Below are positions 1 through 64,000 of a DNA stretch of 64,000 nt, one piece after another (position 1 is the first letter of the stretch; the number at the start of each line of letters is the position of its first letter). Below the pieces are notes generated by a model. That model did not search any database. It was not told the DNA's origin and worked only from the letters and a program-made list of their open reading frames with translations. The stretch is from a virus. Taxonomy: Duplodnaviria > Caudoviricetes. The stretch lies in the IMG/VR virus record IMGVR_UViG_2974644955_000001, positions 10,705 through 74,704 of that record; one strand, given 5' to 3'. A program made the translations under genes and the position numbers.

Positions 1-116
1 GTGCTCCACCCAAGGAATACACCTTGGATATCGGTGAGTTGGCAGAACTTGGTCAAAAAGAACTGACCAAAGCAATCGCATTCTGGCAGGAGAAGCAAAA
101 TGCAGATGACAACTGA
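1..116 (+). CDS. 3' end of an upstream gene (partial, unknown function)
   Basis: Open frame from nt 3 (APPKEYTLDIGELAELGQKELTKAIAFWQEKQNADDN) ends at TGA 114-116, overlapping the thyX start. Confidence 0.6.
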   Translation, partial: APPKEYTLDIGELAELGQKELTKAIAFWQEKQNADDN

Positions 117-1023
117 TGGATCCATCTACACTTATGTGGAGCAACCACAGTTACAGGTGGAGGTCATCTTGGCCTCTACCGCTGCTGATGCTCCTCCGAT
201 CTACACCATTCGCATGAGGTATCCTCGTCCGATTCATGGTGAGATCATGACACACCGTGTCTTTGGCCGGAATGCTCGTTCATCTCGTGCTGTCCCAGTC
301 AGAACCATGCTCAATGAGGTTCGGACGATTCCTTATGTGCCTTGGCATTGGCTCAAGAACAAGCCTGGAATGCAGGGTACAGAGCCTCTGACACCTGAAG
401 AACGGGAAGAAGCCATTACTCTTTGGCTATCTGCTGCAAACACAGCATGTCATCATGTGGATCAACTCTTTGATCCAGATGGTCTCAACATCCACAAGCA
501 GAACCCTAATCGACTCCTGGAGCCTTTCTCCTGGATCGACACTCTGATCACAGCCACTGAATGGAATAACTTCCTATGGCTTCGTCAGCATGGGGCTGCT
601 GAACCTCACCTTCAGGATCTGGCCAACTTGGTCTATCAAGCCATTGAAGATACTCAGTTAATTCTTCGTGACCCAGATGAATGGCACATGCCGTACATCA
701 CCTACGAGGAACGGACTCAGTATCATTCTGATGTCTTGCTGAAGATCTCTGCTGCTCGATGTGCTCGGATCTCGTACAAACCATTCAATGGAGATGGTTC
801 CGTCTCTAAAGAACTGGAGCGTGCAGATCTGTTGATGAATGATGAACGTGTTCACGCTTCACCATTCGAACATCAGGCCAAGCCGGATACACTTTCCTGG
901 AACTTCCCAGAATTTGAAGGTGAACCTGATGTCAAAGCATGGGCAAACCCAATGCTGCATGGCAACCTAACTGGTTGGATTCAGTATCGTAAGCTCATTC
1001 CGAATGAAGTTTACCACGGATAG
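100..1023 (+). CDS. thyX: FAD-dependent thymidylate synthase ThyX
   Basis: ThyX signature THRVFGRNARSSRA, plus ISAARCARISY and HASPFEH segments. Confidence 0.93.
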   Translation: MQMTTDGSIYTYVEQPQLQVEVILASTAADAPPIYTIRMRYPRPIHGEIMTHRVFGRNARSSRAVPVRTMLNEVRTIPYVPWHWLKNKPGMQGTEPLTPEEREEAITLWLSAANTACHHVDQLFDPDGLNIHKQNPNRLLEPFSWIDTLITATEWNNFLWLRQHGAAEPHLQDLANLVYQAIEDTQLILRDPDEWHMPYITYEERTQYHSDVLLKISAARCARISYKPFNGDGSVSKELERADLLMNDERVHASPFEHQAKPDTLSWNFPEFEGEPDVKAWANPMLHGNLTGWIQYRKLIPNEVYHG

Positions 1024-1068
1024 CACCCGTGTTAAGGGAGTCCTGACCTATCTTGGAAAGGACTCCCC

Positions 1069-2229
1069 ATGAGCAAATATCATGATTATTGGAGCCAGAA
1101 TGGTAAGCCAACATACAAGGACGTGGCAAAGCATTTTGGTGTTAACGAATCTACAGCCCGACGGTCAATTCAATTACATGAAAGTCGCTTAGAAACCCAA
1201 GTGGATGCAGAACAAGCAATCCTCGACGGAATGGAAGACCTTGGTTTCATCGGTCATCCTGACGCTGGTTGGGTCAAAAGCCAAAAACCTGACAAGCATG
1301 GTCGTACATATTCCTTCCGTTTCGACAAGAAGAAACAACAGGAAGAAGAAGACCGAATGGAACAGATCGCAGAACGCTTTATCGGCATGTCTCCGATCAA
1401 ATTTAACCCTCCCAAACTACGGATCAAAAGTCATCGTGTGAAGAAAGCCTTCATCTCGATCAACGATCTCCACTCAGGTGCTCTCGCCTGGGGAGCAGAG
1501 ACTGGATACGGTGACTGGGATCTCCCACTGGCCATGAAACGCCTAGAAGAATGGCTCTGCCGTCTTTTTGATCACATCGAAAAAGAAGGCGTTCATGAGA
1601 TCATCTTATATTACAATGGTGACATTCTTCATGCCAACGGCCAAGTCCCAATGACTGCCACTCACGGATCAGATCACATCCTAGATGTTGACTCTCGTCA
1701 CTTCAAAGTCGTTGATACAACTGGCGAACAAATCATCCATACTACTGATATCGCTGCACAAATCGCTGATGTACGTCTCGTCATCAAGCGAGGGAACCAT
1801 GATGGAGACAGCTATCTGTCGCTTCTTCAGGGTGCCAAATGGCGGTATCACAATCAGAAGAATGTCACTGTCGAGATGGATCCCAATGCCTATTGGGCGC
1901 ACATCTTTGGCAAGGTAGCAATCTTCGGACACCACGGTGATCGCATCAAACCTGACCGTCTCATCATGCAATTTCTGCAACGTTACCGAAAAGACATTGC
2001 AGACGTGGAGCACATCACGGTATGGACAGGTGACAAGCATCACCGTAAGGTCGAGCAGTTCCCCGGAGTAATCTGGGAGCAAGCATCGAACTGGTCTGAG
2101 CCTGATCTCTATGGTTCAGCCTTTGGTGAGACAGCGATGGCTCAAGCAGTCGTCTATGATGAAATCGAAGGCGAGACCTCACGTTTCACGGTCAAACCTT
2201 CCCAGATATTTGGAGAAGACCATGGCTAA
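1069..2229 (+). CDS. HTH-fused calcineurin-like metallophosphoesterase
   Basis: N-terminal HTH (TYKDVAKHFGVNESTARRSI); metallophosphoesterase motifs DLH, GD, GNHD, GHHGD, GDKHH. Confidence 0.8.
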   Translation: MSKYHDYWSQNGKPTYKDVAKHFGVNESTARRSIQLHESRLETQVDAEQAILDGMEDLGFIGHPDAGWVKSQKPDKHGRTYSFRFDKKKQQEEEDRMEQIAERFIGMSPIKFNPPKLRIKSHRVKKAFISINDLHSGALAWGAETGYGDWDLPLAMKRLEEWLCRLFDHIEKEGVHEIILYYNGDILHANGQVPMTATHGSDHILDVDSRHFKVVDTTGEQIIHTTDIAAQIADVRLVIKRGNHDGDSYLSLLQGAKWRYHNQKNVTVEMDPNAYWAHIFGKVAIFGHHGDRIKPDRLIMQFLQRYRKDIADVEHITVWTGDKHHRKVEQFPGVIWEQASNWSEPDLYGSAFGETAMAQAVVYDEIEGETSRFTVKPSQIFGEDHG

Positions 2230-2485
2230 ATGGGATCTCAACAAAGAAGCAGACAAAGAAGCACTACCGGAACCAACCTATGCAACACGCATGGACAAAG
2301 TGGAAAAGCTGTTCCGGTATGAGCATCTCCCTGATCATCTTCAGGAAGTCAGCAAGCCATTCCATGACATGGCTGTTGATCTTGTGGAGAATCTTCTGCC
2401 CAGTGCAGAAGTGACCTTGGCTATCCGGAAACTCTGGGAAGCGAAGAACCTGGCAGTGTATGCTGCCGTTGAAGCAACTGATTAA
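2222..2485 (+). CDS. Small helical-hairpin protein, Acb2/Tad1-like (putative immune-signal sponge)
   Basis: True start likely ATG 2222 (87 aa), overlapping the upstream stop; FRYEHLP...SAEVTLAIRKLWEAKNLA resembles the S-x-E-x-x-L-A-x-x-K-L-x-E-A hairpin of the Acb2/Tad1-type family (from recall). Confidence 0.5.
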   Translation: MAKWDLNKEADKEALPEPTYATRMDKVEKLFRYEHLPDHLQEVSKPFHDMAVDLVENLLPSAEVTLAIRKLWEAKNLAVYAAVEATD

Positions 2486-2498
2486 GGAGGTGCAAAAT

Positions 2499-2615
2499 AT
2501 GTTTGAATTTCTCATGGGAATGGGGGTTGGCCTAGTGGTTGGCTGGAACGTCCTTCCCCAACCTACCTGGGTCCGAAACCTTTACTCCCGCTGGACGGGA
2601 GGAGGTGATCTGTAA
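2499..2615 (+). CDS. 38-aa single-pass membrane microprotein (not in the ORF track)
   Basis: Strong RBS AAGGAGGT 8 nt upstream; MFEFLMGMGVGLVVGWNVLPQPTWVRNLYSRWTGGGDL; followed by a terminator. Confidence 0.75.
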   Translation: MFEFLMGMGVGLVVGWNVLPQPTWVRNLYSRWTGGGDL

Positions 2616-2647
2616 TCTCCCTGATCCATTGGTTCAGCGGTAAACAC

Positions 2648-2675
2648 AAACCCTCGCCTTCGGGCGGGGGTTTTT
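2648..2675 (+). terminator. Rho-independent terminator
   Basis: CCCTCGCC-TTCG-GGCGGGGG stem with cUUCGg loop followed by TTTTT. Confidence 0.9.
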
Positions 2676-2755
2676 CTTGACAAAACAGTTTAATCTGGTC
2701 TTGTGTCCTTCTATTTGGTACAGCAAGCTAACCCTTGAGAACCAAAGGAAGCATC

Positions 2756-3085
2756 ATGGCCGATACAGTCACATATCCATTTGTCCGAGGTGATGACTTC
2801 AGCATCACAATGACACTCACAGATCCACAGAACAACGATGCCCCAGTTGATATTACCAACTGGACCATTGCTTCTCAGGTTCGTTATCAGCGTCGTCTCA
2901 TTGATGATCTGGTCGTCACCAAAGATGACCCCGTAAATGGTGTCCTGACGCTCTCCAAGATCCGGACTGATACAATGCTCTGGCCAGCACGTACAGTTAA
3001 GTGCGACATTCAGTTTGATCGTCCTGAAGGACGTATCTCCTCTCAGACCTTTCTGATCGAAGTAACAGAGGATCAAACCCAATGA
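2756..3085 (+). CDS. Small beta-sandwich virion protein (BppU-N-like fibre adaptor)
   Basis: Start ATG 2756 after AAGGAAG; GDDFSITMTLTD...VDITNWTIASQVR pattern typical of beta-sandwich proteins preceding phage fibre genes; ATGA coupling to the collagen gene. Confidence 0.6.
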   Translation: MADTVTYPFVRGDDFSITMTLTDPQNNDAPVDITNWTIASQVRYQRRLIDDLVVTKDDPVNGVLTLSKIRTDTMLWPARTVKCDIQFDRPEGRISSQTFLIEVTEDQTQ

Positions 3086-5043
3086 ATGATCTGAACCTCA
3101 CAGCAGTAATGGAACCACGATACGTCCTGACTATTCAGGATCAATCTGTTGTTGTGGGTTCTGACTTCAATCTGACTCTTCAGGAAAACTCTGCACCCCT
3201 GAAGCTCACTCTTGGTCTCCAAGGCCAAAAGGGTATTCAGGGTGATGTAGGCCCACAAGGTCCAGTTGGCCCTGCTGGTCCCGCAGGAACAGACGGTACA
3301 GATGGTGTCAGCTTTGCCTTTGATGGCACAGATACCTTTGCCAATCGTAACCTTTACGACGCTGAAGTTGTCGGCTGGAGATTCTTGGCTTCAGACACTG
3401 GAGAGATCTATGTTCGACTGGATCCTACAGGCTGGTCTGCACCTATCCAACTGAAAGGTGACACTGGTCCCCAGGGACCACAAGGTATTCAGGGTGTCCA
3501 AGGACCAATTGGACCTCAAGGCAACCCTGGTGCTGATGGTCAAGGCTTCACAGTCGATGCTTATGCAGAACTCGTGAACCTTGGAACCTATGACAACGAA
3601 GCTGAAGGCTTCTCTGTTGTCGATCCTGTCACTGGTTTGCTCTACATCCGGTACAGCGTAGCTGGAACGTGGACCAATGGTATTCAATTCGTCGGTCCTG
3701 AAGGTCCAACCGGACCAATTGGACCTGCTGGCCCAACAGGTGCTCCGGGGGCTGCTGGTGCAGACGGTGCTGACTTTGCATTTGATGCAGTCGGAACACT
3801 ACCAGAAAAGAACCTCTATAACGCTCAACCAGAAGGTTTCACCTTCCTGGATGAAGTCAATGGTAACTTCTATGTCCGAAATGATGCCACCATTGGTGCA
3901 TGGACGAATGCTATCCCATTCCAAGGCCCGACAGGACCACAGGGTGCTCAAGGTGACGCAGGTATCAGTGCCTACGATCTGGCTGTCTCTCAGCAAGGTT
4001 TCGTTGGTTCAGTGTCTGACTGGCTCACCACTCTCACTGCATACGGTGTAGCTGTCTCCAATGGTTTCGTGGGAACTCAAGCTGACTGGTTGATCCATAT
4101 CAACGCATACGGCATTGCCGTACAGAATGGCTATCTGGGAACTCAGGCCCAATGGCTTCAGGACATGACTGCCTACGGTATCGCTGTCCTCAATGGATAC
4201 GCTGGAACCGAGCCTGAATGGCTGATTCACATCAATGCCTATGGACGTGCTCTGGACAACGGATTCGTTGGTACAGAACTCGAATGGCTGGATAGTCTCA
4301 CAGCTTATGGTGTGGCCCAGTCAAACGGATATGCTGGAACCAAAGCAGCATGGCTCACAAGTCTGACTGCCTATGGTGTCGCCGTGGACAATGGCTTTGT
4401 GGGTACTGAACCAGAATGGCTCACTCACATCAGTGCATATGGTGTGGCAGTTCAGAACGGATTCGTAGGGACCGAGCTTCAATGGCTCGACTCTCTGGTA
4501 GGCCCAATTGGCCCTCAAGGTATCCAGGGACTCAAGGGCGATACAGGTCAATCTCTGATCCCAGATGCCATTGATTTGTTCGCAAATCGTGCTCTTTATG
4601 ACACGGAACTTGAAGGTTTCGTGTTCATGGCATCAGATACTGGCTTGATTTACTTCAGAGAAACCGTTTTCAATGGAACATGGTCTGTCGGTGTACCCTT
4701 CCGGGGTCCAGACGGACTTCCAGGGGATGTCACAACTCGATCTTTGATCAACACAGCGACCTATACGGTTCTCAATACCGACCTTCAAACTGGTCGTGAG
4801 ATCAAGAAAGTCGATCATGCTGTCGGTTGTGCCATCACAGTTCCTGCTGGACTCACAAACCAAGAGCCATGCACATTCATTCAAACCAATGTAGGACAGA
4901 TCACCTTTGCAGGGGCTGTCGGAGTGACAATTCTCAGTGCTGATTCAGCACTACTCTCCCGTGTTCAAGGGAGTTTTGTCACTCTCTTGCCAGACGGTGA
5001 TACGGCTGATCTGTATTACCTCACAGGGGATATCGTAGCATGA
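3082..5043 (+). CDS. Collagen-like fibre protein (head or tail fibre) with modular repeats
   Basis: Several Gly-X-Y tracts; four ~50-aa globular repeats; eight 22-aa SAY..AV..GF.GT...WL..L repeats. Confidence 0.85.
   Translation: MNDLNLTAVMEPRYVLTIQDQSVVVGSDFNLTLQENSAPLKLTLGLQGQKGIQGDVGPQGPVGPAGPAGTDGTDGVSFAFDGTDTFANRNLYDAEVVGWRFLASDTGEIYVRLDPTGWSAPIQLKGDTGPQGPQGIQGVQGPIGPQGNPGADGQGFTVDAYAELVNLGTYDNEAEGFSVVDPVTGLLYIRYSVAGTWTNGIQFVGPEGPTGPIGPAGPTGAPGAAGADGADFAFDAVGTLPEKNLYNAQPEGFTFLDEVNGNFYVRNDATIGAWTNAIPFQGPTGPQGAQGDAGISAYDLAVSQQGFVGSVSDWLTTLTAYGVAVSNGFVGTQADWLIHINAYGIAVQNGYLGTQAQWLQDMTAYGIAVLNGYAGTEPEWLIHINAYGRALDNGFVGTELEWLDSLTAYGVAQSNGYAGTKAAWLTSLTAYGVAVDNGFVGTEPEWLTHISAYGVAVQNGFVGTELQWLDSLVGPIGPQGIQGLKGDTGQSLIPDAIDLFANRALYDTELEGFVFMASDTGLIYFRETVFNGTWSVGVPFRGPDGLPGDVTTRSLINTATYTVLNTDLQTGREIKKVDHAVGCAITVPAGLTNQEPCTFIQTNVGQITFAGAVGVTILSADSALLSRVQGSFVTLLPDGDTADLYYLTGDIVA
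3967..4497 (+). repeat. Coding tandem repeat, 8 x 66 bp (22 aa; first unit 23 aa)
   Basis: Units such as TAYGVAVSNGFVGTQADWLIHI, NAYGIAVQNGYLGTQAQWLQDM, SAYGVAVQNGFVGTELQWLDSL read directly from the translation. Confidence 0.92.
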
Positions 5044-5696
5044 GATATGGACTGATCGCATCAGTATTATCTTCAATTCCAAAAGGAGCGACTTTTCAGT
5101 ATCGCTTCTGGAGGGTTTGGGGAATCAATAATCACCACGCTTCCAGTAACTATCTGACGGCTGGTGAGATTGAATTCTATGCCAATGACAACACGACCGA
5201 CCTTACTATCGGGACATCAGGTGCAATCGCATCTTCTGTCTTGAGTGCTACCTACATTCCAGAACATGCTTTCGACAATGACCCAACCAACACTCGTTGG
5301 GCCAGTAACAACACAACTCCAGCAGGGATTGGATGGGACTTTGGAGAAGGAAACGAAGTTCAGCTTACAGGTCTAAGCATCACTCCAGGTCAAATCCCTA
5401 CAGAAACTCCAAGAGAGTTTTATCTTCAGTATTCTGAAGATGGAGTCACTTGGTTTGATTATGCCTACTTTGAGACAGCAGCCCCTACTACTGCGGTCAA
5501 ACAGATCTTCACTTTCCCACTGACTTCAGACATTGAAGTTCAGGACTTCTCAGCAAACCTTGTCTATGGTGGCCCTTCAGAGGGTGATTTTGTGGTAATC
5601 AATGACCTCTCTGCCAATCTTGTCTATGGCGGTGGAGGCTATCCTGGGATAATCCTCAACGATCTATCCGCTAATATCGTCTATGGAGGGCCGTAA
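5040..5696 (+). CDS. Discoidin (F5/8 type C)-like carbohydrate-binding virion protein with triple C-terminal repeat
   Basis: YRFWRV...GEIEF, AFDND..TRWAS, IGWDFG, TPREFYLQYSEDGVTW; C-terminal D[FL]SAN[LI]VYGG x3. Confidence 0.7.
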   Translation: MRYGLIASVLSSIPKGATFQYRFWRVWGINNHHASSNYLTAGEIEFYANDNTTDLTIGTSGAIASSVLSATYIPEHAFDNDPTNTRWASNNTTPAGIGWDFGEGNEVQLTGLSITPGQIPTETPREFYLQYSEDGVTWFDYAYFETAAPTTAVKQIFTFPLTSDIEVQDFSANLVYGGPSEGDFVVINDLSANLVYGGGGYPGIILNDLSANIVYGGP

Positions 5697-5698
5697 TC

Positions 5699-6649
5699 AT
5701 GTCCGTAATCTTTGCCACAAACAGTGCCATTCACTACAAGAGTATGTCACAAAGCACGTCAACAATCTATAAACGGAGCCAAGTAACACAGGCTTATCGG
5801 GTGTTTGACAACTCAACTCACGCCATTACCATGTTGCCAGCTAACATTGATAATGAAACCGAACTTTGGTTTCAATTTCAGTGGTATAAATCCGGTGGAG
5901 GTAACTCTACCGATGACGGTTATATGGCCCGAGTTTTCGATTCTAATGGACGAGAGTGTTTTCGTTTGGATGTGAGCAATGGTTATCTGTTTCTATCAGT
6001 TTATGGTAATGCCACTTACAACACTGCATCTGCATTTCTTGGAGCAGGCATGAACAGCATCAAAATCCGTTATCGTAATGATGGACCTGGACTGACTCTT
6101 CAAGCAGATTTGTATATGAATGGTATCCTAGCGGGAACAACCGCTGGAACCAACAACACCAGGTTAATGCCTCGAAACTGGAGTTTTGAAATGGTCGATG
6201 CTTCTTCGACCACTGACTACATGAGTGAGTTCATCTGTAGTACCGTTGATCTTGAGACCTATGGTCTCAGCAAATACGACATCATTGCAGCAGGGACTGA
6301 CAATGATTTCACTGGTCTTGTTACAAATGTCTCTGATGATATCGGAACCTCTGGAATGGTCGGTGCAAGTCCAGGAGACAAGCAATCGTTCATTCCACCT
6401 ACTATCAACACAGCAAAACTCATCCACTCCTATGCTCCTAACGCATTGGTTTGGTGTGGTAATACTCAACGAACAGTTCGCTTCTATCTCAAGATTGGTG
6501 GTGTTCAGTACAATGGTCCCAACCATGTTCTGACCATCAACAAACAGAATTTGCTCCAAGAGAATTTCCTATTGGATCCTTCCGACAACCAACCTTGGAC
6601 TTCTGCCAAGATCAATGCAGCAGAAGTTGGAATCGAGATCGTTTCATGA
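5699..6649 (+). CDS. Putative receptor-binding/lectin-like virion protein, paralog of 59221..60192
   Basis: Beta-rich and aromatic; C-terminal DPSDNQPWTSAKINAAEVGIE motif; collinear similarity to 59221..60192. Confidence 0.6.
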   Translation: MSVIFATNSAIHYKSMSQSTSTIYKRSQVTQAYRVFDNSTHAITMLPANIDNETELWFQFQWYKSGGGNSTDDGYMARVFDSNGRECFRLDVSNGYLFLSVYGNATYNTASAFLGAGMNSIKIRYRNDGPGLTLQADLYMNGILAGTTAGTNNTRLMPRNWSFEMVDASSTTDYMSEFICSTVDLETYGLSKYDIIAAGTDNDFTGLVTNVSDDIGTSGMVGASPGDKQSFIPPTINTAKLIHSYAPNALVWCGNTQRTVRFYLKIGGVQYNGPNHVLTINKQNLLQENFLLDPSDNQPWTSAKINAAEVGIEIVS

Positions 6650-6843
6650 ATCACAAAAATCAGACTCTATACCGAGCAATTGATAACCAGACGACTCCCT
6701 TGAGATTTCTACATCTCTCAGGGGAGTCTCTGACCAGGGATAAGAATTACTCCTGGATTGGCACAGAAGATCAATTTGATCGACTCTGTGAGATATTTGA
6801 ATGGGATGCGTTGAGCCTTGTCTCCGCTGAGATATTCAAATAG
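6646..6843 (+). CDS. Hypothetical protein (65 aa)
   Basis: ATG 6646 overlaps the upstream TGA (ATGA coupling). Confidence 0.6.
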   Translation: MNHKNQTLYRAIDNQTTPLRFLHLSGESLTRDKNYSWIGTEDQFDRLCEIFEWDALSLVSAEIFK

Positions 6844-6891
6844 ACCTTTCTTTCTTGGTTTTCATGAACCAAAAAACAGAAAGGAAAACTC

Positions 6892-7455
6892 ATGTTCGCA
6901 AAAGCAATCCCTGCTGAAGTGTTCGCTGTCCAGCGAGAATTCATCAGGTCAATGGGAGGTAAGCTCGATTTTCTATGGGCTGCCGAAACCCTCGTCGTCG
7001 AAGAAACGAAGGAACTGCGTGAGGCTTACGAAAAGCCTGAGACAACAGATGCAAATCTGGCTGATATCTTCAAAGAAGGTGCCGATCTCATCTACGTCGT
7101 CTGTCACTTCTACAACACCATGCCAGTCTATGCTGTCGAGGTGCTCAGTGAAGAGCAGAACCAACGTGTGCAGAGCATCATCGACGAGGCTTCTAGCCTG
7201 ATGAGCACTGTCTCACATCGCCTCCAGATCCCTCTGCCTCTGTTCATCGCAGCATTCGAGATCGTCCATGCCTCAAACATGAGCAAGCTCGATGACGACG
7301 GCAAACCTGTACGTCGTGAAGATGGTAAGATCATGAAGGGTCCAAACTATGTGGCTCCGGACATGATGCCCATCGTCGAGCAGTACAAGGAGTTTCTTGT
7401 GCATCACGAAGCTCAGAAGCAAGGAGAGGTGGAAGATGCTGAGATCGTTGAGTGA
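6892..7455 (+). CDS. MazG-like NTP pyrophosphohydrolase (PRA-PH-like)
   Basis: EETKEL, IFKEGADLIYV and VHASNMSKLDDDGKPVRREDGKIMKGPNY, typical of phage MazG-like dNTP pyrophosphatases. Confidence 0.85.
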   Translation: MFAKAIPAEVFAVQREFIRSMGGKLDFLWAAETLVVEETKELREAYEKPETTDANLADIFKEGADLIYVVCHFYNTMPVYAVEVLSEEQNQRVQSIIDEASSLMSTVSHRLQIPLPLFIAAFEIVHASNMSKLDDDGKPVRREDGKIMKGPNYVAPDMMPIVEQYKEFLVHHEAQKQGEVEDAEIVE

Positions 7456-7750
7456 CGCTGATTTCAATCAGGAAGTACGAGAAAGCTCAGAGCCTATCGT
7501 GATCATGTTCACTGGCTCATGGTGTCAGCCATGCAAACGCTTCAAGCCAACTGTGGTAGAAATGTCACAGAACTTCCCCGACATCCGATTCGCTGAAATG
7601 GATATCGAACAGTCTCAAGACACGGTTGCTCACCTGAACATCCGTACTGTTCCTTCTTTGGCGATGTTTGTGGACGGCATGATTCGTGAAGTCCACTCCG
7701 GAACCATGAACAAGACAGAGCTTCGTCTCTGGATTCAAGAAAACATCTGA
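7436..7750 (+). CDS. trxA: Thioredoxin
   Basis: WCQPC active site and TVP cis-Pro loop; start likely ATG 7436 after GGAGAGG. Confidence 0.93.
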   Translation: MLRSLSDADFNQEVRESSEPIVIMFTGSWCQPCKRFKPTVVEMSQNFPDIRFAEMDIEQSQDTVAHLNIRTVPSLAMFVDGMIREVHSGTMNKTELRLWIQENI

Positions 7751-7760
7751 AAGGATCAAC

Positions 7761-8183
7761 ATGAAACGTCTTCTCATGGGGGCTGCTGCTATAGCCTCTG
7801 CCTTTGTCCTGGCTGGCTGCCAGACTGATGCTACCAAAGCATCGTACAATCTCAGCCAAGCTGCTGACAACTTCGAGATCGTTCGTCGAGTCGTGTTCTA
7901 CAACGGCATCACTGGCGAATATATGCTCGAAGTGACTGGTCTCTGTTCTATCAGTGATCAGGGCAACCAACTGGAACTTACCTGCAAAGAAGGAGATGCT
8001 GGCTACGTCAAGCACTTCCTGGGTCTCTCGGACAACGTGACCTACTTTGCAGAACAAGTGAGTCCCGAATCGGTCTCTGTGTATCACACACGGATCATCT
8101 GGAAGCCTCAGAGCATCATTCCAGACATCGACCTTCAATTCAACGGTGAAGAACTGATCGAGAATCAGAACTCCAACGGCTGA
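7761..8183 (+). CDS. Conserved phage lipoprotein
   Basis: Signal peptide with lipobox LAGC; SYNLSQAADNFEIVRRVVFYNGITG motif seen widely in phage lipoproteins (from recall). Confidence 0.8.
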   Translation: MKRLLMGAAAIASAFVLAGCQTDATKASYNLSQAADNFEIVRRVVFYNGITGEYMLEVTGLCSISDQGNQLELTCKEGDAGYVKHFLGLSDNVTYFAEQVSPESVSVYHTRIIWKPQSIIPDIDLQFNGEELIENQNSNG

Positions 8184-8208
8184 TTGAAAGTCAAACCTCG
8201 ACCAATTG

Positions 8209-8239
8209 AAACCCTCTGCTGAAAGGCAGGGGGTTTTTT
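8209..8239 (+). terminator. Rho-independent terminator
   Basis: CCCTCTGCT-GAAA-GGCAGGGGG followed by TTTTTT. Confidence 0.88.
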
Positions 8240-8256
8240 ATTTCTGGAGAAATAAA

Positions 8257-8442
8257 ATGCCACTGCAACGACAACCGACAGAAGCAGAGATGGGAGAGAT
8301 TCTCAGGTTTATGGACATTATGTCCATTTACATCACTGATGATTATCAGGTGGAAATGAAAAACTACAATTCCGCTGAATGCAAATCCATTGTCAAACTT
8401 TTCAAAGCTCTCACTGGCAGAGATTTGGATATCATTTCGTAG
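8257..8442 (+). CDS. Hypothetical protein (61 aa)
   Basis: ATG 8257 after GGAGA RBS, downstream of the terminator. Confidence 0.7.
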   Translation: MPLQRQPTEAEMGEILRFMDIMSIYITDDYQVEMKNYNSAECKSIVKLFKALTGRDLDIIS

Positions 8443-8454
8443 GAGAACGAAACA

Positions 8455-11091
8455 ATGCAAGTAATGGACACACGGGAATTCGAACAGGATCATGTCCTGG
8501 TCGGACAGAAAGGTGAAGTTGGTAAGGCTACCGTAACCAATGATCCGATTCTCATGTCAATGCTTTCCACGGGACTGTACGCAAACCCGTTGAAATCCAT
8601 GGTGCAAGAAGTCACCTTCAATGCCTGGGACGCTCACCGCATGGGCAAGTGCCTGGACAAACCCATTGATATCTACTTCAACGATACAACGGGACTCATC
8701 ATCCGTGACTACGGTCCTGGGATTCCTCCCGGAAAGACTTTCACTGATGTCTATTTCACCTATGGTGGATCGACGAAACGTGACGATGATGACGCCACTG
8801 GTGGCTTTGGTTTGGGATCCAAATCTCCCTTCGCCTATACGGACACGTTCAATGTGACCAGTCACCATGATGGTGCCAAATATATGTACATCATGCACCG
8901 TGTTCACGAAGAGAATGATGGTGGCCCTGGCCATACTCCCATCATCCAAGGTGCTCCAACCCCAGAAAAAGGTCTGATGGTTTCTGTTCCTTTCAAGAAC
9001 AGCCGTGACAAGATCCGGGCATATCAGTACCTTAAAGACATCCTCTATATGTCTGGAATCAAAGCAACAATTCACTTTGATGGTGATGATGACGACGAAA
9101 ACATTCCCCCAGTGGAACTCGTCACATCTGCTTCGCTGAAACCAACGGAATTCATCACTGATGAAGACAATTGTCATGGCACACTCTATGCCGTGTACGG
9201 TGGTGTCAGCTATGAGATCCCTCATCGTGATGAGTATGCCAGCGATTACGACTTTCTTCGGAAGATCGCCAATCAGTTGGGGAATATCTATGTTGGTTTC
9301 GCACCAAACACCCTGACGCCTCTCCCGACTCGTGAAGGTCTGAACATGAGTGAACGCTCCCTGGAGTCGATCACCTCTGCTCTGGAGACAATCCAAGAGC
9401 ACTTCATGAACCTGATCATTCCAGCGACCAAAACTATCATGCTGGAGACCCTGAAGGAAACCAAAGAACTTGGGATCCAGCCTCACTTCGTCCGTCGTAA
9501 GTGGGCAGGTGTTGGTCTTGATCGGAATCTCTCCGATATGGTCGATGGTCAGGCTCCAATTGACGCAGCGATTGAGCGTCGTTCGGACAGTCAGAATGAA
9601 GCAAGCTGGAACAGCATCATGCGTCTGGCTTTCAAGAACACCCGGATGATCACAACTCTCATGAGTCGTAACAAACGGGACACACTGGTGTCTCTGGTTT
9701 GGGCAAAGGTCTATCCTGAGTTCCTTCACTGGCGTCGTTCCTTTGGACCCGTCAATAAGAACGCTCCAGAGGAACTCCTGGTCGCCACACGAGACGTACA
9801 CCGTCAGTGGGGTGAAGACTTCATGAAGCTCTGGAACGATCTCTGTGATGTCTCTGAGCAGGAACTGGAACCAAGAGCAAACAGAGGTCATTACAATTCC
9901 AAGTGGGAACCTCTGACCAATATCCGTGCTGCTGGTGGTTACAATCACATCACACACAGCCGGAAGCTCAACATCATCAAGCGTCTGGACAAAGAGAACA
10001 AGCTGAAGGTTCCTACCAAACCATCACTTGATACCTTCTGGTTCAAACAGAATGGTGGTCGTTTTGACGGTCCAATGTTGCAGAAAACTGTTGTTGTCGC
10101 CAAGACTCTGACAGCCCTGAACAAGACCGATTTCCGGATGCTGATTCAGGATGCAATGGTCCCTGGCCATTCTCGTGAAGCCTTCAACTCCTATCATTCC
10201 CTGAACTGGGAATCGTGGGTTGGACAAGGTTCCACGTATCCTGTGGCTGCCTTCGTCATTCACAAGAAAAAGGGTCAGTATGACGCTGCTGTGGAATGGC
10301 TTCAGGACAATGGCTACAATGTCATCGAAGCAGATGAACCAGAGGAAAGAGCAAAGCCTGCTCCAAAGGTTCAGCAAGATGGTGCAACGGTTGTCGTTGA
10401 AGAGAAACCAAAACCAAAGGGTTATCCCAAGGTTGCGATGCACGAGTACCAGACCTGGGCCAGTGAAAATGAGTTCGTACAAAAACCCTCAACGTATCTG
10501 TATGTCACCCAAACTCAGATCGCTTCCTATGGAGACTATCCCAACAAAGATCTGGTTCGAATGATCCAGGGATATGCTCCAAACATGGTCTTGGTTGGCA
10601 ACAAACGTCAAGCTACCAAGCTCGACAAGGCAGGTGCATTGTCACTGTGGGAACGTCTGGACAAGATCGTAGAAGACATCTTGGCTGACAAAGAGCGTCT
10701 GAAACTGATGTATTTTCATCACTATCTCCACAACTATTCGGAATTCCCGGATGAACTGTTGGAGTTGCCTCAGATGCACAAGCTGATGGGTGTCCCCTAC
10801 ATCCGAACCAAAGATACCAAGAAGTTCTTCCGGGATCTGAAGTTCATTCAGTTTGTAGGCAAAAATGATCGTTATCGTGACGGTCGTGATGTCCCACAAG
10901 ATCTTCGTAAGAAATGTCAGGACGCTTTGGAAGCTGCTAAACAGGAGGACTCTCTTGTTTTGGCTCGCAAGATGAACAAAGCATCTCGTATGTTCGACAA
11001 AACTGCCATGGGTCGTATTCTTTCGGATATGAAACGTGGTGAGAAAAAAGTCTTCATCGAGAAACTGGCTCGATTCTTGCGGACTGTTTGA
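8455..11091 (+). CDS. rIIA: rIIA-like protein
   Basis: N-terminal GHKL/HSP90-like ATPase (QEVTFNAWDA, IRDYGPGI, YGGSTK, GGFGLGSKSPFAYTDTF); adjacent to rIIB as in N4. Confidence 0.9.
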   Translation: MQVMDTREFEQDHVLVGQKGEVGKATVTNDPILMSMLSTGLYANPLKSMVQEVTFNAWDAHRMGKCLDKPIDIYFNDTTGLIIRDYGPGIPPGKTFTDVYFTYGGSTKRDDDDATGGFGLGSKSPFAYTDTFNVTSHHDGAKYMYIMHRVHEENDGGPGHTPIIQGAPTPEKGLMVSVPFKNSRDKIRAYQYLKDILYMSGIKATIHFDGDDDDENIPPVELVTSASLKPTEFITDEDNCHGTLYAVYGGVSYEIPHRDEYASDYDFLRKIANQLGNIYVGFAPNTLTPLPTREGLNMSERSLESITSALETIQEHFMNLIIPATKTIMLETLKETKELGIQPHFVRRKWAGVGLDRNLSDMVDGQAPIDAAIERRSDSQNEASWNSIMRLAFKNTRMITTLMSRNKRDTLVSLVWAKVYPEFLHWRRSFGPVNKNAPEELLVATRDVHRQWGEDFMKLWNDLCDVSEQELEPRANRGHYNSKWEPLTNIRAAGGYNHITHSRKLNIIKRLDKENKLKVPTKPSLDTFWFKQNGGRFDGPMLQKTVVVAKTLTALNKTDFRMLIQDAMVPGHSREAFNSYHSLNWESWVGQGSTYPVAAFVIHKKKGQYDAAVEWLQDNGYNVIEADEPEERAKPAPKVQQDGATVVVEEKPKPKGYPKVAMHEYQTWASENEFVQKPSTYLYVTQTQIASYGDYPNKDLVRMIQGYAPNMVLVGNKRQATKLDKAGALSLWERLDKIVEDILADKERLKLMYFHHYLHNYSEFPDELLELPQMHKLMGVPYIRTKDTKKFFRDLKFIQFVGKNDRYRDGRDVPQDLRKKCQDALEAAKQEDSLVLARKMNKASRMFDKTAMGRILSDMKRGEKKVFIEKLARFLRTV

Positions 11092-11111
11092 TCAAGCGAA
11101 AGGAAAGAAGC

Positions 11112-12557
11112 ATGTCTTCAAACACGAAGAATATCGTGTCAATGTTGACTTCTGCTAACAAGACCACCCTCTACACAGAAACGGGTGAAGTCTTGGAGTT
11201 GAAGAACGACGGACCACACGATTTAACAAGACTCAGCAGGAAACTACTGGGTTCTCTGAAAGGCACGAACTCCGTGCCTATCGACCTGAATGATTACCTC
11301 ATGCTCAAATCTGCGATTGTCCCAGAGGGATACAAGCAGGAAGGTATTGTGGTGACTCAGATGGTCAATGGACAGGAGATCCAAGGAATCTTCTATCCCT
11401 CGAAAGTACAGGTTGCTGTGCAACATGAGGGACGTGAAGTGGTCATCCCAGATGTGGAGAAGCTGCAAAAGCACGCAATTCGTGCCAATGCTGACAATTC
11501 ACCAGCAGTACGCAACTTCTTGCGTCGGATGGCAACCGTGGTCGAATCTCGACTTCACTCTGCTGAAGATCTGATGAACTTCATCGAACGGTCTGAGCTT
11601 CCGCTCACCAACGATGGTCTGATCATTGGATACAAGAAGGTGAAACAGGGAAAAGAACCCGGTACGTTCGTTGATTGCCACACAGGCAACATCGTTCAAT
11701 CTGTTGGCTCACGAGTCTGGATGACCGTAGAAGACGTTGACCCGTCTCGCTACCGTTCATGCTCTAACGGCCTTCATGTGGCCAACCTGGGCTATCTCAA
11801 TGGCTTTGGTGGAACTCACACGCTGATCGTCCTCGTGGACCCTGCAAACTTCATTGCCGTGCCTGTAGGGGAGAACGACAAATGTCGTGTCTGCTCCTAT
11901 GACATCATCGGTGTGATGACTGCACGGGGTCATGAAATGGTCAGCAGCGGCAGCTTTGTCAAACGGGATCAGACGTTCAAATCTCTGATTCAAGATGCAG
12001 TTGCTGGACGGCATATTCAGCCTACTGAGGCTGTAGAGGTCAAGAATCAGCGGGTAGCCTCACGGGTGCCAATCGAAGCTGGTTCAGCAATCTCTGTAAC
12101 TGCTCTGCCGTTGGAGGAAGTCAATGCTGAAACCAAGGAGTCTTCTGGCAAGTCCCTCAATACGGACAAACCATTGCCGAAGAAGCCAAAACAGAAGGAC
12201 ATCTTGAAGATGGCAAAAACCAAGACCGCTAACTCCCGGAACATCTGGGATCAGGCTCCGACTGAAGTGATCGCAGTATTCGAGGATCTCCGTCAGGAGA
12301 AAGGCTCGAAGACAGCAATCGCTGCTCTGCATGGCACATCGACTCGTTCGATTGGTCGTTGGCAGGACAAGTACGACTTCGACGGCTATGTGAAGTTCAA
12401 GGCAGGCAATTTGACTGTCGCTGAACAAGCACGGCTGTACTTCAACCAGGGTGCATTCGATGCTCTGGCAGCCTTCAAGAAGGCGAAGAAGAAGAGCTTC
12501 AACGCACTGGGCTTTACCGCTCGTGAAGAGAAGCAGATCTTGGCTGCAATCAGTTAA
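11112..12557 (+). CDS. rIIB: rIIB-like protein
   Basis: LPLTNDGLIIGYKKV, CSNGLHVANLGYL, DPANFIAVP, KCRVCSY; C-terminal HTH; likely start ATG 11112 after AAGGAAAG. Confidence 0.9.
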   Translation: MSSNTKNIVSMLTSANKTTLYTETGEVLELKNDGPHDLTRLSRKLLGSLKGTNSVPIDLNDYLMLKSAIVPEGYKQEGIVVTQMVNGQEIQGIFYPSKVQVAVQHEGREVVIPDVEKLQKHAIRANADNSPAVRNFLRRMATVVESRLHSAEDLMNFIERSELPLTNDGLIIGYKKVKQGKEPGTFVDCHTGNIVQSVGSRVWMTVEDVDPSRYRSCSNGLHVANLGYLNGFGGTHTLIVLVDPANFIAVPVGENDKCRVCSYDIIGVMTARGHEMVSSGSFVKRDQTFKSLIQDAVAGRHIQPTEAVEVKNQRVASRVPIEAGSAISVTALPLEEVNAETKESSGKSLNTDKPLPKKPKQKDILKMAKTKTANSRNIWDQAPTEVIAVFEDLRQEKGSKTAIAALHGTSTRSIGRWQDKYDFDGYVKFKAGNLTVAEQARLYFNQGAFDALAAFKKAKKKSFNALGFTAREEKQILAAIS

Positions 12558-12570
12558 GTTCTGAAGTTAT

Positions 12571-12637
12571 ATCCCACTACTGCTATTTTTGGCCTTAAAT
12601 CCCGAGTCTGGGAGCCTAAAAAAGCAAGTAGTGGGAT
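12571..12637. other. Long imperfect intergenic inverted repeat (~67 nt hairpin)
   Basis: Perfect 11-bp ATCCCACTACT/AGTAGTGGGAT outer stem plus GCT..TTTT.GGC/GCC.AAAAAAGC and inner TCCC/GGGA. Confidence 0.75.
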
Positions 12638-12689
12638 TTTTACTCCCTGTTCTTGGTTTGTTCTTCATGACGCGAACCGCGCCGGGAAA

Positions 12690-13013
12690 TTGAAATCGAA
12701 GGAGTTTTTCCAAATGTGTCGTCGCTCAGAAATTCATGAAAAAGTGTATGGCAATGTTGTCATAGATGAGATGACTGGCTGTCATATTTGGCAAGGCTCA
12801 GATTCCGGTAACGGAAGGGGTGGGGGCTACCCCAGGATGTGTCTAAGTGGACAGACAGTGGCTGTGCATCGTGTTATGTACACTCACGTCCATGGATACA
12901 TCCCTGGCAAGAAACAGATTGACCACAAATGCAGGAATCGTATGTGTGTCAATCCTGATCATTTAGAAATGGTTACTCACAAAGAGAACCAAAGGAGAAG
13001 AGACAATGCGTAA
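12690..13013 (+). CDS. HNH endonuclease
   Basis: VHRVMY...IDHKCRNRMCVNPDHLE (HNH_3 type); start could be ATG 12714. Confidence 0.9.
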   Translation: MKSKEFFQMCRRSEIHEKVYGNVVIDEMTGCHIWQGSDSGNGRGGGYPRMCLSGQTVAVHRVMYTHVHGYIPGKKQIDHKCRNRMCVNPDHLEMVTHKENQRRRDNA

Positions 13014-13572
13014 ACTGTTAATGATACTTGCACTGCCCTTGGTATTGGCGGCATGTGCTTCACCCCAACCCATCTGTGACCGAGAGGCACAGGAATGGAA
13101 CAAATTTGATACCCAGGAGGATCAATGTGATGGAACAAGCAATTATGGCAACTGGAGTGGTTTTGGTTGGCCTGGTGATTCTCGGCCTGACAATGCAGGT
13201 GATCAATCTGGTCCGGATTCAGACAACCCTTCGACGGGTGGAGACACTGGAGGCCCGGATACTGGCTCGCCTTCTGATGGCGGAAACCCAGGTGGCGACG
13301 GAGACTCTGACGGAGATTCCGGGAATGACTCCGGTGACACTGGAGGATCTGGTTCGAATGACTCAGGAGGAGATGGATCCGGATCTGATAACTCCGGCGA
13401 CGGACGAGGAAATTCTGGAGGTTCTAAAGGGAACAATGGTCACGGAAACGGAGACCAATCATCCCCAGGGAATTCTGGAGGCAACAATAATGCCGAAAAC
13501 TCAGCGAACTCCGGACGAGGAAACTCGGGTAAAGGCAAAGGCGGACACAAAGGTGAAGCCAACAACAACTAA
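13006..13572 (+). CDS. Lipoprotein with Gly/Ser/Asp/Asn-rich disordered tail
   Basis: Lipobox LAAC; short CDREAQEWNKFDTQEDQC domain; low-complexity tail containing NNGHGNGDQSSPGNSG. Confidence 0.85.
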   Translation: MRKLLMILALPLVLAACASPQPICDREAQEWNKFDTQEDQCDGTSNYGNWSGFGWPGDSRPDNAGDQSGPDSDNPSTGGDTGGPDTGSPSDGGNPGGDGDSDGDSGNDSGDTGGSGSNDSGGDGSGSDNSGDGRGNSGGSKGNNGHGNGDQSSPGNSGGNNNAENSANSGRGNSGKGKGGHKGEANNN

Positions 13573-13584
13573 GGTGTATCCGAA

Positions 13585-13974
13585 ATGATCTTTGTCTTTG
13601 GTTCAAACAAAGCAGGCATCCATGGTGCAGGAGCGGCTCTCTATGCCAAGAAGCACCGTGGAGCCAAGCAAGGAATCGGAGAGGGCATAGTTGGAAACAG
13701 CTATGCCCTTCCCACTAAAGGATTCAAGGTCGAGGAAATCCCTCTCCTTGAAATCAAAAACAGCGTCAATCGCTTCATCGAAGTGGCTGAGTATTGGGCT
13801 TTGCGTGGTGCAGAGTTCCAGGTTACACGAGTTGGCTGTGGTCTAGGAGGTAAACTGGATTCGGACATCGCTCCGATGTTCAAGGCTGCCCCTGACAACT
13901 GTCTGTTTGATGAGTATTGGAAGCCCTGGCTCGACACATATGATGTGAAGCGGAGGTACTGGGGTACATTCTGA
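13585..13974 (+). CDS. Macrodomain-like protein (IFVFGSN/A1S_2505-like family)
   Basis: IFVFGSNKAGIHGAGAALYA, SYALPTK and FQVTRVGCGLGG resemble macro-fold ADP-ribose-binding loops. Confidence 0.7.
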   Translation: MIFVFGSNKAGIHGAGAALYAKKHRGAKQGIGEGIVGNSYALPTKGFKVEEIPLLEIKNSVNRFIEVAEYWALRGAEFQVTRVGCGLGGKLDSDIAPMFKAAPDNCLFDEYWKPWLDTYDVKRRYWGTF

Positions 13975-14267
13975 TGGCCAATTTCTCTCGCAAATTTGAG
14001 TCCATCAGCGGCTCGTACAGCGGGGGCTATACATCGAAGTCACTCAGTCCATTACACCCGGACATTGACACCCAAAACAACAGAGGCGTGATCCAGATAC
14101 ACATTGTGTCTGGGTCCGTCACACTCGAAGCTCGCCTTGCTCCTGATGCTCCATGGCTTCCGCTAAAGACATGGACTGTATCTGCAATGGAAGAGGTCGT
14201 ACTCGCCAACCAACTACGAGTTGTGGTAACAGACGAAGCACACTGTTGGCTTGGAGAAGTACGATGA
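13974..14267 (+). CDS. Hypothetical beta-rich protein (97 aa), possibly a virion component
   Basis: Clean ORF coupled at both ends; loose similarity to 58294..58581. Confidence 0.7.
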   Translation: MANFSRKFESISGSYSGGYTSKSLSPLHPDIDTQNNRGVIQIHIVSGSVTLEARLAPDAPWLPLKTWTVSAMEEVVLANQLRVVVTDEAHCWLGEVR

Positions 14268-14407
14268 TCAGTGGCATGTTCAAACCCATGCTGTCTGGAA
14301 TGTTTCCAGGTTCATCCAAGTATGCAGGTGTTGAGTTCACTCCTGAACTTATTAAACTGCTCGTCTTAGGACGGCTCAAACGTGCTTATGAAAGGACAAA
14401 GATATGA
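14264..14407 (+). CDS. Small hypothetical protein (47 aa)
   Basis: ATGA overlap on both sides; MISGMFKPMLSGMFPGSSKY... Confidence 0.6.
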   Translation: MISGMFKPMLSGMFPGSSKYAGVEFTPELIKLLVLGRLKRAYERTKI

Positions 14408-14565
14408 TCTGGAGAATCTTCCTTGATGGTCTTGTTCGCACACGTCTTCTGAACCAAGCCACTCTTCGTGTATTGTTGGACATCCAAACCAACAATCTGA
14501 GTGCAGCAGACAATGCGATCATTGATTCTTATCTCGATGAGACCATGCCACCAGCTACACCTTAA
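14404..14565 (+). CDS. Small hypothetical protein (53 aa; not in the ORF track)
   Basis: ATG 14404 overlaps the upstream TGA, RBS AAAGGA; MIWRIFLDGLVRTRLLNQATLRVLLDIQTNNLSAADNAIIDSYLDETMPPATP. Confidence 0.6.
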   Translation: MIWRIFLDGLVRTRLLNQATLRVLLDIQTNNLSAADNAIIDSYLDETMPPATP

Positions 14566-14614
14566 TAATAAAGTGTCCTCGGTCCTCGGATCGGGGACAC
14601 ACAAGGAGAAAACC

Positions 14615-15196
14615 ATGGAGATTTATTATGCAGGGATCGGCGCACGAGACACTCCCCAAGACGTATGCAGAAAGATGTTTACAGCGGGTAAAGTCCTCTG
14701 GGAAGCAGGAGTTACACTCAGATCCGGAGGAGCCAAAGGTGCCGACACTGCATTCGAATCTGGCGCTCTCTGCGCGGCAAATGGGGAAAAGTCATCTGAT
14801 GCAGTCCATGATCTACGGAAAGATGATGGCACTAACTGGGATCGCATCGAAATCTATTTGCCCTTCAAGAGATTTAACGGCCACCCAAGTTCTCGCTATG
14901 GAACAACAAAGGCTGCACGGCAGATCGCAAGTCATTTCCACCCTAAGTGGGAGATACTCTCATGCACAGGACGCGATTTTATGGGACGTAATGCGTACCA
15001 GATTCTTGGAGCCGGACTCGATCTACCAGTCTCTTTCGTCTTATGTTGGACTCCTGAAGGACGGATCACGGGGGGAACAGGACAAGCTCTCCGACATGCC
15101 AAACACCTTGACATCCCCATCCTCAATTTCGCAGTTGAAGATGACGACACTATCAGTGATTTTATCATCTCCACAGCAGAAAGGATGCGTGCATGA
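14615..15196 (+). CDS. SLOG-superfamily (DprA/Smf/YpsA-like) nucleotide-binding protein
   Basis: YYAGIGARDTP, LRSGGAKGADTAFE, GRNAYQILG, GGTGQALRHA; start ATG 14615 after AAGGAGA. Confidence 0.8.
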   Translation: MEIYYAGIGARDTPQDVCRKMFTAGKVLWEAGVTLRSGGAKGADTAFESGALCAANGEKSSDAVHDLRKDDGTNWDRIEIYLPFKRFNGHPSSRYGTTKAARQIASHFHPKWEILSCTGRDFMGRNAYQILGAGLDLPVSFVLCWTPEGRITGGTGQALRHAKHLDIPILNFAVEDDDTISDFIISTAERMRA

Positions 15197-15540
15197 GAAA
15201 CCCAAAGAAAGGCATACGTTGGCTAGTCTTCAAGCTCTTCGGCCCACCGGAATTGAAGAACTTGGTGACATACATCGACGAGATATCGGACAAAGGATTC
15301 GATATTGCGATATATCCCATGGGAGAATTTCCGTTTGCCATGAAGACCTCAATGGAGGACGACCTGGAACCGATGATCTTCCCGACACCCCAAGAACGAG
15401 CAGCGTTCCAGTATGGCTTGAACTATGGGGTGAATCTTATGGGAGGCACCACACAAGTGCTGACTAAAGATCAGTACGACGAGATTTCTGAGATGGAACA
15501 ATTTGCAACACCTAGTGTAAAAAAGTCTCGGATGAACTAA
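15193..15540 (+). CDS. Hypothetical protein (115 aa)
   Basis: ATGA-coupled ORF in the gene string. Confidence 0.75.
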   Translation: MRNPKKGIRWLVFKLFGPPELKNLVTYIDEISDKGFDIAIYPMGEFPFAMKTSMEDDLEPMIFPTPQERAAFQYGLNYGVNLMGGTTQVLTKDQYDEISEMEQFATPSVKKSRMN

Positions 15541-15612
15541 ATGTGCTTGCTCCAGTAATGAACCACTGGTACATCGAAAGACCCAATTTCACCCAAAACC
15601 AAGAGGTCAACT

Positions 15613-17943
15613 ATGAGCGAAACACATTTTCCTCAACCTATCAGCGAGCAGATCTGGAATCAAAAGTATCGGTTCAAAACCGACCGCTCTGATTTTGAAT
15701 CTGATCTAAGTGTGGTTGATACGTGGGGCAGGATTGCATCTGCATGTTCCAACCTGCCACATCTCCACAACAATCATGCAGAGCGAGAGGCTCTCGAACA
15801 ACGCTTCTTTCAAGCCCTGTATGATTTCAAACTCTTGCCAGCAGGCAGGATCAACTCCGGTGCAGGAACAGGCCGGAACGTAACCCTCTTCAACTGCTAT
15901 GTCATGGGAACCATTCCAGACAGCCTTGATGGTATCTTCGATATGCTCAAGGAAGCTGCACTCACAATGCAGCAAGGTGGTGGTATCGGTTACGACTTCT
16001 CTACCCTTCGTCCGAAGGGAGCACCTGTGAAGGGCGTGGAGAGCTTCTCCAGCGGTCCTCTCACATTTATGGATGTCTGGGACTCGATGTGCAAAACCAT
16101 CATGTCAGCAGGCTCCAGACGCGGTGCTATGATGGCCACCATGCGGTGTGATCATCCGGACATCATGGAGTTCGTCCATGCCAAGCAGGATCCCCTGCGT
16201 CTGCGTAACTTCAACGTGTCGGTGCTCTGTACCGATGAGTTTATGGAAGCAGTGGCTAACGATGAAGAGTGGGATCTGGTGTTCAATGGTGTCGTATATG
16301 AAACCATTCGAGCAGTAGAGTTGTGGAACACAATTCTCCAGAACACCTACGACTATGCTGAACCGGGAGTGATCTTCATCGACCGGATCAACAAGGAGAA
16401 CAACCTCTGGTTCCTTGAGACAATCGCAGCAACAAACCCATGTGGTGAGCAACCCTTGCCACCTTACGGTGCGTGTCTGCTTGGCTCAGTCAATCTGGCT
16501 AAACACGTCTTCGCTCCATTCACGGAGCAAGCTGATGTCGATATGGCAGAACTGGAAAAGTCTGTACGTACAGGCGTTCGACTGTTGGACAGTGTGGTTG
16601 ACACAAGCAAGTTCCCTCTCCCTGAACAAGAGGCGGAAGCCAAAGAGAAACGTCGGGCTGGTCTCGGTGTGACTGGATTGGCAGACTTGCTTTTCATGAC
16701 TGGTTATCGCTACGGCAGCGTACAAGCTGTTGATTGTACTGAAACTATCATGATGAACATCGCTATCTGGGCTTATGAAGAGTCCATTGAGATGGCGAAG
16801 GAGATGGGTCCAGCACCTTGTCTTCAAACTACCGAAGCTCGGATGAAGTTCATTCAATCAGGCTTCATGCAGAGGATGCCAGAATACATTCGTGATGACA
16901 TCATCCAATGGGGTATCCGAAACACTCACCTGCTGTCAGTCGCTCCTACTGGGACAATCTCGATGTATGCAGGTAATGTCTCATCGGGTGGAGAGCCTAT
17001 CTTTGCTCCATCCTTCCAGCGTAAGGTGACAAACGACGACGGAACCAAGCGTACTGAGACAGTCTATGACTATGCGATTCTCTTGTTTGAGAAACACTTC
17101 GGTGAAGATACCGGGGCAGCACAGGAATGGATGGACAACTACTTGGCGACGGCTCAAGACCTAGAGCCACAAGATCACATCGTCATGCAAGCAGTGCTCC
17201 AGAAATGGGTGGATTCGTCCATCTCCAAGACGGTGAACTTGCCTGAAAACATCAGCTTTGAAGACTTCAAGGCTGTGTACGACATGGCTTATGAGACAGG
17301 GTGTAAAGGTTGCACCACGTATCGGCCAAATGATGTGACAGGATCCGTCCTGTCCGTTGAAACCAAAGAAGAAAAACCAGAACCTGAGATCGTCAATGAA
17401 GAATACGACGGTGACATGCGAGTGGTTGCTCGGCCTCATGAGGTCGTAGGCAGCACCTACAAATGTCGCTGGGGAGGTGACAGCTACTACGTCACTTTCA
17501 ACAACGTCATTGATCCTGATCATGACTGGTTCATGCCATTCGAGATCTTCATCAACTCGAAGAATGTGGAACACCACCAGTGGACCGCAGCTTTGACACG
17601 GATGGTCTCGGCAGTCTTCCAGCGAGGAGGCGACGTTCGCTTCGTTGCAGAAGAACTGAAACAAATCCACGACCCCAAAGGTGGTCAGTGGGTGGACGGT
17701 AAATACTGTCCTTCTTTGGTTGCTCTGATTGGCCAAAAGCTGTCTGAGCATCTCGACAACATCGGGTATCAATCGACCCCGGAAAGTATGCCTCAACCGA
17801 TTCAGGACGAGGAAGTGACCCAACCAGAGCAGTCGCCCGATCAGCCAGTCCCTGATCAATGCCCAAGCTGCAAGGGTTACAATCTGATCATGCAATCTGG
17901 ATGCCCGACTTGTCAGGACTGTGGCTACAGCAAATGTGGCTAA
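15613..17943 (+). CDS. nrdJ: Class II (adenosylcobalamin-dependent) ribonucleotide reductase
   Basis: TLFNCYV, GGGIGYDFS, TNPCGEQPLPPYGACLLGS, APTGTIS; C-terminal TSCPD-like domain and Zn ribbon (CPSC...CPTCQDCGYSKC); no class I small subunit nearby. Confidence 0.93.
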   Translation: MSETHFPQPISEQIWNQKYRFKTDRSDFESDLSVVDTWGRIASACSNLPHLHNNHAEREALEQRFFQALYDFKLLPAGRINSGAGTGRNVTLFNCYVMGTIPDSLDGIFDMLKEAALTMQQGGGIGYDFSTLRPKGAPVKGVESFSSGPLTFMDVWDSMCKTIMSAGSRRGAMMATMRCDHPDIMEFVHAKQDPLRLRNFNVSVLCTDEFMEAVANDEEWDLVFNGVVYETIRAVELWNTILQNTYDYAEPGVIFIDRINKENNLWFLETIAATNPCGEQPLPPYGACLLGSVNLAKHVFAPFTEQADVDMAELEKSVRTGVRLLDSVVDTSKFPLPEQEAEAKEKRRAGLGVTGLADLLFMTGYRYGSVQAVDCTETIMMNIAIWAYEESIEMAKEMGPAPCLQTTEARMKFIQSGFMQRMPEYIRDDIIQWGIRNTHLLSVAPTGTISMYAGNVSSGGEPIFAPSFQRKVTNDDGTKRTETVYDYAILLFEKHFGEDTGAAQEWMDNYLATAQDLEPQDHIVMQAVLQKWVDSSISKTVNLPENISFEDFKAVYDMAYETGCKGCTTYRPNDVTGSVLSVETKEEKPEPEIVNEEYDGDMRVVARPHEVVGSTYKCRWGGDSYYVTFNNVIDPDHDWFMPFEIFINSKNVEHHQWTAALTRMVSAVFQRGGDVRFVAEELKQIHDPKGGQWVDGKYCPSLVALIGQKLSEHLDNIGYQSTPESMPQPIQDEEVTQPEQSPDQPVPDQCPSCKGYNLIMQSGCPTCQDCGYSKCG

Positions 17944-17949
17944 CGAAAC

Positions 17950-18024
17950 GGGACGTAGTTCGTGCCAAAAGGTGAAGCAGTGGAAAGACTGTGACACCTC
18001 ACGAGCTTACTAGCTAGGCGTCCT
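17950..18024 (+). ncRNA. Candidate structured RNA (rod with internal loops) after nrdJ
   Basis: Four nested helices GGGACG/CGTCCT, AGTTCGTG/CACGAGCT, AGGTG/CACCT, GCAGT/ACTGT with GGAAAG loop. Confidence 0.45.
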
Positions 18025-18028
18025 ATCG

Positions 18029-18086
18029 CCCCTCACCCATGCTCTTCCATACCTGGTTCACCAGGGAGCTAGGTGAGGGGTTTTTT
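18029..18086 (+). terminator. Extended terminator hairpin
   Basis: CCCCTCACC/GGTGAGGGG outer stem, inner GCTC/GAGC and CCTGG-TTCA-CCAGG, followed by TTTTTT. Confidence 0.75.
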
Positions 18087-18103
18087 ATTCAACGGAGATC
18101 AAA

Positions 18104-18460
18104 ATGATTGGTACACATAACAGAATGTTGGAAGCGATAGACAAGAACATTCCCATTCATTTCCTCTTCAAATGCTATGACCAGACAGCTTACTACTGGG
18201 ACAAAGCAGTGCATCTCTATGGAATCAAACCACGGAGAATGCCATCTCATGTACGGACACAAGGGATTCTTCCCAACAATGCGTTGGTTCGGTTTCTCCC
18301 TTTGAACCACAGCACATATGAGTCGTTACTTGGTTTTTCTGGTTGTGTTCTTATGCACCCTGACGTGACAGAGAACCTTCTAAACCCCCAGTACGACTAC
18401 AAAAATGTCCAAGGACAGATAATAGATCTTAACACAAGGAATCGACCATGGCGGGACTGA
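18104..18460 (+). CDS. Hypothetical protein (118 aa)
   Basis: RBS GGAGA; precedes the helicase. Confidence 0.75.
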   Translation: MIGTHNRMLEAIDKNIPIHFLFKCYDQTAYYWDKAVHLYGIKPRRMPSHVRTQGILPNNALVRFLPLNHSTYESLLGFSGCVLMHPDVTENLLNPQYDYKNVQGQIIDLNTRNRPWRD

Positions 18461-19722
18461 ACCAAGACCAAAGAGATGCGTTCCAGGATGTCCTCGCATT
18501 CATCAACGACCCGAACCGCAAGTTCCATAGGGTCTCCGGTGGTGCAGGCACCGGGAAGAGCTATTTCATTTCGAAGATCGAGCAGGATATTCTGAAGCAC
18601 AAGCGTGCAGATTCTCCTCTCACATACGTGGCAGTGACAGCCACGACCAACAAAGCAGCAGCAGTTCTCAAGAACTCCATGCAGTACAAGCGTGCAGAGA
18701 TCCAAACGATCTACAGCTTCATGAACCTTCGTGTTCACAATGACTTCACGTCTGGTGAGCAGCGAGTGGTTCCAACTGCCAAGTGGGAAGTTCATACGAA
18801 CACGCTGATCATCGTGGATGAAGCATCCATGGTGAACAAAAATCTGTATGATTTCATCGACAAAGGTACGAGCAATACCTGCAAGATCCTTTTCGTCGGT
18901 GACAAGAATCAGCTTGCACCAGTCAAGGAGAACATCTCCCCGGTGTATGCGAAGAGCAAGAGTGAGAGCTTCCTGCTTTCACCTGTTCGTCAGCAGAACC
19001 AACAAGCTCTGATGGACTTGGCAGACATGGCCAAAGACACAGTGCTGACAGGTGTGTTCCACCCCATCACAGAAGTTCCTGGAGTGATTGATTTCGTATC
19101 TGGGAACCAGATGAAAGGCATCATGGAGCGTGAGTATATCAAGGAAGACGCCAATCGACGGATCCTCTGCTATACAAATGATCGGGTGAGAAATTACAAC
19201 CTGTACGTCCGGGAGCTTCGTGGCTATACCCGGAATTACGAAGTCGGAGAGATGCTGACCAACAACTCGGCAGCAGAACTCGTGGATAAGACACGGCTCT
19301 ATACCGACCAAGTTGTGGAAGTCCTGGAACGGGGTGAACCATATGAACAAGAACCAGTCCCAGGTGGGATCTGTGACTTCGTTGATTTGGTGGTTCGTGA
19401 TCCAGAAACGTTGCAAATTTACAACGTGACTGTGACCGAAGACCCTAACGACCGGGAAGAGGTTCTCAAATACTGGAAGTCCAGGAAGAAGTGGGATCGG
19501 TTCTTTAAGTTCCGTGACAACCATCCTGATCTTCGCAGTGTGGCAGCCAGCACAACCCATAAAGCACAGGGTTCTACGTATGATGAAGTCATCGTGGACC
19601 TTGCTGACATCGGGAAGTGTACCCAGCCTGAGATGGCAGCACGTTTGTTGTACGTGGCCCTGACACGTCCAAAGAATCGTCTCTACATCCGAGGTGAATT
19701 GCCAGAGAGGTTTTTCAAATGA
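18448..19722 (+). CDS. SF1 (Dda/RecD-like) DNA helicase
   Basis: Walker A GGAGTGKS, DEASM, GDKNQLAPV, THKAQGSTY, LYVALTRPK. Confidence 0.93.
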   Translation: MAGLNQDQRDAFQDVLAFINDPNRKFHRVSGGAGTGKSYFISKIEQDILKHKRADSPLTYVAVTATTNKAAAVLKNSMQYKRAEIQTIYSFMNLRVHNDFTSGEQRVVPTAKWEVHTNTLIIVDEASMVNKNLYDFIDKGTSNTCKILFVGDKNQLAPVKENISPVYAKSKSESFLLSPVRQQNQQALMDLADMAKDTVLTGVFHPITEVPGVIDFVSGNQMKGIMEREYIKEDANRRILCYTNDRVRNYNLYVRELRGYTRNYEVGEMLTNNSAAELVDKTRLYTDQVVEVLERGEPYEQEPVPGGICDFVDLVVRDPETLQIYNVTVTEDPNDREEVLKYWKSRKKWDRFFKFRDNHPDLRSVAASTTHKAQGSTYDEVIVDLADIGKCTQPEMAARLLYVALTRPKNRLYIRGELPERFFK

Positions 19723-19979
19723 AAAAGCGAATCATGAATGAGTACCGTATTGACACTCACTTCAATGGTGTGATCAAAGCGTACTTCTTGACCCTGAAAT
19801 ATCAGGGCTGGTGGAGAGGATATGAGGTTGTCCACGAAGAGTTGATCTACGAAGGACACCTTGAGAAAGAAGCTCACACAGCCATTGATAAACGAATCAC
19901 CAAAGAAAAAGGTGAAGAGGTCAAATGGTCTCGCTGGAAAGATGACCGGGGAGAAGCTCCAACTCCGGAGTGGCTATAA
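19719..19979 (+). CDS. Hypothetical protein (86 aa)
   Basis: ATGA-coupled between the helicase and polymerase. Confidence 0.7.
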   Translation: MKKRIMNEYRIDTHFNGVIKAYFLTLKYQGWWRGYEVVHEELIYEGHLEKEAHTAIDKRITKEKGEEVKWSRWKDDRGEAPTPEWL

Positions 19980-19994
19980 CGAAGGATCACGCAC

Positions 19995-22619
19995 ATGAGA
20001 TACGAGATAATCGGAAAAGGTTCTCCTGCAAAAATCGCTATCCTGGTTCCACGAATCCAGATCGCAGATATCCAGAAGCACTACATGCCGACTCTCTCTA
20101 AACTCAACGAAGAGATCATGGTATGTGACATCTATCTGAATCGTAAGAAGAAGAAGACATCCAACACCGAGATCAAAGAGTACCTTGAAGATCTTCTACC
20201 TAATCTCACAAATGCAGGGATCGAGACTTTGATCGTCTGCCAGCCAGATTACTTCAAGGTACTGAGCAAGCAGGGAAAAACAGATGCGAACATCGGAGAC
20301 ATCTTCACCGGGGTTGACGGATTCAAAGTCACCTACTGCCCCCACTATTCCCGAATCTTCTACGACCCAGACAAGACCCGAGCCAAAGTCGAACAGGCAC
20401 TCACTGCCGTCATCGACGGAGCCAAAGGCACCTACACGAAGCTCGGTTCAGACATTATTCAACACGCAGTATATCCCTCCAATGTGAGGAACAAACTTGA
20501 TTGGCTCAACAAGCTGATCGAGATGGACTGCGATTTGACCTGTGATATCGAGGGCTTCTCACTGAAGCACTTCGATGCTGGGGTTGGTACGATCACCTTC
20601 TGCTGGAACCAACACGAAGGCATTGCCTTTGAGGTGGATAATACCAGAACCAAAGAAGAGGATCCTGTCATACGGCAAGCCCTCAAGACGTTCTTCTACC
20701 GATTCAGAGAGTCGGGTCGGAAGATGATTTACCACAACATCTGCTATGACGCCTACGTGCTCATTTATCAGTTGTTCATGGATCATATTCTCGATCAGGA
20801 AGGACTGCTTGAGGGCTTGGATGTGATGCTCGAAAACTTCGAGGACACACAGATCATCACCTATCTTGCCACGAACTCGTGTGCTGGTAATGAGCTTGGT
20901 TTGAAGGCACAAGCCCAGGAATTCGCTGGGAATTATGCCGTCGAAGAGATCAAAGACATCACACAGATCGACCTGGATAAGCTCCTTGAGTACAACCTCG
21001 TTGATGGACTGAGCACATGGTACGTGTACAACAAGCACTACCAGACAATGATCACCGATCTTCAATTGGGGACATACGAGAACTTCAAAGAATGGGTGGT
21101 GGATATCATCCAGATGCAGCTTACTGGCTTGCCAGTGAACATGGACAAGGTAGTGGCATTGGATAAGCTCCTCACTGCTGAGTCCGAACACAATATCTGG
21201 AAGATGATGCAGACGAAAATCGTCCAAGGCTTCCAGTATCAATTGGAGGAAGAAGCCCTTGCGAAAAAGAATGCAAAGCTCAAGACGAAAACTGTTACAA
21301 GGAAAGATCTCGGCCTCACGAAAGATCTCGAAGTTGCGTACAACCCCGGATCTGCTCCGCAGTTACAGAGACTACTGTATTCTAAGGAGTTTCTGGGACT
21401 CCCCGTACTTGATCTCACGGATTCGGGGCTGCCATCAACAGGGGCCGATACGCTAGAGAAACTTCTGAACCAAAATATTTCTGAGGAAACCAAGGACTTC
21501 CTGAAGATACTGCTGGAATACAAGGCAAGTGCCATTATCTTGAGCACCTTCCTTCCAGCATTCCTCAAGGCTCATCCTGGTCCTGATGGTTGGCACTATC
21601 TGTTCGGTAACTTCCGACTGGGTGGAACACTGTCAGGCAGACTGTCTTCGAACAATCCGAATCTTCAGAACATCCCATCCTCCGCTGGAGGACCGTTGAA
21701 GTCGAGGCTTGCAAAGCTCATCAAAGAATGCTTTGAAGCTCCTCCCGGCTGGCTCTTTGTAGGTCTCGACTTCGACTCATTGGAAGATCGCATCTCTGCT
21801 CTCCAGACAAAAGACCCTGAGAAACTGAAGGTCTATACCGACGGTTACGATGGTCACTCACTCCGTGCATACGGATACTTTGGAGATCAAATGCCAGACA
21901 TCGACCCTTCTTCTGTGGAATCAATCAATTCGATTGGCAAGAAGTACAAGCCACTGAGACAGGAGAGTAAGGCTCCAACCTTTGCTCTCACTTATCAGGG
22001 GACGTATCACACGTTGATGCAGAACTGTGGCTTCTCGAAAGAGAAAGCTCAGATGATCGAGAATAAATATCGTCAGATGTACTCGGTCTCCATCGACTAT
22101 GTGAATGAAAAGCTGGAGCAAGCCACGCACGACGGTTACATCACCGTAGCGTTCGGTCTGAGGGTGAGAACCCCTCTTCTGGTGCAGACTATCCTGGGAA
22201 CCAACAAGACACCCAAGGAAGCTGCTGCGGAAGGCAGGACGGCTGGTAACGCAATGGGCCAGTCCTACTGTATGCTGAACTCTAGGGCAGCTTCAGCTTT
22301 CATGAAGAAGGTCAGACGGTCATCGCATCGTCTCGATATCAAACCCTGTGCTCACATCCATGATGCTCAGTATTACTTGGTTCGAGATGGAGCATTCGAC
22401 AGCCTTGTGTATATAAATACACACCTCCCCAAAGAGGTAGCATGGCAGGATGATCCTGAGATCTCTCACGATGAGGTCAAACTGTCTGGTTCATGTGAGA
22501 TCTTCTATCCCAACTGGAACCATGGATTCGATATCCCCAATGGGGCTGACGTTCCGACAATCAAAAACCAGATCAAAAAGCATCTTGCTGATCTAAAAGA
22601 ACAAGGAATTGCAGCATGA
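19995..22619 (+). CDS. Family A DNA polymerase (N4-type)
   Basis: Exo I CDIEG, Exo II YHNICYD, Exo III YNLVD; motif A DFDSLEDR, motif B RQESKAPTFALTYQG, motif C HIHDAQY. Confidence 0.95.
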   Translation: MRYEIIGKGSPAKIAILVPRIQIADIQKHYMPTLSKLNEEIMVCDIYLNRKKKKTSNTEIKEYLEDLLPNLTNAGIETLIVCQPDYFKVLSKQGKTDANIGDIFTGVDGFKVTYCPHYSRIFYDPDKTRAKVEQALTAVIDGAKGTYTKLGSDIIQHAVYPSNVRNKLDWLNKLIEMDCDLTCDIEGFSLKHFDAGVGTITFCWNQHEGIAFEVDNTRTKEEDPVIRQALKTFFYRFRESGRKMIYHNICYDAYVLIYQLFMDHILDQEGLLEGLDVMLENFEDTQIITYLATNSCAGNELGLKAQAQEFAGNYAVEEIKDITQIDLDKLLEYNLVDGLSTWYVYNKHYQTMITDLQLGTYENFKEWVVDIIQMQLTGLPVNMDKVVALDKLLTAESEHNIWKMMQTKIVQGFQYQLEEEALAKKNAKLKTKTVTRKDLGLTKDLEVAYNPGSAPQLQRLLYSKEFLGLPVLDLTDSGLPSTGADTLEKLLNQNISEETKDFLKILLEYKASAIILSTFLPAFLKAHPGPDGWHYLFGNFRLGGTLSGRLSSNNPNLQNIPSSAGGPLKSRLAKLIKECFEAPPGWLFVGLDFDSLEDRISALQTKDPEKLKVYTDGYDGHSLRAYGYFGDQMPDIDPSSVESINSIGKKYKPLRQESKAPTFALTYQGTYHTLMQNCGFSKEKAQMIENKYRQMYSVSIDYVNEKLEQATHDGYITVAFGLRVRTPLLVQTILGTNKTPKEAAAEGRTAGNAMGQSYCMLNSRAASAFMKKVRRSSHRLDIKPCAHIHDAQYYLVRDGAFDSLVYINTHLPKEVAWQDDPEISHDEVKLSGSCEIFYPNWNHGFDIPNGADVPTIKNQIKKHLADLKEQGIAA

Positions 22620-23611
22620 AGAAAGTAACCAACAACCACATGGTTGACCTCCCCATCGCTGTATGGCTGCTTCAAAACGGCTACTACAGCGGTGCAGATG
22701 TTGCTCCAGAGGGTGAACTGATCTCAGTCACCACATTGATGAAGCCTACTCGTAGGCTCATCCTGGAGCGTCAGGTAGATCAGTCCCAGGAAGTCCTGGA
22801 CATTGCTGATCTCGTAGCTTCCCGCTTCGGACATGGGATCCACGATTCCATCGAGCGGGCATGGACTGAAGGCGACTGGGCGGGGGCGATGCGGCGTCTC
22901 CATTATCCTCAGTCAGTGGTGGATCGAGTAAAGATCAACCCAGATCCTTCAGCGGTCAGTGAGGATGATATTCCCATCTTCTTGGAGCAGCGCCGATTCA
23001 AGGAAATCGGGGGTGTTGTCCTCACTGGCCAACTGGACTTCAGCATCAATGGTGCATACCGAGATGTGAAGACAACCTCGACCTTTGCTTACACAAGCAA
23101 CAAGAAGGATGATGACTACATCCTTCAGGGTTCTCTGTATCGTTACATCATGCCTGAAATGATTTGGCAGGATAAGATGCGGATCGAGTTCATCTTCACA
23201 GATTGGCAGAAGTTCCGTGCCAAAGCTGACCCCAACTATCCCCAAGCGAAAGTGGCTCACAAAGAGTATCCTCTGATGTCTCATGAAGACACTGAAGCAT
23301 GGATTCTGAAGAAGATCGAGCACATCAAACAGAACGCCAAGCATGTGAAAAACCAGGATAAACTGGTTCGGTGTACTGATGAGGAACTCTGGAAACAGGC
23401 TGATACCTACAAGTATTATGCCAATCCTGAAACTGCGAAAGCAGGGGGTCGTGCTCAAAAGAGTTTTGAAAAACTCGCAGATGCAGAACAGCATAAGGCA
23501 GCCAAAGGCAAAGGTGTAATCGTCACTGTCAGAGGTGAGGTGAAAGCCTGTGAGTATTGCCCTGCTTTCTCGGTCTGTGAACAACGTAAGGAGTATTTCC
23601 CAGATGCCTAA
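22616..23611 (+). CDS. PD-(D/E)xK exonuclease (N4 gp41-like)
   Basis: GHGIHDSIE, LTGQLDF, YRDVKTT, QGSLYRY; C-terminal CEYCPAFSVC Cys cluster. Confidence 0.8.
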   Translation: MKKVTNNHMVDLPIAVWLLQNGYYSGADVAPEGELISVTTLMKPTRRLILERQVDQSQEVLDIADLVASRFGHGIHDSIERAWTEGDWAGAMRRLHYPQSVVDRVKINPDPSAVSEDDIPIFLEQRRFKEIGGVVLTGQLDFSINGAYRDVKTTSTFAYTSNKKDDDYILQGSLYRYIMPEMIWQDKMRIEFIFTDWQKFRAKADPNYPQAKVAHKEYPLMSHEDTEAWILKKIEHIKQNAKHVKNQDKLVRCTDEELWKQADTYKYYANPETAKAGGRAQKSFEKLADAEQHKAAKGKGVIVTVRGEVKACEYCPAFSVCEQRKEYFPDA

Positions 23612-25799
23612 CTTCTATGATCGAACCATCATAGAGAACACACCGCACCATCCTGCAATGCAAGAACTGACTGACCTTCTGTGCCACCGTACAGGACAGG
23701 TCAATCGTGACTTCTTTCAGGCTGAGACGGCGTATTTTCTCGGACTGATACCCTCAGTGATGAGGTGTAAGATTGATTCCCCAGAGCGGGGGATCCTTCC
23801 AGTGAACATCTATTCCATTGGTCTTGCGACCAGTGGTTTCGGTAAGGGTCACTCAGTGAACCTGCTGGAAGAAGTCACATCCGAGTTTCGAGATCATTAC
23901 ATGAAATCCACATTCGGACAGGTTGCAGAAAACAATCTGTTCAACCTTGCAGTGGACATTGCTGCTGCAAAAGGTGGGGATGAAACCAAAGAACTCGAAG
24001 CATTGGAGACTGACTTCAAACGACAGGGCCATGCACCATTTCTCTTTGACTCTGGTACTGGTCCTGCTGTCAAACAGCTTCGCTATAAGCTGCTGCTTGC
24101 AGGCATTGGATCCATCAACTTCCAAATGGATGAGATGGGTTCAAATCTATTGGGCAACAATGAGGTGCTCAACACACTTCTGGAGCTTTATGACCTTGGC
24201 AAGATCAAGGCCAAGCTGGTGAAGAATACCCCGGACAACGAACGGGGAATCGACATTGCTGGTTCAACACCATCCAATGTTCTGATGTTCGGAACCAGTT
24301 CAAAGCTCTTTGACGGAGCCAAGATTGAGGAAGAGTTCTACTCCTTCCTGGCAACGGGCTATGCTCGACGCTGCTTCTTTGGCATTGGGAAAAGCGAAAC
24401 CAAATTCGCTGCTGTAAATCCTGAAGATGTCTACAACGGGTTGATTTCAAAACAACAAAACCAATCGTTGACTCGTTGGAGAACCTACCTCGCAAGGTTT
24501 GCAGACCCCCGTCACTACAATCTCACACTGAAAGTCCCGAAGGACGTAGGTGTGGAACTCATTAGCTATCGTCTCCAGTGTGAAGCGGAAGCCAATGAGA
24601 TGCCAGAGCATGAGGAGATTCGAAAGGCTGAATTGGCTCACAGGTACTTCAAATCCCTGAAGCTGGCTGGGGTGTATGCTTTCTTGGACGAGTCCAAGGA
24701 CATTGAGACCCGGCATCTTCGTCAGGCTATTAAGGTAGCCGAGGAATCAGGTGCGTCTTTTCAGAAACTTCTGAAGCGCGAACGTAACTTCGTTCGATTG
24801 GCGAAATACATTGCCACAAGCCCGGACAACCTCACTCATGCTGATCTGGTCGAAGACCTTCCATACTATCCGACGAGCACCACTGCTCGGAAGGAGATGA
24901 TGGATCTGGCCATGGCATGGGGCGTGAGCAATCACGTAGTGATCACCAAGAACGTAGTTCAGCAGGTGGAATTCTTCAGTGGTTCAACACTCGAAGAGAC
25001 AGACCTGAACAAACTGAGCTTCTCCTTGAGTGATCACTTTGCCTATGACTATGAGCCTCAACAAAGGTCACTCGAAGACCTGGAGAAGCTCTTCAAAGCT
25101 CCAGGCTACCACTGGTGTAACCATCACTTTGAAGGCGAGCATCGTTCTGAAGACAAGGTAATCCCTGGCTTCAACATGATCGTCATCGACATTGATGGCC
25201 ATGAGCGTGACAAGGATGGCAACGTCATCCAGAAGGGTCCAAAGATCGAGCATGTGCATGATCTGCTTCAGGACTACACCTTCGCCACGTACACCACCAA
25301 GAGCCACACAGAGGATGAACATCGGTTCCGACTGGTCATCCCGACCAACTACGTGTTGCACTTGGACAAGGACGACTACAAGGAGTTCATGGACTCTTTT
25401 GCTATGTGGCTTCCATTCCACTCTGACACTGCTGCAAACCAGCGGAGCCGGAAGTGGAGGACGAACGACCTGGCAACTGTTCACATTAACCGTGGACCGC
25501 AAGTCCTTGATGTGCTTCCATTTATCCCGAAGACGAAAGCGAACAACGAGTATGTTCAAAATGTCGTCGATCTCGGAAATTTGGATAACCTGGATCGTTG
25601 GTTCTTGAACCACATGCACGTCGGTGGTAGGAATAACACCCTGCTCAATTACGCTATGATGCTGAAAGACGCAGGGGCTGATTATGACTCCATCGAGAAG
25701 AAAGTCATCAAGCTAAATCAGGACTCAAGCTCACCACTGAAGAAGGATGAAGTCTATTCGACTGTCCTGAAATCAGTGGCTGCCAAGATGTCCAAGTAA
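23604..25799 (+). CDS. N4-type DNA primase (Dns-like, with helicase-like N-terminal region)
   Basis: ATSGFGKGHS P-loop, FQMDEMG, DIDG, HRFRLVIP, GGRNNTL (PriCT-like); synteny with the N4 replication module; start ATG 23604. Confidence 0.82.
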   Translation: MPNFYDRTIIENTPHHPAMQELTDLLCHRTGQVNRDFFQAETAYFLGLIPSVMRCKIDSPERGILPVNIYSIGLATSGFGKGHSVNLLEEVTSEFRDHYMKSTFGQVAENNLFNLAVDIAAAKGGDETKELEALETDFKRQGHAPFLFDSGTGPAVKQLRYKLLLAGIGSINFQMDEMGSNLLGNNEVLNTLLELYDLGKIKAKLVKNTPDNERGIDIAGSTPSNVLMFGTSSKLFDGAKIEEEFYSFLATGYARRCFFGIGKSETKFAAVNPEDVYNGLISKQQNQSLTRWRTYLARFADPRHYNLTLKVPKDVGVELISYRLQCEAEANEMPEHEEIRKAELAHRYFKSLKLAGVYAFLDESKDIETRHLRQAIKVAEESGASFQKLLKRERNFVRLAKYIATSPDNLTHADLVEDLPYYPTSTTARKEMMDLAMAWGVSNHVVITKNVVQQVEFFSGSTLEETDLNKLSFSLSDHFAYDYEPQQRSLEDLEKLFKAPGYHWCNHHFEGEHRSEDKVIPGFNMIVIDIDGHERDKDGNVIQKGPKIEHVHDLLQDYTFATYTTKSHTEDEHRFRLVIPTNYVLHLDKDDYKEFMDSFAMWLPFHSDTAANQRSRKWRTNDLATVHINRGPQVLDVLPFIPKTKANNEYVQNVVDLGNLDNLDRWFLNHMHVGGRNNTLLNYAMMLKDAGADYDSIEKKVIKLNQDSSSPLKKDEVYSTVLKSVAAKMSK

Positions 25800-25808
25800 G
25801 GAGAACCA

Positions 25809-26546
25809 ATGGGAACTGCAATCAACCCACACAGCCTGCTCATATGTGGTGAGTCAGGCGCAGGGAAATCTATGTCCCTGTACGAAATGAGAGACAGGAC
25901 TGATGTCCTGTACCTCAACTGTGAGGGCGGTAAACCACTGCCCTTCAAAAACAAATTCAAGAACAGGGTCATCACTGATCCTGAAGACATCATTCTGATG
26001 CTTGAATTTCTGGCAGATGAAGAGAACGACAACCCCTACAACTTCATCGTGATCGACACCATCAGCTTCATGATGGATATGTTCGAAACCATTCACGTTC
26101 TGCCAGCACGAGACACCCAGAAGATGTGGGGTCAGTACGCTCAATTCTTTAAGCGTCTGATCGCTGAGTCTTCGAAAGTCGATTCGTTCTTCATCATGCT
26201 CGGTCACTTGGACCGAGTGCTCGATGAGGAAGCTGGGATGTTTCGTACCAGTGTTCCCGTTAAGGGAGCGTTGGCGAAGAAAGGTCTGGAAGCCTACTTC
26301 ACCACAGTGATCAACGTCAGCAAGGAAACTGTACGGGATCTTCAGAAGACTCCCAATGACATGCTGAACGTCACTGAGGAAGATGAAGAGCTTGGTTTCA
26401 AGCACGTCTTCCAGACTCGAACCACCAAGAAGACACTTGGTGATCGTATCCGCTCTCCCATGGGGATGTGGAAAAGGGAAGAGTTGTTCATCGACAACGA
26501 TCTCGCCCCTGTCATCAAACGACTGATCGAATACTACGAAGACTGA
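25809..26546 (+). CDS. AAA-family ATPase (Sak4-like, N4 gp44-like)
   Basis: GESGAGKS, LNCEGGK, IVIDTISF, EAYFTTV. Confidence 0.85.
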   Translation: MGTAINPHSLLICGESGAGKSMSLYEMRDRTDVLYLNCEGGKPLPFKNKFKNRVITDPEDIILMLEFLADEENDNPYNFIVIDTISFMMDMFETIHVLPARDTQKMWGQYAQFFKRLIAESSKVDSFFIMLGHLDRVLDEEAGMFRTSVPVKGALAKKGLEAYFTTVINVSKETVRDLQKTPNDMLNVTEEDEELGFKHVFQTRTTKKTLGDRIRSPMGMWKREELFIDNDLAPVIKRLIEYYED

Positions 26547-26603
26547 CTCTGCTTTCGCGGTTTCGAACAGCCAATATCCTCATGAACAAAAAGGAATAAC
26601 ATC

Positions 26604-27419
26604 ATGGGAAACATTTTCGCTAACAAAAAACCCGCTGTCACAACTGAGGTCGAAGACGACTTCATTGGCGGCGGTGGCGTACTGTCCACGGATATCTATC
26701 CAGCGACAATCAAATACGCCTACGTCGGCAAAGCTCAGAACTCCGACGCCCGGAACCTGACTCTTTGTCTGAAGGTCAATGGTCTGGAGATCAATCGCCA
26801 GATCTGGATGACGAACCGGAACGGTGACGTGACCTACACCGACAAGAAAACCAAGGAAGAAAAGAACCTTCCTGGTTACAATCAGGTCAACGGCCTGTGC
26901 ATGTTGCTCGCATCGAAAGAAGTCGGTGACATGGACGTGGAAGAGAAGCAGCTTTCGCTCTACGACTACGAGTCGAAGAAAGAGATCCCACAAGCTGTGG
27001 ATTGCTTCGTCGAACTTCATGGTTTGAATCTGCAAGTCGCCATTCAGGAACAGACTGTGGACAAGACCGAGAAGAACGAAGCCTCTGGTGAGTATGAGCC
27101 AACAGGCGAAACTCGCAATGTCAACGAGTTCATCAAGTTCTTCCCTGAAGACAAACTCGTGACGATCTCCGAAGTGGCTCACTTCGTGAAAAGCCTTGGT
27201 GGTGACTTCGAAGAAGTTCTCCAGGGTGGCGACATCGGCAAAGCCATCTCCAAGATGGAAGAAGACGGTGCGTATGCAACCACATGGCTGGAGAAGAATC
27301 GTGGCAAAGCCTACGACCGCTCCACTGGCAAGAAAGAAGGTAAGTCCTTCGGTGGTGGCAAAGCTGCATCGGGTGGTGGATCCGAGAAGAAAGCCAAAGC
27401 GAGCCTGTTTGACGATTGA
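26604..27419 (+). CDS. ssb: Single-stranded DNA-binding protein (N4 SSB-like)
   Basis: Synteny after the AAA ATPase; DIYPATIKYAY, IWMTNRNG, NLPGYNQV; C-terminal SLFDD. Confidence 0.85.
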   Translation: MGNIFANKKPAVTTEVEDDFIGGGGVLSTDIYPATIKYAYVGKAQNSDARNLTLCLKVNGLEINRQIWMTNRNGDVTYTDKKTKEEKNLPGYNQVNGLCMLLASKEVGDMDVEEKQLSLYDYESKKEIPQAVDCFVELHGLNLQVAIQEQTVDKTEKNEASGEYEPTGETRNVNEFIKFFPEDKLVTISEVAHFVKSLGGDFEEVLQGGDIGKAISKMEEDGAYATTWLEKNRGKAYDRSTGKKEGKSFGGGKAASGGGSEKKAKASLFDD

Positions 27420-28354
27420 TACCGTCAGACTTTGAAGAGATCTTCGGTAGGGTGAGGGATTCGTACAGTGTGCGGATCCCCACCTACGTTAACGTTTCCA
27501 AGAAAACTCAGAAAGCAGTGAACCTTAACGTTTACCGGAATCTCCATCACCATCATCTCAATACACAAAAGAAAAACTTCGCAGATGAGGTGACGCCATT
27601 ACTTCGGGACAAGCCACAGGCAGAACAGATCTGGATCCACTACACAGTATTTGCCCCAAGTAATCGCAGACTCGACACCATGAATGTCGGATCTATCGCT
27701 GATAAGTATTTCAGTGACACGATGGTGGAGGCGGGAAAAATACCAGACGATAACCAAGAACATATTGTGTTATCGACTTTTTCCTTTGGTGGTTTGTCCA
27801 AGATGGACGGCCATGCAATTGCAACAGTCCACATTCTGGACACAAAGAAAGAGAAGGAGCCAGAGAACATGCGTATCTTGCTCGACCAAGACGACATCCA
27901 GAACGCTCTCAATGCCTACGCAAAGAGCCTTCAGCTTCCCAATGCTGAGAATGCAGAAGTTGAACTCTCCATAGAAGACGATGAGATCGTTGCTGAAGTC
28001 ATCCTGGGCCAAGCCCCAGTGAAAAACAAGGGCGGACGACCCCGGAAGACAACCCGGAAAACTGCTCCTAAGAAGGAGGAGGTTGCCGATGATCCTGAAG
28101 AGTCTGCTGATGGCAGTGACGAAGGAAGTGGCACTGACTCTGATTCAGGAAGCAGTGACACAGCAGAGGCAGACGCTGAAGCAGGAGAGAAAACAACTGC
28201 TCCAGCCGAAGGGAAAACCAAAAAGGGAAACCTTTTCGGGGACGAGGAAAGCCCATCCTCGGACTCAGCGGAGAAGACTGAAGATAGTCCCTCCAAAGGG
28301 GCAACCAAAGTTGTGAAGCCTGCGAAGAAGTCGAGCATCTTCGATGTTGACTAA
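27416..28354 (+). CDS. RusA-like Holliday junction resolvase domain fused in frame to an acidic C-terminal protein
   Basis: NLNVYRN, RRLDTMNV, KYFSDTMVEAGKIPDDN RusA-like catalytic Asp pattern; internal RBS+ATG at 27869. Confidence 0.7.
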   Translation: MIPSDFEEIFGRVRDSYSVRIPTYVNVSKKTQKAVNLNVYRNLHHHHLNTQKKNFADEVTPLLRDKPQAEQIWIHYTVFAPSNRRLDTMNVGSIADKYFSDTMVEAGKIPDDNQEHIVLSTFSFGGLSKMDGHAIATVHILDTKKEKEPENMRILLDQDDIQNALNAYAKSLQLPNAENAEVELSIEDDEIVAEVILGQAPVKNKGGRPRKTTRKTAPKKEEVADDPEESADGSDEGSGTDSDSGSSDTAEADAEAGEKTTAPAEGKTKKGNLFGDEESPSSDSAEKTEDSPSKGATKVVKPAKKSSIFDVD

Positions 28355-28544
28355 ACTCAAAGGGTTCATCGCTGGAGTAGCAGGTGTCATGGTTTTATTC
28401 ATGACCCTGCTCATCCTCGCAATCATTGGAGTAGCCATTGCATTCATTGGCTATTTCGCACTGCTTGGTTTCATTGGAATCGTAGCAGCTTTCTTCATCT
28501 ACTTCCTCATTTACGAGGCTGTCAGAGAGTGGAAAGGGAATTGA
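28344..28544 (+). CDS. Small membrane protein (66 aa)
   Basis: Almost entirely hydrophobic, with about two TM segments. Confidence 0.75.
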   Translation: MLTKLKGFIAGVAGVMVLFMTLLILAIIGVAIAFIGYFALLGFIGIVAAFFIYFLIYEAVREWKGN

Positions 28545-28546
28545 TT

Positions 28547-28678
28547 TGCTTTGTGTGGCAGCAAAGGAAATCCTTGGCCACCCGGTTGGTACTTACCAAA
28601 TTCCGGCGTTAAAGAGGTTCGACGATAGAGGAACCAAAACGGCATCACAGAGTAGGTCGAAGGCACTAAGCCAGTGTC
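28547..28678. ncRNA. Candidate multi-helix structured RNA in the convergent intergenic gap
   Basis: 9-bp closing helix enclosing three abutting hairpins, a fifth hairpin and pseudoknot potential (see findings). Confidence 0.55.
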
Positions 28679-28700
28679 ATCCTGTGTGGGGCGTAGAGAA

Positions 28701-28721
28701 GGCAGGGGTAGCTCCCCTGCC
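28701..28721. terminator. GC-rich hairpin at the convergence point, probable terminator
   Basis: GGCAGGGG-TAGCT-CCCCTGCC just beyond the vRNAP stop; no clean U tract on either strand. Confidence 0.55.
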
Positions 28722-28728
28722 TCCCCCA

Positions 28729-31700
28729 TCAATCTAGCATCAGGTTGTACCATGGGTTCAGTTCTGGTGCTGCAAACAGCATTTCCATACCCGTAGCATA
28801 ATCCAACCGTCCCTCGATCATGACCTGGAAGATGTTATCCTGGATCGGAGATCCGATATCAGGAAGCATCATGTTCAGAGCCAGTGACCGAACTGGGTTC
28901 TCCCGGATCTGCTTCATTGCGATCTTCGCAATACGCAGTTTGAAGGACGGGAACCACAGAAGACCCATACGTTCCAGATAGGATCGTGTCCGACCCGGAG
29001 CAGGAGTGAAGTTCACGAACTCTTCGTTCATCCGGGTAATAGCCTGCGACTCGCTAACTCCCTGTTTGATCAGGTGGTCGTAGTAGATAGACTTAGCCAA
29101 GAAGTCACCATACTGAGTTGCCCTGTTGGCAGCCTTGTACATATCGGTGGACTTCGAAACCATCCCAATCTTCACAATACCACCACCCACAGGCAGCTTG
29201 TCAGCGAGTTTCTCCATGTACTCAGCCAGCTTACCAGATGTGATTGCCACATCCAGGTCAGTGATACCCTCAGACAGTTGCTTGTAGGCACCAGCTTCGA
29301 TCATAGGAGCAATCGTCATACGCTTGTTCAGATCTTCGATCACTCGGATCTTGTCTTCAATCACAGTCCGACGCTGTTGGTTGTTACCAGCAAGCAGCAA
29401 CTGAGCCTGAAGCTCTTTGATCTTCACTTCGTTGTTGTTGTACTCTTCGATCTCAGCCAGCTTCGAACGGAAATCCTTCACCATGGTTTTGTGAGGGACA
29501 CCAGCATTCATCAACTGGATAGCGTTCGAACGCATGTTCATGGCAGGAACGATCAGAGAGCGAACCACAATGATATCCTTGGCCGTGGCTACGATCCCCT
29601 GGAAGCCTTCCTCACCAGCACTGAGCCACCGCATAGCACTACGTCCCAGGAGACGCTCTGTGCTCACACGCACGGCTTTCTGGACCTGATCAGGCATACG
29701 AGACTTCCCATTCCACATATCAGTGATGGAAGCCTCACGATAACCTACAGACAGATTGATCATGGCCCGAGGGATCATGACACCATCAGAACCGAAGATG
29801 TTCTCCAGATAAACCTTGGTGGTTTGTGGAACCAAAGACCAAGTATCCTTGTGGATAGGATCCTCAGACTCTTTGAAGTCAACGAACGTGCTCTCAGATC
29901 CACGCTCACGCTGATCCCAGACCTTCTTCAGTTCATCTGCCAGAGTCTTGTTGTATTCAGCAGCAAGGCTTTCTTCCACCTGACGACCAGCCCAAGCACC
30001 CATCATGACTGCAAGGTTCTCTTCACGACCAGAGTGCAGATCCATCACATCCTTGGAGACAGACAGTTCAAAGCCCTGGATGGAACCATCTTCAGCATGG
30101 ACAGGCATGACGTTTTCTTGATCATTTTCGACCGTAGTTGATTCACGAAGCTGATCGTTCACCAGACCGGGGACCAGACCATCCTCATTCGAGATGTATC
30201 CAGCAGTGTTCCCAGTGACGCTGAGACCGTTGCTTGTGTCCACACCACGATAGGTATTGGCCACGTTCTGGAGAGCACCCTGTGTATAGGCACCCTGACG
30301 ACGAACGTTGGAGATGTAATAGGATTTCGGGAACACCGAAGATGCGTCACCTGTATAGGCTCCCAGCTTCTTGTACCCTTTCCGGTTCATCTCACGCTCA
30401 GACTCATCCAGTTCCACAACGATCTGGAGGTTTTTGCCACCTTCATTGGGGATATACCCCTTCCAAGCATTCAGACGTGCTTGGTTCGAAGGCTCTTTGG
30501 CTTCTTCCTGTTCGCTCAACTGTTGCAGATATGTCACAATAGCAACGATTGCATTGGGATCGTTCTGCCAAAGCTGAACCACATCCTCACGAGTGGATGG
30601 ATCCATGACATCAATTGCCTTGATCGAGATCCAACGATCCAGAAGACCTTCCACTTCAGCAGGAATCGAACCTTCCAGACCATTCATAATGGCATAGGCA
30701 TTCCGCATCAGCATCTTGCCAACGATACCGTTGGACATGAAGTTTGCCAGTTGCTCACCCTTCTGGATAGCAGCATCAGCATTCGACTGGTTCAGCTTGG
30801 TCCGGATTTCGTTCTCGATGTTGTTCAGCATTGTCTGACGAGTCGAGCGTTCTTCCATCACCTTCATGGAGTTCTGCATGTTGTTCACATCCAGCACTGA
30901 ATAGACATCAGTCTTGGCCAGAGTGTTGAACATGGACTTCCACTGTTCCTTCGAAGGAGGAGTCTGGAACACACGCTCCAGGATACCAGGAAGATCCTCA
31001 CGGAAAGCCTGACGCATACCAGCGATACCTGCGTTGATCTTATCCAGGAGAGCAGTGATACGCTCATTCTGACGATCTGTACCCACCATCTCAGTGACCA
31101 GTTCCTGGAATGGAATCAAGACCTTCCATCCTTCAAACTGGTTCACGAACCGTTTCGAGGCTTCACCTGTCAGTGCAGCACCCTCACGAGAGAGAAGGTT
31201 TGTACCAGCCACAGTCACTGTACCCATCAACAGCTTCACAGCAGTGTTGCGAGTCGAGGCTTGAACATCAGCGTTCTTCTCACGCATCATGCCAGAGACG
31301 CTGGAGAATGCCCCAGACACATAGTTGTCTGCATTCTCCAGATTGGTCGTGATGTGAGACAGAACCCGATACTCTTCGTTCACGTCGTGATCGACGATAG
31401 TAGCAGCAATCAGATCCAGAACCTCTTTCGGTGGCTTCGTGTCAGCGTCCAGAGAAGCAGTGAGCTTCTGCATGGTGAATGCTGTCATCTTCTGCATGAA
31501 TGCAGGCAGAGTGCCTTGGATCGAGTTGTCCCCAGTCGGTTGAGGGATCTGCTCCATCACAGCTTTCATCCGAGTGGATGTCTGGCTCAAACCAAAGAGA
31601 ACAGCAACAGCGTGTCCAGGTGTTGCATCTTTGTCACTCAGAGTGTTCACCACAGCAGAGTAGATGTTGTTGGCTTCAGTACCTTCACCGAACATCTGAG

Positions 31701-34700
31701 GATCCAGATTGTCCAAGATATGCTGGAAGACACGAGTCAACTGGATCCGAGATTGAGGAGTCAGTTTCATCTCAGACAGCATGATACCGTAGATCGCTTT
31801 GAAGGTAGCCTGATCCCGTGTGTTGTGCAGCAGTCCAGCCTGACGCAGATCGTCGATCACCCGTTGGGCGTTGGCCAGTTCCAGAGAGGTACGCTGCACC
31901 TGCTCATCGGAAGCCTTATCAGCAATCCAGTCACGGAGAGTGTTGATCCAGTAGTTGGTGAAGTTGTGGAATGGATCATCCGTCTGAGGAGGACCACCGT
32001 TACCACCACCATCTCCATTGTTTCCACCACCGGAAACAATAACTCCACCACCCCCGGTTCCACCATCATTGTCTCCAAATAGGACACGAGTGTTGAAGAC
32101 CGTGTGGCTGAACATATCCTGACGAACACCACCCATGATCCGACGCATCAGTTTAACCACTGCATCAGAGATCTTCTTCAGGATGTTGGCCTGCTCATTT
32201 TCCAGGGTACGACGTACACCCTGATTGGACAGAGCATATGCCATGAATTCATTGATCGCAGATGCCTTGTCCTGGGGCTTACCTTTGACAAAGCGACGGT
32301 TCATCACAGACTGAGCACGCAGCACAGCCTTGTTATCGGATTCAATCTCGACGAACTGGCGAGCAAGATCTTCCAGACGCTCCACAGCAGGGTTCTTCTT
32401 CCCTTCGTAGTGCTCCAGCACTTTCCCATATGTGGCAGCATGAACCATCTCATGAAGGATAGTCTCGTTGCTCTTTGTGGTGATGTAGATGATGTCGTTC
32501 TTCGCATCATACGTCCCACGAGCACGCAGAACAGACCCATCATCAGGCATGTTCTCCCACTTCCATTGGTTCAATTGATCCAGAGTTCCGAAGATCACAC
32601 GAGTATCACCCAGCAGTGGCTTGAGGATATCCACTGTCTGCTTTTCATTCTGTGTCCATTTGGTCACTTTCAGAACGGTACGAGCATCAGAAACTGTGAC
32701 TGGGGTTTTTGTCTCAGCCCGGTCATTGATGTTGGATCCAGGATCTTTCATCTCCAGTTCGATACGTGCATTGGTTTCCGTCCGGTTCCATTCAGAACCA
32801 TCTTCAGAGAAACCAATTCCACCACCACCCATCTGATCGACAGACTTCTGCATCTGAGCAATGATCTTCTTCCGAGCCTTGTTCTCTTTGTAACGCTCTT
32901 TCAGTTGCTCATGCAGTTCTTTCCAGTTGGCAGCCACAACGGTTTTCTTCTTGAAGTTGCCCAGCACATCAGCCGCAGCAGCTTCAAAAGTTGCTGGATC
33001 ATCAACACGTTCCAGGAAAGACTCAAAGTTCTGAAGAGCCATGCCCAAGACATCACGCTTCCAGGATTTGTTCACAGCTTCGTTGATCTGAGGGCTGTAA
33101 TCCCGGATCTTCGTAACAGGCACGTCAAGGCCGTCAAAGACCCCTAAAACGTCTTCAGGGGCATTATCTGACCCAAAGAAGAAATTCATCATCATCGCAT
33201 CACCAGAACCAATGACCATGAATGGCAGGGCTTTCACACCGATATCATCAGGCAGAGGCATACGAGCCGGAGTCCGGATTCCTTCGTCCATGTTCGACGA
33301 CACACGCATGTCAGTCAGCTTCTTATCGAAGCCACCAATTGCCAGAGTCTGATCATCTGACCGGAAGATCGGAGTCAGTTGGTACATCTCTTTCTGGATC
33401 CGCTCAAACGTTGCACGAGGCAATTGAGCAGGACTACGGACACCAGCTTCCTTTACAGCGTCAGCGATGGCCTTGTCATACATCCGTTGGACATAAGCGT
33501 TCTGCATGTTGGTGACGAGCACCAGCATATCATTCAGTTGCTCGATACGAGGTCCAAGAACCTCACGAGTTGCATCAGTCAAAGCCTGACCAATGGTAAA
33601 CTGCACAGCAGTTTTGAACTTGTTCACCTGATCAATCGGGAACACGAAGTTCTTGTCTGGATTCTTTGGCAGAAACAGACCCATGTTGGCCATGTCTTCC
33701 CGGATCTCAGGGTAGAAATACTCTTCATAGGATTGGTTCTCACCCATCCCTTGAGCCTTCTCATAGAAGTCCAGCAGCATGTCCCCAGCAACACCAGAAG
33801 CCACACCTTGGACACCAGAACCATAGTTGACCTTGGTCATCGGGTTCTTGGCAGAACTACGGGTCATCCGGTATTCGATAGATCCATCAGGAGTTTCGAC
33901 CCTTTCACTCTCAGAGAATGCCCATGCCAGACGTTTGGCAGCAGCACGTTGCTTCCGTTGCCATGGTTTCAGATCCGTACCAGCGGCAGCCAGAAGGTCA
34001 TCAGTCCGTTGAGCCACTTGCTCATAGAGGTCAGTGGTTTGCTTTGAACCAAAATAATCATTCACTGTCCGACCGATCTTCCCAAGGAAGAGACCGATAC
34101 GGTTGAAGTTTTCCCACTCTTCAGCAGCAATCAAACCATGGCCAAAGTTCACCATCATGTTTGCAGCACCGTTGGTCAAACCATCAAGCTCAAAGCTCAG
34201 AGATGTCTCAAAGGAAGTTTCACCACTTTCCAGAGCCAACTCCATAGATGCCATAGCTTCAATGGCCCCAAGCACAGCAGGGTCATCAGACTGGAGAGCC
34301 TCAATGTAGGTATCCACATCGACCTCACCCCCAGTGAGGATCGCCTTGGTCATGTCCACAGCAGGACGGAACTTCGCTTCAAAGGCTTCTTTCACCTCAG
34401 AAAGAACCTCTGTCTCATTCCGCTTCTCGACTTTGAACAGACCAGAAGCCTGTGCAATCCCCAACCAGAAACCATCCATATCAGCCTTGTCATTCGTATC
34501 GACAGTGCTCCACGTAGGAGATGCAAAGAAACGAAGGAGTTTATTGGCTTGAGGGTTCGGACCCTGATACTGGTGACGACCTACTTTCGTGATCCCGACC
34601 GGGTAGTAGATCAGAGCCTGGATGTTATCACCCAGAGCAGACATGATCTCATTCACCTCAATGATGTTCAGACGGACTGTGGCATTCTTGCCCAGTGCAG

Positions 34701-37700
34701 ACTTCCGAAGGATAGGATGTGCAATCGTCGTAGCATCAGGAACGAAACCAAGCCACTTCTCCAGACCATCTTCACCCAGTGCTCCGAGAATCGTACCCCG
34801 GTTCACATTTGCACGGTGGCCAGTATCCTGCATCTTCTTCACAGCTTTGGTGATCAACGAGGACAAACGTACATCAGACCGTTCCCCTTTGACTGGGACA
34901 GTCTTGATCTTCTCACCAATCGAATAGGTTGCACGCACGTCGTTGAAGATCGACTCACGAGCAGTGTTTGTGACACGTTCACCACCTGCGTTGCGGATAC
35001 GCTGTTGCAGTGTGGTAAGTTTGTCACCAGTGACTGTGATCGTCAGAGCCTCATCAGCATTCGGAGGAGTGATCTCAACAGATCCACCCAGTCCTGCACT
35101 GACCGAAGTTGCACCACTCAGTTTGATCTTATCAACAGAGACGATATCCATCTCATCCATGATCGTGATCATCTCAGCAGCAAAACCTTGAGCCAGACCT
35201 TCCAGTTCATTGACTGGACGATCCTTGTTCTCAGAGCGGTTCATGAGACGCATGAAGTCAGATGCCAATTGGTCTTTGACCTGTGATGCAGGAAGACCAT
35301 TCAGGATCGCTTGTAGGCTGGACTCTTCCACATCGTTCATGGTCAGACCACGATCTTCGAGGGTGTCATCCAACTTACGAGGATCAATAGCAGCAGCAGA
35401 TGTGATGAAGTCCACGATAGCAATCGTAGCCATTTCAATCACTTGGTTATCATATGCCTGAGTTTCAGGGTTCATCAGAGCAATCATCTTGAATTGCTTG
35501 AAGAATTTCCCTGACAGGAAGTGTTCAGCAAAGGTAGCTACCTTGCCAGAGTTCTTCACTTTCCGCTGAAGACGGGCATTCAATCGACGACCGATCTCAG
35601 CTTTCAGTTCCCTGGCGACAGTGATGTGTTCCTGGTTCATGCCTTCACGGGCAGCCAGATCATCAATCCCTTTGACTGGAGCTTCCCCACCCTTGGTAGG
35701 GAAGTTCTCATCAGCAGCCGGACTTACTTGGGCTTCTTCAGGGGTTCCATCTCCTGGCTCTTCGGTGGTGCTTGGAACGTCGATGGCGTCACCTTCGCTG
35801 ACTTCGGTGCTTTCAGCGGGAGTTCCAACTGTATCTCTTTCCCTTGGGCCATAGACTTCCTCCATCAATTCCTTGGCTTTGTTCATACCATCCATCAAGG
35901 ATGGATCTTTCGAGAACCACAATTCACTGATGATTGCGAAGATCTCTCGACGACGTTGTGTATCACTATCCTGACCAACCGCATAGTCATAACGACCACG
36001 TACCCAGTCACCACGATCTTTCAGCAGTTCAAATTCAGCAGTGATGGCTCCATCCTGATCGAAGGAGACACGAGAAGAGATCTCACGATCTACATCACCA
36101 AAGGATTTCTCAGAGAAATCAATGATGTGTGCCATTTCGTGAATGACCACAGCTTTACCGAGACGAGTCAGTTCCTGCTTCTCTGCATCCCAGAGTTCAT
36201 CACTCAGGAAGATCTGGTTCGATTCATCATCGGCCATACCAGCATCATTCATGACTTCAGCAGGGTACATGACAATACCCTTCTCACGACGGGCCAGCTT
36301 GTTCCCGAAGTATTCCTTGATCAAAGAGCGAGCAGCACGACGGAAAGCAGTCTTCTGTTCATCCAGACGTTTACGTGGACCTTCAGGCCACATCTCAGGA
36401 GTTGTCAGAAGTTCATATACCTTTTGATACTCCTGCTCATCGGATGAAGATTCACCTCCCTCTTCATTTCCCTCCTCGGGTTCTGACTCGCTACGCTCAT
36501 CAGAAGCCTCGTCGCTCAATTCATCACTCCGTGATTCTCCATCCTCTTCGACAGCCGTTGGTTGATCAATGTCCTGTTGCAAAATTGTCACACCAGAAGC
36601 GTCACGTTTCACAACCATGATCTCTCCGTCGAGACCTCGGACAATGGCACCATCATAGCCACCCTGAACCATCAAACCATTGAGATCTTTCTGGTTGTTG
36701 ATCCAGAATTGATCTGGTCTCTGGCCAGGAACATCAATCTCCATAGGCTTTTGAAGATCTACAGCGACCTCTTTCACATGAGGATCGTTGCCACCTTTGA
36801 GGTTTGAAAGTTTGGCGTAATCACGAGCCAACTCAAGACTGTTCGTGAAGAACAGACCTGATTTGTCTTTCAAATTCTTACCTACTTTTCTGACATCAAA
36901 CTGCTCAAACCGACTTCCTGTACCGTGATACAGTTGCATCAGTTGTGGTTCACCAGCAGTCAGAGTAGCCCCTTCAGGAACATTGAAGTTATCTGGTAGT
37001 TCATCTGTACGGTCATTCAGGATCTCATTCAGAGTATCCAGATCTTCTTGACGTTCAGCCAACAGCTTCTCAAACTTCTGGATCGGACCTGTTTCAGTTC
37101 CAGGGTTCCGTGTCTCACGGGCAATCAATCGGTTCAGACGCTTACGAGCTTCTGCCACCTGCTTCTCAGCAAATGTGATCTGATCTGCCAGAGCTTCATC
37201 AGAGATGTTCTCATATGCCTTCTTACGTCGTGAGGCTTGGGTATCCTCCTCGACCTCGGTTGCCCCCTCGGTCTCGTCGATAGCCGTTGGGGTTTCTGTC
37301 TGTTCTTGTGTTTGTGGGTTTTGCTCGTCGGTTTCCTGGCCGGAAACCTCCTCGATACCCGTTGGTTTCGGGTCAGGCTTCGCCACCTCGATGTTTTCCA
37401 TCGGCTTCGCATCAGCATCAAAGAACTCAGGGAATTCCTGAAGCAGAAGATTATACGTATCAATCAATGCGTTAGCATCCTGCTCGACTTGCAGAGCCAA
37501 GGCAGCAGACTTCTCATTGGTTGGGGAATACCACACACCTTTGATCGAAGTCTTGTTCCCCTCAGTGGTACGCAGTTCACCATTCATCAGAGCTTGGAAA
37601 TCAACCGTAGGAGCCACAACATTCCCACTCTCAGTGGTTACGTTATTGGCAGCCGACTCATTCAGAGCAGTGACTTTGTTCACCATGTGCTGGGCAAAGT

Positions 37701-40011
37701 TACGCAATTCCTTCGCCACAACTCCCGCAGTGACGACCTGTCCTTTTTGGTTGATGATCGCAGCGTCTTTGGGGAAAATCCCCGTCTGGGCAACTGCCTG
37801 CGCTGCGAGGACTAGATCCCGTCCAAAGTCATTGATGGAACGATAACCCTTACGAACTTTAGGGTCATTCCGACCTTCGGTGAAGATCTGACGACTTACT
37901 CCTTTGATCGTCTTTTCTTGAGTCTTTGGGCGGGAGCCTGGTTTCAGTGAGATATTCTCACCTTCACTCAACTCAGCCTGGCTCTCGACATTACGATTGA
38001 TGATCTCAGCCAGACGAGAAGACACACGAATATACTTCGCGTCTTCCGGACTCACATCCCTCTCATTATCTTCCAAAAGATTGTTGCCCACATCTGGGTT
38101 CATGTTACCCGGATTGGTACGTGCAACGTTGACCACACTCGATGTGGATGTATCTGCACCCTCATCGTTCAGATCGACAGCAGCAGCCCTCTCACGGATG
38201 TTCTTGACCATCTTGGTAGACATCAAACGACCAACAGCCTTCTGTTGATCTTGAGGCAATGAACCAACGATAGACTCCAGACGGTTCACCATGTCAGCAG
38301 CATAGACCACATCTTGATCTGTTGGTTTGAAGCGACGGGTTCCCATCTTGGCCATAATACCAGTCAGGCTTTCAACGATATTCCGTCCACCACCAGCAAC
38401 GTCAGAGAAGCCCTCTGGAGCTTCACGAGCATCCGGAGCGTCAATCACTTCAGTGACCTTGGGATCAATGGTTCCATTGGCAGCCTCGGTACGAAGAGCC
38501 TCAGTCACATCAATTGTGGTCTGTACGTTCTGACGAACTTCTTTGTTGTCAGTGGAGTCATCAATCCGATTGAGACCCTCATTGACCACTGCACCAGCAG
38601 CACGAGCCACAGGAGCAGCAGCAGCCCCGACAGCTTCACCTACAGGAGCGAGAGCACGTCCAGTCGCATCAGCAGCCCTGGAAGCCCGTGAGCCTTCTCC
38701 TGGAGCCGTTTCAGCGAACAGAGCATTAGCTGCATTGCGTGCTGTACCAAGAGCAACAGCAGGAGCACCCATGGTTCCAGCAGTACCCACACCAGCAACA
38801 AAACCTACACCTGCCCCTGTACCGACACCTTCCATGGAATCACGGCCAATGGCAGCGTAATCCTCAACGGCAATGTTTCGGTTATAGACAGACGTACCTT
38901 CCTGACCCAGTTCTTCAACACCCTCACCTGCAATTTGCAGAAGGTTGGAAGCAACACCTTGGCCTCTGAATGCCAGAGGACCAAGAGCTTCAAAACGAGA
39001 AGTGATGAAACCAATGGCCATAGTAGATGGAACCTGACGAAGCAGAGCAGTTTCAGCAGCCAAACCAGCAAGCTGAACCTTTGCTTCTTCGGGGGTCATA
39101 GTCGGATCTTCATCCAGCATAGCCTGCATGACAGGAGACGTAGCCAAGAGTTTCTCAGTTTCGATCCCCATGACATCTGTGACAGTCTCGGAATAGACGT
39201 TACCCAGTTCAGGGAAACCTGTGGTCGCAGAAATGGCCATTGTTCCAGCAACACGTTGAGCCAGAACACTCTTGGTTGCCACACCAGCGGCTTGCATTGC
39301 AGCCTTACCTGCCACACCACCCAATGGCGCTGTGAAAACCATATCACCAACAGACTCAGCAATCGTATTGGACAGCAAACCAGGATCACGAAGATATCGT
39401 TGACCTGCATTTACAGCGTTACGACCTTCACGCTGCCATTTGGCAATAGTTTCACTTTTTCCTGCCTCAATGTCACGTTGGTATTGAGCCTCAGAATCCT
39501 GTTCATCCAGTTGACCTTCGATACCCTCGAAGTACCGTTTGCCTTGGAGTTCGTCAGACAGGTTCATCTCTTGCATTCCTGCAACGATCTCAGCATGAGC
39601 CTGCATGAGAGGAGCAGCACGTTCTGCACCTGAACCACCTTCAGGATTCAACCATGCACGAGCATAGGAATCAGCAAGAATACCTGCTTGTCCCAAGGAG
39701 CGATATGCCCCGGTGGAAGCAGAAACAAATAGATCACTGGCAGCAGTGTCTACATCATCAGAGGTATTGAGACGTTCTTCACCACGAACAAGACGGTGAC
39801 GGTTGTTCGCAACATCATCCCCGTACTTCATACGAAGACCGGAGACACTCATTTCACGAAGGTCTGTGGAGAGTTCAGTATCTGCTAGATCGTTACCACG
39901 CTTGTTGGCGACAGCGAGAGTATCTTGGACTTGTCGATCACGCAAATCTGGGGCTTGAGCCAGAGTAGCTTCAATCTCTTCGTCCACCGAAGGGGTAACT
40001 CGATCATTCAT
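28729..40011 (-). CDS. vRNAP: Virion-encapsidated RNA polymerase (N4 gp50-like), 3760 aa, multidomain
   Basis: Motif A FELDGLTNG, motif B RSSAKNPMTKVNYGSG, motif C LGVFDGL; giant size; no Cys found on reading the translation; C-terminal HEMVH zincin. Confidence 0.97.
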   Translation of the reverse strand: MNDRVTPSVDEEIEATLAQAPDLRDRQVQDTLAVANKRGNDLADTELSTDLREMSVSGLRMKYGDDVANNRHRLVRGEERLNTSDDVDTAASDLFVSASTGAYRSLGQAGILADSYARAWLNPEGGSGAERAAPLMQAHAEIVAGMQEMNLSDELQGKRYFEGIEGQLDEQDSEAQYQRDIEAGKSETIAKWQREGRNAVNAGQRYLRDPGLLSNTIAESVGDMVFTAPLGGVAGKAAMQAAGVATKSVLAQRVAGTMAISATTGFPELGNVYSETVTDVMGIETEKLLATSPVMQAMLDEDPTMTPEEAKVQLAGLAAETALLRQVPSTMAIGFITSRFEALGPLAFRGQGVASNLLQIAGEGVEELGQEGTSVYNRNIAVEDYAAIGRDSMEGVGTGAGVGFVAGVGTAGTMGAPAVALGTARNAANALFAETAPGEGSRASRAADATGRALAPVGEAVGAAAAPVARAAGAVVNEGLNRIDDSTDNKEVRQNVQTTIDVTEALRTEAANGTIDPKVTEVIDAPDAREAPEGFSDVAGGGRNIVESLTGIMAKMGTRRFKPTDQDVVYAADMVNRLESIVGSLPQDQQKAVGRLMSTKMVKNIRERAAAVDLNDEGADTSTSSVVNVARTNPGNMNPDVGNNLLEDNERDVSPEDAKYIRVSSRLAEIINRNVESQAELSEGENISLKPGSRPKTQEKTIKGVSRQIFTEGRNDPKVRKGYRSINDFGRDLVLAAQAVAQTGIFPKDAAIINQKGQVVTAGVVAKELRNFAQHMVNKVTALNESAANNVTTESGNVVAPTVDFQALMNGELRTTEGNKTSIKGVWYSPTNEKSAALALQVEQDANALIDTYNLLLQEFPEFFDADAKPMENIEVAKPDPKPTGIEEVSGQETDEQNPQTQEQTETPTAIDETEGATEVEEDTQASRRKKAYENISDEALADQITFAEKQVAEARKRLNRLIARETRNPGTETGPIQKFEKLLAERQEDLDTLNEILNDRTDELPDNFNVPEGATLTAGEPQLMQLYHGTGSRFEQFDVRKVGKNLKDKSGLFFTNSLELARDYAKLSNLKGGNDPHVKEVAVDLQKPMEIDVPGQRPDQFWINNQKDLNGLMVQGGYDGAIVRGLDGEIMVVKRDASGVTILQQDIDQPTAVEEDGESRSDELSDEASDERSESEPEEGNEEGGESSSDEQEYQKVYELLTTPEMWPEGPRKRLDEQKTAFRRAARSLIKEYFGNKLARREKGIVMYPAEVMNDAGMADDESNQIFLSDELWDAEKQELTRLGKAVVIHEMAHIIDFSEKSFGDVDREISSRVSFDQDGAITAEFELLKDRGDWVRGRYDYAVGQDSDTQRRREIFAIISELWFSKDPSLMDGMNKAKELMEEVYGPRERDTVGTPAESTEVSEGDAIDVPSTTEEPGDGTPEEAQVSPAADENFPTKGGEAPVKGIDDLAAREGMNQEHITVARELKAEIGRRLNARLQRKVKNSGKVATFAEHFLSGKFFKQFKMIALMNPETQAYDNQVIEMATIAIVDFITSAAAIDPRKLDDTLEDRGLTMNDVEESSLQAILNGLPASQVKDQLASDFMRLMNRSENKDRPVNELEGLAQGFAAEMITIMDEMDIVSVDKIKLSGATSVSAGLGGSVEITPPNADEALTITVTGDKLTTLQQRIRNAGGERVTNTARESIFNDVRATYSIGEKIKTVPVKGERSDVRLSSLITKAVKKMQDTGHRANVNRGTILGALGEDGLEKWLGFVPDATTIAHPILRKSALGKNATVRLNIIEVNEIMSALGDNIQALIYYPVGITKVGRHQYQGPNPQANKLLRFFASPTWSTVDTNDKADMDGFWLGIAQASGLFKVEKRNETEVLSEVKEAFEAKFRPAVDMTKAILTGGEVDVDTYIEALQSDDPAVLGAIEAMASMELALESGETSFETSLSFELDGLTNGAANMMVNFGHGLIAAEEWENFNRIGLFLGKIGRTVNDYFGSKQTTDLYEQVAQRTDDLLAAAGTDLKPWQRKQRAAAKRLAWAFSESERVETPDGSIEYRMTRSSAKNPMTKVNYGSGVQGVASGVAGDMLLDFYEKAQGMGENQSYEEYFYPEIREDMANMGLFLPKNPDKNFVFPIDQVNKFKTAVQFTIGQALTDATREVLGPRIEQLNDMLVLVTNMQNAYVQRMYDKAIADAVKEAGVRSPAQLPRATFERIQKEMYQLTPIFRSDDQTLAIGGFDKKLTDMRVSSNMDEGIRTPARMPLPDDIGVKALPFMVIGSGDAMMMNFFFGSDNAPEDVLGVFDGLDVPVTKIRDYSPQINEAVNKSWKRDVLGMALQNFESFLERVDDPATFEAAAADVLGNFKKKTVVAANWKELHEQLKERYKENKARKKIIAQMQKSVDQMGGGGIGFSEDGSEWNRTETNARIELEMKDPGSNINDRAETKTPVTVSDARTVLKVTKWTQNEKQTVDILKPLLGDTRVIFGTLDQLNQWKWENMPDDGSVLRARGTYDAKNDIIYITTKSNETILHEMVHAATYGKVLEHYEGKKNPAVERLEDLARQFVEIESDNKAVLRAQSVMNRRFVKGKPQDKASAINEFMAYALSNQGVRRTLENEQANILKKISDAVVKLMRRIMGGVRQDMFSHTVFNTRVLFGDNDGGTGGGGVIVSGGGNNGDGGGNGGPPQTDDPFHNFTNYWINTLRDWIADKASDEQVQRTSLELANAQRVIDDLRQAGLLHNTRDQATFKAIYGIMLSEMKLTPQSRIQLTRVFQHILDNLDPQMFGEGTEANNIYSAVVNTLSDKDATPGHAVAVLFGLSQTSTRMKAVMEQIPQPTGDNSIQGTLPAFMQKMTAFTMQKLTASLDADTKPPKEVLDLIAATIVDHDVNEEYRVLSHITTNLENADNYVSGAFSSVSGMMREKNADVQASTRNTAVKLLMGTVTVAGTNLLSREGAALTGEASKRFVNQFEGWKVLIPFQELVTEMVGTDRQNERITALLDKINAGIAGMRQAFREDLPGILERVFQTPPSKEQWKSMFNTLAKTDVYSVLDVNNMQNSMKVMEERSTRQTMLNNIENEIRTKLNQSNADAAIQKGEQLANFMSNGIVGKMLMRNAYAIMNGLEGSIPAEVEGLLDRWISIKAIDVMDPSTREDVVQLWQNDPNAIVAIVTYLQQLSEQEEAKEPSNQARLNAWKGYIPNEGGKNLQIVVELDESEREMNRKGYKKLGAYTGDASSVFPKSYYISNVRRQGAYTQGALQNVANTYRGVDTSNGLSVTGNTAGYISNEDGLVPGLVNDQLRESTTVENDQENVMPVHAEDGSIQGFELSVSKDVMDLHSGREENLAVMMGAWAGRQVEESLAAEYNKTLADELKKVWDQRERGSESTFVDFKESEDPIHKDTWSLVPQTTKVYLENIFGSDGVMIPRAMINLSVGYREASITDMWNGKSRMPDQVQKAVRVSTERLLGRSAMRWLSAGEEGFQGIVATAKDIIVVRSLIVPAMNMRSNAIQLMNAGVPHKTMVKDFRSKLAEIEEYNNNEVKIKELQAQLLLAGNNQQRRTVIEDKIRVIEDLNKRMTIAPMIEAGAYKQLSEGITDLDVAITSGKLAEYMEKLADKLPVGGGIVKIGMVSKSTDMYKAANRATQYGDFLAKSIYYDHLIKQGVSESQAITRMNEEFVNFTPAPGRTRSYLERMGLLWFPSFKLRIAKIAMKQIRENPVRSLALNMMLPDIGSPIQDNIFQVMIEGRLDYATGMEMLFAAPELNPWYNLMLD

Positions 40012-40072
40012 TGCAATATCCTAGCAAGTTGTCTTGATAGGTATTCTCATAAATGATCGAGCAGATCAAGCG

Positions 40073-42133
40073 TTACTGTACTCGACGGACTGAAGCCCCT
40101 GGACCTGGAGTAGCAAGAGCAGCCGCAGCTTCCCTTGCATCTTCTTCCTCAACGATAGAGGAGTATTGTTGCAGTTCTTTCACCAAACCTTCACGTTGTT
40201 CCCGCAAGTCTTGCAGTTGAGTCTCATAACGACGTTTCAGTTCTGGGTCATTCTGTACAGCAGAACGACGCAACTGAGACTGGATCTGAGCTTCTTGAGA
40301 AGCATTCAGAGTCATTTCACGATCAACACGATCAATGTTGTTCCGGGCTTCTGCGAAGTTCCGGCCACCATCAGTCGAGTATGTACCAAGCAGTTCTTCC
40401 ATCCGGTCAATGCTGACTTGGTTGTTGAGTGTGTTACGACCAGTTGGGTCAGCTTCAAACACACGAGAAGCCAACGCATAAACCTCATCAATCGTAAGAT
40501 CTGGATCCGATTTCCGAAGTTCACGGTGTGCTTTCTGCAAGTGCTGATCCATGGTTGCTGGATCAAAGTCTGCATCCCGACCAAAGATCGGGTTGTTCTC
40601 GAAGTCATCATCCATCAGACGGAACTGATCAATCAGAGCAGCCGACTTCTCAGTGGATGTGCTCATCCCTGCGAAACCTTCTGCATCCACAGTCAACTGT
40701 GCTTCTGGTGTACCACCAACGGCACCACGAGCCAGACCAATATCAGTCTGTTGATCAGCCGTTTGTGTCTGACGAATCAACTGTTCAGCAGTAGATTCAC
40801 CTGGAGTGAGGTTTTCCTGAAGGATCGGGCTGCCATCATAGATCTCAGACAGACGTTGTTCCAACGCATAGATCTCTGGTTCAGACATATCCAAACCAGT
40901 TTGCAGCATTTCTTCACGACCTTGACGAATGAATTGCTCTTTCGTTGTGATGTTTGGATCCTGAGACAAGCTCTCAGCAGTCAGCAGAGTCTGATCAAGG
41001 ATAGTCTCAACACGCTGTTCTTCGTTGAGTGTATCACCCCGTGTTGCAGCTTCTTCCAATGGAGACTGTTCTGCTCGGATTTCAGAAGGAACGAACAGAC
41101 CAGATGCAGCCATACGAGCAGCAGTCTGATCACCACCAAATCCACGAATAGGTTCTTGATTGCCTTGGTTGTCCCGACGATCATTGACGATTGGACCACC
41201 CCAAGCAGGCTGAGAAATAGCAGGGTTGTAATAGTGAGTCGCACCCTGTGTCGGATCTTCATACTGACCACTCAGAATTGCTTGAGCTACAGCCATAGCT
41301 TCTTCACCTGGCTGGAAGTTCATATCCTGACCTTGTTCACCACCAGCATAGCCAGTTTGTGAATTCCAGGCAGAGAATTGGCCAGGTTTCATGATGACGC
41401 CATCAATGCCTTCACCATATTTTCCTGACGCAGCACGGTTACGAATGACCGAACCAACAGCCAACATACCTTCAGCACCTTGGTTCCCGGCTTCTGCTTG
41501 CAGAGTACGAGCCAAACGCATGACAGTTTCAGGAGAAGCCTGAACGGCTCCTGTGTTACCGTTGACTGGGCCTTGGCCCGGATCAGCGTTACCAAAGACG
41601 TGATCACCAGCACGGACAAATTCACCTTGTCCCCGTGGGATCGAGCTACCATTGTTCAGACCACCAAGGCGATCATTGACGATACTGCCAGCATTTTCCT
41701 GAAGCCATTCACGTTGATCAACCATACGGCCATCTTCACGCATAAAGATCCCGTGTTTGTCACGAGATTGGCTCATGTTCTGATACGTGTTCGCTGTGCG
41801 AGCATCAGTATTTCGGGTGTTGGAATTCGTGTAATCCAGATCACTCCGACGAGTCATCGTATCACGAAGATCAGTCAGACCTTTCTCACCCAGATTCAAA
41901 TCATCGAATGCACCAGCTTGGTACATTGCAGTGATCTCATCTTGGCTCTTACCACCAGTCCGACGAAGAAGTTCATTGTGTGCTTTGGTTTCAGCACCTT
42001 CTTGATAAGACGAAAGAATTCCTTTGGCTGCCTCACCAGCAGCCATTAGAGATTCATTGGAGCCTCGCATCAAACCAGCCACATTAGGTTGGGCTTGGTT
42101 CAACTGTCGCCACTGGAGTCTTGGATCAGCCAT
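40073..42133 (-). CDS. Ejection/internal virion protein (N4 gp51 position) with SleB-type cell wall hydrolase domain
   Basis: LARTLQAEAGNQG..GMLAVGSVIRNR, VIMKPGQFSAWN, GATHYYNP; no Cys seen; next to vRNAP. Confidence 0.85.
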   Translation of the reverse strand: MADPRLQWRQLNQAQPNVAGLMRGSNESLMAAGEAAKGILSSYQEGAETKAHNELLRRTGGKSQDEITAMYQAGAFDDLNLGEKGLTDLRDTMTRRSDLDYTNSNTRNTDARTANTYQNMSQSRDKHGIFMREDGRMVDQREWLQENAGSIVNDRLGGLNNGSSIPRGQGEFVRAGDHVFGNADPGQGPVNGNTGAVQASPETVMRLARTLQAEAGNQGAEGMLAVGSVIRNRAASGKYGEGIDGVIMKPGQFSAWNSQTGYAGGEQGQDMNFQPGEEAMAVAQAILSGQYEDPTQGATHYYNPAISQPAWGGPIVNDRRDNQGNQEPIRGFGGDQTAARMAASGLFVPSEIRAEQSPLEEAATRGDTLNEEQRVETILDQTLLTAESLSQDPNITTKEQFIRQGREEMLQTGLDMSEPEIYALEQRLSEIYDGSPILQENLTPGESTAEQLIRQTQTADQQTDIGLARGAVGGTPEAQLTVDAEGFAGMSTSTEKSAALIDQFRLMDDDFENNPIFGRDADFDPATMDQHLQKAHRELRKSDPDLTIDEVYALASRVFEADPTGRNTLNNQVSIDRMEELLGTYSTDGGRNFAEARNNIDRVDREMTLNASQEAQIQSQLRRSAVQNDPELKRRYETQLQDLREQREGLVKELQQYSSIVEEEDAREAAAALATPGPGASVRRVQ

Positions 42134-42143
42134 GGGTCATTCC

Positions 42144-42611
42144 TTACAGAGAGTTCTCTTGGATGTACGAATCCGTTTCAGCAGCACCTTTACCTTCAGT
42201 GAAGTGACGCGAACGAATACGATCTTCGAGAGCCGTATTATACGTTTGTGTTTGGTTCGCAAGGTTGGTGTCCCATTGCTCACGAGCAAAGTTCATCTGT
42301 TCCTTGGCCATCTTGTGCTGTTGGAAAGAGTTCCACAGTGAACCAAGAACCTGAACACCACCGATGATCGTGTTCATTTTACCATGTTCACCAAACCAGC
42401 CAGGACTGGTTTGAGCACCAACTCCACCACCTGTGCCACCAGTTCCACTGCCAACACTTCCAGAAGGAGCAGTGTAACTTAGAGCACCACCCCCACCGCT
42501 CGACATGGGAGCTTGGGAGCCAATAGAATAATCTGCTGCCCCGGTAGCCCAGCTACCGAAGGTGCTTCCATTTCGGGTTGCATCACCCAGTCCAAAAGAC
42601 AATCCACTCAT
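42144..42611 (-). CDS. Small internal virion protein (N4 gp52-like)
   Basis: Gly-rich N-terminus, amphipathic segment and Gln-rich coiled C-terminus; synteny. Confidence 0.75.
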   Translation of the reverse strand: MSGLSFGLGDATRNGSTFGSWATGAADYSIGSQAPMSSGGGGALSYTAPSGSVGSGTGGTGGGVGAQTSPGWFGEHGKMNTIIGGVQVLGSLWNSFQQHKMAKEQMNFAREQWDTNLANQTQTYNTALEDRIRSRHFTEGKGAAETDSYIQENSL

Positions 42612-42614
42612 TTT

Positions 42615-45338
42615 TCAGTTCCTCGGCAAAGTTCTAGCGACACTTACGTAGTCATATACCATCGAATGGGTAAGTTCTACAATGTCCGTTCCAGTCATCG
42701 TGGTTCGCCGGATGTACTCGTCAGCAGTCTCGGGCATATACCCTCGATTACCGCGTCGTCCATTGCCTCTTCCCCAGTTAGTAAGGAACATTGGGTTAAA
42801 ATTCAAATTGTTTCCGCCCAAGTTATCAATAAGATCTTGGATTCGTTCCATTTCGTTCTCGTAGTCTTCACCATCTTCTTCCAGATCTGCGTTCATTTCG
42901 TTGATGTCACCTTGGACCCAACCAGAATAACCATTGGCTACAGCACCACCCAGCTTCAGAAGACCTTCAGCAGAGAACATATCCACACCAGTGACCGCTG
43001 CACCGATTGCAAACCCAGCAATAGCAGCAAAGATAGCTCCCCACTTCTCACCGAACAGGGCTGTACCTACGACCTTCAGAATCTCTGAAATCACGATGGA
43101 TGCGATGTAGTTGGCAACGACTCCTGCAACCAAGGCAGCCGTGCCTGTTAAGCCCAGGGCGGCACCAACGGCAAGGTTACTACCTAAAATGCCTCCTCCT
43201 GCGGCAAATGCTCCTGGGAACACCACGACTGCAATGACGATGATTAGGATAACCAGCAGGATCTTGAAGATACCTCGCTGATACCAGCGTTGTTTTGTGA
43301 CCTCGTAGCTGTTGAACAGAATGTGAGCATTGGCTGTCGCCATCTGCGTATAGTCTACGATGTTCATTTCTGACATCGTTGGATAATGCAGAGGGATCAG
43401 GAAACCTGATTCTTCATTGTCATCAAGAGCTTGACTTGAAGTGATTTTGACAGCCTTGCCTTTATAGATGTAGTTCTCGGAAACAAATCCCCAGATCGCC
43501 ATCTTACGGTAGGTATTCGAATCAACCTGCCAGAAGATATACATCTTTTGGATCCGGCTTGTTTTGTATCGAATAATGGCATCAAAAATGTTGTAGTTGT
43601 CCCGTTCCTGCCAGACGAAATCATCACCTTTGTTCAGGTGGAAATCATCCACTGTGGGGACATCCACACCCACATGATCTGCATCATTGTGGTATGAACC
43701 AACATGCTGACTGATCTCCGTATGGACCCAGGAAAGTCGGTAATCGAAACCAAAAGTAGAATCCTTCAACTGAATGGTGTTGATCGGGGGTCGAGTAATC
43801 TTTGGCAGTTCAGGACGTTGAGGAATCGAAAACCAGCTTGTGTTATCCCAGTTGGTATTCTCCCACGTTTGTAGTGCAGACAAAGCTGTATTGTATGCTG
43901 CAACATCAGCAGCAAGATCTGTCATGGCGTTACCAGATCCACCAGACTGGAAGGGGATCATTTTCTCCATGAAGTTGTAGATGTACTTTTTGCAGGCATT
44001 CTCTTTCACATTCAGAGATGCACCAAAGCACAGATACGCAAAGTCGATATCATCAATAGAGGGGTTATCCTCGACTGAAGTAATCAGATCATCGAATTTC
44101 TTTCCCTGATAAGCCCGTTTGTAGGCTTTCTTGGTTGCTTCGTATTCTGTCTGATACTGTGGTTCAGTGATCGACACGTTGTCGATCCGGATAGGCATGA
44201 AGGGGAAAAACTCCTGGAAACCAGAAGAGTCAGCCTCGGTTGCCAAAGCATCCAGAGTCGCATTGCCTGTGCCAATCTCATAGATGAACACCTGTTCAGG
44301 GCCATACTGTTGTCCCACATAGAGATCCTGAGTGTCATATCGTGTCGTCCACGATTCAGCCACCTGCTCTCCTGTGGTTGTTGCAGTCTCTGTCCGGATC
44401 AAACCACCACCAAGATCAGTCTGAGTGATCACGGTATTGGTATATCCACCCACCACAGTATCTGTCCCAGTAAAGTTCCAGATCTGCTTCTCACCTTGAA
44501 GCTCGATCCCATTCTGAGAGATCACCACTTCACGAGACCAGACTTCATCAGCAGTGTTCAACTGTGCAGAGACATCAGCATTCACTGCATTCTCATGAGT
44601 GACATCCGGATCTCCGTTGCTGTACGAATAGATCGTCGTCCGGTTTCTCGTCAGAGTCACCGGGGTAAACGTCTGAGTGTCTGAATCAACATCGAAACCA
44701 GTCAGAGAAGGAAGAGTTGTGACCCCTGTTGTTGGGGTTCCCTCAACTACTGCACTCTCTGAGGCGTTCGAGTATTCAATGAACTTGGCCCAGACATATC
44801 GTTTGCTGGAGTCGAAGACAGGACCAGTGCTCCCATCATTGAGCCAAGAGAAAAAGTCATTGTTCGGAAACTCGACCGAGAATGTGTTTGTGGCTGGATT
44901 GAATTCACCCAGCCAATCCTCACCCAATCGGGTAGGATGATTCTCCAGGATCCATTTGATGATCCATGGTTCGAAATCCCCGTAGGAGAGTTCTGAAGAG
45001 AACACTGTGATCTGCAATCCAGGAGGTGCAGGTGGAGAAGCTGTTAGAGGAATCTGACCAGCTACAACTGTCGTATCCACTTTGATGTCATTCACAATCG
45101 TAGTGGAAACCATCCCAGGAATGTTGTTTCGATCAGCGTACCGAAAGAACTGACGTTGTTTCATCCCAGGACCACCAAACAATGATGTCTGGATGTCATC
45201 AGACAAAGATGGACTGTTCGACATAACGCTGCCGAAGATGGTCCCTTTGATGAAATCAGGACGATCATTCTCGTCCCCAGCCATATTATACAATGTGCTG
45301 GAGACGGTGATGATTTTCTTGGATGAGAAAAGCCCCAT
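42615..45338 (-). CDS. Virion structural protein (N4 gp53-like)
   Basis: MGLFSSKK start, WYQRGIFKILLVI membrane-like C-terminal region; synteny. Confidence 0.75.
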   Translation of the reverse strand: MGLFSSKKIITVSSTLYNMAGDENDRPDFIKGTIFGSVMSNSPSLSDDIQTSLFGGPGMKQRQFFRYADRNNIPGMVSTTIVNDIKVDTTVVAGQIPLTASPPAPPGLQITVFSSELSYGDFEPWIIKWILENHPTRLGEDWLGEFNPATNTFSVEFPNNDFFSWLNDGSTGPVFDSSKRYVWAKFIEYSNASESAVVEGTPTTGVTTLPSLTGFDVDSDTQTFTPVTLTRNRTTIYSYSNGDPDVTHENAVNADVSAQLNTADEVWSREVVISQNGIELQGEKQIWNFTGTDTVVGGYTNTVITQTDLGGGLIRTETATTTGEQVAESWTTRYDTQDLYVGQQYGPEQVFIYEIGTGNATLDALATEADSSGFQEFFPFMPIRIDNVSITEPQYQTEYEATKKAYKRAYQGKKFDDLITSVEDNPSIDDIDFAYLCFGASLNVKENACKKYIYNFMEKMIPFQSGGSGNAMTDLAADVAAYNTALSALQTWENTNWDNTSWFSIPQRPELPKITRPPINTIQLKDSTFGFDYRLSWVHTEISQHVGSYHNDADHVGVDVPTVDDFHLNKGDDFVWQERDNYNIFDAIIRYKTSRIQKMYIFWQVDSNTYRKMAIWGFVSENYIYKGKAVKITSSQALDDNEESGFLIPLHYPTMSEMNIVDYTQMATANAHILFNSYEVTKQRWYQRGIFKILLVILIIVIAVVVFPGAFAAGGGILGSNLAVGAALGLTGTAALVAGVVANYIASIVISEILKVVGTALFGEKWGAIFAAIAGFAIGAAVTGVDMFSAEGLLKLGGAVANGYSGWVQGDINEMNADLEEDGEDYENEMERIQDLIDNLGGNNLNFNPMFLTNWGRGNGRRGNRGYMPETADEYIRRTTMTGTDIVELTHSMVYDYVSVARTLPRN

Positions 45339-45342
45339 TCAA

Positions 45343-46536
45343 TTAGCTCCCGAGGCTGTTGTTTGTCCTCAGATTAGTCAGAACCTCGTTAACCTCAATG
45401 TTCGTGAACTGAGTTGGAGCCGTCAGACCCTCATCAAGAGTTTTCTGAGTGATCCAAGCATCGTTGAACAATTTGCCCACTTTGTACTGAGCATCCTTGA
45501 TAAAGCTGTCGATCTGTTGAGTGTACAGATCTTTCTGTTTCCCAACGGAACCAACAACAGCAGAACCGTCTGTCCGGGTATCCACAGTCTTGGCACGTTC
45601 AGCTTCATGTTGCTCAGAAACCAAATCAATCTGACGATTGATCAGAGAAGTCTCAGCAGGCTGACGGAGGTTCAGCATGTGTTGCTGCATACCCAGTTCG
45701 ATTGGGAGCATGTTGTCACGACGGAACTCAGCCACATCTGCTTCAGCAGGAACAATACGATCACGCTGGATCTGAGCAATGGCTTCTTCAATTGGTTGAA
45801 GATTCCGGTTCTGGAACTCAGCGATAGCAGCCTGTGCAGGAAGGATACGATCCACCTGTACCTTGTTCATAGCCACAGTCGAAGGCATGACTTCGTTACG
45901 CTCGTAGTGAGTGACAGACAGATCAGCAGGTTGCTGATAGGTCCGCTGGAACTCTTTGATCGCAATATCAGCAGTCACAGAGTCATGGTTCGCTTCTTCC
46001 GTAGCAATCTGCATCTTGGTCAGAGCATACTGAGCAGCGATGAGGTTCAACTGGAAGTTTGCAGTAGCAGCTTCAATCTTCGTCTGTTCCAGACGGATGA
46101 GAGCTTCTGTTGCTTGGATCTCAGCAATTCGGGCCTGCATCTGTGCGGTGACGGCTGCCCATTTTGCTTGGTCTTTCTGGAGAGTGAAGGAAACAGCTTG
46201 TCCCATCACCTGATTGGCCACAGCAGTATAGACTTCTGCGTACTGTGAACCAGTAATTCGATTGCCCTTGAACTCACGCTCAAGGTGTTTGTCCATGGCT
46301 TGCATGAAAACGTCAAAAGCACCTGGACCTTCCAGAGTGCCTTCACCCGCTGTAACCTCTGCAATTGTTGCAGCACTGACATCAGAATACAGAGCCGAAG
46401 TCGGATCTGGACTGAAGTCATACTTTGGGTCAGAGAAGTCAGGAGCGGCGGGGATCGAAATCCCCACCGTCAGAGCGTCAAAAAGACCATTCGCCAAATC
46501 AGACGAGTTATCTACGTTGGTGAAAGTATCAGCCAT
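45343..46536 (-). CDS. Virion structural protein (N4 gp54-like) with 15-aa repeats
   Basis: GAFDVFMQA...HLEREF..RITGSQYAEVY and GSVGKQKDLY..QI motifs; synteny. Confidence 0.8.
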   Translation of the reverse strand: MADTFTNVDNSSDLANGLFDALTVGISIPAAPDFSDPKYDFSPDPTSALYSDVSAATIAEVTAGEGTLEGPGAFDVFMQAMDKHLEREFKGNRITGSQYAEVYTAVANQVMGQAVSFTLQKDQAKWAAVTAQMQARIAEIQATEALIRLEQTKIEAATANFQLNLIAAQYALTKMQIATEEANHDSVTADIAIKEFQRTYQQPADLSVTHYERNEVMPSTVAMNKVQVDRILPAQAAIAEFQNRNLQPIEEAIAQIQRDRIVPAEADVAEFRRDNMLPIELGMQQHMLNLRQPAETSLINRQIDLVSEQHEAERAKTVDTRTDGSAVVGSVGKQKDLYTQQIDSFIKDAQYKVGKLFNDAWITQKTLDEGLTAPTQFTNIEVNEVLTNLRTNNSLGS

Positions 46537-46576
46537 TTTTACACCCTTCTCCTGTGTTCACTTCCATATAGCCATA

Positions 46577-47311
46577 TTACGCAGCGATGTCGATTGCTCC
46601 GCGAGCCTTCTGGTCTTGAGCCAAACCTTGAAGCTCTTCCAATGACAGATCAGGAAGAATCTCAATGTTGTATTTTGGCATCTGGATGGTCTTGTACTGT
46701 TTGACACCGAACGAAGAAACCTGGCCACGAACCTTGGATTCTTTCCGCATCGTGTACTTCTCTTCACGGAGAACATTCAGCAGGATCTGTGGAACGTGCC
46801 AGCCATGTTCGTTCTCGTCACCGAAGGGGATGTATTTCGACACCTTCCCGGTGAACTTGTTGTAAGCCGTCTTGATGACGCCTTCGAGAGCAGAGTCATT
46901 GGGATCGAGATTGTGAACCCGACAACGAATCAACTTCATTGCTCGTGCTCGGACAATCGCACGTCGTTCAACGTCAGAGAGACCTTTGGCATGAGGATCC
47001 ATGAGAGCCTGTGCAGTACGAGGCATGTCGAGGATCTTCTTTGGTTCAGTTTTCACTGGGCCTGTCGGTTCTGCTTGCTTTGCAGCAAGAGCTTTCATCA
47101 CCGGATCTTCCATATCGAGATCCTCATCTTCTGGACCTTCAGCTTTGGCTTGAAGAACAGGGATCAGTTTCTCTTTGAGAGTACCGACACCCGTGTTGCC
47201 AGAAAACGACACTTCGAGTTCGTTGGCGATGTACCGGAGCACTTCTTTGTCGTCGGTGTTTTCGACGATCACCAGAAGCTCTTCCGGGGTTTTGTTCGTG
47301 ATATCATCCAT
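46577..47311 (-). CDS. N4 gp55-like conserved protein
   Basis: KLIRCRVHNLDPND, KYIPFG, WHVPQILL, KYNIEILPDLSLEELQGLAQDQ; position after MCP. Confidence 0.8.
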   Translation of the reverse strand: MDDITNKTPEELLVIVENTDDKEVLRYIANELEVSFSGNTGVGTLKEKLIPVLQAKAEGPEDEDLDMEDPVMKALAAKQAEPTGPVKTEPKKILDMPRTAQALMDPHAKGLSDVERRAIVRARAMKLIRCRVHNLDPNDSALEGVIKTAYNKFTGKVSKYIPFGDENEHGWHVPQILLNVLREEKYTMRKESKVRGQVSSFGVKQYKTIQMPKYNIEILPDLSLEELQGLAQDQKARGAIDIAA

Positions 47312-47375
47312 TGGGTTATTCCTTTTCAGTTACCATGGTGGAAACCGCTTAACATACCCTAAAACCTAGAGCAAG

Positions 47376-47403
47376 AAATGAAAGAGGCACCCGAAGGTGC
47401 CTC
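47376..47403 (-). terminator. Terminator downstream of the major capsid gene
   Basis: Minus strand GAGGCACC-TTCG-GGTGCCTC followed by TTTCATTT. Confidence 0.85.
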
Positions 47404-47425
47404 AATCAGTGTTATGTGCCTGAGA

Positions 47426-48871
47426 TTACTCAGGGATCGGGCTGTACGCCACGGCCATACGTTCGCCACGCAGCTTGATAAAGCCGTAGAAGAACTTGAT
47501 CGAGGAGAACCCGATCTTGCCGTATGGGTCAGTCCGGTCAGCAGTTTTCTCACCGGGCTTCTTGACGATGATCCGGAACTTGGCTTTGCCAGCACCAGTC
47601 ATGCCTTGCAGACCGATGGTTGCGAATGCCTCGTTACCGATGACCAGGAGAGGAGCCACGTCGTAGCGACCGCCAGTAGCTTGGTAGCCACCGTTGGTGC
47701 CTTCAGCAGCACCGACACCCTGCCAGCGCATCATCTGCGGAACAACGATGATACGAAGATGAGCAGTTGGAATCGCACCAATCTCACCGTTCATGATCGT
47801 CGCTGCATCAGCATACTGCTCGACAGGAACGAAGTCCGCCCAGTCGGAGAGCATGATCTGAAGTTCCGAACCAATGTAAGCAATGCGAGAAGCACTGATC
47901 ACACGAGTGTCGGTCATCCGCGAACCTTTGATGATTGTGGTTTTCTTCGGAGTCCGGTTGTCATCCAGGATGACGCTCAGACGCTTCAGATCACCAACAT
48001 CAAGAGCAGTGACAGCACCATCAGCACCGGAGACTTCAGTGACAGAAGTTGCCACACCCGGATAGATTTTGACATCAGCAGCGTTCAGAAGGTCAGCTTG
48101 CAGAAGATCTTCGTAGATCTCGTTGGCACCGCGCAGCATCTCACGGGACAGGTGGCCGTAGAGTTCCGAGTCCGTATCGAACATCAGAGAATCTTCGGTC
48201 CATTCCATGAAGAAACCGTGCTCCTGGATTTCACCTTTGCGTTCCAGACGAGTGAAGCCAACGCGGTTCACGCGGCCACCTTGTTCAGTCAGCGTAGGCA
48301 TTTTGCCCAGGATAGTACCAACGTCACGCGAACCACCGTAGAGGGAGCCTGCGTTTTCCTGCTTCACACCAGCGCCAGCAGCAGTGATTGCTGTATCGGC
48401 CAGAGCTTCGGTTGCATAGTGAATGACGTTCGTGGTGAACGTGATCAGCGTATGCGTGGCACCAGAAGGACCATCACCACCAGCGGCAGCAACAACTTCA
48501 GCAGTACCAGTTGCCGAGTTTACGTTGTCGTTGATCGCAGTTACGGCAGCAGCCGCACTTGCATCGAGAACTTCGACAACAGCAGGGAACGTAACAGTGA
48601 AAGTACCCGGAACACGGGCAACACCGTTGGCGTCGATACCTTGGTCATTCACGTTGAGATCGTCCAAGAGTGGGACGTAGTAAAAGACCTTCAGTTCCTT
48701 ACCGAAATGCTTCGGCATGGATTTTGCGTCAGCCAGCGGAGAGAAATACATCTCTTCGGCAGCGTCCATGAGGGACTTTCGGTCCCAGTAGTGAGTATTG
48801 AACTGAGGACCAACCGAGCTTTGCGGCGAGCCATCAACACCCACTTTAGGTGCGTTATAAATCTGAGCCAT
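47426..48871 (-). CDS. Major capsid protein (N4 gp56-like)
   Basis: MPKHFGKELKVFYYVPLLDD, GGRVNRVGFTR, DPYGKIGFSSIKFFYG match recalled N4 MCP motifs. Confidence 0.95.
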   Translation of the reverse strand: MAQIYNAPKVGVDGSPQSSVGPQFNTHYWDRKSLMDAAEEMYFSPLADAKSMPKHFGKELKVFYYVPLLDDLNVNDQGIDANGVARVPGTFTVTFPAVVEVLDASAAAAVTAINDNVNSATGTAEVVAAAGGDGPSGATHTLITFTTNVIHYATEALADTAITAAGAGVKQENAGSLYGGSRDVGTILGKMPTLTEQGGRVNRVGFTRLERKGEIQEHGFFMEWTEDSLMFDTDSELYGHLSREMLRGANEIYEDLLQADLLNAADVKIYPGVATSVTEVSGADGAVTALDVGDLKRLSVILDDNRTPKKTTIIKGSRMTDTRVISASRIAYIGSELQIMLSDWADFVPVEQYADAATIMNGEIGAIPTAHLRIIVVPQMMRWQGVGAAEGTNGGYQATGGRYDVAPLLVIGNEAFATIGLQGMTGAGKAKFRIIVKKPGEKTADRTDPYGKIGFSSIKFFYGFIKLRGERMAVAYSPIPE

Positions 48872-48900
48872 GGTGTTTTCCTTTCAAGATCTCAGAGGTT

Positions 48901-50247
48901 TCACTCGGGAGGAGCCAACTTGGCGAATTCCTCATCCGACATTTTGTCGAAATCAACCTGACTCTTATTCGGAGTCGCGGACTGTTTCGATGGTGGTGTC
49001 GAAGAAAGATGTGGATTGGCAGCAGGTTTCTTCGGTGCCTGTTGCTTCCTTCCTCCCGTTGCGAGTGGGGTGTTCTGAGGTTGGCCCTGACGTACAGGAG
49101 CCATCGAACTTCCACCAGTAGCGGGATCATTTGGAGAACTGAGAACACCAGCATTCTTCATGGCTTCGCCAACTTGATCGAATGCCTGAAGGAAGGGTAC
49201 TCCCTGCAAGTATCCGAGCGATTGCTGATACTTCAACTCTTCTACCACCTTGTCGTACACACCGCTCGACTTGAATCCTTGAAGAGTGCCGAGAATACTC
49301 GGGTTTTCGCGGAGACGTGCTTTGGATGTCTGATCCCAGTCTTTGTGGATATGACTTACCAGAGCCTGACCTTCCGGTGAGGTTAGTGCCATTTCCAACG
49401 CATCCCGGAAGTCATTATCCTGCGACGTGCCTTGGTAGTTATTTGCCTGATAACCTGAATCTTTTTCAGTATCAAGGTCCATCGGGTCAATATTGTGACT
49501 TTTTAGCAACTGTGTAATCGCTGCCTTGTCACCTTTTGACAGGTCGATCAGGAAATTGAGCTTCGAAGGATCATTCAATTTCTGGTCTTCCAGCATCCGA
49601 TTCAGTTGACGCATCGGTTTGATTTCCTGCATCCGACGTGAATAATTCACACCTTGCTGCATCAAACGAATTGCATCTTCTGGAGTTCGAACAGTGATGT
49701 CCCGGCCATCAGCCTTGAACGGCACAGTAATCTTCTGGAAGAAACCAACGGCTTCATCCACTGCTGCTGTGTCCATTCCTTCAGGAAGTTTGTAATAGCC
49801 TGCTTTCGCTGGAGTTTCCTTGCCAGCCTTTACAGGTTTTCCGTCTCCGGCTTCTTCATCGGGAGCCTTCCCTTCTTCTTCGGCGTCTGCTTTGGGTTGC
49901 TCACCTTCTTCAGTTTCACCGCTTTCTTCGGGTGCTGGTTCTCCTTCACCTGAAAGGGGATCTTTTCCGGGAGCTTCTTCTGCTTCCGGGTTTTCTTCAG
50001 ATTGCTCAGAGGCGCTGGGATCATCGTTCCCGTCGGACTCATCAGGAGCAACACCGTCAGGAGGTGTGTCCCCAGCGTCAGAAGGTTCGGCAGGAAGTTC
50101 GTTCGAGACTTGCGTTGAGTCATCTTCATCTCCGTTGTTGGAAAGTGTGGTTTCGCCTTCGGGTACGTTACCCGCAAACTGTTCCTCATCCAACTTCAGG
50201 AAATCTTCGTCAGACATCTTGTCAAAATCGAGTTCTTTTTTAGCCAT
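48901..50247 (-). CDS. Acidic scaffold-like protein (N4 gp57-like)
   Basis: Very acidic N-terminal half; FKADGR.I, IRLMQQGVNYSRRMQ; position between portal and MCP. Confidence 0.8.
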   Translation of the reverse strand: MAKKELDFDKMSDEDFLKLDEEQFAGNVPEGETTLSNNGDEDDSTQVSNELPAEPSDAGDTPPDGVAPDESDGNDDPSASEQSEENPEAEEAPGKDPLSGEGEPAPEESGETEEGEQPKADAEEEGKAPDEEAGDGKPVKAGKETPAKAGYYKLPEGMDTAAVDEAVGFFQKITVPFKADGRDITVRTPEDAIRLMQQGVNYSRRMQEIKPMRQLNRMLEDQKLNDPSKLNFLIDLSKGDKAAITQLLKSHNIDPMDLDTEKDSGYQANNYQGTSQDNDFRDALEMALTSPEGQALVSHIHKDWDQTSKARLRENPSILGTLQGFKSSGVYDKVVEELKYQQSLGYLQGVPFLQAFDQVGEAMKNAGVLSSPNDPATGGSSMAPVRQGQPQNTPLATGGRKQQAPKKPAANPHLSSTPPSKQSATPNKSQVDFDKMSDEEFAKLAPPE

Positions 50248-50292
50248 GATATTTCTCCATCATTGGGCTTCAGGGAAAGTGAAGAGCCAGGG

Positions 50293-50676
50293 TTATTCCC
50301 CGGCTGCCTCTTTGATTGCGAGATCTCGTGCTTCTTCCAGACCTTTGATTTCATCTTCAGCCATGTTGGACTGTTCGACGATGTTCTTCATATAGTTCCG
50401 GAATTTGCCGACTGCTTTGATCGACTCAGTGCAGTCATCGGCCACTTTGTCATTGAGACGACCAGACGAGAGCAGTTCTGCCATTCGACTTGGTTCATCA
50501 ACAAAATAACCCTGCATGATCAGCAGTTTGAAGTCTGCATTGTCTGCAAGACGACGAGCAGCCTCACCCTTTGCGATGATATCGGCAAAGTGAGCTTTGG
50601 CTTCTTCATACTGTTCATGGGTCAGTTCGATGGTTTCGGGTTCTTCTTCACCCAGAGACGCATTGTATAGGTCCAT
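50293..50676 (-). CDS. N4 gp58-like small coiled protein
   Basis: LADNADFKLLIMQGYF motif; synteny. Confidence 0.75.
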   Translation of the reverse strand: MDLYNASLGEEEPETIELTHEQYEEAKAHFADIIAKGEAARRLADNADFKLLIMQGYFVDEPSRMAELLSSGRLNDKVADDCTESIKAVGKFRNYMKNIVEQSNMAEDEIKGLEEARDLAIKEAAGE

Positions 50677-50728
50677 TGGACACCTCCAGCAATTGACTAG
50701 AACCCTGCCTTTCAGGGTTCCTTCAGTC

Positions 50729-53134
50729 TTACTGGGTGCTCAATGGACCAATTGGAACTCTTTGTCCAGCCTGTTGATCAAGCTGGGGAGGAACCATCGA
50801 AGGATCTGAGAAGCCTGAACCAAGGGCAGGAGCACCAGATGGACCCGTTCCAGGAGCAGGGCCACTAGAGATCGGATTGTTCACTGGTGAGAAGGTGTTA
50901 CGCTTTCCTTCTGCTTCCTGAACCTTGTTGTATCCGACGGCTGCCTCGATCATTCCCGATGGAGTTTCACCATTCAGGAGAGCCTTGGTGATCTCCAAGC
51001 TACGGTTGCCAGCAGCTTGAGCACCCATCTTCTCAACATCACGCTCATGCTTCATGCCAGACATCAGATCATCAGCTTCTTCCAGAAGTTTCGCAGCACG
51101 AGCACGGGCTTCTTCTGCACGAGCAGCATCAAGTACGATCTCGCCTTCAACCTTCTTGAGTTCAGCTTCTGCCATTGCAACCTGCATTGGATCAGGCTGT
51201 GGCTGATAGGAACGAAGTTGTTCTGCCAGATCAGGCATACGCTTGAGATCTGCAATCTTGGCCAGAATGATCTGACGAAGACTTGGATCCATGTCAGGAC
51301 CAACAGTCTGAAGAACCATACCAAGATCTGTGGCACGTTGTTCATCAACCGAAGCAGTGGAGATGTCCACTTTCAGATCGAAGTTACCCATGAGTTCTTC
51401 ACGAGAAACCTCAACAAACTCTTCGTTGGTTACACGGACAATCTCTTTTTCGCTCAAGAACTTAGCGTTCATGGCGATCATCTTTGTACCAATCGCCTGC
51501 ATACCTTTTGCAAGACGACGGAGGATGCTCATCTCCCGAGTAGCAGCACTGTCGAGAGCGCCCCGAATACCAGTAGCAACTGACCCATAGGCATCACCTG
51601 AAATACCCCCACTAAAGGACTTAACACCAGTGAGAGCTTCTGCTTCCGCATTCTGCATTTGAATCGTTTCATGGGCTGACCTCGGAATTTCCGGATACTC
51701 CATTTGGCGGATATTCGCCTTTGGATCACCGTTGGGGTTAAACTCGAAGTCTTCTCCATTGACGAATCGACGCTTGTTGACAGGATCCAGGAATCCTTTT
51801 GCATACCCCGTTTGTGCGTTCGCAGACCGACCCATAAGGTCAATCACACCGCGAGTAACAGCACCAATGATGCGTTGGTTGTCTTGGAGCAGCGAGGCGT
51901 CGGCTTCACCGAAGACCGACTTGAGAATAGGCATATATGGAACGATGACAAACGGAGGACGCTTGTCAGGGAATGGGTTTTCACGCATCTCGATAATGGT
52001 TTCACCAACCCAAGTTACCACAATGGGAACCATGATTCCGTTGTCATAGATGTCATACAGACCCCAGTATTCGTAAACCAAGACCTTCTGTTTGTCTGTG
52101 GCTCCGGTCCCTGAAGTACGCATGTCGTTGTTCGGGGTGTTGGATTCATGATCCGGGTTGCCAGCATTCGATTGAATCTTGGCAGACTCCCAGTTCACAT
52201 TTTCCAGGTTCTGATATGTACCCTTCTTGGCCATCAGTTCTGACTTGGTGGCTTCGTAGGTGTAGACCATGTACTGCGACTGTTCCCAGTCACCTTCACA
52301 GGAAGGATCGACGAAGAGGTTTGCAATGTTCACGATACGAACAGACGGGCAGTTCTTCACCATCCGCTCTTCAACAGTCTCGACGACACCATCAGGTTCA
52401 GCCGTAACTGGCTGACCGATCTCAGCAGATTTCTCAGCAGCAGCTTTGAGGGACTCAGGAAGAGACTCCCAATCAGCAACTTCAGCCTGCATCATCTGCA
52501 TGGCTTGTTGAACCATCTGAGCTTCTTCTTCAGACTGCACAGGGTAGAAATTGAAGTTGGTGGTCTCAACAGTTTCCTTGCGGTATTCCTGTTCCCAACC
52601 AACACGAACCACAACAGAACCTTCATCCACGGCTGTACGTACATACCGATCAATGAAGTCAGTTTTGTTGATCTTGGTATCCCACTGCCAGTTCAGGAGG
52701 ATCTGGTTCTGCTTGGCTTTTGGTGCGTCTTCATGAGTACGAGGAAGAACCTCGAACATCCGATCCGTATTCAAGAACGGTTCACTCAGAGCAGGATAAC
52801 GCCATTCGTTGTGTTTGCGAATGAGCTTGGGCTGAACAGCAGATCGACCCGGCTTTGCCTTCTTCGGAGCTTCAGCCCCGGTAGCATTCCGAAGATCCAA
52901 CCATCCATCAACGTTGCTTTTCTGGTCGTTGGTTTCTTGACGAGCAAATTCGAGATCCTGACGAAGATCTTCAAGAGTTGGCTCTTTGGGCCATTCAGTC
53001 AGAGACGACTTGGATTCACCTTGAGTCGATTCTTCCATGATTGCTTCATCCAGATTCTCTGGATCAACACCTTTGTTGACCGCACTCTCGTTACGGTTCT
53101 CCGACTGTTTGTATGTGTTTTCGTCATTCATCAT
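50729..53134 (-). CDS. Portal protein (N4 gp59-like)
   Basis: VQPKLIRKHNEWRYPALSEPFL, LVYEYWG, ENPFPDKRPPFVIVPYMP, EALTGVKSFSGGISG. Confidence 0.93.
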   Translation of the reverse strand: MMNDENTYKQSENRNESAVNKGVDPENLDEAIMEESTQGESKSSLTEWPKEPTLEDLRQDLEFARQETNDQKSNVDGWLDLRNATGAEAPKKAKPGRSAVQPKLIRKHNEWRYPALSEPFLNTDRMFEVLPRTHEDAPKAKQNQILLNWQWDTKINKTDFIDRYVRTAVDEGSVVVRVGWEQEYRKETVETTNFNFYPVQSEEEAQMVQQAMQMMQAEVADWESLPESLKAAAEKSAEIGQPVTAEPDGVVETVEERMVKNCPSVRIVNIANLFVDPSCEGDWEQSQYMVYTYEATKSELMAKKGTYQNLENVNWESAKIQSNAGNPDHESNTPNNDMRTSGTGATDKQKVLVYEYWGLYDIYDNGIMVPIVVTWVGETIIEMRENPFPDKRPPFVIVPYMPILKSVFGEADASLLQDNQRIIGAVTRGVIDLMGRSANAQTGYAKGFLDPVNKRRFVNGEDFEFNPNGDPKANIRQMEYPEIPRSAHETIQMQNAEAEALTGVKSFSGGISGDAYGSVATGIRGALDSAATREMSILRRLAKGMQAIGTKMIAMNAKFLSEKEIVRVTNEEFVEVSREELMGNFDLKVDISTASVDEQRATDLGMVLQTVGPDMDPSLRQIILAKIADLKRMPDLAEQLRSYQPQPDPMQVAMAEAELKKVEGEIVLDAARAEEARARAAKLLEEADDLMSGMKHERDVEKMGAQAAGNRSLEITKALLNGETPSGMIEAAVGYNKVQEAEGKRNTFSPVNNPISSGPAPGTGPSGAPALGSGFSDPSMVPPQLDQQAGQRVPIGPLSTQ

Positions 53135-53138
53135 CGAA

Positions 53139-53429
53139 TTACCTCAAGATTTCCGAGAGTTCTTCATAACCCTGTACAGCAATATCTTTTTCTTGGCCAC
53201 ACTCAATCAAAGCATCACCAAGTCGGCCCATACGTATCTCATCTGAACCAATAGTAGAACCCCGGACAGTTTTGATCACGTCCGAAGGGTGTGGACATGG
53301 ATCGGACACATTCTCAGGGAGAGGTTGGAGACGGACCCCACCGTTGCTCCAGCCGCTGCAAGCCGCCAGTGGTAGCAATGCCAGGACCAGAAGAACCTTC
53401 GGCAGTAAGTGCTTGATTTTCCAATTCAT
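53139..53429 (-). CDS. Outer-membrane spanin (o-spanin, Rz1-like lipoprotein)
   Basis: Lipobox LAAC, Pro-rich, CPHP and ALIECG; overlaps the i-spanin 3' end. Confidence 0.82.
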   Translation of the reverse strand: MNWKIKHLLPKVLLVLALLPLAACSGWSNGGVRLQPLPENVSDPCPHPSDVIKTVRGSTIGSDEIRMGRLGDALIECGQEKDIAVQGYEELSEILR

Positions 53430-53646
53430 TGATCAGACCCTCTTTCTCACGGTTCAGTCGCAAGATCTCTGCGTTCTTTACGCTGAGAGTCTCATTCAAA
53501 TCAAGCAGATCGTTCTGGAGTTCCTGACGGTCCTCTTCAAACTGTTCAATCTGGTTCACTGTACCTTTGTGGTATCCATATGCAAAAGCTCCCCCAAGAA
53601 GGGAGAGCGTTGCCACTAAGATGATAATTTCTCTTTGACCGATCAT
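53314..53646 (-). CDS. Inner-membrane spanin (i-spanin, Rz-like)
   Basis: N-terminal TM followed by coiled coil; directly downstream of the endolysin. Confidence 0.82.
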   Translation of the reverse strand: MIGQREIIILVATLSLLGGAFAYGYHKGTVNQIEQFEEDRQELQNDLLDLNETLSVKNAEILRLNREKEGLINELENQALTAEGSSGPGIATTGGLQRLEQRWGPSPTSP

Positions 53647-54290
53647 TGCATCACCATTCTGTCACGAAGGATGTCCCCAACAATTCGTGCATCAACAGCA
53701 CGAGTGTATCCTGGCAGAACTTTGTAGTCCCACTTGAATCGTTGACGAACACCCAGGTTTTGTTGAACTTCAGCATGGCTGAGAGTTGTCCATGGAGAAA
53801 CAGGAATGTCATATTCCTCACACAGATCCATGGTCCAGCCAAGCATTGCATCAATGCCTTCCCACGTCAGTGGGTTGGATCCCCAGTTAAGGGGAGATTC
53901 TTTGGCTCCAGCCATTGCATCCACGGAAAGGCCAAGCCAGCCAGTATTCATAGATTTTGTATGACTCGCCCCAATGCCGTTTCGCCAGTCGTAATTGACC
54001 TGATCCTGCACTGAGTGATTGCCGTCAAATACGTTACCCACACGGTCAAACAGCCAGTTGTAGTGATCACGTTCAAGTTCAATAATGCCATGAGCACCAG
54101 CAGTCCAATGCCAGACAACCCCACGAATTCCCCGAGTGAACAGATCTTTGGCATGACGTACCCCTTTGATTTTCATTGCTTCTTGGATACCAGCCCGTGT
54201 CTTTGGACCCATCATCCCATCAACGGTCAAAACGGGACCACCCATGATCCCGTTGACTCGTCCTTGGTATTCGCGTGCTGTAAACATCAT
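53643..54290 (-). CDS. Endolysin, N-acetylmuramoyl-L-alanine amidase with N-terminal peptidoglycan-binding element
   Basis: LTVDGMMGPKT PG-binding motif; VVWHWTAG, HTKSMNTGWLGLS, LSHAEV amidase_2 motifs. Confidence 0.88.
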   Translation of the reverse strand: MMFTAREYQGRVNGIMGGPVLTVDGMMGPKTRAGIQEAMKIKGVRHAKDLFTRGIRGVVWHWTAGAHGIIELERDHYNWLFDRVGNVFDGNHSVQDQVNYDWRNGIGASHTKSMNTGWLGLSVDAMAGAKESPLNWGSNPLTWEGIDAMLGWTMDLCEEYDIPVSPWTTLSHAEVQQNLGVRQRFKWDYKVLPGYTRAVDARIVGDILRDRMVMQ

Positions 54291-54856
54291 CGTACTACCT
54301 CTTCCTCAAGATACTCTGAGATCACGTTCAGCGGATTATCTGGGTCATAGACATTTGAGCAGAATGGTCCTGTCGAGTCATCAACTCCAGAATCCGTTGT
54401 GTGTACCTGATACCGAACACACACATAGAAAGGCTCATTCGGAACAAGCGGTGGATCTGACTGCTCATTATCGAACCAAGCAGTCCAAGCCCAGAACTTC
54501 GGATCATCTTCTGCTAGGTTATAATGGCCCATCCCACGTCGTGACGTAAGTCTTGTTCCGTCGGATGTGTACACACTGGCAACCCAGACACCTTCTACGT
54601 GCTGATTGGGATCAGCATCATACTTGATCAACGGTGGAAGATCTGGATCGACATGAACCAACTCAACAGTTGCAGTGATAAAGGGACGAGGTGCAAAGAA
54701 CTCGTCATACACCTTTTGGTAAGCTGTCTGGCCAAAAATCATCATGACACAAAGAATGACTCCAGCGATCATCACTCGCAAATCATCTTTGTTTTTGTTT
54801 CCACTTTTCTCAACACGGAGTTGTGGCATCATGGTTGTTTTGCTTTCGTGGTTCAT
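54287..54856 (-). CDS. Type II membrane protein in the lysis cassette (function unknown)
   Basis: Single N-terminal TM and a predicted periplasmic beta domain with two Cys; GTGA/ATGA coupled to holin and endolysin. Confidence 0.7.
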   Translation of the reverse strand: MNHESKTTMMPQLRVEKSGNKNKDDLRVMIAGVILCVMMIFGQTAYQKVYDEFFAPRPFITATVELVHVDPDLPPLIKYDADPNQHVEGVWVASVYTSDGTRLTSRRGMGHYNLAEDDPKFWAWTAWFDNEQSDPPLVPNEPFYVCVRYQVHTTDSGVDDSTGPFCSNVYDPDNPLNVISEYLEEEVVR

Positions 54857-55242
54857 TGGTTTTCCTCCGAATCGACGATGCGACCATCAGGCCCATACTC
54901 CCGTTGAGTAGGTTTCAGTGCATCATTGGACTCGCCACTAATAAACCGCTCTACGAGAGTCACGGCGACAAGTCCAATAAGAAATGAAGCAGCGGTGAGG
55001 GTTCCCATCGCTCCTGCCATTTCGTCAGGAAGATCTCCAATCCACGGTTTCATCAATACAGGTCCAAGCACACCGACGCCAAATGCGACGGCTCCACCTA
55101 CGAATACTACACGAAGACCTTCTTTCCATCCAGTTTTCAATACGGCTGCCCTCACTGAACCACCCAGCGCACCGAAAAACGTAAGGATTCCGGCACGTTG
55201 GTTGAACACTTCCAAGATAAGGTTTGGGTCTCTTTCGCTCAT
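54853..55242 (-). CDS. Putative holin
   Basis: Small protein with 2-3 TM segments and charged C-terminus, heading the lysis cassette. Confidence 0.75.
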   Translation of the reverse strand: MSERDPNLILEVFNQRAGILTFFGALGGSVRAAVLKTGWKEGLRVVFVGGAVAFGVGVLGPVLMKPWIGDLPDEMAGAMGTLTAASFLIGLVAVTLVERFISGESNDALKPTQREYGPDGRIVDSEENQ

Positions 55243-55913
55243 CAGACAAATCCTCGATCATTGAAACGAACGTCTTCATCCAACAACTCGGAGGATTGTG
55301 ACTTGTTATCAATGACATCATCGTTCATCATCTTCAAGTACAACCCATAGTAGGAATCGCCCTTCGCTGTGTTTTCTTCCCCGCCCATCTGGGAGAGATA
55401 CAGTCCTGCGACATAAAGTGCCAGGGTCTCATACAAATGATGTGGGAGATTCATTGTCCCAGTCGGATCCAGAAGAACTGGATGACGAGCTTGGAACTTC
55501 AGATCCACTGCTGGAGCATAGTCTGTCATGAACGCATCTGTGAATCGGACAGAGAATGGTGACGGCATCGTGATCTGAGAACTGGTTTTTGGAACGAAGA
55601 CTTTTTCGTTTTCGGGAATGTTATCCAGATCCTTATGAACACCGTGTACGGACAAGAGCCGTACAAAGTCGATCAACTCTGCATCCAGAGCTTGATCCAA
55701 GGTGTAAATGTTCTGGCCCTCAACGAAAGTGAGAACAATCATGTTCTCAAACAGCTTCATCCGGGTACTGATGTCAGTCAGTCCCTGGTTTGTCAGTTCA
55801 AGCAGTTGATCCTCATGACCGGGGTTAATTTCACCCAGATCTTGGTCATCAACCGCTGCTGTATTCTTCAGTTGGCCGAGAGCCAGTTTTCGGGTGAAAT
55901 CTGTGAAATCCAT
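55242..55913 (-). CDS. Head-tail adaptor (N4 gp67-like)
   Basis: LALGQLKN, LTNQGLTDISTR, LPHHLYETLALYVAG; position next to the terminase. Confidence 0.78.
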   Translation of the reverse strand: MDFTDFTRKLALGQLKNTAAVDDQDLGEINPGHEDQLLELTNQGLTDISTRMKLFENMIVLTFVEGQNIYTLDQALDAELIDFVRLLSVHGVHKDLDNIPENEKVFVPKTSSQITMPSPFSVRFTDAFMTDYAPAVDLKFQARHPVLLDPTGTMNLPHHLYETLALYVAGLYLSQMGGEENTAKGDSYYGLYLKMMNDDVIDNKSQSSELLDEDVRFNDRGFV

Positions 55914-55923
55914 CGGTCATTCC

Positions 55924-57537
55924 TCATACGACGTAAGCATCTATGCCTACTTCTTGATCTATCTCAGCCTCTGTACCCCAGATCGTATCATCAGTCGAGA
56001 CCTGTGATTCCGCCTGTGGCTCCTCTGGGTTCGGTTTCCAAGGGTTCATGACCGTCAACATCGAGATAGTATCTAGGCAGTCATCCTTCCCCATCAAACC
56101 ATCACGAGTAGCAAGGCTGATCTGTTCCATGAACAAACCTACCGTTTTGGTCTGAGAAAGCTCTGAAGGAAAATGAACTTTCCCGGCTTTGAAATACGGG
56201 ACGATTAGATTGAACCGTGACAGTTTGTCCGTCATCGGTCGAATCCCTGGTTTGTTTGTTTTGGGGTCATGAGTCAAATTGAAGTAGATCCCACGTCGAT
56301 CCATCTCAGCCATGATCCAAGGAATGAAACCACCTTGCTGACCAGTGACCTCAATCCCCACACCTTGAGGCTGATACTCCTGTGCAAAATTGAACAGATC
56401 GTTGATTGTACGGTCCATCTGTTGACGTTCGCACAGACCATCGACCCAAGTCCAATGACCATCTTTGTCATAGGCCCAAACAGAAATCACTGTGTAATCA
56501 GCGGTTTGCTTGGAGGATGTGGCAAAGTCAGTGGTGATATAGAAGTTGTAATCCTTCCGCTTCTGGAGGATCTCCTGTCTGGATCTCCAACCAATCTCAG
56601 ATTCCTGGATCAGTCGGGACTCATCAGACGTAATCCGAAGCATAAGCTCCTGACGGAACGACTTCTCTTTGCCTTCCATCACAGAAGAGTCATACATCTC
56701 TTTCACGTAGTCATAGGTGAATCGGTCTTCCCAAGCTCCGGAGAAATCTTTTTCCTCACAGGGAAACTCTTTACAGACTGGCCAAACGTTCACTTGCCAA
56801 GCACCAGATTCTATTGCTTGGTACACGATGTCTTCTTTGTTGAATGGCGTTCCGTTGAGGATCATCTTGTGACGTGTGGGATCGAGAGCATACTGCACAC
56901 CTGAGTAAACGGTGTCGTTGATTGCTTCCATCGCAGTTGGTGATTTGGAGTCAGCATCAGAGATCAAGTCATCCATGACTGCAAGCACAGGACGACGGTT
57001 GAAGATCTTGGTTCCCCGGATACCAGACTTGGCACCGAACATCTTCACACCAAATTTCCCACCGTTTTTGTTGTGGAATTCCATGTAGTTCTCGGTGAAT
57101 CGAACACCTTCTTCCGGGAGCCAAGACTGAAGGAACTCAGACGAGTAGTACCTGGATTTGACAGATTCCCTCATCGACTTCACACCGTTGTCCATGGAGT
57201 CCGAAATATACAGCATTCCTGGGACAGCACCGAAACCAGGAATCTTGTTGAACATGGCCAGATACAGAGTCAAATACTCTGCCATCAGCGTTGTCTTCGC
57301 AGTACCACGAGCACAGAGGTTCGTGATTTTCTTGTGTCTTGTCGGTAGCTTATCAAGCATAGCAAGGTGCATGGTCGGGGTTTTGTTGTCCTCACCCCGG
57401 CCATCATTGCACAGCTTGATGAAGTTCATGAACTCAAGGCTGAACTTCGAAGGAATATATCCCCCGTTGTTCAGCCAATCAAAGTCCACTTCATTCAGGT
57501 AATCATCTACCGTTTTGTTCCCGAAGAACTTACTCAT
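55924..57537 (-). CDS. terL: Terminase large subunit (N4 gp68-like)
   Basis: CARGTAKTT Walker A, GAKSGIRG, VMDD, LNGTPF, TTDFA, DDCLDTISML; start likely ATG 57537. Confidence 0.95.
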   Translation of the reverse strand: MSKFFGNKTVDDYLNEVDFDWLNNGGYIPSKFSLEFMNFIKLCNDGRGEDNKTPTMHLAMLDKLPTRHKKITNLCARGTAKTTLMAEYLTLYLAMFNKIPGFGAVPGMLYISDSMDNGVKSMRESVKSRYYSSEFLQSWLPEEGVRFTENYMEFHNKNGGKFGVKMFGAKSGIRGTKIFNRRPVLAVMDDLISDADSKSPTAMEAINDTVYSGVQYALDPTRHKMILNGTPFNKEDIVYQAIESGAWQVNVWPVCKEFPCEEKDFSGAWEDRFTYDYVKEMYDSSVMEGKEKSFRQELMLRITSDESRLIQESEIGWRSRQEILQKRKDYNFYITTDFATSSKQTADYTVISVWAYDKDGHWTWVDGLCERQQMDRTINDLFNFAQEYQPQGVGIEVTGQQGGFIPWIMAEMDRRGIYFNLTHDPKTNKPGIRPMTDKLSRFNLIVPYFKAGKVHFPSELSQTKTVGLFMEQISLATRDGLMGKDDCLDTISMLTVMNPWKPNPEEPQAESQVSTDDTIWGTEAEIDQEVGIDAYVV

Positions 57538-58219
57538 CCACGATCTCCGCATCAGGGACATTGAGCGGAAGTGCTGCAACATCTTCTACAGACATCGCTT
57601 TTCCTTCGATGGTTTTCAATTGCATATTGGCCATTTCACCAAGACGCTGCTCCAGAGCTTTCATGCCATCGTTCATACCGATGTCCACTTTCAGTTCAGC
57701 CTTGTTCACTTCAGGCTTCTTCAAGTGAGTCAGCAAAGAGTTGGCTGCTTCGACGCGAACCTTGTCAGAAACCTGGACGTTGTTCATGATCTCATATTGA
57801 GTATTCAGAGCACTCTGAAACATATCCTGATTCAGAACCCAGGTTGGGATCATGGCTCGCTCGTAAACCATATTCACCAGCTTGCCTTTGTTGTAGGCAG
57901 CCACGTATGAAGCAATGTCTTTGCCTGATCGTCCGTCAGCAACCATCTGCTTGTAGCGATCCGGGAACGTGGCCTTGTAGGAATCGAGGTTCGATTTCCC
58001 CATGACCTTGTGTGACACATACATCACAGCACGCACGTAGTCGCCCAGCTTGAAACGACCTTCACTCAGCACTTGGCTGAAGGTGATGAAGTTCTCCCGG
58101 ATGTATCGGGCTTCTTCTGGGTCTTTCGATAGAGCATTGAGTTGGTTGACCATCTCTTGACTGATATGGCCCTTCTGACCAGCGGGTAAGCTGTCTTGAA
58201 CCTGTTGAAGTGTAAGCAT
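57530..58219 (-). CDS. terS: Terminase small subunit (N4 gp69-like)
   Basis: YVRAVMYVS, YKATFPDRY, SYVAAYNKGKLVN, SDKVRVEAANSLLTHLK; directly upstream of terL. Confidence 0.82.
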   Translation of the reverse strand: MLTLQQVQDSLPAGQKGHISQEMVNQLNALSKDPEEARYIRENFITFSQVLSEGRFKLGDYVRAVMYVSHKVMGKSNLDSYKATFPDRYKQMVADGRSGKDIASYVAAYNKGKLVNMVYERAMIPTWVLNQDMFQSALNTQYEIMNNVQVSDKVRVEAANSLLTHLKKPEVNKAELKVDIGMNDGMKALEQRLGEMANMQLKTIEGKAMSVEDVAALPLNVPDAEIVDE

Positions 58220-58293
58220 TGCTCGTTGCTCCTTATCTGTGGTAATGCAGTCACATATGACGCCCTATAACCTAAAGAGAGACTGGAAAGCAA

Positions 58294-58581
58294 ATGGCTA
58301 CAAACTACATCATCACAAATAAGTGGTACACAGCGGCAGATACCGATGTCATTGCGCTGGCCGACGGTCCTTATGCAATCGACATGAACATCACCTGTAT
58401 CGTCAAAACCGGGAACATCCAGTTCCAGGTCAAAGATGAAAACGGGACATGGTTCACGCCAAACGAAGCATCTCATACGATCATCGAATCTGGTTTGGTC
58501 CGCCTTCCTCGTGCGAACATGCCTGACATCAAGATCATTGCGACCAACGATGCAACGTTCTCTGTTCATGGCGCTCTGTAA
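58294..58581 (+). CDS. Small beta-sandwich protein, probable virion component
   Basis: RBS GGAAAG; alternating beta pattern; heads a plus-strand accessory cassette. Confidence 0.7.
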   Translation: MATNYIITNKWYTAADTDVIALADGPYAIDMNITCIVKTGNIQFQVKDENGTWFTPNEASHTIIESGLVRLPRANMPDIKIIATNDATFSVHGAL

Positions 58582-58590
58582 GGAAAACCA

Positions 58591-59217
58591 ATGCCTCAGA
58601 TTCCATATACAAACAAAACTCTGAGCCGTCGGTTTCTTGGCCCAAGCCTTCAGGAAGGTGAGTTCGCTGTTCCTTCTTTGCTTGCTGGGTTCAAACGTCC
58701 TGCGGTTCCGATCAGTCGGTTTCCTCCGGCCATCATCCAACCCCCTACTGTCACAGGGTTTGGGGTTATTCCTGCAACGTTGACTGCTTTTCCTGGGGTT
58801 TACTCCGGGAGTCCTCAACCAACGATCAGCTATGAGTGGCTGCGAGATGGTATCCCATTCGAGAATGTTGGTAACACATACGTTACCCAAGCATCTGACG
58901 ATGGAGCTAAGATCTCTGTTCGCGTCACGGCAACATCCCCATCGGGAACCATCATCACCACATCAAACACGATCACTGCTGTTCTCTATGAAGAAGTGGT
59001 CAATGGTGAATTCGCTCTTTATACCGTCACAGGCATGGCAGCCCCTGGAAAAATGATAGGGAACAATGTTCATGCCTACTACGTCACCGGAATGGCTCAA
59101 CAGCTTTCCCAGATCAATTCGTCCTATATTGGATACGTAATTACTGGTATGGGTCAAAATGATCAGTTCTATGTGACGGAATCCGAAATCTACATCATTA
59201 CCACTGAAGGAGTGTAA
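58591..59217 (+). CDS. Ig-like domain virion protein with C-terminal [YF]xxTG[M] repeats
   Basis: PTVTG...TLTAFPG.YSG.P..ISYEWLRDG...TYVTQASDDG.KISVRVTAT is a classic phage Ig-like pattern. Confidence 0.78.
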   Translation: MPQIPYTNKTLSRRFLGPSLQEGEFAVPSLLAGFKRPAVPISRFPPAIIQPPTVTGFGVIPATLTAFPGVYSGSPQPTISYEWLRDGIPFENVGNTYVTQASDDGAKISVRVTATSPSGTIITTSNTITAVLYEEVVNGEFALYTVTGMAAPGKMIGNNVHAYYVTGMAQQLSQINSSYIGYVITGMGQNDQFYVTESEIYIITTEGV

Positions 59218-59220
59218 CTC

Positions 59221-60192
59221 ATGGGTAAAATTCTTTTTGCAAGCAACAACCCGACACACTTCGGGCCATTGGCATACACAGATACGAGTTATGTCCGAGA
59301 CGCTTCTCGGATTCCATACTCGATCCGTTTTGATGCAGACATCTCGACTCCACAGGGTGTCATCAAACCAACGACAACTGGTGAGGTGTGGATCCACTTC
59401 CGTGCTGATACGGTAAACAACGCCCCGTCTGGCGACCCATCGGGTGATGTGATCCGGATCTATGATGATCAGATGCGTCTGCTGCTGAAGGGTAGCACTG
59501 GCATCAACACGTTCTTCACGGACTTTACGTTCTATGATACGAACGGATCCACCAGCACACAGAACGATGTTCTGGATTACTCTATTGGTACAGGAGCATG
59601 GGACATTCGTTTTGTCTTCGATCCTTTCTTCATGCAGTGTCAGATCTATCAAGGCACAGTGTTGCGGTTCGACCGGACCTTGAATGCGAACCCGAACAAC
59701 GTTGGCCAAGTCGGTCGAGTCGATTGGTTGACCAAGTTCCACTATGCAGGCTCGGGATTCATCTCAGAACTCATCATTGCTGACAGTGATACCCGTCTTG
59801 CTCGGTTGAACATGGTACGTCCGAACGGTAACGGCTTCCACACTGATTGGTTGGGACAGGTCTCGACTCTGGCTGATAACAACATCAACACGGGTCTGAC
59901 TACAAACTCGGTGAACCAACGACACTCAGTGACTCTGGAACCGTACACCAATACAGAGATCATCTCGAATGTTCTGATCACCAGTCAGCACTTTCGTGGG
60001 GCGAACTCTCCTGGGACGATCCGACACTTCATCCGTGCGACCAATATCGACTACGATCACGTCGATGCTTTCACGGTGGCGTTCAACAACACGGTCTCGC
60101 AAACAGATTACGAGATCAACCCTGCTACGGCTCTCCCCTGGGATCTGGCCGACATCGGCAGTTTGGAATTCGGGTTCAAATCCGAAGCGTAA
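59221..60192 (+). CDS. Putative receptor-binding/lectin-like virion protein, paralog of 5699..6649
   Basis: ILFASNN start and NPATALPWDLADIGSLEFG end, collinear with 5699..6649. Confidence 0.65.
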   Translation: MGKILFASNNPTHFGPLAYTDTSYVRDASRIPYSIRFDADISTPQGVIKPTTTGEVWIHFRADTVNNAPSGDPSGDVIRIYDDQMRLLLKGSTGINTFFTDFTFYDTNGSTSTQNDVLDYSIGTGAWDIRFVFDPFFMQCQIYQGTVLRFDRTLNANPNNVGQVGRVDWLTKFHYAGSGFISELIIADSDTRLARLNMVRPNGNGFHTDWLGQVSTLADNNINTGLTTNSVNQRHSVTLEPYTNTEIISNVLITSQHFRGANSPGTIRHFIRATNIDYDHVDAFTVAFNNTVSQTDYEINPATALPWDLADIGSLEFGFKSEA

Positions 60193-60194
60193 AG

Positions 60195-60222
60195 AAAAAG
60201 GGAGCCTTCGGGTTCCCTTTTT
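60195..60222. terminator. Rho-independent terminator (bidirectional geometry)
   Basis: AAAAAGGGAGCC-TTCG-GGTTCCCTTTTT. Confidence 0.9.
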
Positions 60223-60385
60223 ACTTGTTTCTCCTGGTTTTGTGGTCTAAGTCGAAACCTATGAAAACACTGACTCAACATATCATCCCTCAACCACAAC
60301 CGATTATCTAATCGGGTGAGTTGTTGTGCTCATCCGAATGTGGGTGAGTTGAAGATGCAGAAAGAGTCCCTCCCCATTCAAACAA

Positions 60386-60461
60386 CGGCGTGTAGGCTAG
60401 TTGGTAAGTCGTCTGGTTTGGGTCCAGGAGAGCGCAGGTTCGAGACCTGCCACGCCGACCA
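60386..60461 (+). tRNA. tRNA-Pro (TGG)
   Basis: Acceptor CGGCGTG/CACGCCG, anticodon loop TTTGGGT, T-loop GTTCGAG, encoded CCA. Confidence 0.95.
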
Positions 60462-60465
60462 ACAT

Positions 60466-60541
60466 AGAAGTGTAGCTCAGTCGGTAGAGCGTGCGATTGA
60501 TAATCGTAAGGTCGCTGGTTCAATCCCAGCCACTTCTACCA
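60466..60541 (+). tRNA. tRNA-Ile (GAT)
   Basis: Acceptor AGAAGTG/CACTTCT, loop TTGATAA, GTTCAAT, encoded CCA. Confidence 0.95.
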
Positions 60542-60543
60542 GT

Positions 60544-60617
60544 TGGAGAGTAGCCAAGCGGTAAGGCAAGGGGCTTTGGTCCCCTGATCGTAGGTTCGAA
60601 TCCTGCCTCTCCAGCCA
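60544..60617 (+). tRNA. tRNA-Gln (TTG)
   Basis: Acceptor TGGAGAG/CTCTCCA, stem AGGGG/CCCCT, loop CTTTGGT, GTTCGAA, encoded CCA. Confidence 0.95.
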
Positions 60618-60658
60618 TTCTTCACGCGGAGCCAGTCGCGCATTTTTTAGATTTCAGG

Positions 60659-60940
60659 GTGTCTTTAGTAGTAGCGATCATAGCTGCGAAGACAGTGCTT
60701 TATACCGATAATCCGGACCATCTTTCGGTGTCCTCGGTGTACGAGGAACGCGCATATAGATTGAGGCTTATGATTTCGGAACATGAACCCGTGTATCCGC
60801 ACAGAAATGGTACGGTCAGCGCCATCCAAATCGAGACCAAGAGACTCAAGCAAATCCAACATGGCATGATCACTCTTCCTTTTTGGTGGCCGATGGTTCA
60901 TCAATACTCTGCCTACATAAAAAGGAAAAGACATGACTGA
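60659..60940 (+). CDS. Hypothetical protein (uncertain)
   Basis: GTG start with weak RBS; fills the gap and overlaps the next start; a competing antisense ORF exists. Confidence 0.4.
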   Translation: MSLVVAIIAAKTVLYTDNPDHLSVSSVYEERAYRLRLMISEHEPVYPHRNGTVSAIQIETKRLKQIQHGMITLPFWWPMVHQYSAYIKRKRHD

Positions 60941-61268
60941 AAAAATTTACATCGCAGGCCCAATGTCGGGCTACGACGATCACAACAAAGAAGCCTTCCT
61001 GGCAGCCGAAGCGTATCTCGTTTCTCTCTTCCAGGGGGAACAGCCTGAGATCTTCAACCCCATCAATCATGAAGCATCGCTCATGGTTCAGAAGGGACTC
61101 GTCAGAGACACGCAGGAAGCCTACCGGATGTGTATGGCCATCGACTGCGACTACATCTGCAAGCACGCCACGATGATCTACATGCTGGACGGCTGGGAGA
61201 ACTCCAAGGGTGCCATGGCTGAATGGACGCTGGCCAAGTGTCTCGGGATAAGGATTGTGTATCAATGA
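60933..61268 (+). CDS. DUF4406 / nucleoside 2-deoxyribosyltransferase-like protein
   Basis: KIYIAGPMSGY, FNP, IYMLDGWENSKGAMAEWTLA. Confidence 0.85.
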   Translation: MTEKIYIAGPMSGYDDHNKEAFLAAEAYLVSLFQGEQPEIFNPINHEASLMVQKGLVRDTQEAYRMCMAIDCDYICKHATMIYMLDGWENSKGAMAEWTLAKCLGIRIVYQ

Positions 61269-61699
61269 ACAGACTTGCCCTCTTTCTCATACTTCTGTGC
61301 AGCAATGCACAAGCTCAAGATTTCATGGATCGTGAGTCCATGGAGGAATACGAACGCCAAGCGTGGGAAAGAGGGTGCGAGAATCCGAAGAACATGGACC
61401 GCTGGGGGATCCGTGAACCAACAGAAGAAGAGATCCTGGAGTTCGGGGCCGGGGTCATGGTCTTCTTCTACTACAACTCCCCACAGGGCTGCTCCTCTGA
61501 CACCTCACTGGGTGTCTGGCATGATGAAGTACGCTGGGGGACCATGGTCGTAGAGACAGGAGGAGCAGAGGTAGACCACAATGAACGAATCACCTTCACT
61601 CTCGAAGGAGTCCCATACGATTCTCTGGGTCACACTTTTCTTTTGGTTCCTGATGCAAAAGAGCCACACCGCATTATCCTATTCCCCTTATTTTCATAG
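61265..61699 (+). CDS. Secreted hypothetical protein
   Basis: ATGA-coupled start 61265; signal peptide MNRLALFLILLCSNAQA. Confidence 0.7.
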   Translation: MNRLALFLILLCSNAQAQDFMDRESMEEYERQAWERGCENPKNMDRWGIREPTEEEILEFGAGVMVFFYYNSPQGCSSDTSLGVWHDEVRWGTMVVETGGAEVDHNERITFTLEGVPYDSLGHTFLLVPDAKEPHRIILFPLFS

Positions 61700-62467
61700 G
61701 TTGTGCAAAACTGCACACAGAGATGTGCAAATATGCAGGGCTTGACAGCCTACCCCCCAAAATCTAACTACGAAGGGCAGCTTGCGGGCTGTTGGGGGCA
61801 AGCCAGGGTGAAGTGTATCATTCGATACCTCACGATCATACCGGCCCAAACTGCCCCTCGCCCTTCAATGGAAAACTCCACTTCTTTACTTATTCCGAGT
61901 TAGGATTGCCCCTTCACCTATATGAAGGACAGCCTCATTGAGAGAAAACTGTGTGATGAAGAAAGGAATCACAGGCACCTAAGCTAACCACGCAACGCTT
62001 ATCGAACCAAGGAAGAGAAACATGCTCGGCCTTGGGAAGAATGCGTAGCATTCTGAACCAAGTTGCGAAGCAAGCCGTAGGCAGCCGAGTATGTTTATCA
62101 ACGCAGGTGAGATGGATATGTTCTCTGAGTCATAAACCTCAAATATGCTCTACAGCGCATATTCCTGTTTTATACGCTGCAACGTAAACTCAAATGACCA
62201 TTAACCCCGGTTAATGTAACATCCAGTTGCCATTATCGCCCTTTATGTAAAACAGATTTTGCAAAATTTTCCATTGTGCTTTTTTGCTATACTGTCGAGG
62301 GTGGAGGGTGTTTGAGGTGGGAGCTTTACACCTGCGACCCACCCCCCCGGTCTGTAATTCTACACAGATCTATACCCCCCATATTTACACCCAGCTTACA
62401 CTGGGAGGCTGACGCCTCTCATGGTGCATCATCCGGTGCATCTCATCAACCTAGCTAGGAGTACATC
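61700..62467. other. Long non-coding gap, probable genome terminus/terminal repeat region
   Basis: No credible CDS; lies between the last gene and the early promoters; G/C-skewed runs at 62297-62380. Confidence 0.55.
62405..62424 (+). promoter_or_regulatory. Candidate vRNAP hairpin promoter P1
   Basis: GAGGC-TGAC-GCCTC-TCATGG, 44 nt before the first early gene. Confidence 0.7.
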
Positions 62468-62761
62468 ATGTCAACTGGTATCTTTGCCTCACTACGTGCA
62501 GTCATCGTTGAGCCTCTCATGTTCGTTGCAGAAACCGCAGAAACAGCGCGTGACGCAGTGTCCGTAGCCCACACTTGGGTAGACAACAGAGTCGAGGTCT
62601 TCGAAGACGAGGATATGATCATTGTTGCTACAGCATCAGCTAAACGCCAAGCTGAACTCAAACGCGAACTGGAAGCAGACGCGGAAGCAACCAAGATCTA
62701 CAACGGCCTCAAGAAGAAGATCGAGAAACGACGCAACCAGCGTCAAGCTCGCTACGGCTAA
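62468..62761 (+). CDS. First early gene, hypothetical protein (97 aa)
   Basis: RBS TAGGAG; helical, basic C-terminus. Confidence 0.8.
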   Translation: MSTGIFASLRAVIVEPLMFVAETAETARDAVSVAHTWVDNRVEVFEDEDMIIVATASAKRQAELKRELEADAEATKIYNGLKKKIEKRRNQRQARYG

Positions 62762-62770
62762 CACCAACGT

Positions 62771-62796
62771 TCCCTTCCCACAACCGTGGGGAGGGG
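62771..62796 (+). terminator. Strong hairpin after the first early gene (terminator or processing site)
   Basis: TCCCTTCCCAC-AACC-GTGGGAGGGGA, 11 bp; no U tract. Confidence 0.5.
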
Positions 62797-62895
62797 ACAC
62801 CAAACGTTTACCAGAGAGACAGACAGAGAGACAGTTACACTCTCAGTCTCGGTGTCGGATGGACCGATACTCACCCTGAATCCTAGCTAGATTCC

Positions 62896-62915
62896 AAGGC
62901 TAACGCCTTTCGTGG
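62896..62915 (+). promoter_or_regulatory. Candidate vRNAP hairpin promoter P2
   Basis: AAGGC-TAAC-GCCTT-TCGTGG; matches P1 at 16/20 positions, with a compensatory stem change. Confidence 0.7.
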
Positions 62916-62949
62916 CGATTATGCCACACAACTCAATGGGAGATCTCAC

Positions 62950-63012
62950 ATGATCCGTAGCAACCGCAAAATCTACCGTGTCAACTCTGATGGCACTGTT
63001 GAGTTTATGTGA
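62950..63012 (+). CDS. 20-aa early micropeptide (not in the ORF track)
   Basis: RBS GGGAG; MIRSNRKIYRVNSDGTVEFM; first ORF after P2, followed by hairpin 63020-63043. Confidence 0.5.
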   Translation: MIRSNRKIYRVNSDGTVEFM

Positions 63013-63089
63013 ACCGTTTGGGCAGTCCTCTCTTGGGCTGCCCTTACAAAATAACCTAACCGAAACCCTTAGTGGAAAGGACCGTAAAA

Positions 63090-63305
63090 ATGGTCATGAA
63101 AGATAACGAAAGTCTCGCAGATAAACACACAACTCTGATGAATGACATCATGGTGTGTGACAACATGATCGACCCTGATTCGGAAGATCAGAACGAGCAG
63201 GCTGAACTTCAGTCTGAACTGGAAGATATGTGCCAGGAACTGGACGTTCTTGAAACAGTCATGAGCCTGAAATGGGCTGTGGACTGCGACTGCTTCTACA
63301 GATGA
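63090..63305 (+). CDS. Early hypothetical acidic helical protein
   Basis: RBS GGAAAGGA, start ATG 63090. Confidence 0.7.
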   Translation: MVMKDNESLADKHTTLMNDIMVCDNMIDPDSEDQNEQAELQSELEDMCQELDVLETVMSLKWAVDCDCFYR

Positions 63306-63436
63306 TAGGACAGTACATCTTTCTGAGCATCCTCACCGTACTGGTGGGGGTGTTCCTCTTTGATCTGACAGTCTCCGCAATAGACGCACAGATCACCATG
63401 CAACTGCTTCAAGTCGAAAGGACTCTGAACCAATGA
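63302..63436 (+). CDS. Early 44-aa membrane protein (not in the ORF track)
   Basis: ATGA overlaps on both sides; MIGQYIFLSILTVLVGVFLFDLTVSAIDAQITMQLLQVERTLNQ. Confidence 0.7.
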   Translation: MIGQYIFLSILTVLVGVFLFDLTVSAIDAQITMQLLQVERTLNQ

Positions 63437-63645
63437 CCGACTCACCGAACGTGATCTACGTGAACTTCCAAACCAAGGAAGCATCATTCGTAGGTCACTC
63501 TTCGGCTCCCATCATAGTGGGGCCGATTCTAAGCCTCGTTGATGGTGTTCCACACTTAACCGTGGACATGACTCTCGATGAGATCAAGGCTCTCAAAGAG
63601 CCACAATATCAACAACTTCAACTGGAGTATCATCCAAATGGCTGA
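63433..63645 (+). CDS. Early hypothetical protein (70 aa)
   Basis: ATGA coupling, RBS AAAGGA. Confidence 0.7.
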   Translation: MTDSPNVIYVNFQTKEASFVGHSSAPIIVGPILSLVDGVPHLTVDMTLDEIKALKEPQYQQLQLEYHPNG

Positions 63646-63829
63646 ACCAAAGCTCAACACAGAAGGTTACGCCTTCTTCGAGGGGAAACTCTCACCAATC
63701 CACAAACGTGTGGAACTGAAAGTCACAGTCATACTGGACTGTGTTCCTGGAGCATTTCATGAGGTCGAAGACCATATGAACTGGCTCTGCCAACTTCCAT
63801 ACGTTCAACAAATCGAGGTGCTCGAATAA
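63638..63829 (+). CDS. Early hypothetical protein (63 aa)
   Basis: Start ATG 63638 after GGAG. Confidence 0.7.
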   Translation: MAEPKLNTEGYAFFEGKLSPIHKRVELKVTVILDCVPGAFHEVEDHMNWLCQLPYVQQIEVLE

Positions 63830-64000
63830 TGTATCGACTTCAATTCCCCGCTGATGGATCAGTTCAAGGCTGTGGAGATCTCAATGAAATCTGGGATCTC
63901 TGCCTGTCTTACGGTCCATCAACCTGTGAAATACAGGTGTACTGCCCAGATTTTGGAGTCTGGGTTAAAATCAACACTCAACCAAAAGAGGAGGCTGTCC
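63829..64000 (+). CDS. Early hypothetical protein, 5' part (runs off the window)
   Basis: TAATG coupling; open frame MYRLQFPADGSVQGCGDLNEIWDLC... to the window end. Confidence 0.6.
   Translation, partial: MYRLQFPADGSVQGCGDLNEIWDLCLSYGPSTCEIQVYCPDFGVWVKINTQPKEEAV

Follow-up and report, generated by a model that had tools for sequence, protein, structure and literature searches.

A conserved pseudoknotted element between convergent genes of N4-like roseophages, a candidate structured noncoding RNA

When examining the gap between the replication and virion modules in the genome of an N4-like roseophage, we found an element of about 190 nucleotides that is conserved between phage genera and that apparently maintains, through compensatory substitutions, an RNA fold with two predicted pseudoknots and near-invariant joining sequences. 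That this element is a functional, structured RNA of the + strand appears very probable. The role that we favor for it, with a probability of roughly 0.4, is that of a previously undescribed accessory RNA of N4-like roseophages, noncoding, stable and acting in trans. The literature searched contains no mention of the element or of noncoding RNAs in roseophages and, for N4-like roseophages, describes no promoters, terminators or noncoding RNAs at this site.

The window, that is, the whole stretch of 64,000 nucleotides that was analyzed, is part of a complete virus record of 74,704 bp in which the element is present in a single copy. The gap comprises some 190 bases between the convergent stop codons of a 66-aa ORF, which follows the genes for an N4-type single-strand DNA binding protein (SSB) and a RusA-like Holliday junction resolvase, and of the gene for the virion RNA polymerase (vRNAP), a protein whose C-terminal 600 aa match phrog_2206 (E 2.4e-230; Table 1). 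The SSB, RusA and vRNAP matches agree with a first-pass annotation of this DNA that had placed the gap where, in an N4-like phage, the replication module meets the virion module. The extent of the element, defined by blastn against relatives, by the alignment of homologs (A2) and by a covariance model (CM R1), slightly exceeds the segment 28547-28721 that had been delineated originally. Neither second copies nor shared hairpin motifs were found in the 74.7-kb genome, no sigma-70-like promoter was detected within or ahead of the element, and the two most conserved stretches have no antisense targets within the window.

Table 1. The element, its predicted parts and the adjacent genes (coordinates in the window)
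Feature	Coordinates	Strand	Description
SSB gene, N4-type	26604-27419	+	phrog_743, E 4.6e-73
RusA-like Holliday junction resolvase gene	27416-28354	+	phrog_14238, E 1.5e-149
66-aa ORF	28344-28544	+	phrog_34080, function unknown; final gene of the + strand replication module
vRNAP gene, 3760 aa	28729-40011	-	convergent; stop codon adjoins the element
Whole conserved element	28540-28731	+	~192 nt; begins with ATTGA, which includes the TGA stop codon of the 66-aa ORF, and ends with TCA, the stop codon of vRNAP
H1 hairpin	28543-28572	+	11-12 bp; loop GUGGCA with invariant UGGC; first base is the G of UGA, the upstream stop codon
Linker CUUGGCCAC	28573-28581	+	invariant UGGCCA palindrome; A2 columns 38-45 invariant
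P3 bulged hairpin	28582-28606	+	CCGG-UUGGU-loop-ACCAA-AUU bulge-CCGG; near-invariant
PK1, putative H-type pseudoknot	28607-28635	+	S1 interleaved with S2
PK1 S1	28607-10 / 28621-24	+	CGUU with GACG; 100% paired
PK1 S2	28616-20 / 28631-35	+	GGUUC with GAACC; inner P4 of the first-pass annotation
PK2, putative pseudoknot	28639-28686	+	S3 interleaved with S4; P5 enclosed
PK2 S3	28640-43 / 28656-59	+	CGGC with GUCG
PK2 S4	28646-50 / 28682-86	+	CACAG with CUGUG
P5 hairpin within PK2	28662-67 / 28673-78	+	loop AAGCC; GCCA motif
Bipartite terminal hairpin	28687-28728	+	ends one base ahead of the vRNAP stop codon
Terminal hairpin, outer stem	28687-91 / 28724-28	+	followed by a conserved 5' internal loop (CGUAGAG...)
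Terminal hairpin, inner stem	28700-08 / 28714-22	+	9 bp; loop UAGCU

A blastn search retrieved the corresponding gap of Dinoroseobacter phage DFL12phi1 (82.6% identity across 99% of the gap) and of Dinoroseobacter phage R7L (77% identity), as well as a part of the gap in the Ruegeria phage group DSS3phi2, V12, V14, V17 and V21. Pattern scans of IMG/VR and the JGI metagenomes added two uncultured lineages (the L007 and L018 groups) and two single-base variants, and a sequencing run of marine plankton contributed a DNA contig (X1) with a seventh variant of the element; with further scans of IMG/VR and the metagenomes for homologs, only near-identical variants were gained. Altogether, the element is carried by six independent lineages of N4-like roseophages (Rhodovirinae), in addition to the contig variant, and every homolog is located at the same junction. 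Between genera, the identity of the element is 76-83%, compared to 63-85% in the adjacent coding DNA, so that the element is as conserved as the flanking genes, and a stretch of 35 nt is nearly invariant. Because neutral DNA would not be expected to stay at 76-83% identity, the element must be subject to purifying selection, which, as shown below, concerns a specific fold of the + strand. A protein-coding gene, namely, a 63-aa ORF at 28546-28737, was considered and rejected: stops occur in some lineages in each frame, so that no frame on either strand is open across all lineages, and indel lengths are not divisible by three.

The thermodynamics of single sequences exceed chance only to a modest degree and favor neither strand. 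The region 28545-28728, folded as + strand RNA, yields a minimum free energy (MFE) of -68.9 kcal/mol (z -2.43), which is beyond most shuffled sequences (2 of 200 were as good) but by a modest margin, and the minus strand folds about equally well (z -2.70); the z values of the relatives are between -1.3 and -2.5. The MFE structure of the + strand is the one described in the first-pass annotation, that is, a multibranch structure in which a helix denoted P1 encloses three hairpins and is followed by a hairpin, P5, and a GC-rich terminal hairpin; all the hairpins listed there are indeed present in this sequence, at the coordinates given. When energies are calculated for nested helices only, the P1-closed fold of the window sequence reaches -76.8 kcal/mol versus -53.7 kcal/mol for the helices that are conserved in the relatives, with the pseudoknot stems left uncounted.

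The homologs, however, point to the conserved helices. Two structures were tested on an alignment of eight sequences from six independent lineages (A2, constructed using MAFFT), one of them a conserved structure proposed via RNAalifold and inspection. In this conserved fold, 93.1% of the cells are paired, and 21 of the 58 pairs are changed on both sides, compared to 6.6 +/- 1.8 such compensatory pairs in shuffles (none of 500 reached 21) and 2-5 in slid-partner controls, which keep the sequence relatedness. By contrast, four helices of the original model taken together, namely, P1 (28547-55 / 28646-54), the inner part of P2, the outer part of P4 and the pseudoknot TCGAC/GTCGA that involves the P4 loop, are paired in 68.8% of the cells versus 68.2% in shuffles, with 2 compensatory pairs versus 2.2. 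The conserved fold thus appears to be a linear series that consists of a hairpin (H1), a bulged hairpin (P3), two pseudoknots (PK1 and PK2) and a bipartite terminal hairpin (Table 1), the sub-domains of which fold individually in each lineage when the sequences are checked one by one, whereas the four-way junction closed by P1, along with the P4-loop pseudoknot, is apparently peculiar to the sequence of this phage. Accordingly, the expectation that covariation would be seen in relatives was borne out strongly for a fold but not for the four-way junction model: P1 is not maintained, and the P4-loop pseudoknot shows no covariation and pairs at the level of shuffles. Other parts of that model are retained, in that P3, the inner P4, P5 and the terminal GC-rich hairpin are conserved and/or covary across the eight homologs. 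For two hairpins, the outcome is mixed: the inner stem of P4 is conserved but the outer CGTT/AACG is not kept, and the TGGC/GCCA portion of P2 is invariant, which leaves no covariation readout, but the inner AAGG/CCTT is not kept in the relatives. Pairing of the H1 loop with the adjacent GCCA, as P2 implies, was discarded as sterically unlikely, since the linker, which has 4 nt, would need to span a stem of 12 bp. In the alignment, MAFFT shifts S2 in R7L and L007 and P5 in DSS3phi2, and realignment with the CM left the shifts in place; the helices were therefore checked per sequence. These shifts lower, rather than raise, the counts for the two helices.

The individual parts of the fold differ in how they vary. 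H1, whose start coincides with the upstream stop codon in four of the six lineages, folds in every lineage and shows compensatory changes in 6 of its 11 pairs; it contains a single internal purine-purine mismatch (G28548 opposite G28567) that, in the X1 variant, has been lost from its place but has reappeared two pairs along, suggesting that the mismatch itself might be kept. In P3, the outer stem (CCGG/CCGG, 4 pairs) is 100% paired and the inner one (5 pairs) 87.5% paired; neither covaries, and the conservation of this hairpin appears to be greater than pairing alone requires. In PK1, S1 is CGUU/GACG in four lineages and CGAC/GUUG in the other two (R7L and L007), so that its covariation amounts to one event between two haplotypes; the partner AACG of the outer P4 does not track this change. 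S2 comes in the versions GGUUC/GAACC, GACCU/AGGUC and GAyUCC/GGAUC. The covariation of S3 and S4 in PK2 comes from the DSS3phi2 lineage alone, where S3 is AAGGC/GUCUU and S4 is GAGAUGA/UCAUCUC, both compensatory; in the enclosed P5, the fifth pair is C-G, G-C or U-A depending on the lineage. Both stems of the terminal hairpin are 100% paired, with 6 compensatory pairs. Finally, the UGGC in the H1 loop and the GCCA in the P5 loop are mutually complementary 4-nt motifs that are invariant in the alignment; the metagenome variants L047 and L049 alter the GCCA without compensation, although one of them still permits a G-U pair.

The noncanonical pairs in the supported helices bear on the strand, which the first-pass annotation had left open. 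There are 25 G-U or U-G combinations versus 5 A-C or C-A combinations, several of the latter being due to local misalignment, and S1 and S3, when read on the minus strand, contain many C-A mismatches. The prevalence of G-U over A-C therefore indicates that the fold belongs to the + strand, where it would constitute the tail of the SSB/RusA/small-ORF transcription unit.

The distribution of the element is discontinuous. The CM R1 scores eight members at 172-229 bits and detects nothing in R2C, DS-1410Ws-06, RD-1410Ws-07, EE36phi1, AX and most of the IMG/VR relatives; in R2C, DS-1410Ws-06, RD-1410Ws-07 and AX, the stop codons of vRNAP and the upstream gene overlap. DFL12phi1, which has the element, and R2C, which lacks it, are classified in one species and share the host D. 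shibae DFL12, with 99.1% and 99.2% identity in the 1 kb on either side. At the boundaries, DFL12phi1 has GATCC followed by CTAATCGAATTG on one side and CCCCCTG followed by TTAATCACTCAG on the other, whereas in R2C GATCC is followed by TTAGTCACTCAG. The DFL12phi1 copy is flanked by a 5-nt direct repeat, TAATC, and the DSS3phi2 copy by ATCA/ATTA; nothing comparable is seen around the L007, L018 and window copies. The difference in genome length between DFL12phi1 and R2C is 222 bp, and the element, at ~190, makes up the bulk of it, so that a partner gene specific to element carriers appears to be precluded. The same clean difference is observed in another genus, between DSS3phi2 (with the element) and EE36phi1 (without it). 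The element is therefore dispensable on D. shibae DFL12, and, judging from these genome comparisons, it is accessory and dispensable for lytic growth. The presence-absence pattern may have originated either through gain by recombination or through deletion by microhomology.

Other Rhodovirinae carry different contents in the same slot. In L061, a tRNA-like gene of the same orientation immediately adjoins the vRNAP stop; in L062 and L070, the slot harbors another conserved non-coding stretch; and in V13, it contains a different sequence of 160 nt whose resemblance to the element is confined to an H1-like hairpin and a terminal hairpin that is homologous (25 bits). Coliphage N4 has four tRNA genes on the + strand in a 1.5-kb stretch, unannotated, that lies downstream of gp45-gp47. 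Thus, the 3' end of the middle (replication) unit is a recurrent site of small RNA genes in this phage family, and the contents of the slot, by position only, speak for an element that is transcribed and persists as RNA.

The element matched no described RNA family. A search of the window region against Rfam 15 with E up to 10 produced nothing but noise from miRNA, snoRNA and lncRNA models (11-17 bits, against thresholds of 41-186), as did searches at the same cutoff in L001-L003, that is, four members including the window, and nothing was detected at the gathering score in ten loci. ARAGORN identified no tRNA or tmRNA in or near 28540-28731, nor in L003, L038 and L040, in agreement with the Rfam scans and with the original impression that the sequence resembled neither of these. 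The first-pass proposal of an undescribed structured phage RNA has therefore gained ground, given the covariation, the conservation equal to that of the flanks, the lack of Rfam, tRNA and tmRNA matches, and the lack of a conserved ORF.

Several known systems resemble the element in some respects. Like the tRNA cluster that follows gp47 in N4, it is located downstream of an SSB module in the same orientation, with no evident promoter of its own; unlike such clusters, it has no cloverleaf, is pseudoknotted and is twice the size of a tRNA. The stable RNAs C and D of phage T4 are small stable RNAs encoded at the end of early or middle units, and the element is similarly placed at the end of a unit with no evident promoter of its own. 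The pRNA of phi29-type phages is an essential RNA whose loops build a ring; both RNAs are phage-encoded, structured and in the range of ~120-190 nt, and the UGGC and GCCA loops of the element are complementary, although without variation in the alignment and with a break in two metagenome variants. However, the element has no sequence or Rfam match to pRNA, belongs to another phage family with terminase packaging, occupies another position and is dispensable. The xrRNAs of flaviviruses and the 3' pseudoknot domains of plant viruses are exonuclease-resistant or 3'-UTR pseudoknot elements, and the element resembles these as well in that it lies in a 3' UTR and consists of stacked pseudoknots followed by a terminal hairpin; in contrast to them, it does not display the ring-like three-way junction, would face bacterial nucleases and shows no homology.

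Under the trans-acting RNA reading that we favor, the element would be transcribed as the tail of the SSB/RusA/small-ORF (middle, replication) unit, and the compact pseudoknots together with the terminal hairpin devoid of a U-tract could block exonucleases such that a stable RNA domain survives. The invariant UGGCCA linker, P3, and the UGGC and GCCA loops might then bind a protein or RNA partner in trans. Conceivably, such action would confer a conditional advantage, for example, in host takeover or counter-defense, in the manner of an "RNA moron". Here, the trans role, the binding partner and the benefit are all conjectural. Among the sequencing runs retrieved, the one RNA run covers 28100-28368, a segment upstream of the element. 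Several observations count against a trans-acting RNA, namely, that no own promoter is seen and no complementary target is found in the window, that the lineages are few, that MFE prefers the P1 fold and that GCCA is changed in two variants.

Somewhat unlikely, in our estimate, is a role solely in cis, in which the element would be a 3'-end device combining a processing or stability hairpin with an insulator against antisense read-through between the convergent middle and late units, with no function as a free RNA. It would act on the end of the replication operon transcript and, via antisense, on the vRNAP mRNA, through processing of the RNase III type or a block to exonucleases. Such a role is readily compatible with the placement of the element exactly between convergent stop codons and of the start of H1 at the upstream stop codon in most lineages, with the GC-rich bipartite hairpin that adjoins the vRNAP stop and has a homolog in the otherwise different V13 element, and with the pseudoknots ahead of the 3' hairpin, which suit an exonuclease block. 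However, sister phages are viable with overlapping stop codons and no hairpin, and a simple end module leaves unexplained 150 nt of pseudoknotted fold as well as the 35-nt near-invariant stretch. Nor does the hairpin look like an intrinsic terminator, for which the criterion is a GC-rich hairpin followed by a U-rich tract within 0-2 nt: the tails after the terminal hairpin (CCCCCAUCAAUC on the + strand and UUCUCUACGCC on the - strand) have no U-tract, and a terminator scan of 28200-29000 found no site in the gap on either strand, although canonical hairpin-plus-U terminators are present elsewhere on the + strand of this phage, for example, at 2656 and 8208. We therefore do not count the terminal hairpin as a demonstrated terminator but regard it as a putative domain for structure, protection or processing. 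The likeness to an intrinsic or bidirectional terminator consists in a GC-rich hairpin between convergent stop codons; the differences are the bipartite stem with a conserved internal loop and a conserved apical loop, the ~150 nt of covarying fold upstream and the existence of close relatives free of the hairpin. The earlier remark that the gap holds far more than a terminator needs is in line with the covariation and the conservation at the level of coding sequences.

RNAs with two covarying pseudoknots and near-invariant joining nucleotides are rare and often have proved to be ribozymes, riboswitches or cores of ribonucleoproteins. A bolder proposal, which we consider unlikely, is that the element represents a new class of complex-folded RNA, such as a self-processing ribozyme, a scaffold for a phage or host protein that multimerizes through the conserved complementary loops UGGC and GCCA, or a decoy against a host defense, which would be exchanged among N4-like roseophages as an "RNA moron" the size of a gene. 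More specifically, a catalytic or ligand-sensing RNA, that is, a self-cleaving ribozyme that frees itself or an aptamer that controls read-through into vRNAP antisense, seems improbable. The dense, nearly all-paired fold with two pseudoknots and invariant joining nucleotides would befit such an RNA, and the strand order in PK2 (S3a-S4a-S3b-hairpin-S4b) equals that of HDV-like ribozymes (P1-P2-P1'-P4-P2'), with S4 directly adjoining the terminal hairpin. However, no ribozyme or riboswitch family was matched even at E up to 10. HDV-like ribozymes, moreover, have P3, L3 and P1.1, for which the 5 nt (AGUAG) between S4a and S3b leave no room; with P1, P1.1, P2, P3 and P4 all required, this identification was abandoned. 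A hammerhead ribozyme was rejected as well: the CUGANGA-like box in the P4 loop is not conserved, with CUGACGA found in DFL12phi1 and L018 only and the corresponding block reading UCGACGA in the window, CCGACGA in DSS3phi2 and CUGUUGA/CUGUUGU in R7L/L007, and the Rfam hammerhead models had no match in the window and L001-L003. As for an aptamer, no conserved pairing competes with the terminal hairpin, and the element lies in a 3' UTR rather than in a 5' leader.

It is scarcely probable, too, that the element functions at the DNA level, be it as a non-autonomous mobile element (a MITE or an IS200/605 PATE-like element with an ssDNA fold) or as a site of protein binding or replication. Reminiscent of MITEs and PATEs are the small size, the lack of coding capacity, the hairpins near both ends, the clean presence and absence in both pairs of relatives and the single 5-nt flanking repeat, TAATC, in DFL12phi1; P3 is invariant beyond the needs of pairing, and G-T pairs are tolerated in ssDNA. 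Mobile elements of these types come in multiple copies, however, and here there is one copy per 74.7-kb genome, always at the same junction. A CM search of 151 genomes of the host family, Rhodobacteraceae, found no copy, and a pattern scan of 185,579 species genomes gave chance hits only, which the CM rejected. Terminal inverted or direct repeats and target duplications are inconsistent among the lineages; a terminal inverted repeat, ATTGA/TCAAT, was considered and dropped, being present in this window alone. Furthermore, covarying pseudoknots are hard to reconcile with duplex or cruciform DNA, and the short repeat is equally compatible with a microhomology deletion.

Finally, it is highly improbable that the element is functionless intergenic filler, structured by chance or shared ancestry, as the modest z-scores, the few lineages and the inflation of shuffle tests by relatedness could be taken to imply, given that the slid-partner controls stay so far below the 21 compensatory pairs observed, that this non-coding DNA is conserved like the neighboring genes across genera and that neutral DNA of this length, 190 nt, is rarely retained by phages.

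We regard the element as a candidate for a new family of RNAs, narrowly distributed and without a described relative. It belongs to the N4-like roseophages, an ecologically abundant phage group, and DFL12phi1 and R2C constitute a natural knockout pair on the same laboratory host, which makes the expression and function of the element directly testable. More generally, different small RNA genes recur at the module boundary beside vRNAP within this subfamily of phages.

Two metagenome contigs, L047 and L049, carry variants of the lineage of the uncultured relative L007; across the 201-nt element they differ from L007 solely in the GCCA tetranucleotide of the P5 loop, which reads UCCA in the former and GCUA in the latter. 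In the window's phage, and only there, the 5' strand of hairpin H1 can also pair with the conserved S4/S3 region (28547-28559 with 28646-28658; 13 bp, of which 4 are G-U). This pairing accounts for both P1, the closing helix proposed in the first-pass annotation, and the predicted MFE. It may be coincidental, or it may reflect an alternative conformation specific to this lineage.

The slot between the last replication-module gene and the convergent stop codon of the virion RNA polymerase (vRNAP) gene harbors other sequences in other phages. The slot element of Ruegeria phage V13 and L063 shares just two parts with the window-type element. One is an H1-like hairpin; the other is a bipartite terminal hairpin, UUGGG...UGGGUGGGG-loop-CCCCACCC...CCCAA, homologous to that of the window-type element. 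The V13/L063 element may be a distant relative or may share the end module alone. In the relative L061, the slot holds a tRNA-Ser(GGA)-like gene that is oriented as the element is and lies 3 bases away from the vRNAP stop codon. Because this gene falls below the Rfam gathering score for tRNA, it may be a degenerate tRNA or a tRNA-like RNA. In Escherichia phage N4, the 1.5-kb gp47-gp48 interval, which carries no annotated feature in the RefSeq record, contains four tRNA genes (Asn, Ser, Thr and Pro).

Sequences at or near the slot (R1, covariance model of the element)
Feature	Length	Location	Strand or position	Basis
tRNA-Ser(GGA)-like gene	76 nt	L061 2910-2985	minus strand of locus	ARAGORN
Different slot element	about 160 nt	L040 (V13) 1373-1534; also L063		weak R1 match, 25 bits
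Four N4 tRNA genes		L118 852-1531 = NC_008720 about 32451-33130		Rfam, 50-77 bits
GAGAGA-UGUG-UCUCUU motif		L040 about 1215-1250; also L061, L062, L070		
Third kind of conserved non-coding slot sequence	about 250 nt	L062 about 2910-3200; L070 about 2931-3230	minus strand of loci	
Unannotated stretch	about 220 nt	L003 (DSS3phi2) 953-1170; L038 (EE36phi1) 1270-1485	upstream of insertion point	

The unannotated stretch upstream of the insertion point is 96% identical between DSS3phi2 and EE36phi1, and part of it is similar to the region annotated as gp53 in V13. Ahead of the slot RNAs of several Rhodovirinae there is a conserved motif that consists of the hairpin GAGAGA-UGUG-UCUCUU followed by CGCCCGGTCCAT; it falls within the annotated gp53 in V13, is absent from the genome of the window's phage, and is a possible promoter or processing signal. 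Finally, the slot sequence common to the uncultured relatives L062 and L070, which terminates in a GGGGAGGGGG...CCUCUCCCC hairpin, may constitute another RNA family.

Follow-up and report, generated by a model that had tools for sequence, protein, structure and literature searches.

The fusion of an ADP-ribosyltransferase (ART) domain to the virion RNA polymerase (vRNAP) of an N4-like phage has been known since 2017, probably from the very protein described here. Iyer et al. (PMC5512222) described the family with the vRNAP of Roseovarius Plymouth podovirus 1 (RPP1) as its prototype, gave its site residues as H, Y and D, grouped the family with the protein-modifying ARTs and proposed an Alt-like role for the vRNAP-ART fusion, so the Alt-like idea is not new. 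The domain analysed here shares with that prototype (PMC5512222, PMC9503650) the Pfam family, the setting of an N4-like vRNAP with zincins and the H/aromatic/D site; apart from a Phe at strand 2, where PMC5512222 names a Tyr, there is no substantive difference between the two. The type-B ARTs of DSS3phi2, EE36phi1, DS-1410Ws-06 and related roseophages lie in the same slot (approximately residues 940-1090), belong to the same Pfam family and have the same H and D, but they are only 26-30% identical to the type-A domain of the window (the whole 64,000-nucleotide stretch of DNA that was analysed) and differ from it by a shorter loop after the FD motif and by FLT in place of FFT.

The likeness to T4 Alt (proposed in PMC5512222) is that of a head-carried ART delivered with the DNA and modifying the host before phage expression. 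Alt is a separate protein of the R-S-E (Alt/VIP2) clade, whereas the domain here is embedded in a polymerase and has an H-[F/Y]-D site, and no Alt/VIP2 family was matched in the Pfam scan of the vRNAP; the resemblance would thus be one of function only. In a literature search, we found no enzymatic data for any ART-PolyVal domain.

The polymerase gene and its modules

The ART domain is part of a long minus-strand gene, whose relevant features are as follows.

28729-40011, minus strand: N4-like vRNAP gene (P0001), 3,760 amino acids, from the list of open reading frames and the translation
37006-37299, minus strand: helical (coiled-coil-like) segment, approximately residues 905-1002, accompanying type-A ART
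36943-37005, minus strand: 21-residue linker DELP..FNVPEGAT..TAGEPQ from the helix to the ART
36586-36942, minus strand: ART-PolyVal domain, residues 1024-1142, a 357-nt cassette, from Pfam PF18760, homologues, the AF2 model, ART-fold matches and its exact absence in relative L001
36427-36564, minus strand: acidic low-complexity linker C-terminal of the ART, approximately residues 1150-1195, from the translation; PTAVEE... is common to relatives
35851-36258, minus strand: zincin-like metallopeptidase module (Peptidase_M90 / SprT-like) with HEMAH at residue 1291, from Pfam and the HExxH motif
32440-32454, minus strand: HEMVH motif in the C-terminal zincin module that N4-like vRNAPs have in common, from motif positions

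A Pfam scan of the 3,760-residue protein matched vRNAP_dom at residues 2259-2395 with 159 bits, and N4_RNAP_helical was also matched. The ART is thus found in a polyvalent-protein setting, inside a vRNAP with two HExxH modules. The first of these, the HEMAH zincin module, scores 26.3 bits in the window protein, where the cut-off is 26.2, and up to 47.2 in relatives, and its HExxH is kept in those relatives that possess the module. The second, which Iyer et al. 2017 (PMC5512222) described, has its HEMVH motif conserved in all 16 full-length relatives. GC content was approximately 49%.

The original prediction had placed ART motifs at 36580-36945. We found them there on the minus strand; the plus-strand reading of the same interval contains stops. 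The acidic low-complexity linkers that it described on both sides of the domain are visible in the translation, and its assignment to ART-PolyVal held, PF18760 scoring 36.5 bits (gathering cut-off 31.2) in the scan of the vRNAP and 40.1 bits (E 1.9e-11) in a genome-wide scan. The match in the window protein spans profile positions 5-70 of 140, and relatives align over positions 1-136; in the family alignment, the C-terminal half beyond the Pfam match (P1089, GYDG) is conserved as well. A full HMMER scan gave 317 homologous proteins at E <= 1e-3, the homologous domains lying mostly within polyvalent proteins of 1-6 kaa and frequently in multiple copies in each. The motif agreement of residues 1024-1142 with ART-PolyVal is far beyond chance, and the segment is a genuine domain of this family ('N4-ART', related to Tox-ART-HYD2).

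A separate gene at 13585-13974, considered as a macrodomain eraser partner, found no support in its sequence: it matched no Pfam family at E <= 0.1 and no PDB sequence, and its only match was to PHROG 2072 (function unknown).

Fold and site residues

The AF2 model of the ART domain was confident (pLDDT 92.6, pTM 0.87), and it matched ART-fold proteins in the fold comparison that the original prediction had proposed. With Foldseek, diphtheria toxin was matched at E 5e-5 and, among the matches listed, all with E < 0.02 had the ART fold; VIA gave Z-scores of 8.3-9.2 to MbcT, NatT, tankyrase, PARP1 and PARP2 over residues 12-141, the best 50 matches all being of ART fold. The best match in BFVD was a roseophage vRNAP (TM 0.71), followed by many 'ART-PolyVal' proteins. 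As modelled, residues 1024-1142 have an ADP-ribosyltransferase fold. In the PDB, a single-sequence search gave only a chance match to SufE (E 0.38), and a profile of the A1 alignment matched almost exclusively H-Y-E ARTs, weakly (best E 0.06) and with the His and Tyr aligned. A weak Foldseek match (E 0.025) was to a cyanophage A4 pre-ejectosome chain (9k3a_B), whose paper does not mention ART.

Diphtheria toxin, cholix toxin and the PARPs and tankyrases share the fold (VIA Z 8.3-8.9 over approximately 110-115 residues) and align at YHGT and G.Y/F.., but they are only 12-17% identical and have a catalytic Glu in place of the Asp (D1120) found here, and the core of our domain is much smaller (approximately 120 residues). 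The top structural neighbours were MbcT and NatT (Z 9.2 and 8.8, 129-137 aligned residues), which are 8-11% identical, have other catalytic residues and belong to toxin-antitoxin systems, not to virions. As these two toxins degrade NAD+, their position at the head of the Z-scores would fit an NAD+-consuming NADase or phosphorylase that, rather than transferring ADP-ribose, lowers NAD+ or destroys NAD-derived defence signals at the entry site. We consider this very improbable: the Z-scores are tied with those of the PARPs and tankyrases, the motifs YHGT, G.[FY]F[TS] and A..YA align with diphtheria-toxin/PARP-type transferases and not with RES-type sites, and a handful of tethered copies in each cell would deplete a metabolite only inefficiently.

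The motifs start in the vRNAP at residues 1027 (LYHGTG), 1052 (GLFFTN), 1118 (GYDGAIV) and 1128 (DGEIMVV). Conservation at the predicted site was counted in 96 sampled homologues.

36925-36927, minus strand: H1029, predicted NAD-binding/catalytic His of strand 1 (YHGT), 96/96 homologues
36850-36852, minus strand: F1054, strand-2 aromatic at the 'Y' position of H-Y-[ED], F in 76/96 and Y in 17/96 homologues
36817-36819, minus strand: Y1065, second aromatic 11 residues past F1054 (A..YA helix), Y in 80/96 homologues
36652-36654, minus strand: D1120 of GYDG, predicted catalytic acid, D in 96/96 homologues and invariant in the A1 alignment
36622-36624, minus strand: E1130, the Glu proposed earlier, E in 24/96 homologues, at the start of the strand following that of D1120

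Eight positions (H1029, G1030, F1038, G1052, F1055, A1062, P1089 and D1120) are invariant in the family. The His that the original prediction placed near residue 1029 is among them; it lies within strand 14-22 of the model and aligns with the His of YHGT/FHGT in cholix toxin and PARP12. F1054 aligns with the Tyr that PARP12 and cholix toxin have in GxY[FV]A; at this strand-2 position, where a Tyr is named for ART-PolyVal, the Phe keeps the aromatic character, and Y1065 aligns with the second Tyr of cholix toxin (AHGYA).

The assignment to the H-Y-E type and the choice of a Glu near residue 1130 as catalytic did not survive this comparison. The start of strand 5 carries an Asp and not a Glu: D1120 directly precedes strand 112-116 of the model, the start of the fifth strand, and it agrees in position with the strand-5 aspartate that Iyer et al. 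2017 (PMC5512222) describe. Conservation in just a quarter of the homologues (24/96) and a location on the next strand rule out E1130 as the catalytic residue, although the position is acidic in all 10 vRNAP-borne copies. Judged from the alignments, the predicted site is H1029 / F1054 / Y1065 / D1120, that is, of the published H-Y-D type with a Phe at strand 2. The replacement of E1130 by D1120 matters for the design of an activity experiment: as D1120 is invariant and E1130 is not, E1130A would be the wrong test mutant.

A variable slot in the polymerase

Residues 910-1439 of the window protein correspond to approximately 100 residues (945-1045) in N4, and sequence comparison puts the ART in a variable slot at the boundary of the N-terminal and polymerase domains. 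Searched as whole genomes, N4, Axy11, RHph_Y38, Ebordelon and phiCB2047-B (Schitoviridae) gave no PF18760 match at E <= 0.1, and a purpose-built ART HMM was negative on the vRNAPs of the same five phages. The domain is thus an insertion upstream of the polymerase core without a counterpart in these ordinary N4-like vRNAPs, as the original prediction had it, and not a segment that aligns to all of them.

Among 15 relatives, presence of the ART was scattered and divided between two subtypes, A and B, sharing just 26-30% identity and discordant with the tree of the polymerase core. Site residues are retained in both vRNAP-borne subtypes despite 27% identity. The helical segment forms one continuous block with the ART in the window, L013 and P0004 and is absent from L001, L004, L007 and L010. 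A sister protein has 14 residue differences overall, none of them inside the ART domain. The patchy, cassette-like distribution suggests a payload under changing selection, as expected of a function in host conflict.

The clearest case is the relative L001 (P0003), in which exactly the 357 nt of the ART cassette are missing and the rest of the protein is 83% identical. Three features mark the edges of the cassette.

36933-36938, minus strand: TGCAAC, left member of a 6-bp direct repeat on either side of the cassette, gene nt 3074
36576-36581, minus strand: TGCAAC, right copy of the direct repeat, gene nt 3431
35332-36582, minus strand: tract of high identity to L001, starting precisely where the ART cassette ends on its 3' side

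The two TGCAAC copies are exactly 357 nt apart, and L001 has a single copy at the junction; as a control, a repeat of at least 6 nt occurred at the same offset in 8 of 240 control zones. In windows of 150 nt, identity to L001 is 91-100%, mostly 98-100%, over residues 1144-1560; outside the tract, it is 64-85% upstream of the variable zone and mostly 70-85% beyond residue 1560. The 21-residue linker is kept in the ART-less L001 with 79% identity and, by its sequence, reads as a vestige of the module. The clean absence in a close relative means that the ART domain is dispensable. The variable slot, the lack of the domain in N4 and the four other Schitoviridae, the patchy distribution of two subtypes, the exact 357-nt absence with its repeat and the NADAR-like addition in L013 are newly described here.

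Clean loss in L001, scattered presence across relatives and a Phe in place of the nominal Tyr would also fit a leftover domain that is dispensable and non-catalytic, or a module serving only structure or binding. We find this improbable, as every family-invariant position is intact, the AF2 model is confident and compact, the two subtypes share the same site residues at 27% identity, and Phe is the majority residue at the strand-2 position among the sampled homologues.

In L013, a type-A ART like that of the window is followed immediately by a NADAR-like domain (phrog_1017 E 2.6e-9; Pfam matches below cut-off to NADAR, E 1.3e-4, and to Phage_30_3, E 2e-4; best PDB match YbiA, E 0.17). NADARs that have been characterised strip ADP-ribose off the bases guanine and cytidine (PMC11543638, PMC12945103), and the vRNAP itself binds ssDNA hairpins; both speak for an ART that modifies not protein but host or phage DNA or RNA, such as ssDNA or RNA near the entering genome. 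Such a target appears unlikely, given that the NADAR call is subthreshold and comes from another phage, that the domain could equally be injected to counter a host DarT-type defence (PMC11825919), independently of the ART, and that Iyer et al. (PMC5512222) place the family with protein-modifying ARTs. Equally tentative is a wider proposal in which the slot of Rhodovirinae vRNAPs would be a recombination-driven 'effector bay', its modules (two ART-PolyVal subtypes, zincin, NADAR-like and unknown ones) being swapped or deleted quickly like polymorphic toxin tips, and the type-A ART, sometimes with NADAR, targeting nucleic-acid bases and not proteins. If true, the vRNAP would be a delivery chassis whose payload follows host defences.

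Proposed action in the host

Our preferred reading, to which we give a probability of roughly 0.6, is that the ART-PolyVal domain, probably catalytically competent and placed between acidic linkers at the boundary of the N-terminal and polymerase domains, would enter the host with the vRNAP and mono-ADP-ribosylate a host macromolecule before phage expression. If the phage behaves like N4 and DEV, its virion would carry a few vRNAP copies that leave it together with the DNA; their C-terminal part would remain on the channel spanning the envelope, and the N-terminal and polymerase parts would reach the cytoplasm. The study of DEV counted the vRNAP as an ejection protein whose C-terminal part lies on the periplasmic tunnel. 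Using host NAD+, the ART would then modify its target before any phage gene is expressed, either tethered or after release by the adjoining zincin peptidase. The vRNAP is not listed among the bands identified in RPP1 virion mass spectrometry, and packaging in this phage thus rests on homology. Against this reading, we count the strand-2 Phe instead of the family's named Tyr and the existence of an 83%-identical relative without the domain.

Many ARTs auto-modify. With the ART placed between flexible linkers in a very-low-copy protein held at the membrane channel, modification of the vRNAP itself or of ejection proteins, regulating ejection, promoter use or release, is conceivable. We rate such action in cis as highly improbable: the vRNAPs of ART-less relatives are otherwise similar, and hundreds of unrelated polyvalent proteins that have no polymerase carry a domain of the same family, which points to a target independent of the polymerase.

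If the domain is active, T4 Alt would have a second, independent counterpart as an ADP-ribosylating enzyme delivered with phage DNA, here with the ART physically fused to the first enzyme acting on the genome. The ART prediction has stood since 2017, and a culturable host together with natural ART-less relatives makes this a convenient test system. The Bxa MuF-ART represents a different ART context.

A domain inserted at a boundary of the vRNAP

The protein P0001 was identified as an N4-like virion RNA polymerase (vRNAP) by its Pfam matches, vRNAP_dom (159 bits, residues 2259-2395) and N4_RNAP_helical. The genome encoding it has a GC content of about 0.49 and a CheckV completeness of 100 for the record, and the 90% cluster of the protein includes a second 3760-aa sequence differing at 14 residues. 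Aligned with N4 gp50, P0001 shows two alignable blocks, residues 152-910 and 1439-3757; between them N4 has ~100 residues (945-1045), at the boundary of its N-terminal domain and mini-vRNAP, while the window vRNAP has ~530. The gene and the elements of the extra stretch are as follows.

Layout of the vRNAP gene and its extra stretch
28729..40011, minus: N4-like virion RNA polymerase gene, P0001 (11.3 kb, 3760 residues)
P0001 residues about 905-1002: helical segment, first element of the extra stretch
P0001, between helical segment and ART: 21-residue linker
P0001 residues 1024-1142: ADP-ribosyltransferase (ART) domain, after the 21-residue linker
P0001, after ART and before the zincin-like module: acidic linker
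P0001 residue 1291, HEMAH: zincin-like module (Peptidase_M90 26.3 bits, cut-off 26.2; up to 47 bits in relatives)

Residues 1024-1142 are a real ART domain. The motifs on which the original prediction was built are present in P0001 (LYHGTG from residue 1027, GLFFTN from 1052, GYDGAIV from 1118 and DGEIMVV from 1128), and its coordinates were correct once read on the minus strand, the plus strand containing stops there. The assignment to the ART-PolyVal family and to the ART fold holds at the levels of sequence and structure alike. Pfam ART-PolyVal (PF18760) matched residues 1023-1096 with 36.5 bits (cut-off 31.2), ahead of a weaker second match to DUF3990 on the same stretch, and a genome-wide scan for the family gave a single match of 40.1 bits. 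With residues 1000-1170 as query, an exhaustive HMMER search recovered 317 proteins at E<=1e-3, most of them 1-6 kaa long and many with several copies of the domain. Nearly all PDB matches of a 20-sequence profile were to diphtheria toxin, cholix toxin, PARP10 and PARP12, with weak E values (0.06-0.9), the alignments placing YHGT on the catalytic His and G.FF on the GxY[FV]A tyrosine. The AlphaFold2 model of residues 1010-1150 (pLDDT 92.6, pTM 0.87) matched diphtheria toxin (E 5e-5), SAIP, MbcT and tankyrases in Foldseek, and VIA gave Z 8.3-9.2 for MbcT, NatT, tankyrase 1/2, PARP1 and PARP2 over model residues 12-141. A search of predicted viral structures ranked a roseophage vRNAP fragment first (TM 0.71, rmsd 1.9); dozens of proteins named ART-PolyVal came after it.

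Many giant polyvalent proteins among the homologues carry 4-10 ART copies per polypeptide, in tandem or dispersed, in agreement with the 12-copy Pseudomonas example of Iyer et al. 2017 (PMC5512222). Foldseek with the model (window 36562-36984) also gave a weak match (E 0.025, TM 0.47) to chain B of the cyanophage A4 pre-ejectosome (PDB 9k3a); the paper on that structure makes no mention of an ART-like domain, and chain B may contain an unannotated one.

Two side observations concern other genes. Upstream of the vRNAP, a 686-aa gene (window 40073-42133, minus) is homologous to a Hydrolase_2-domain gene of L001, a locus with a related vRNAP, and corresponds to gp63 of Roseovarius Plymouth podovirus 1 (RPP1), seen in virions by mass spectrometry (Chan et al. 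2014); it forms part of a conserved ejection operon of three genes, as described for phage DEV. A 129-aa gene (window 13585-13974, plus) belongs to PHROG 2072, of unknown function (E 1.5e-47). Neither Pfam (at E<=0.1) nor a sequence search of the PDB gave a match for it, and its sequence lends no support to a macrodomain reading.

Conservation of the predicted catalytic site

Over an alignment of 96 homologous ART domains, H1029, G1030, F1038 and D1120 were invariant, and G1052, F1055, A1062, P1089, Y1028, T1031, F1035, D1039, A1066 and G1121 were kept in at least 82; in the 20-sequence alignment, G1052, F1055, A1062 and P1089 were invariant as well. Position 1054, a Phe in the window, is Phe in 76/96 and Tyr in 17/96 homologues; its aligned counterpart in PARP and toxin ARTs is the strand-2 Tyr. 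Eleven residues after position 1054 stands Y1065, kept in 80/96. Diphtheria toxin and PARP1 stack nicotinamide between tyrosine pairs, Y54/Y65 and Y896/Y907, and the F1054-Y1065 spacing is the same as in these pairs.

A candidate catalytic glutamate had been placed at E1130. Glu occupies this position in only 24/96 homologues and lies at the start of the following strand, which together rule it out as the catalytic acid of the family; the invariant acid is D1120, immediately preceding model strand 112-116. Position 1130 is acidic in all 10 of the 10 vRNAP-borne ART copies, and the role of E1130 may be specific to that subfamily. Iyer et al. 2017 (PMC5512222) described an "aspartate in strand 5" for the family, which agrees with the position of D1120.

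The fusion of an ART to a vRNAP is already known. In the same study, polyvalent-protein ARTs are said to be "prototyped by" the domain in the RPP1 vRNAP, which is given an H, Y, D site and grouped with the Tox-ART-HYD2 clade; a later survey counted an "N4-like" family among the commonest ARTs of viruses (Iyer et al. 2022, PMC9503650). The window vRNAP is probably the published prototype protein itself, and the original prediction, its catalytic residue apart, is essentially the published reading. The literature searched contained no experimental work on any ART-PolyVal domain. Our additions are modest: the H/F/Y/D residue map and the placement at the domain boundary.

Turnover of cassettes in the vRNAP slot

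The segment is not the ordinary N-terminal domain of all N4-like vRNAPs, the alternative reading named at the outset, as it lacks a counterpart in N4 and four other phages. Scans of five complete genomes (N4, Achromobacter Axy11, Rhizobium RHph_Y38, Pseudomonas Ebordelon and Sulfitobacter phiCB2047-B) gave no PF18760 match at E<=0.1, with the window's own genome as the positive control, and our own HMM agreed. A homologue of the vRNAP core is present in 219 phage records; of these, tblastn found the domain only in 14 roseophage records, and it also found one copy in a crAss-like phage.

Nine of 15 related vRNAPs carry the ART, and the polymerase-core tree requires at least five gains or losses, no fewer than with shuffled labels. 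The domains fall into type A (the window, L013 and P0004, the latter two 59% and 49% identical to the window's domain) and type B (DSS3phi2, EE36phi1, L006, L008, L009 and L012, each 26-30% identical to it). The split into subtypes is not mirrored in the core tree: at 47% identity, the core of the window vRNAP is closer to that of the type-B carrier DSS3phi2 than to that of type-A L013 (43%). Presence of the zincin is independent of the ART, all four combinations being seen among relatives. Two relatives hold other contents in the slot.

Other contents of the slot
L013:7298-7900 (IMGVR_UViG_3300035698_000573), vRNAP residues about 1180-1380: NADAR-like domain directly after the type-A ART
L016:7517-8563 (IMGVR_UViG_3300027082_000001), vRNAP residues about 962-1310: ~350 unassigned residues where relatives hold ART and/or zincin

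The L013 domain matched Pfam NADAR (E 1.3e-4) and Phage_30_3 (E 2e-4), both under cut-off, and PHROG 1017 (E 2.6e-9), its top PDB sequence match being YbiA (2b3w, E 0.17). The L016 stretch had no convincing Pfam match, the best being GP11 (E 0.005).

The closest view of a change comes from P0003, the metagenomic vRNAP of L001, which is 83% identical to P0001 over the 2617 residues that follow the ART. Exactly residues 1024-1142, 357 nt in the DNA, are missing from P0003, as is the helical segment; the 21-residue linker and the TLQQDID junction are retained.

Features at the cassette edges
36933-36938 and 36576-36581, minus: TGCAAC 6-bp direct repeat flanking the ART cassette, copies exactly 357 nt apart
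35332-36582, minus: high-identity tract to L001, 1.25 kb, residues 1144-1560

L001 has one TGCAAC copy at the junction; repeats of at least 6 nt at a 357-nt offset occurred in 8/240 control zones (about 3%). The vestigial linker and the direct repeat both favor loss of the ART by the L001 lineage over its acquisition by that of the window. The tract, beginning exactly at the 3' edge of the cassette, is 91-100% identical to L001 per 150-nt window and 98-100% over most of its length; most of the sequence upstream of the variable zone is 64-85% identical, and that beyond the tract mostly 70-85%, with one short peak of 92-96%. This marks a recent recombination tract inside the vRNAP gene, abutting the ART domain. 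The ART is a mobile, dispensable cassette, and the evidence points to rapid change of cassettes in the slot. With the two ART subtypes, the clean and recent loss seen in the close relative L001 and the NADAR-bearing variant, this further extends the published account.

Proposed action and targets

Beyond the family, fold, site conservation, position and modularity of the ART, which are observed, we infer a course of action. As its homologues in N4 and DEV suggest, the vRNAP would be packaged in a few copies and ejected, its C-terminal part sitting on the periplasmic tunnel protein, which that part binds in DEV (PMC11445570), and the remainder projecting into the cytoplasm. The RPP1 virion proteomics (Chan et al. 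2014) does not list the vRNAP among the excised bands, so packaging in the window's phage is a prediction from homology. Once in the cytoplasm, the ART would have access to NAD+ and host targets ahead of any phage gene expression. Because Asp replaces the PARP Glu, mono- rather than poly-ADP-ribosylation is suggested, an argument based on PARP E988 variants. Release of the domain by the adjacent zincin, hypothesized by Iyer et al. 2017 (PMC5512222), is one possibility, and action of the still tethered domain is another.

Candidate targets are host RNAP, defence proteins or nucleic acids. T4 Alt acts on host RNAP, and the window's ART may share this target as one option among several. The NADAR-like neighbor in L013 weakly supports a nucleic-acid substrate, because characterised NADARs de-ADP-ribosylate guanine and cytidine bases (PMC11543638, PMC12945103), but it might equally be injected to counter DarT-type defence (PMC11825919), independently of the ART. 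As judged from its sequence, the L013 vRNAP could possibly combine a writer and an eraser on a single injected polypeptide.
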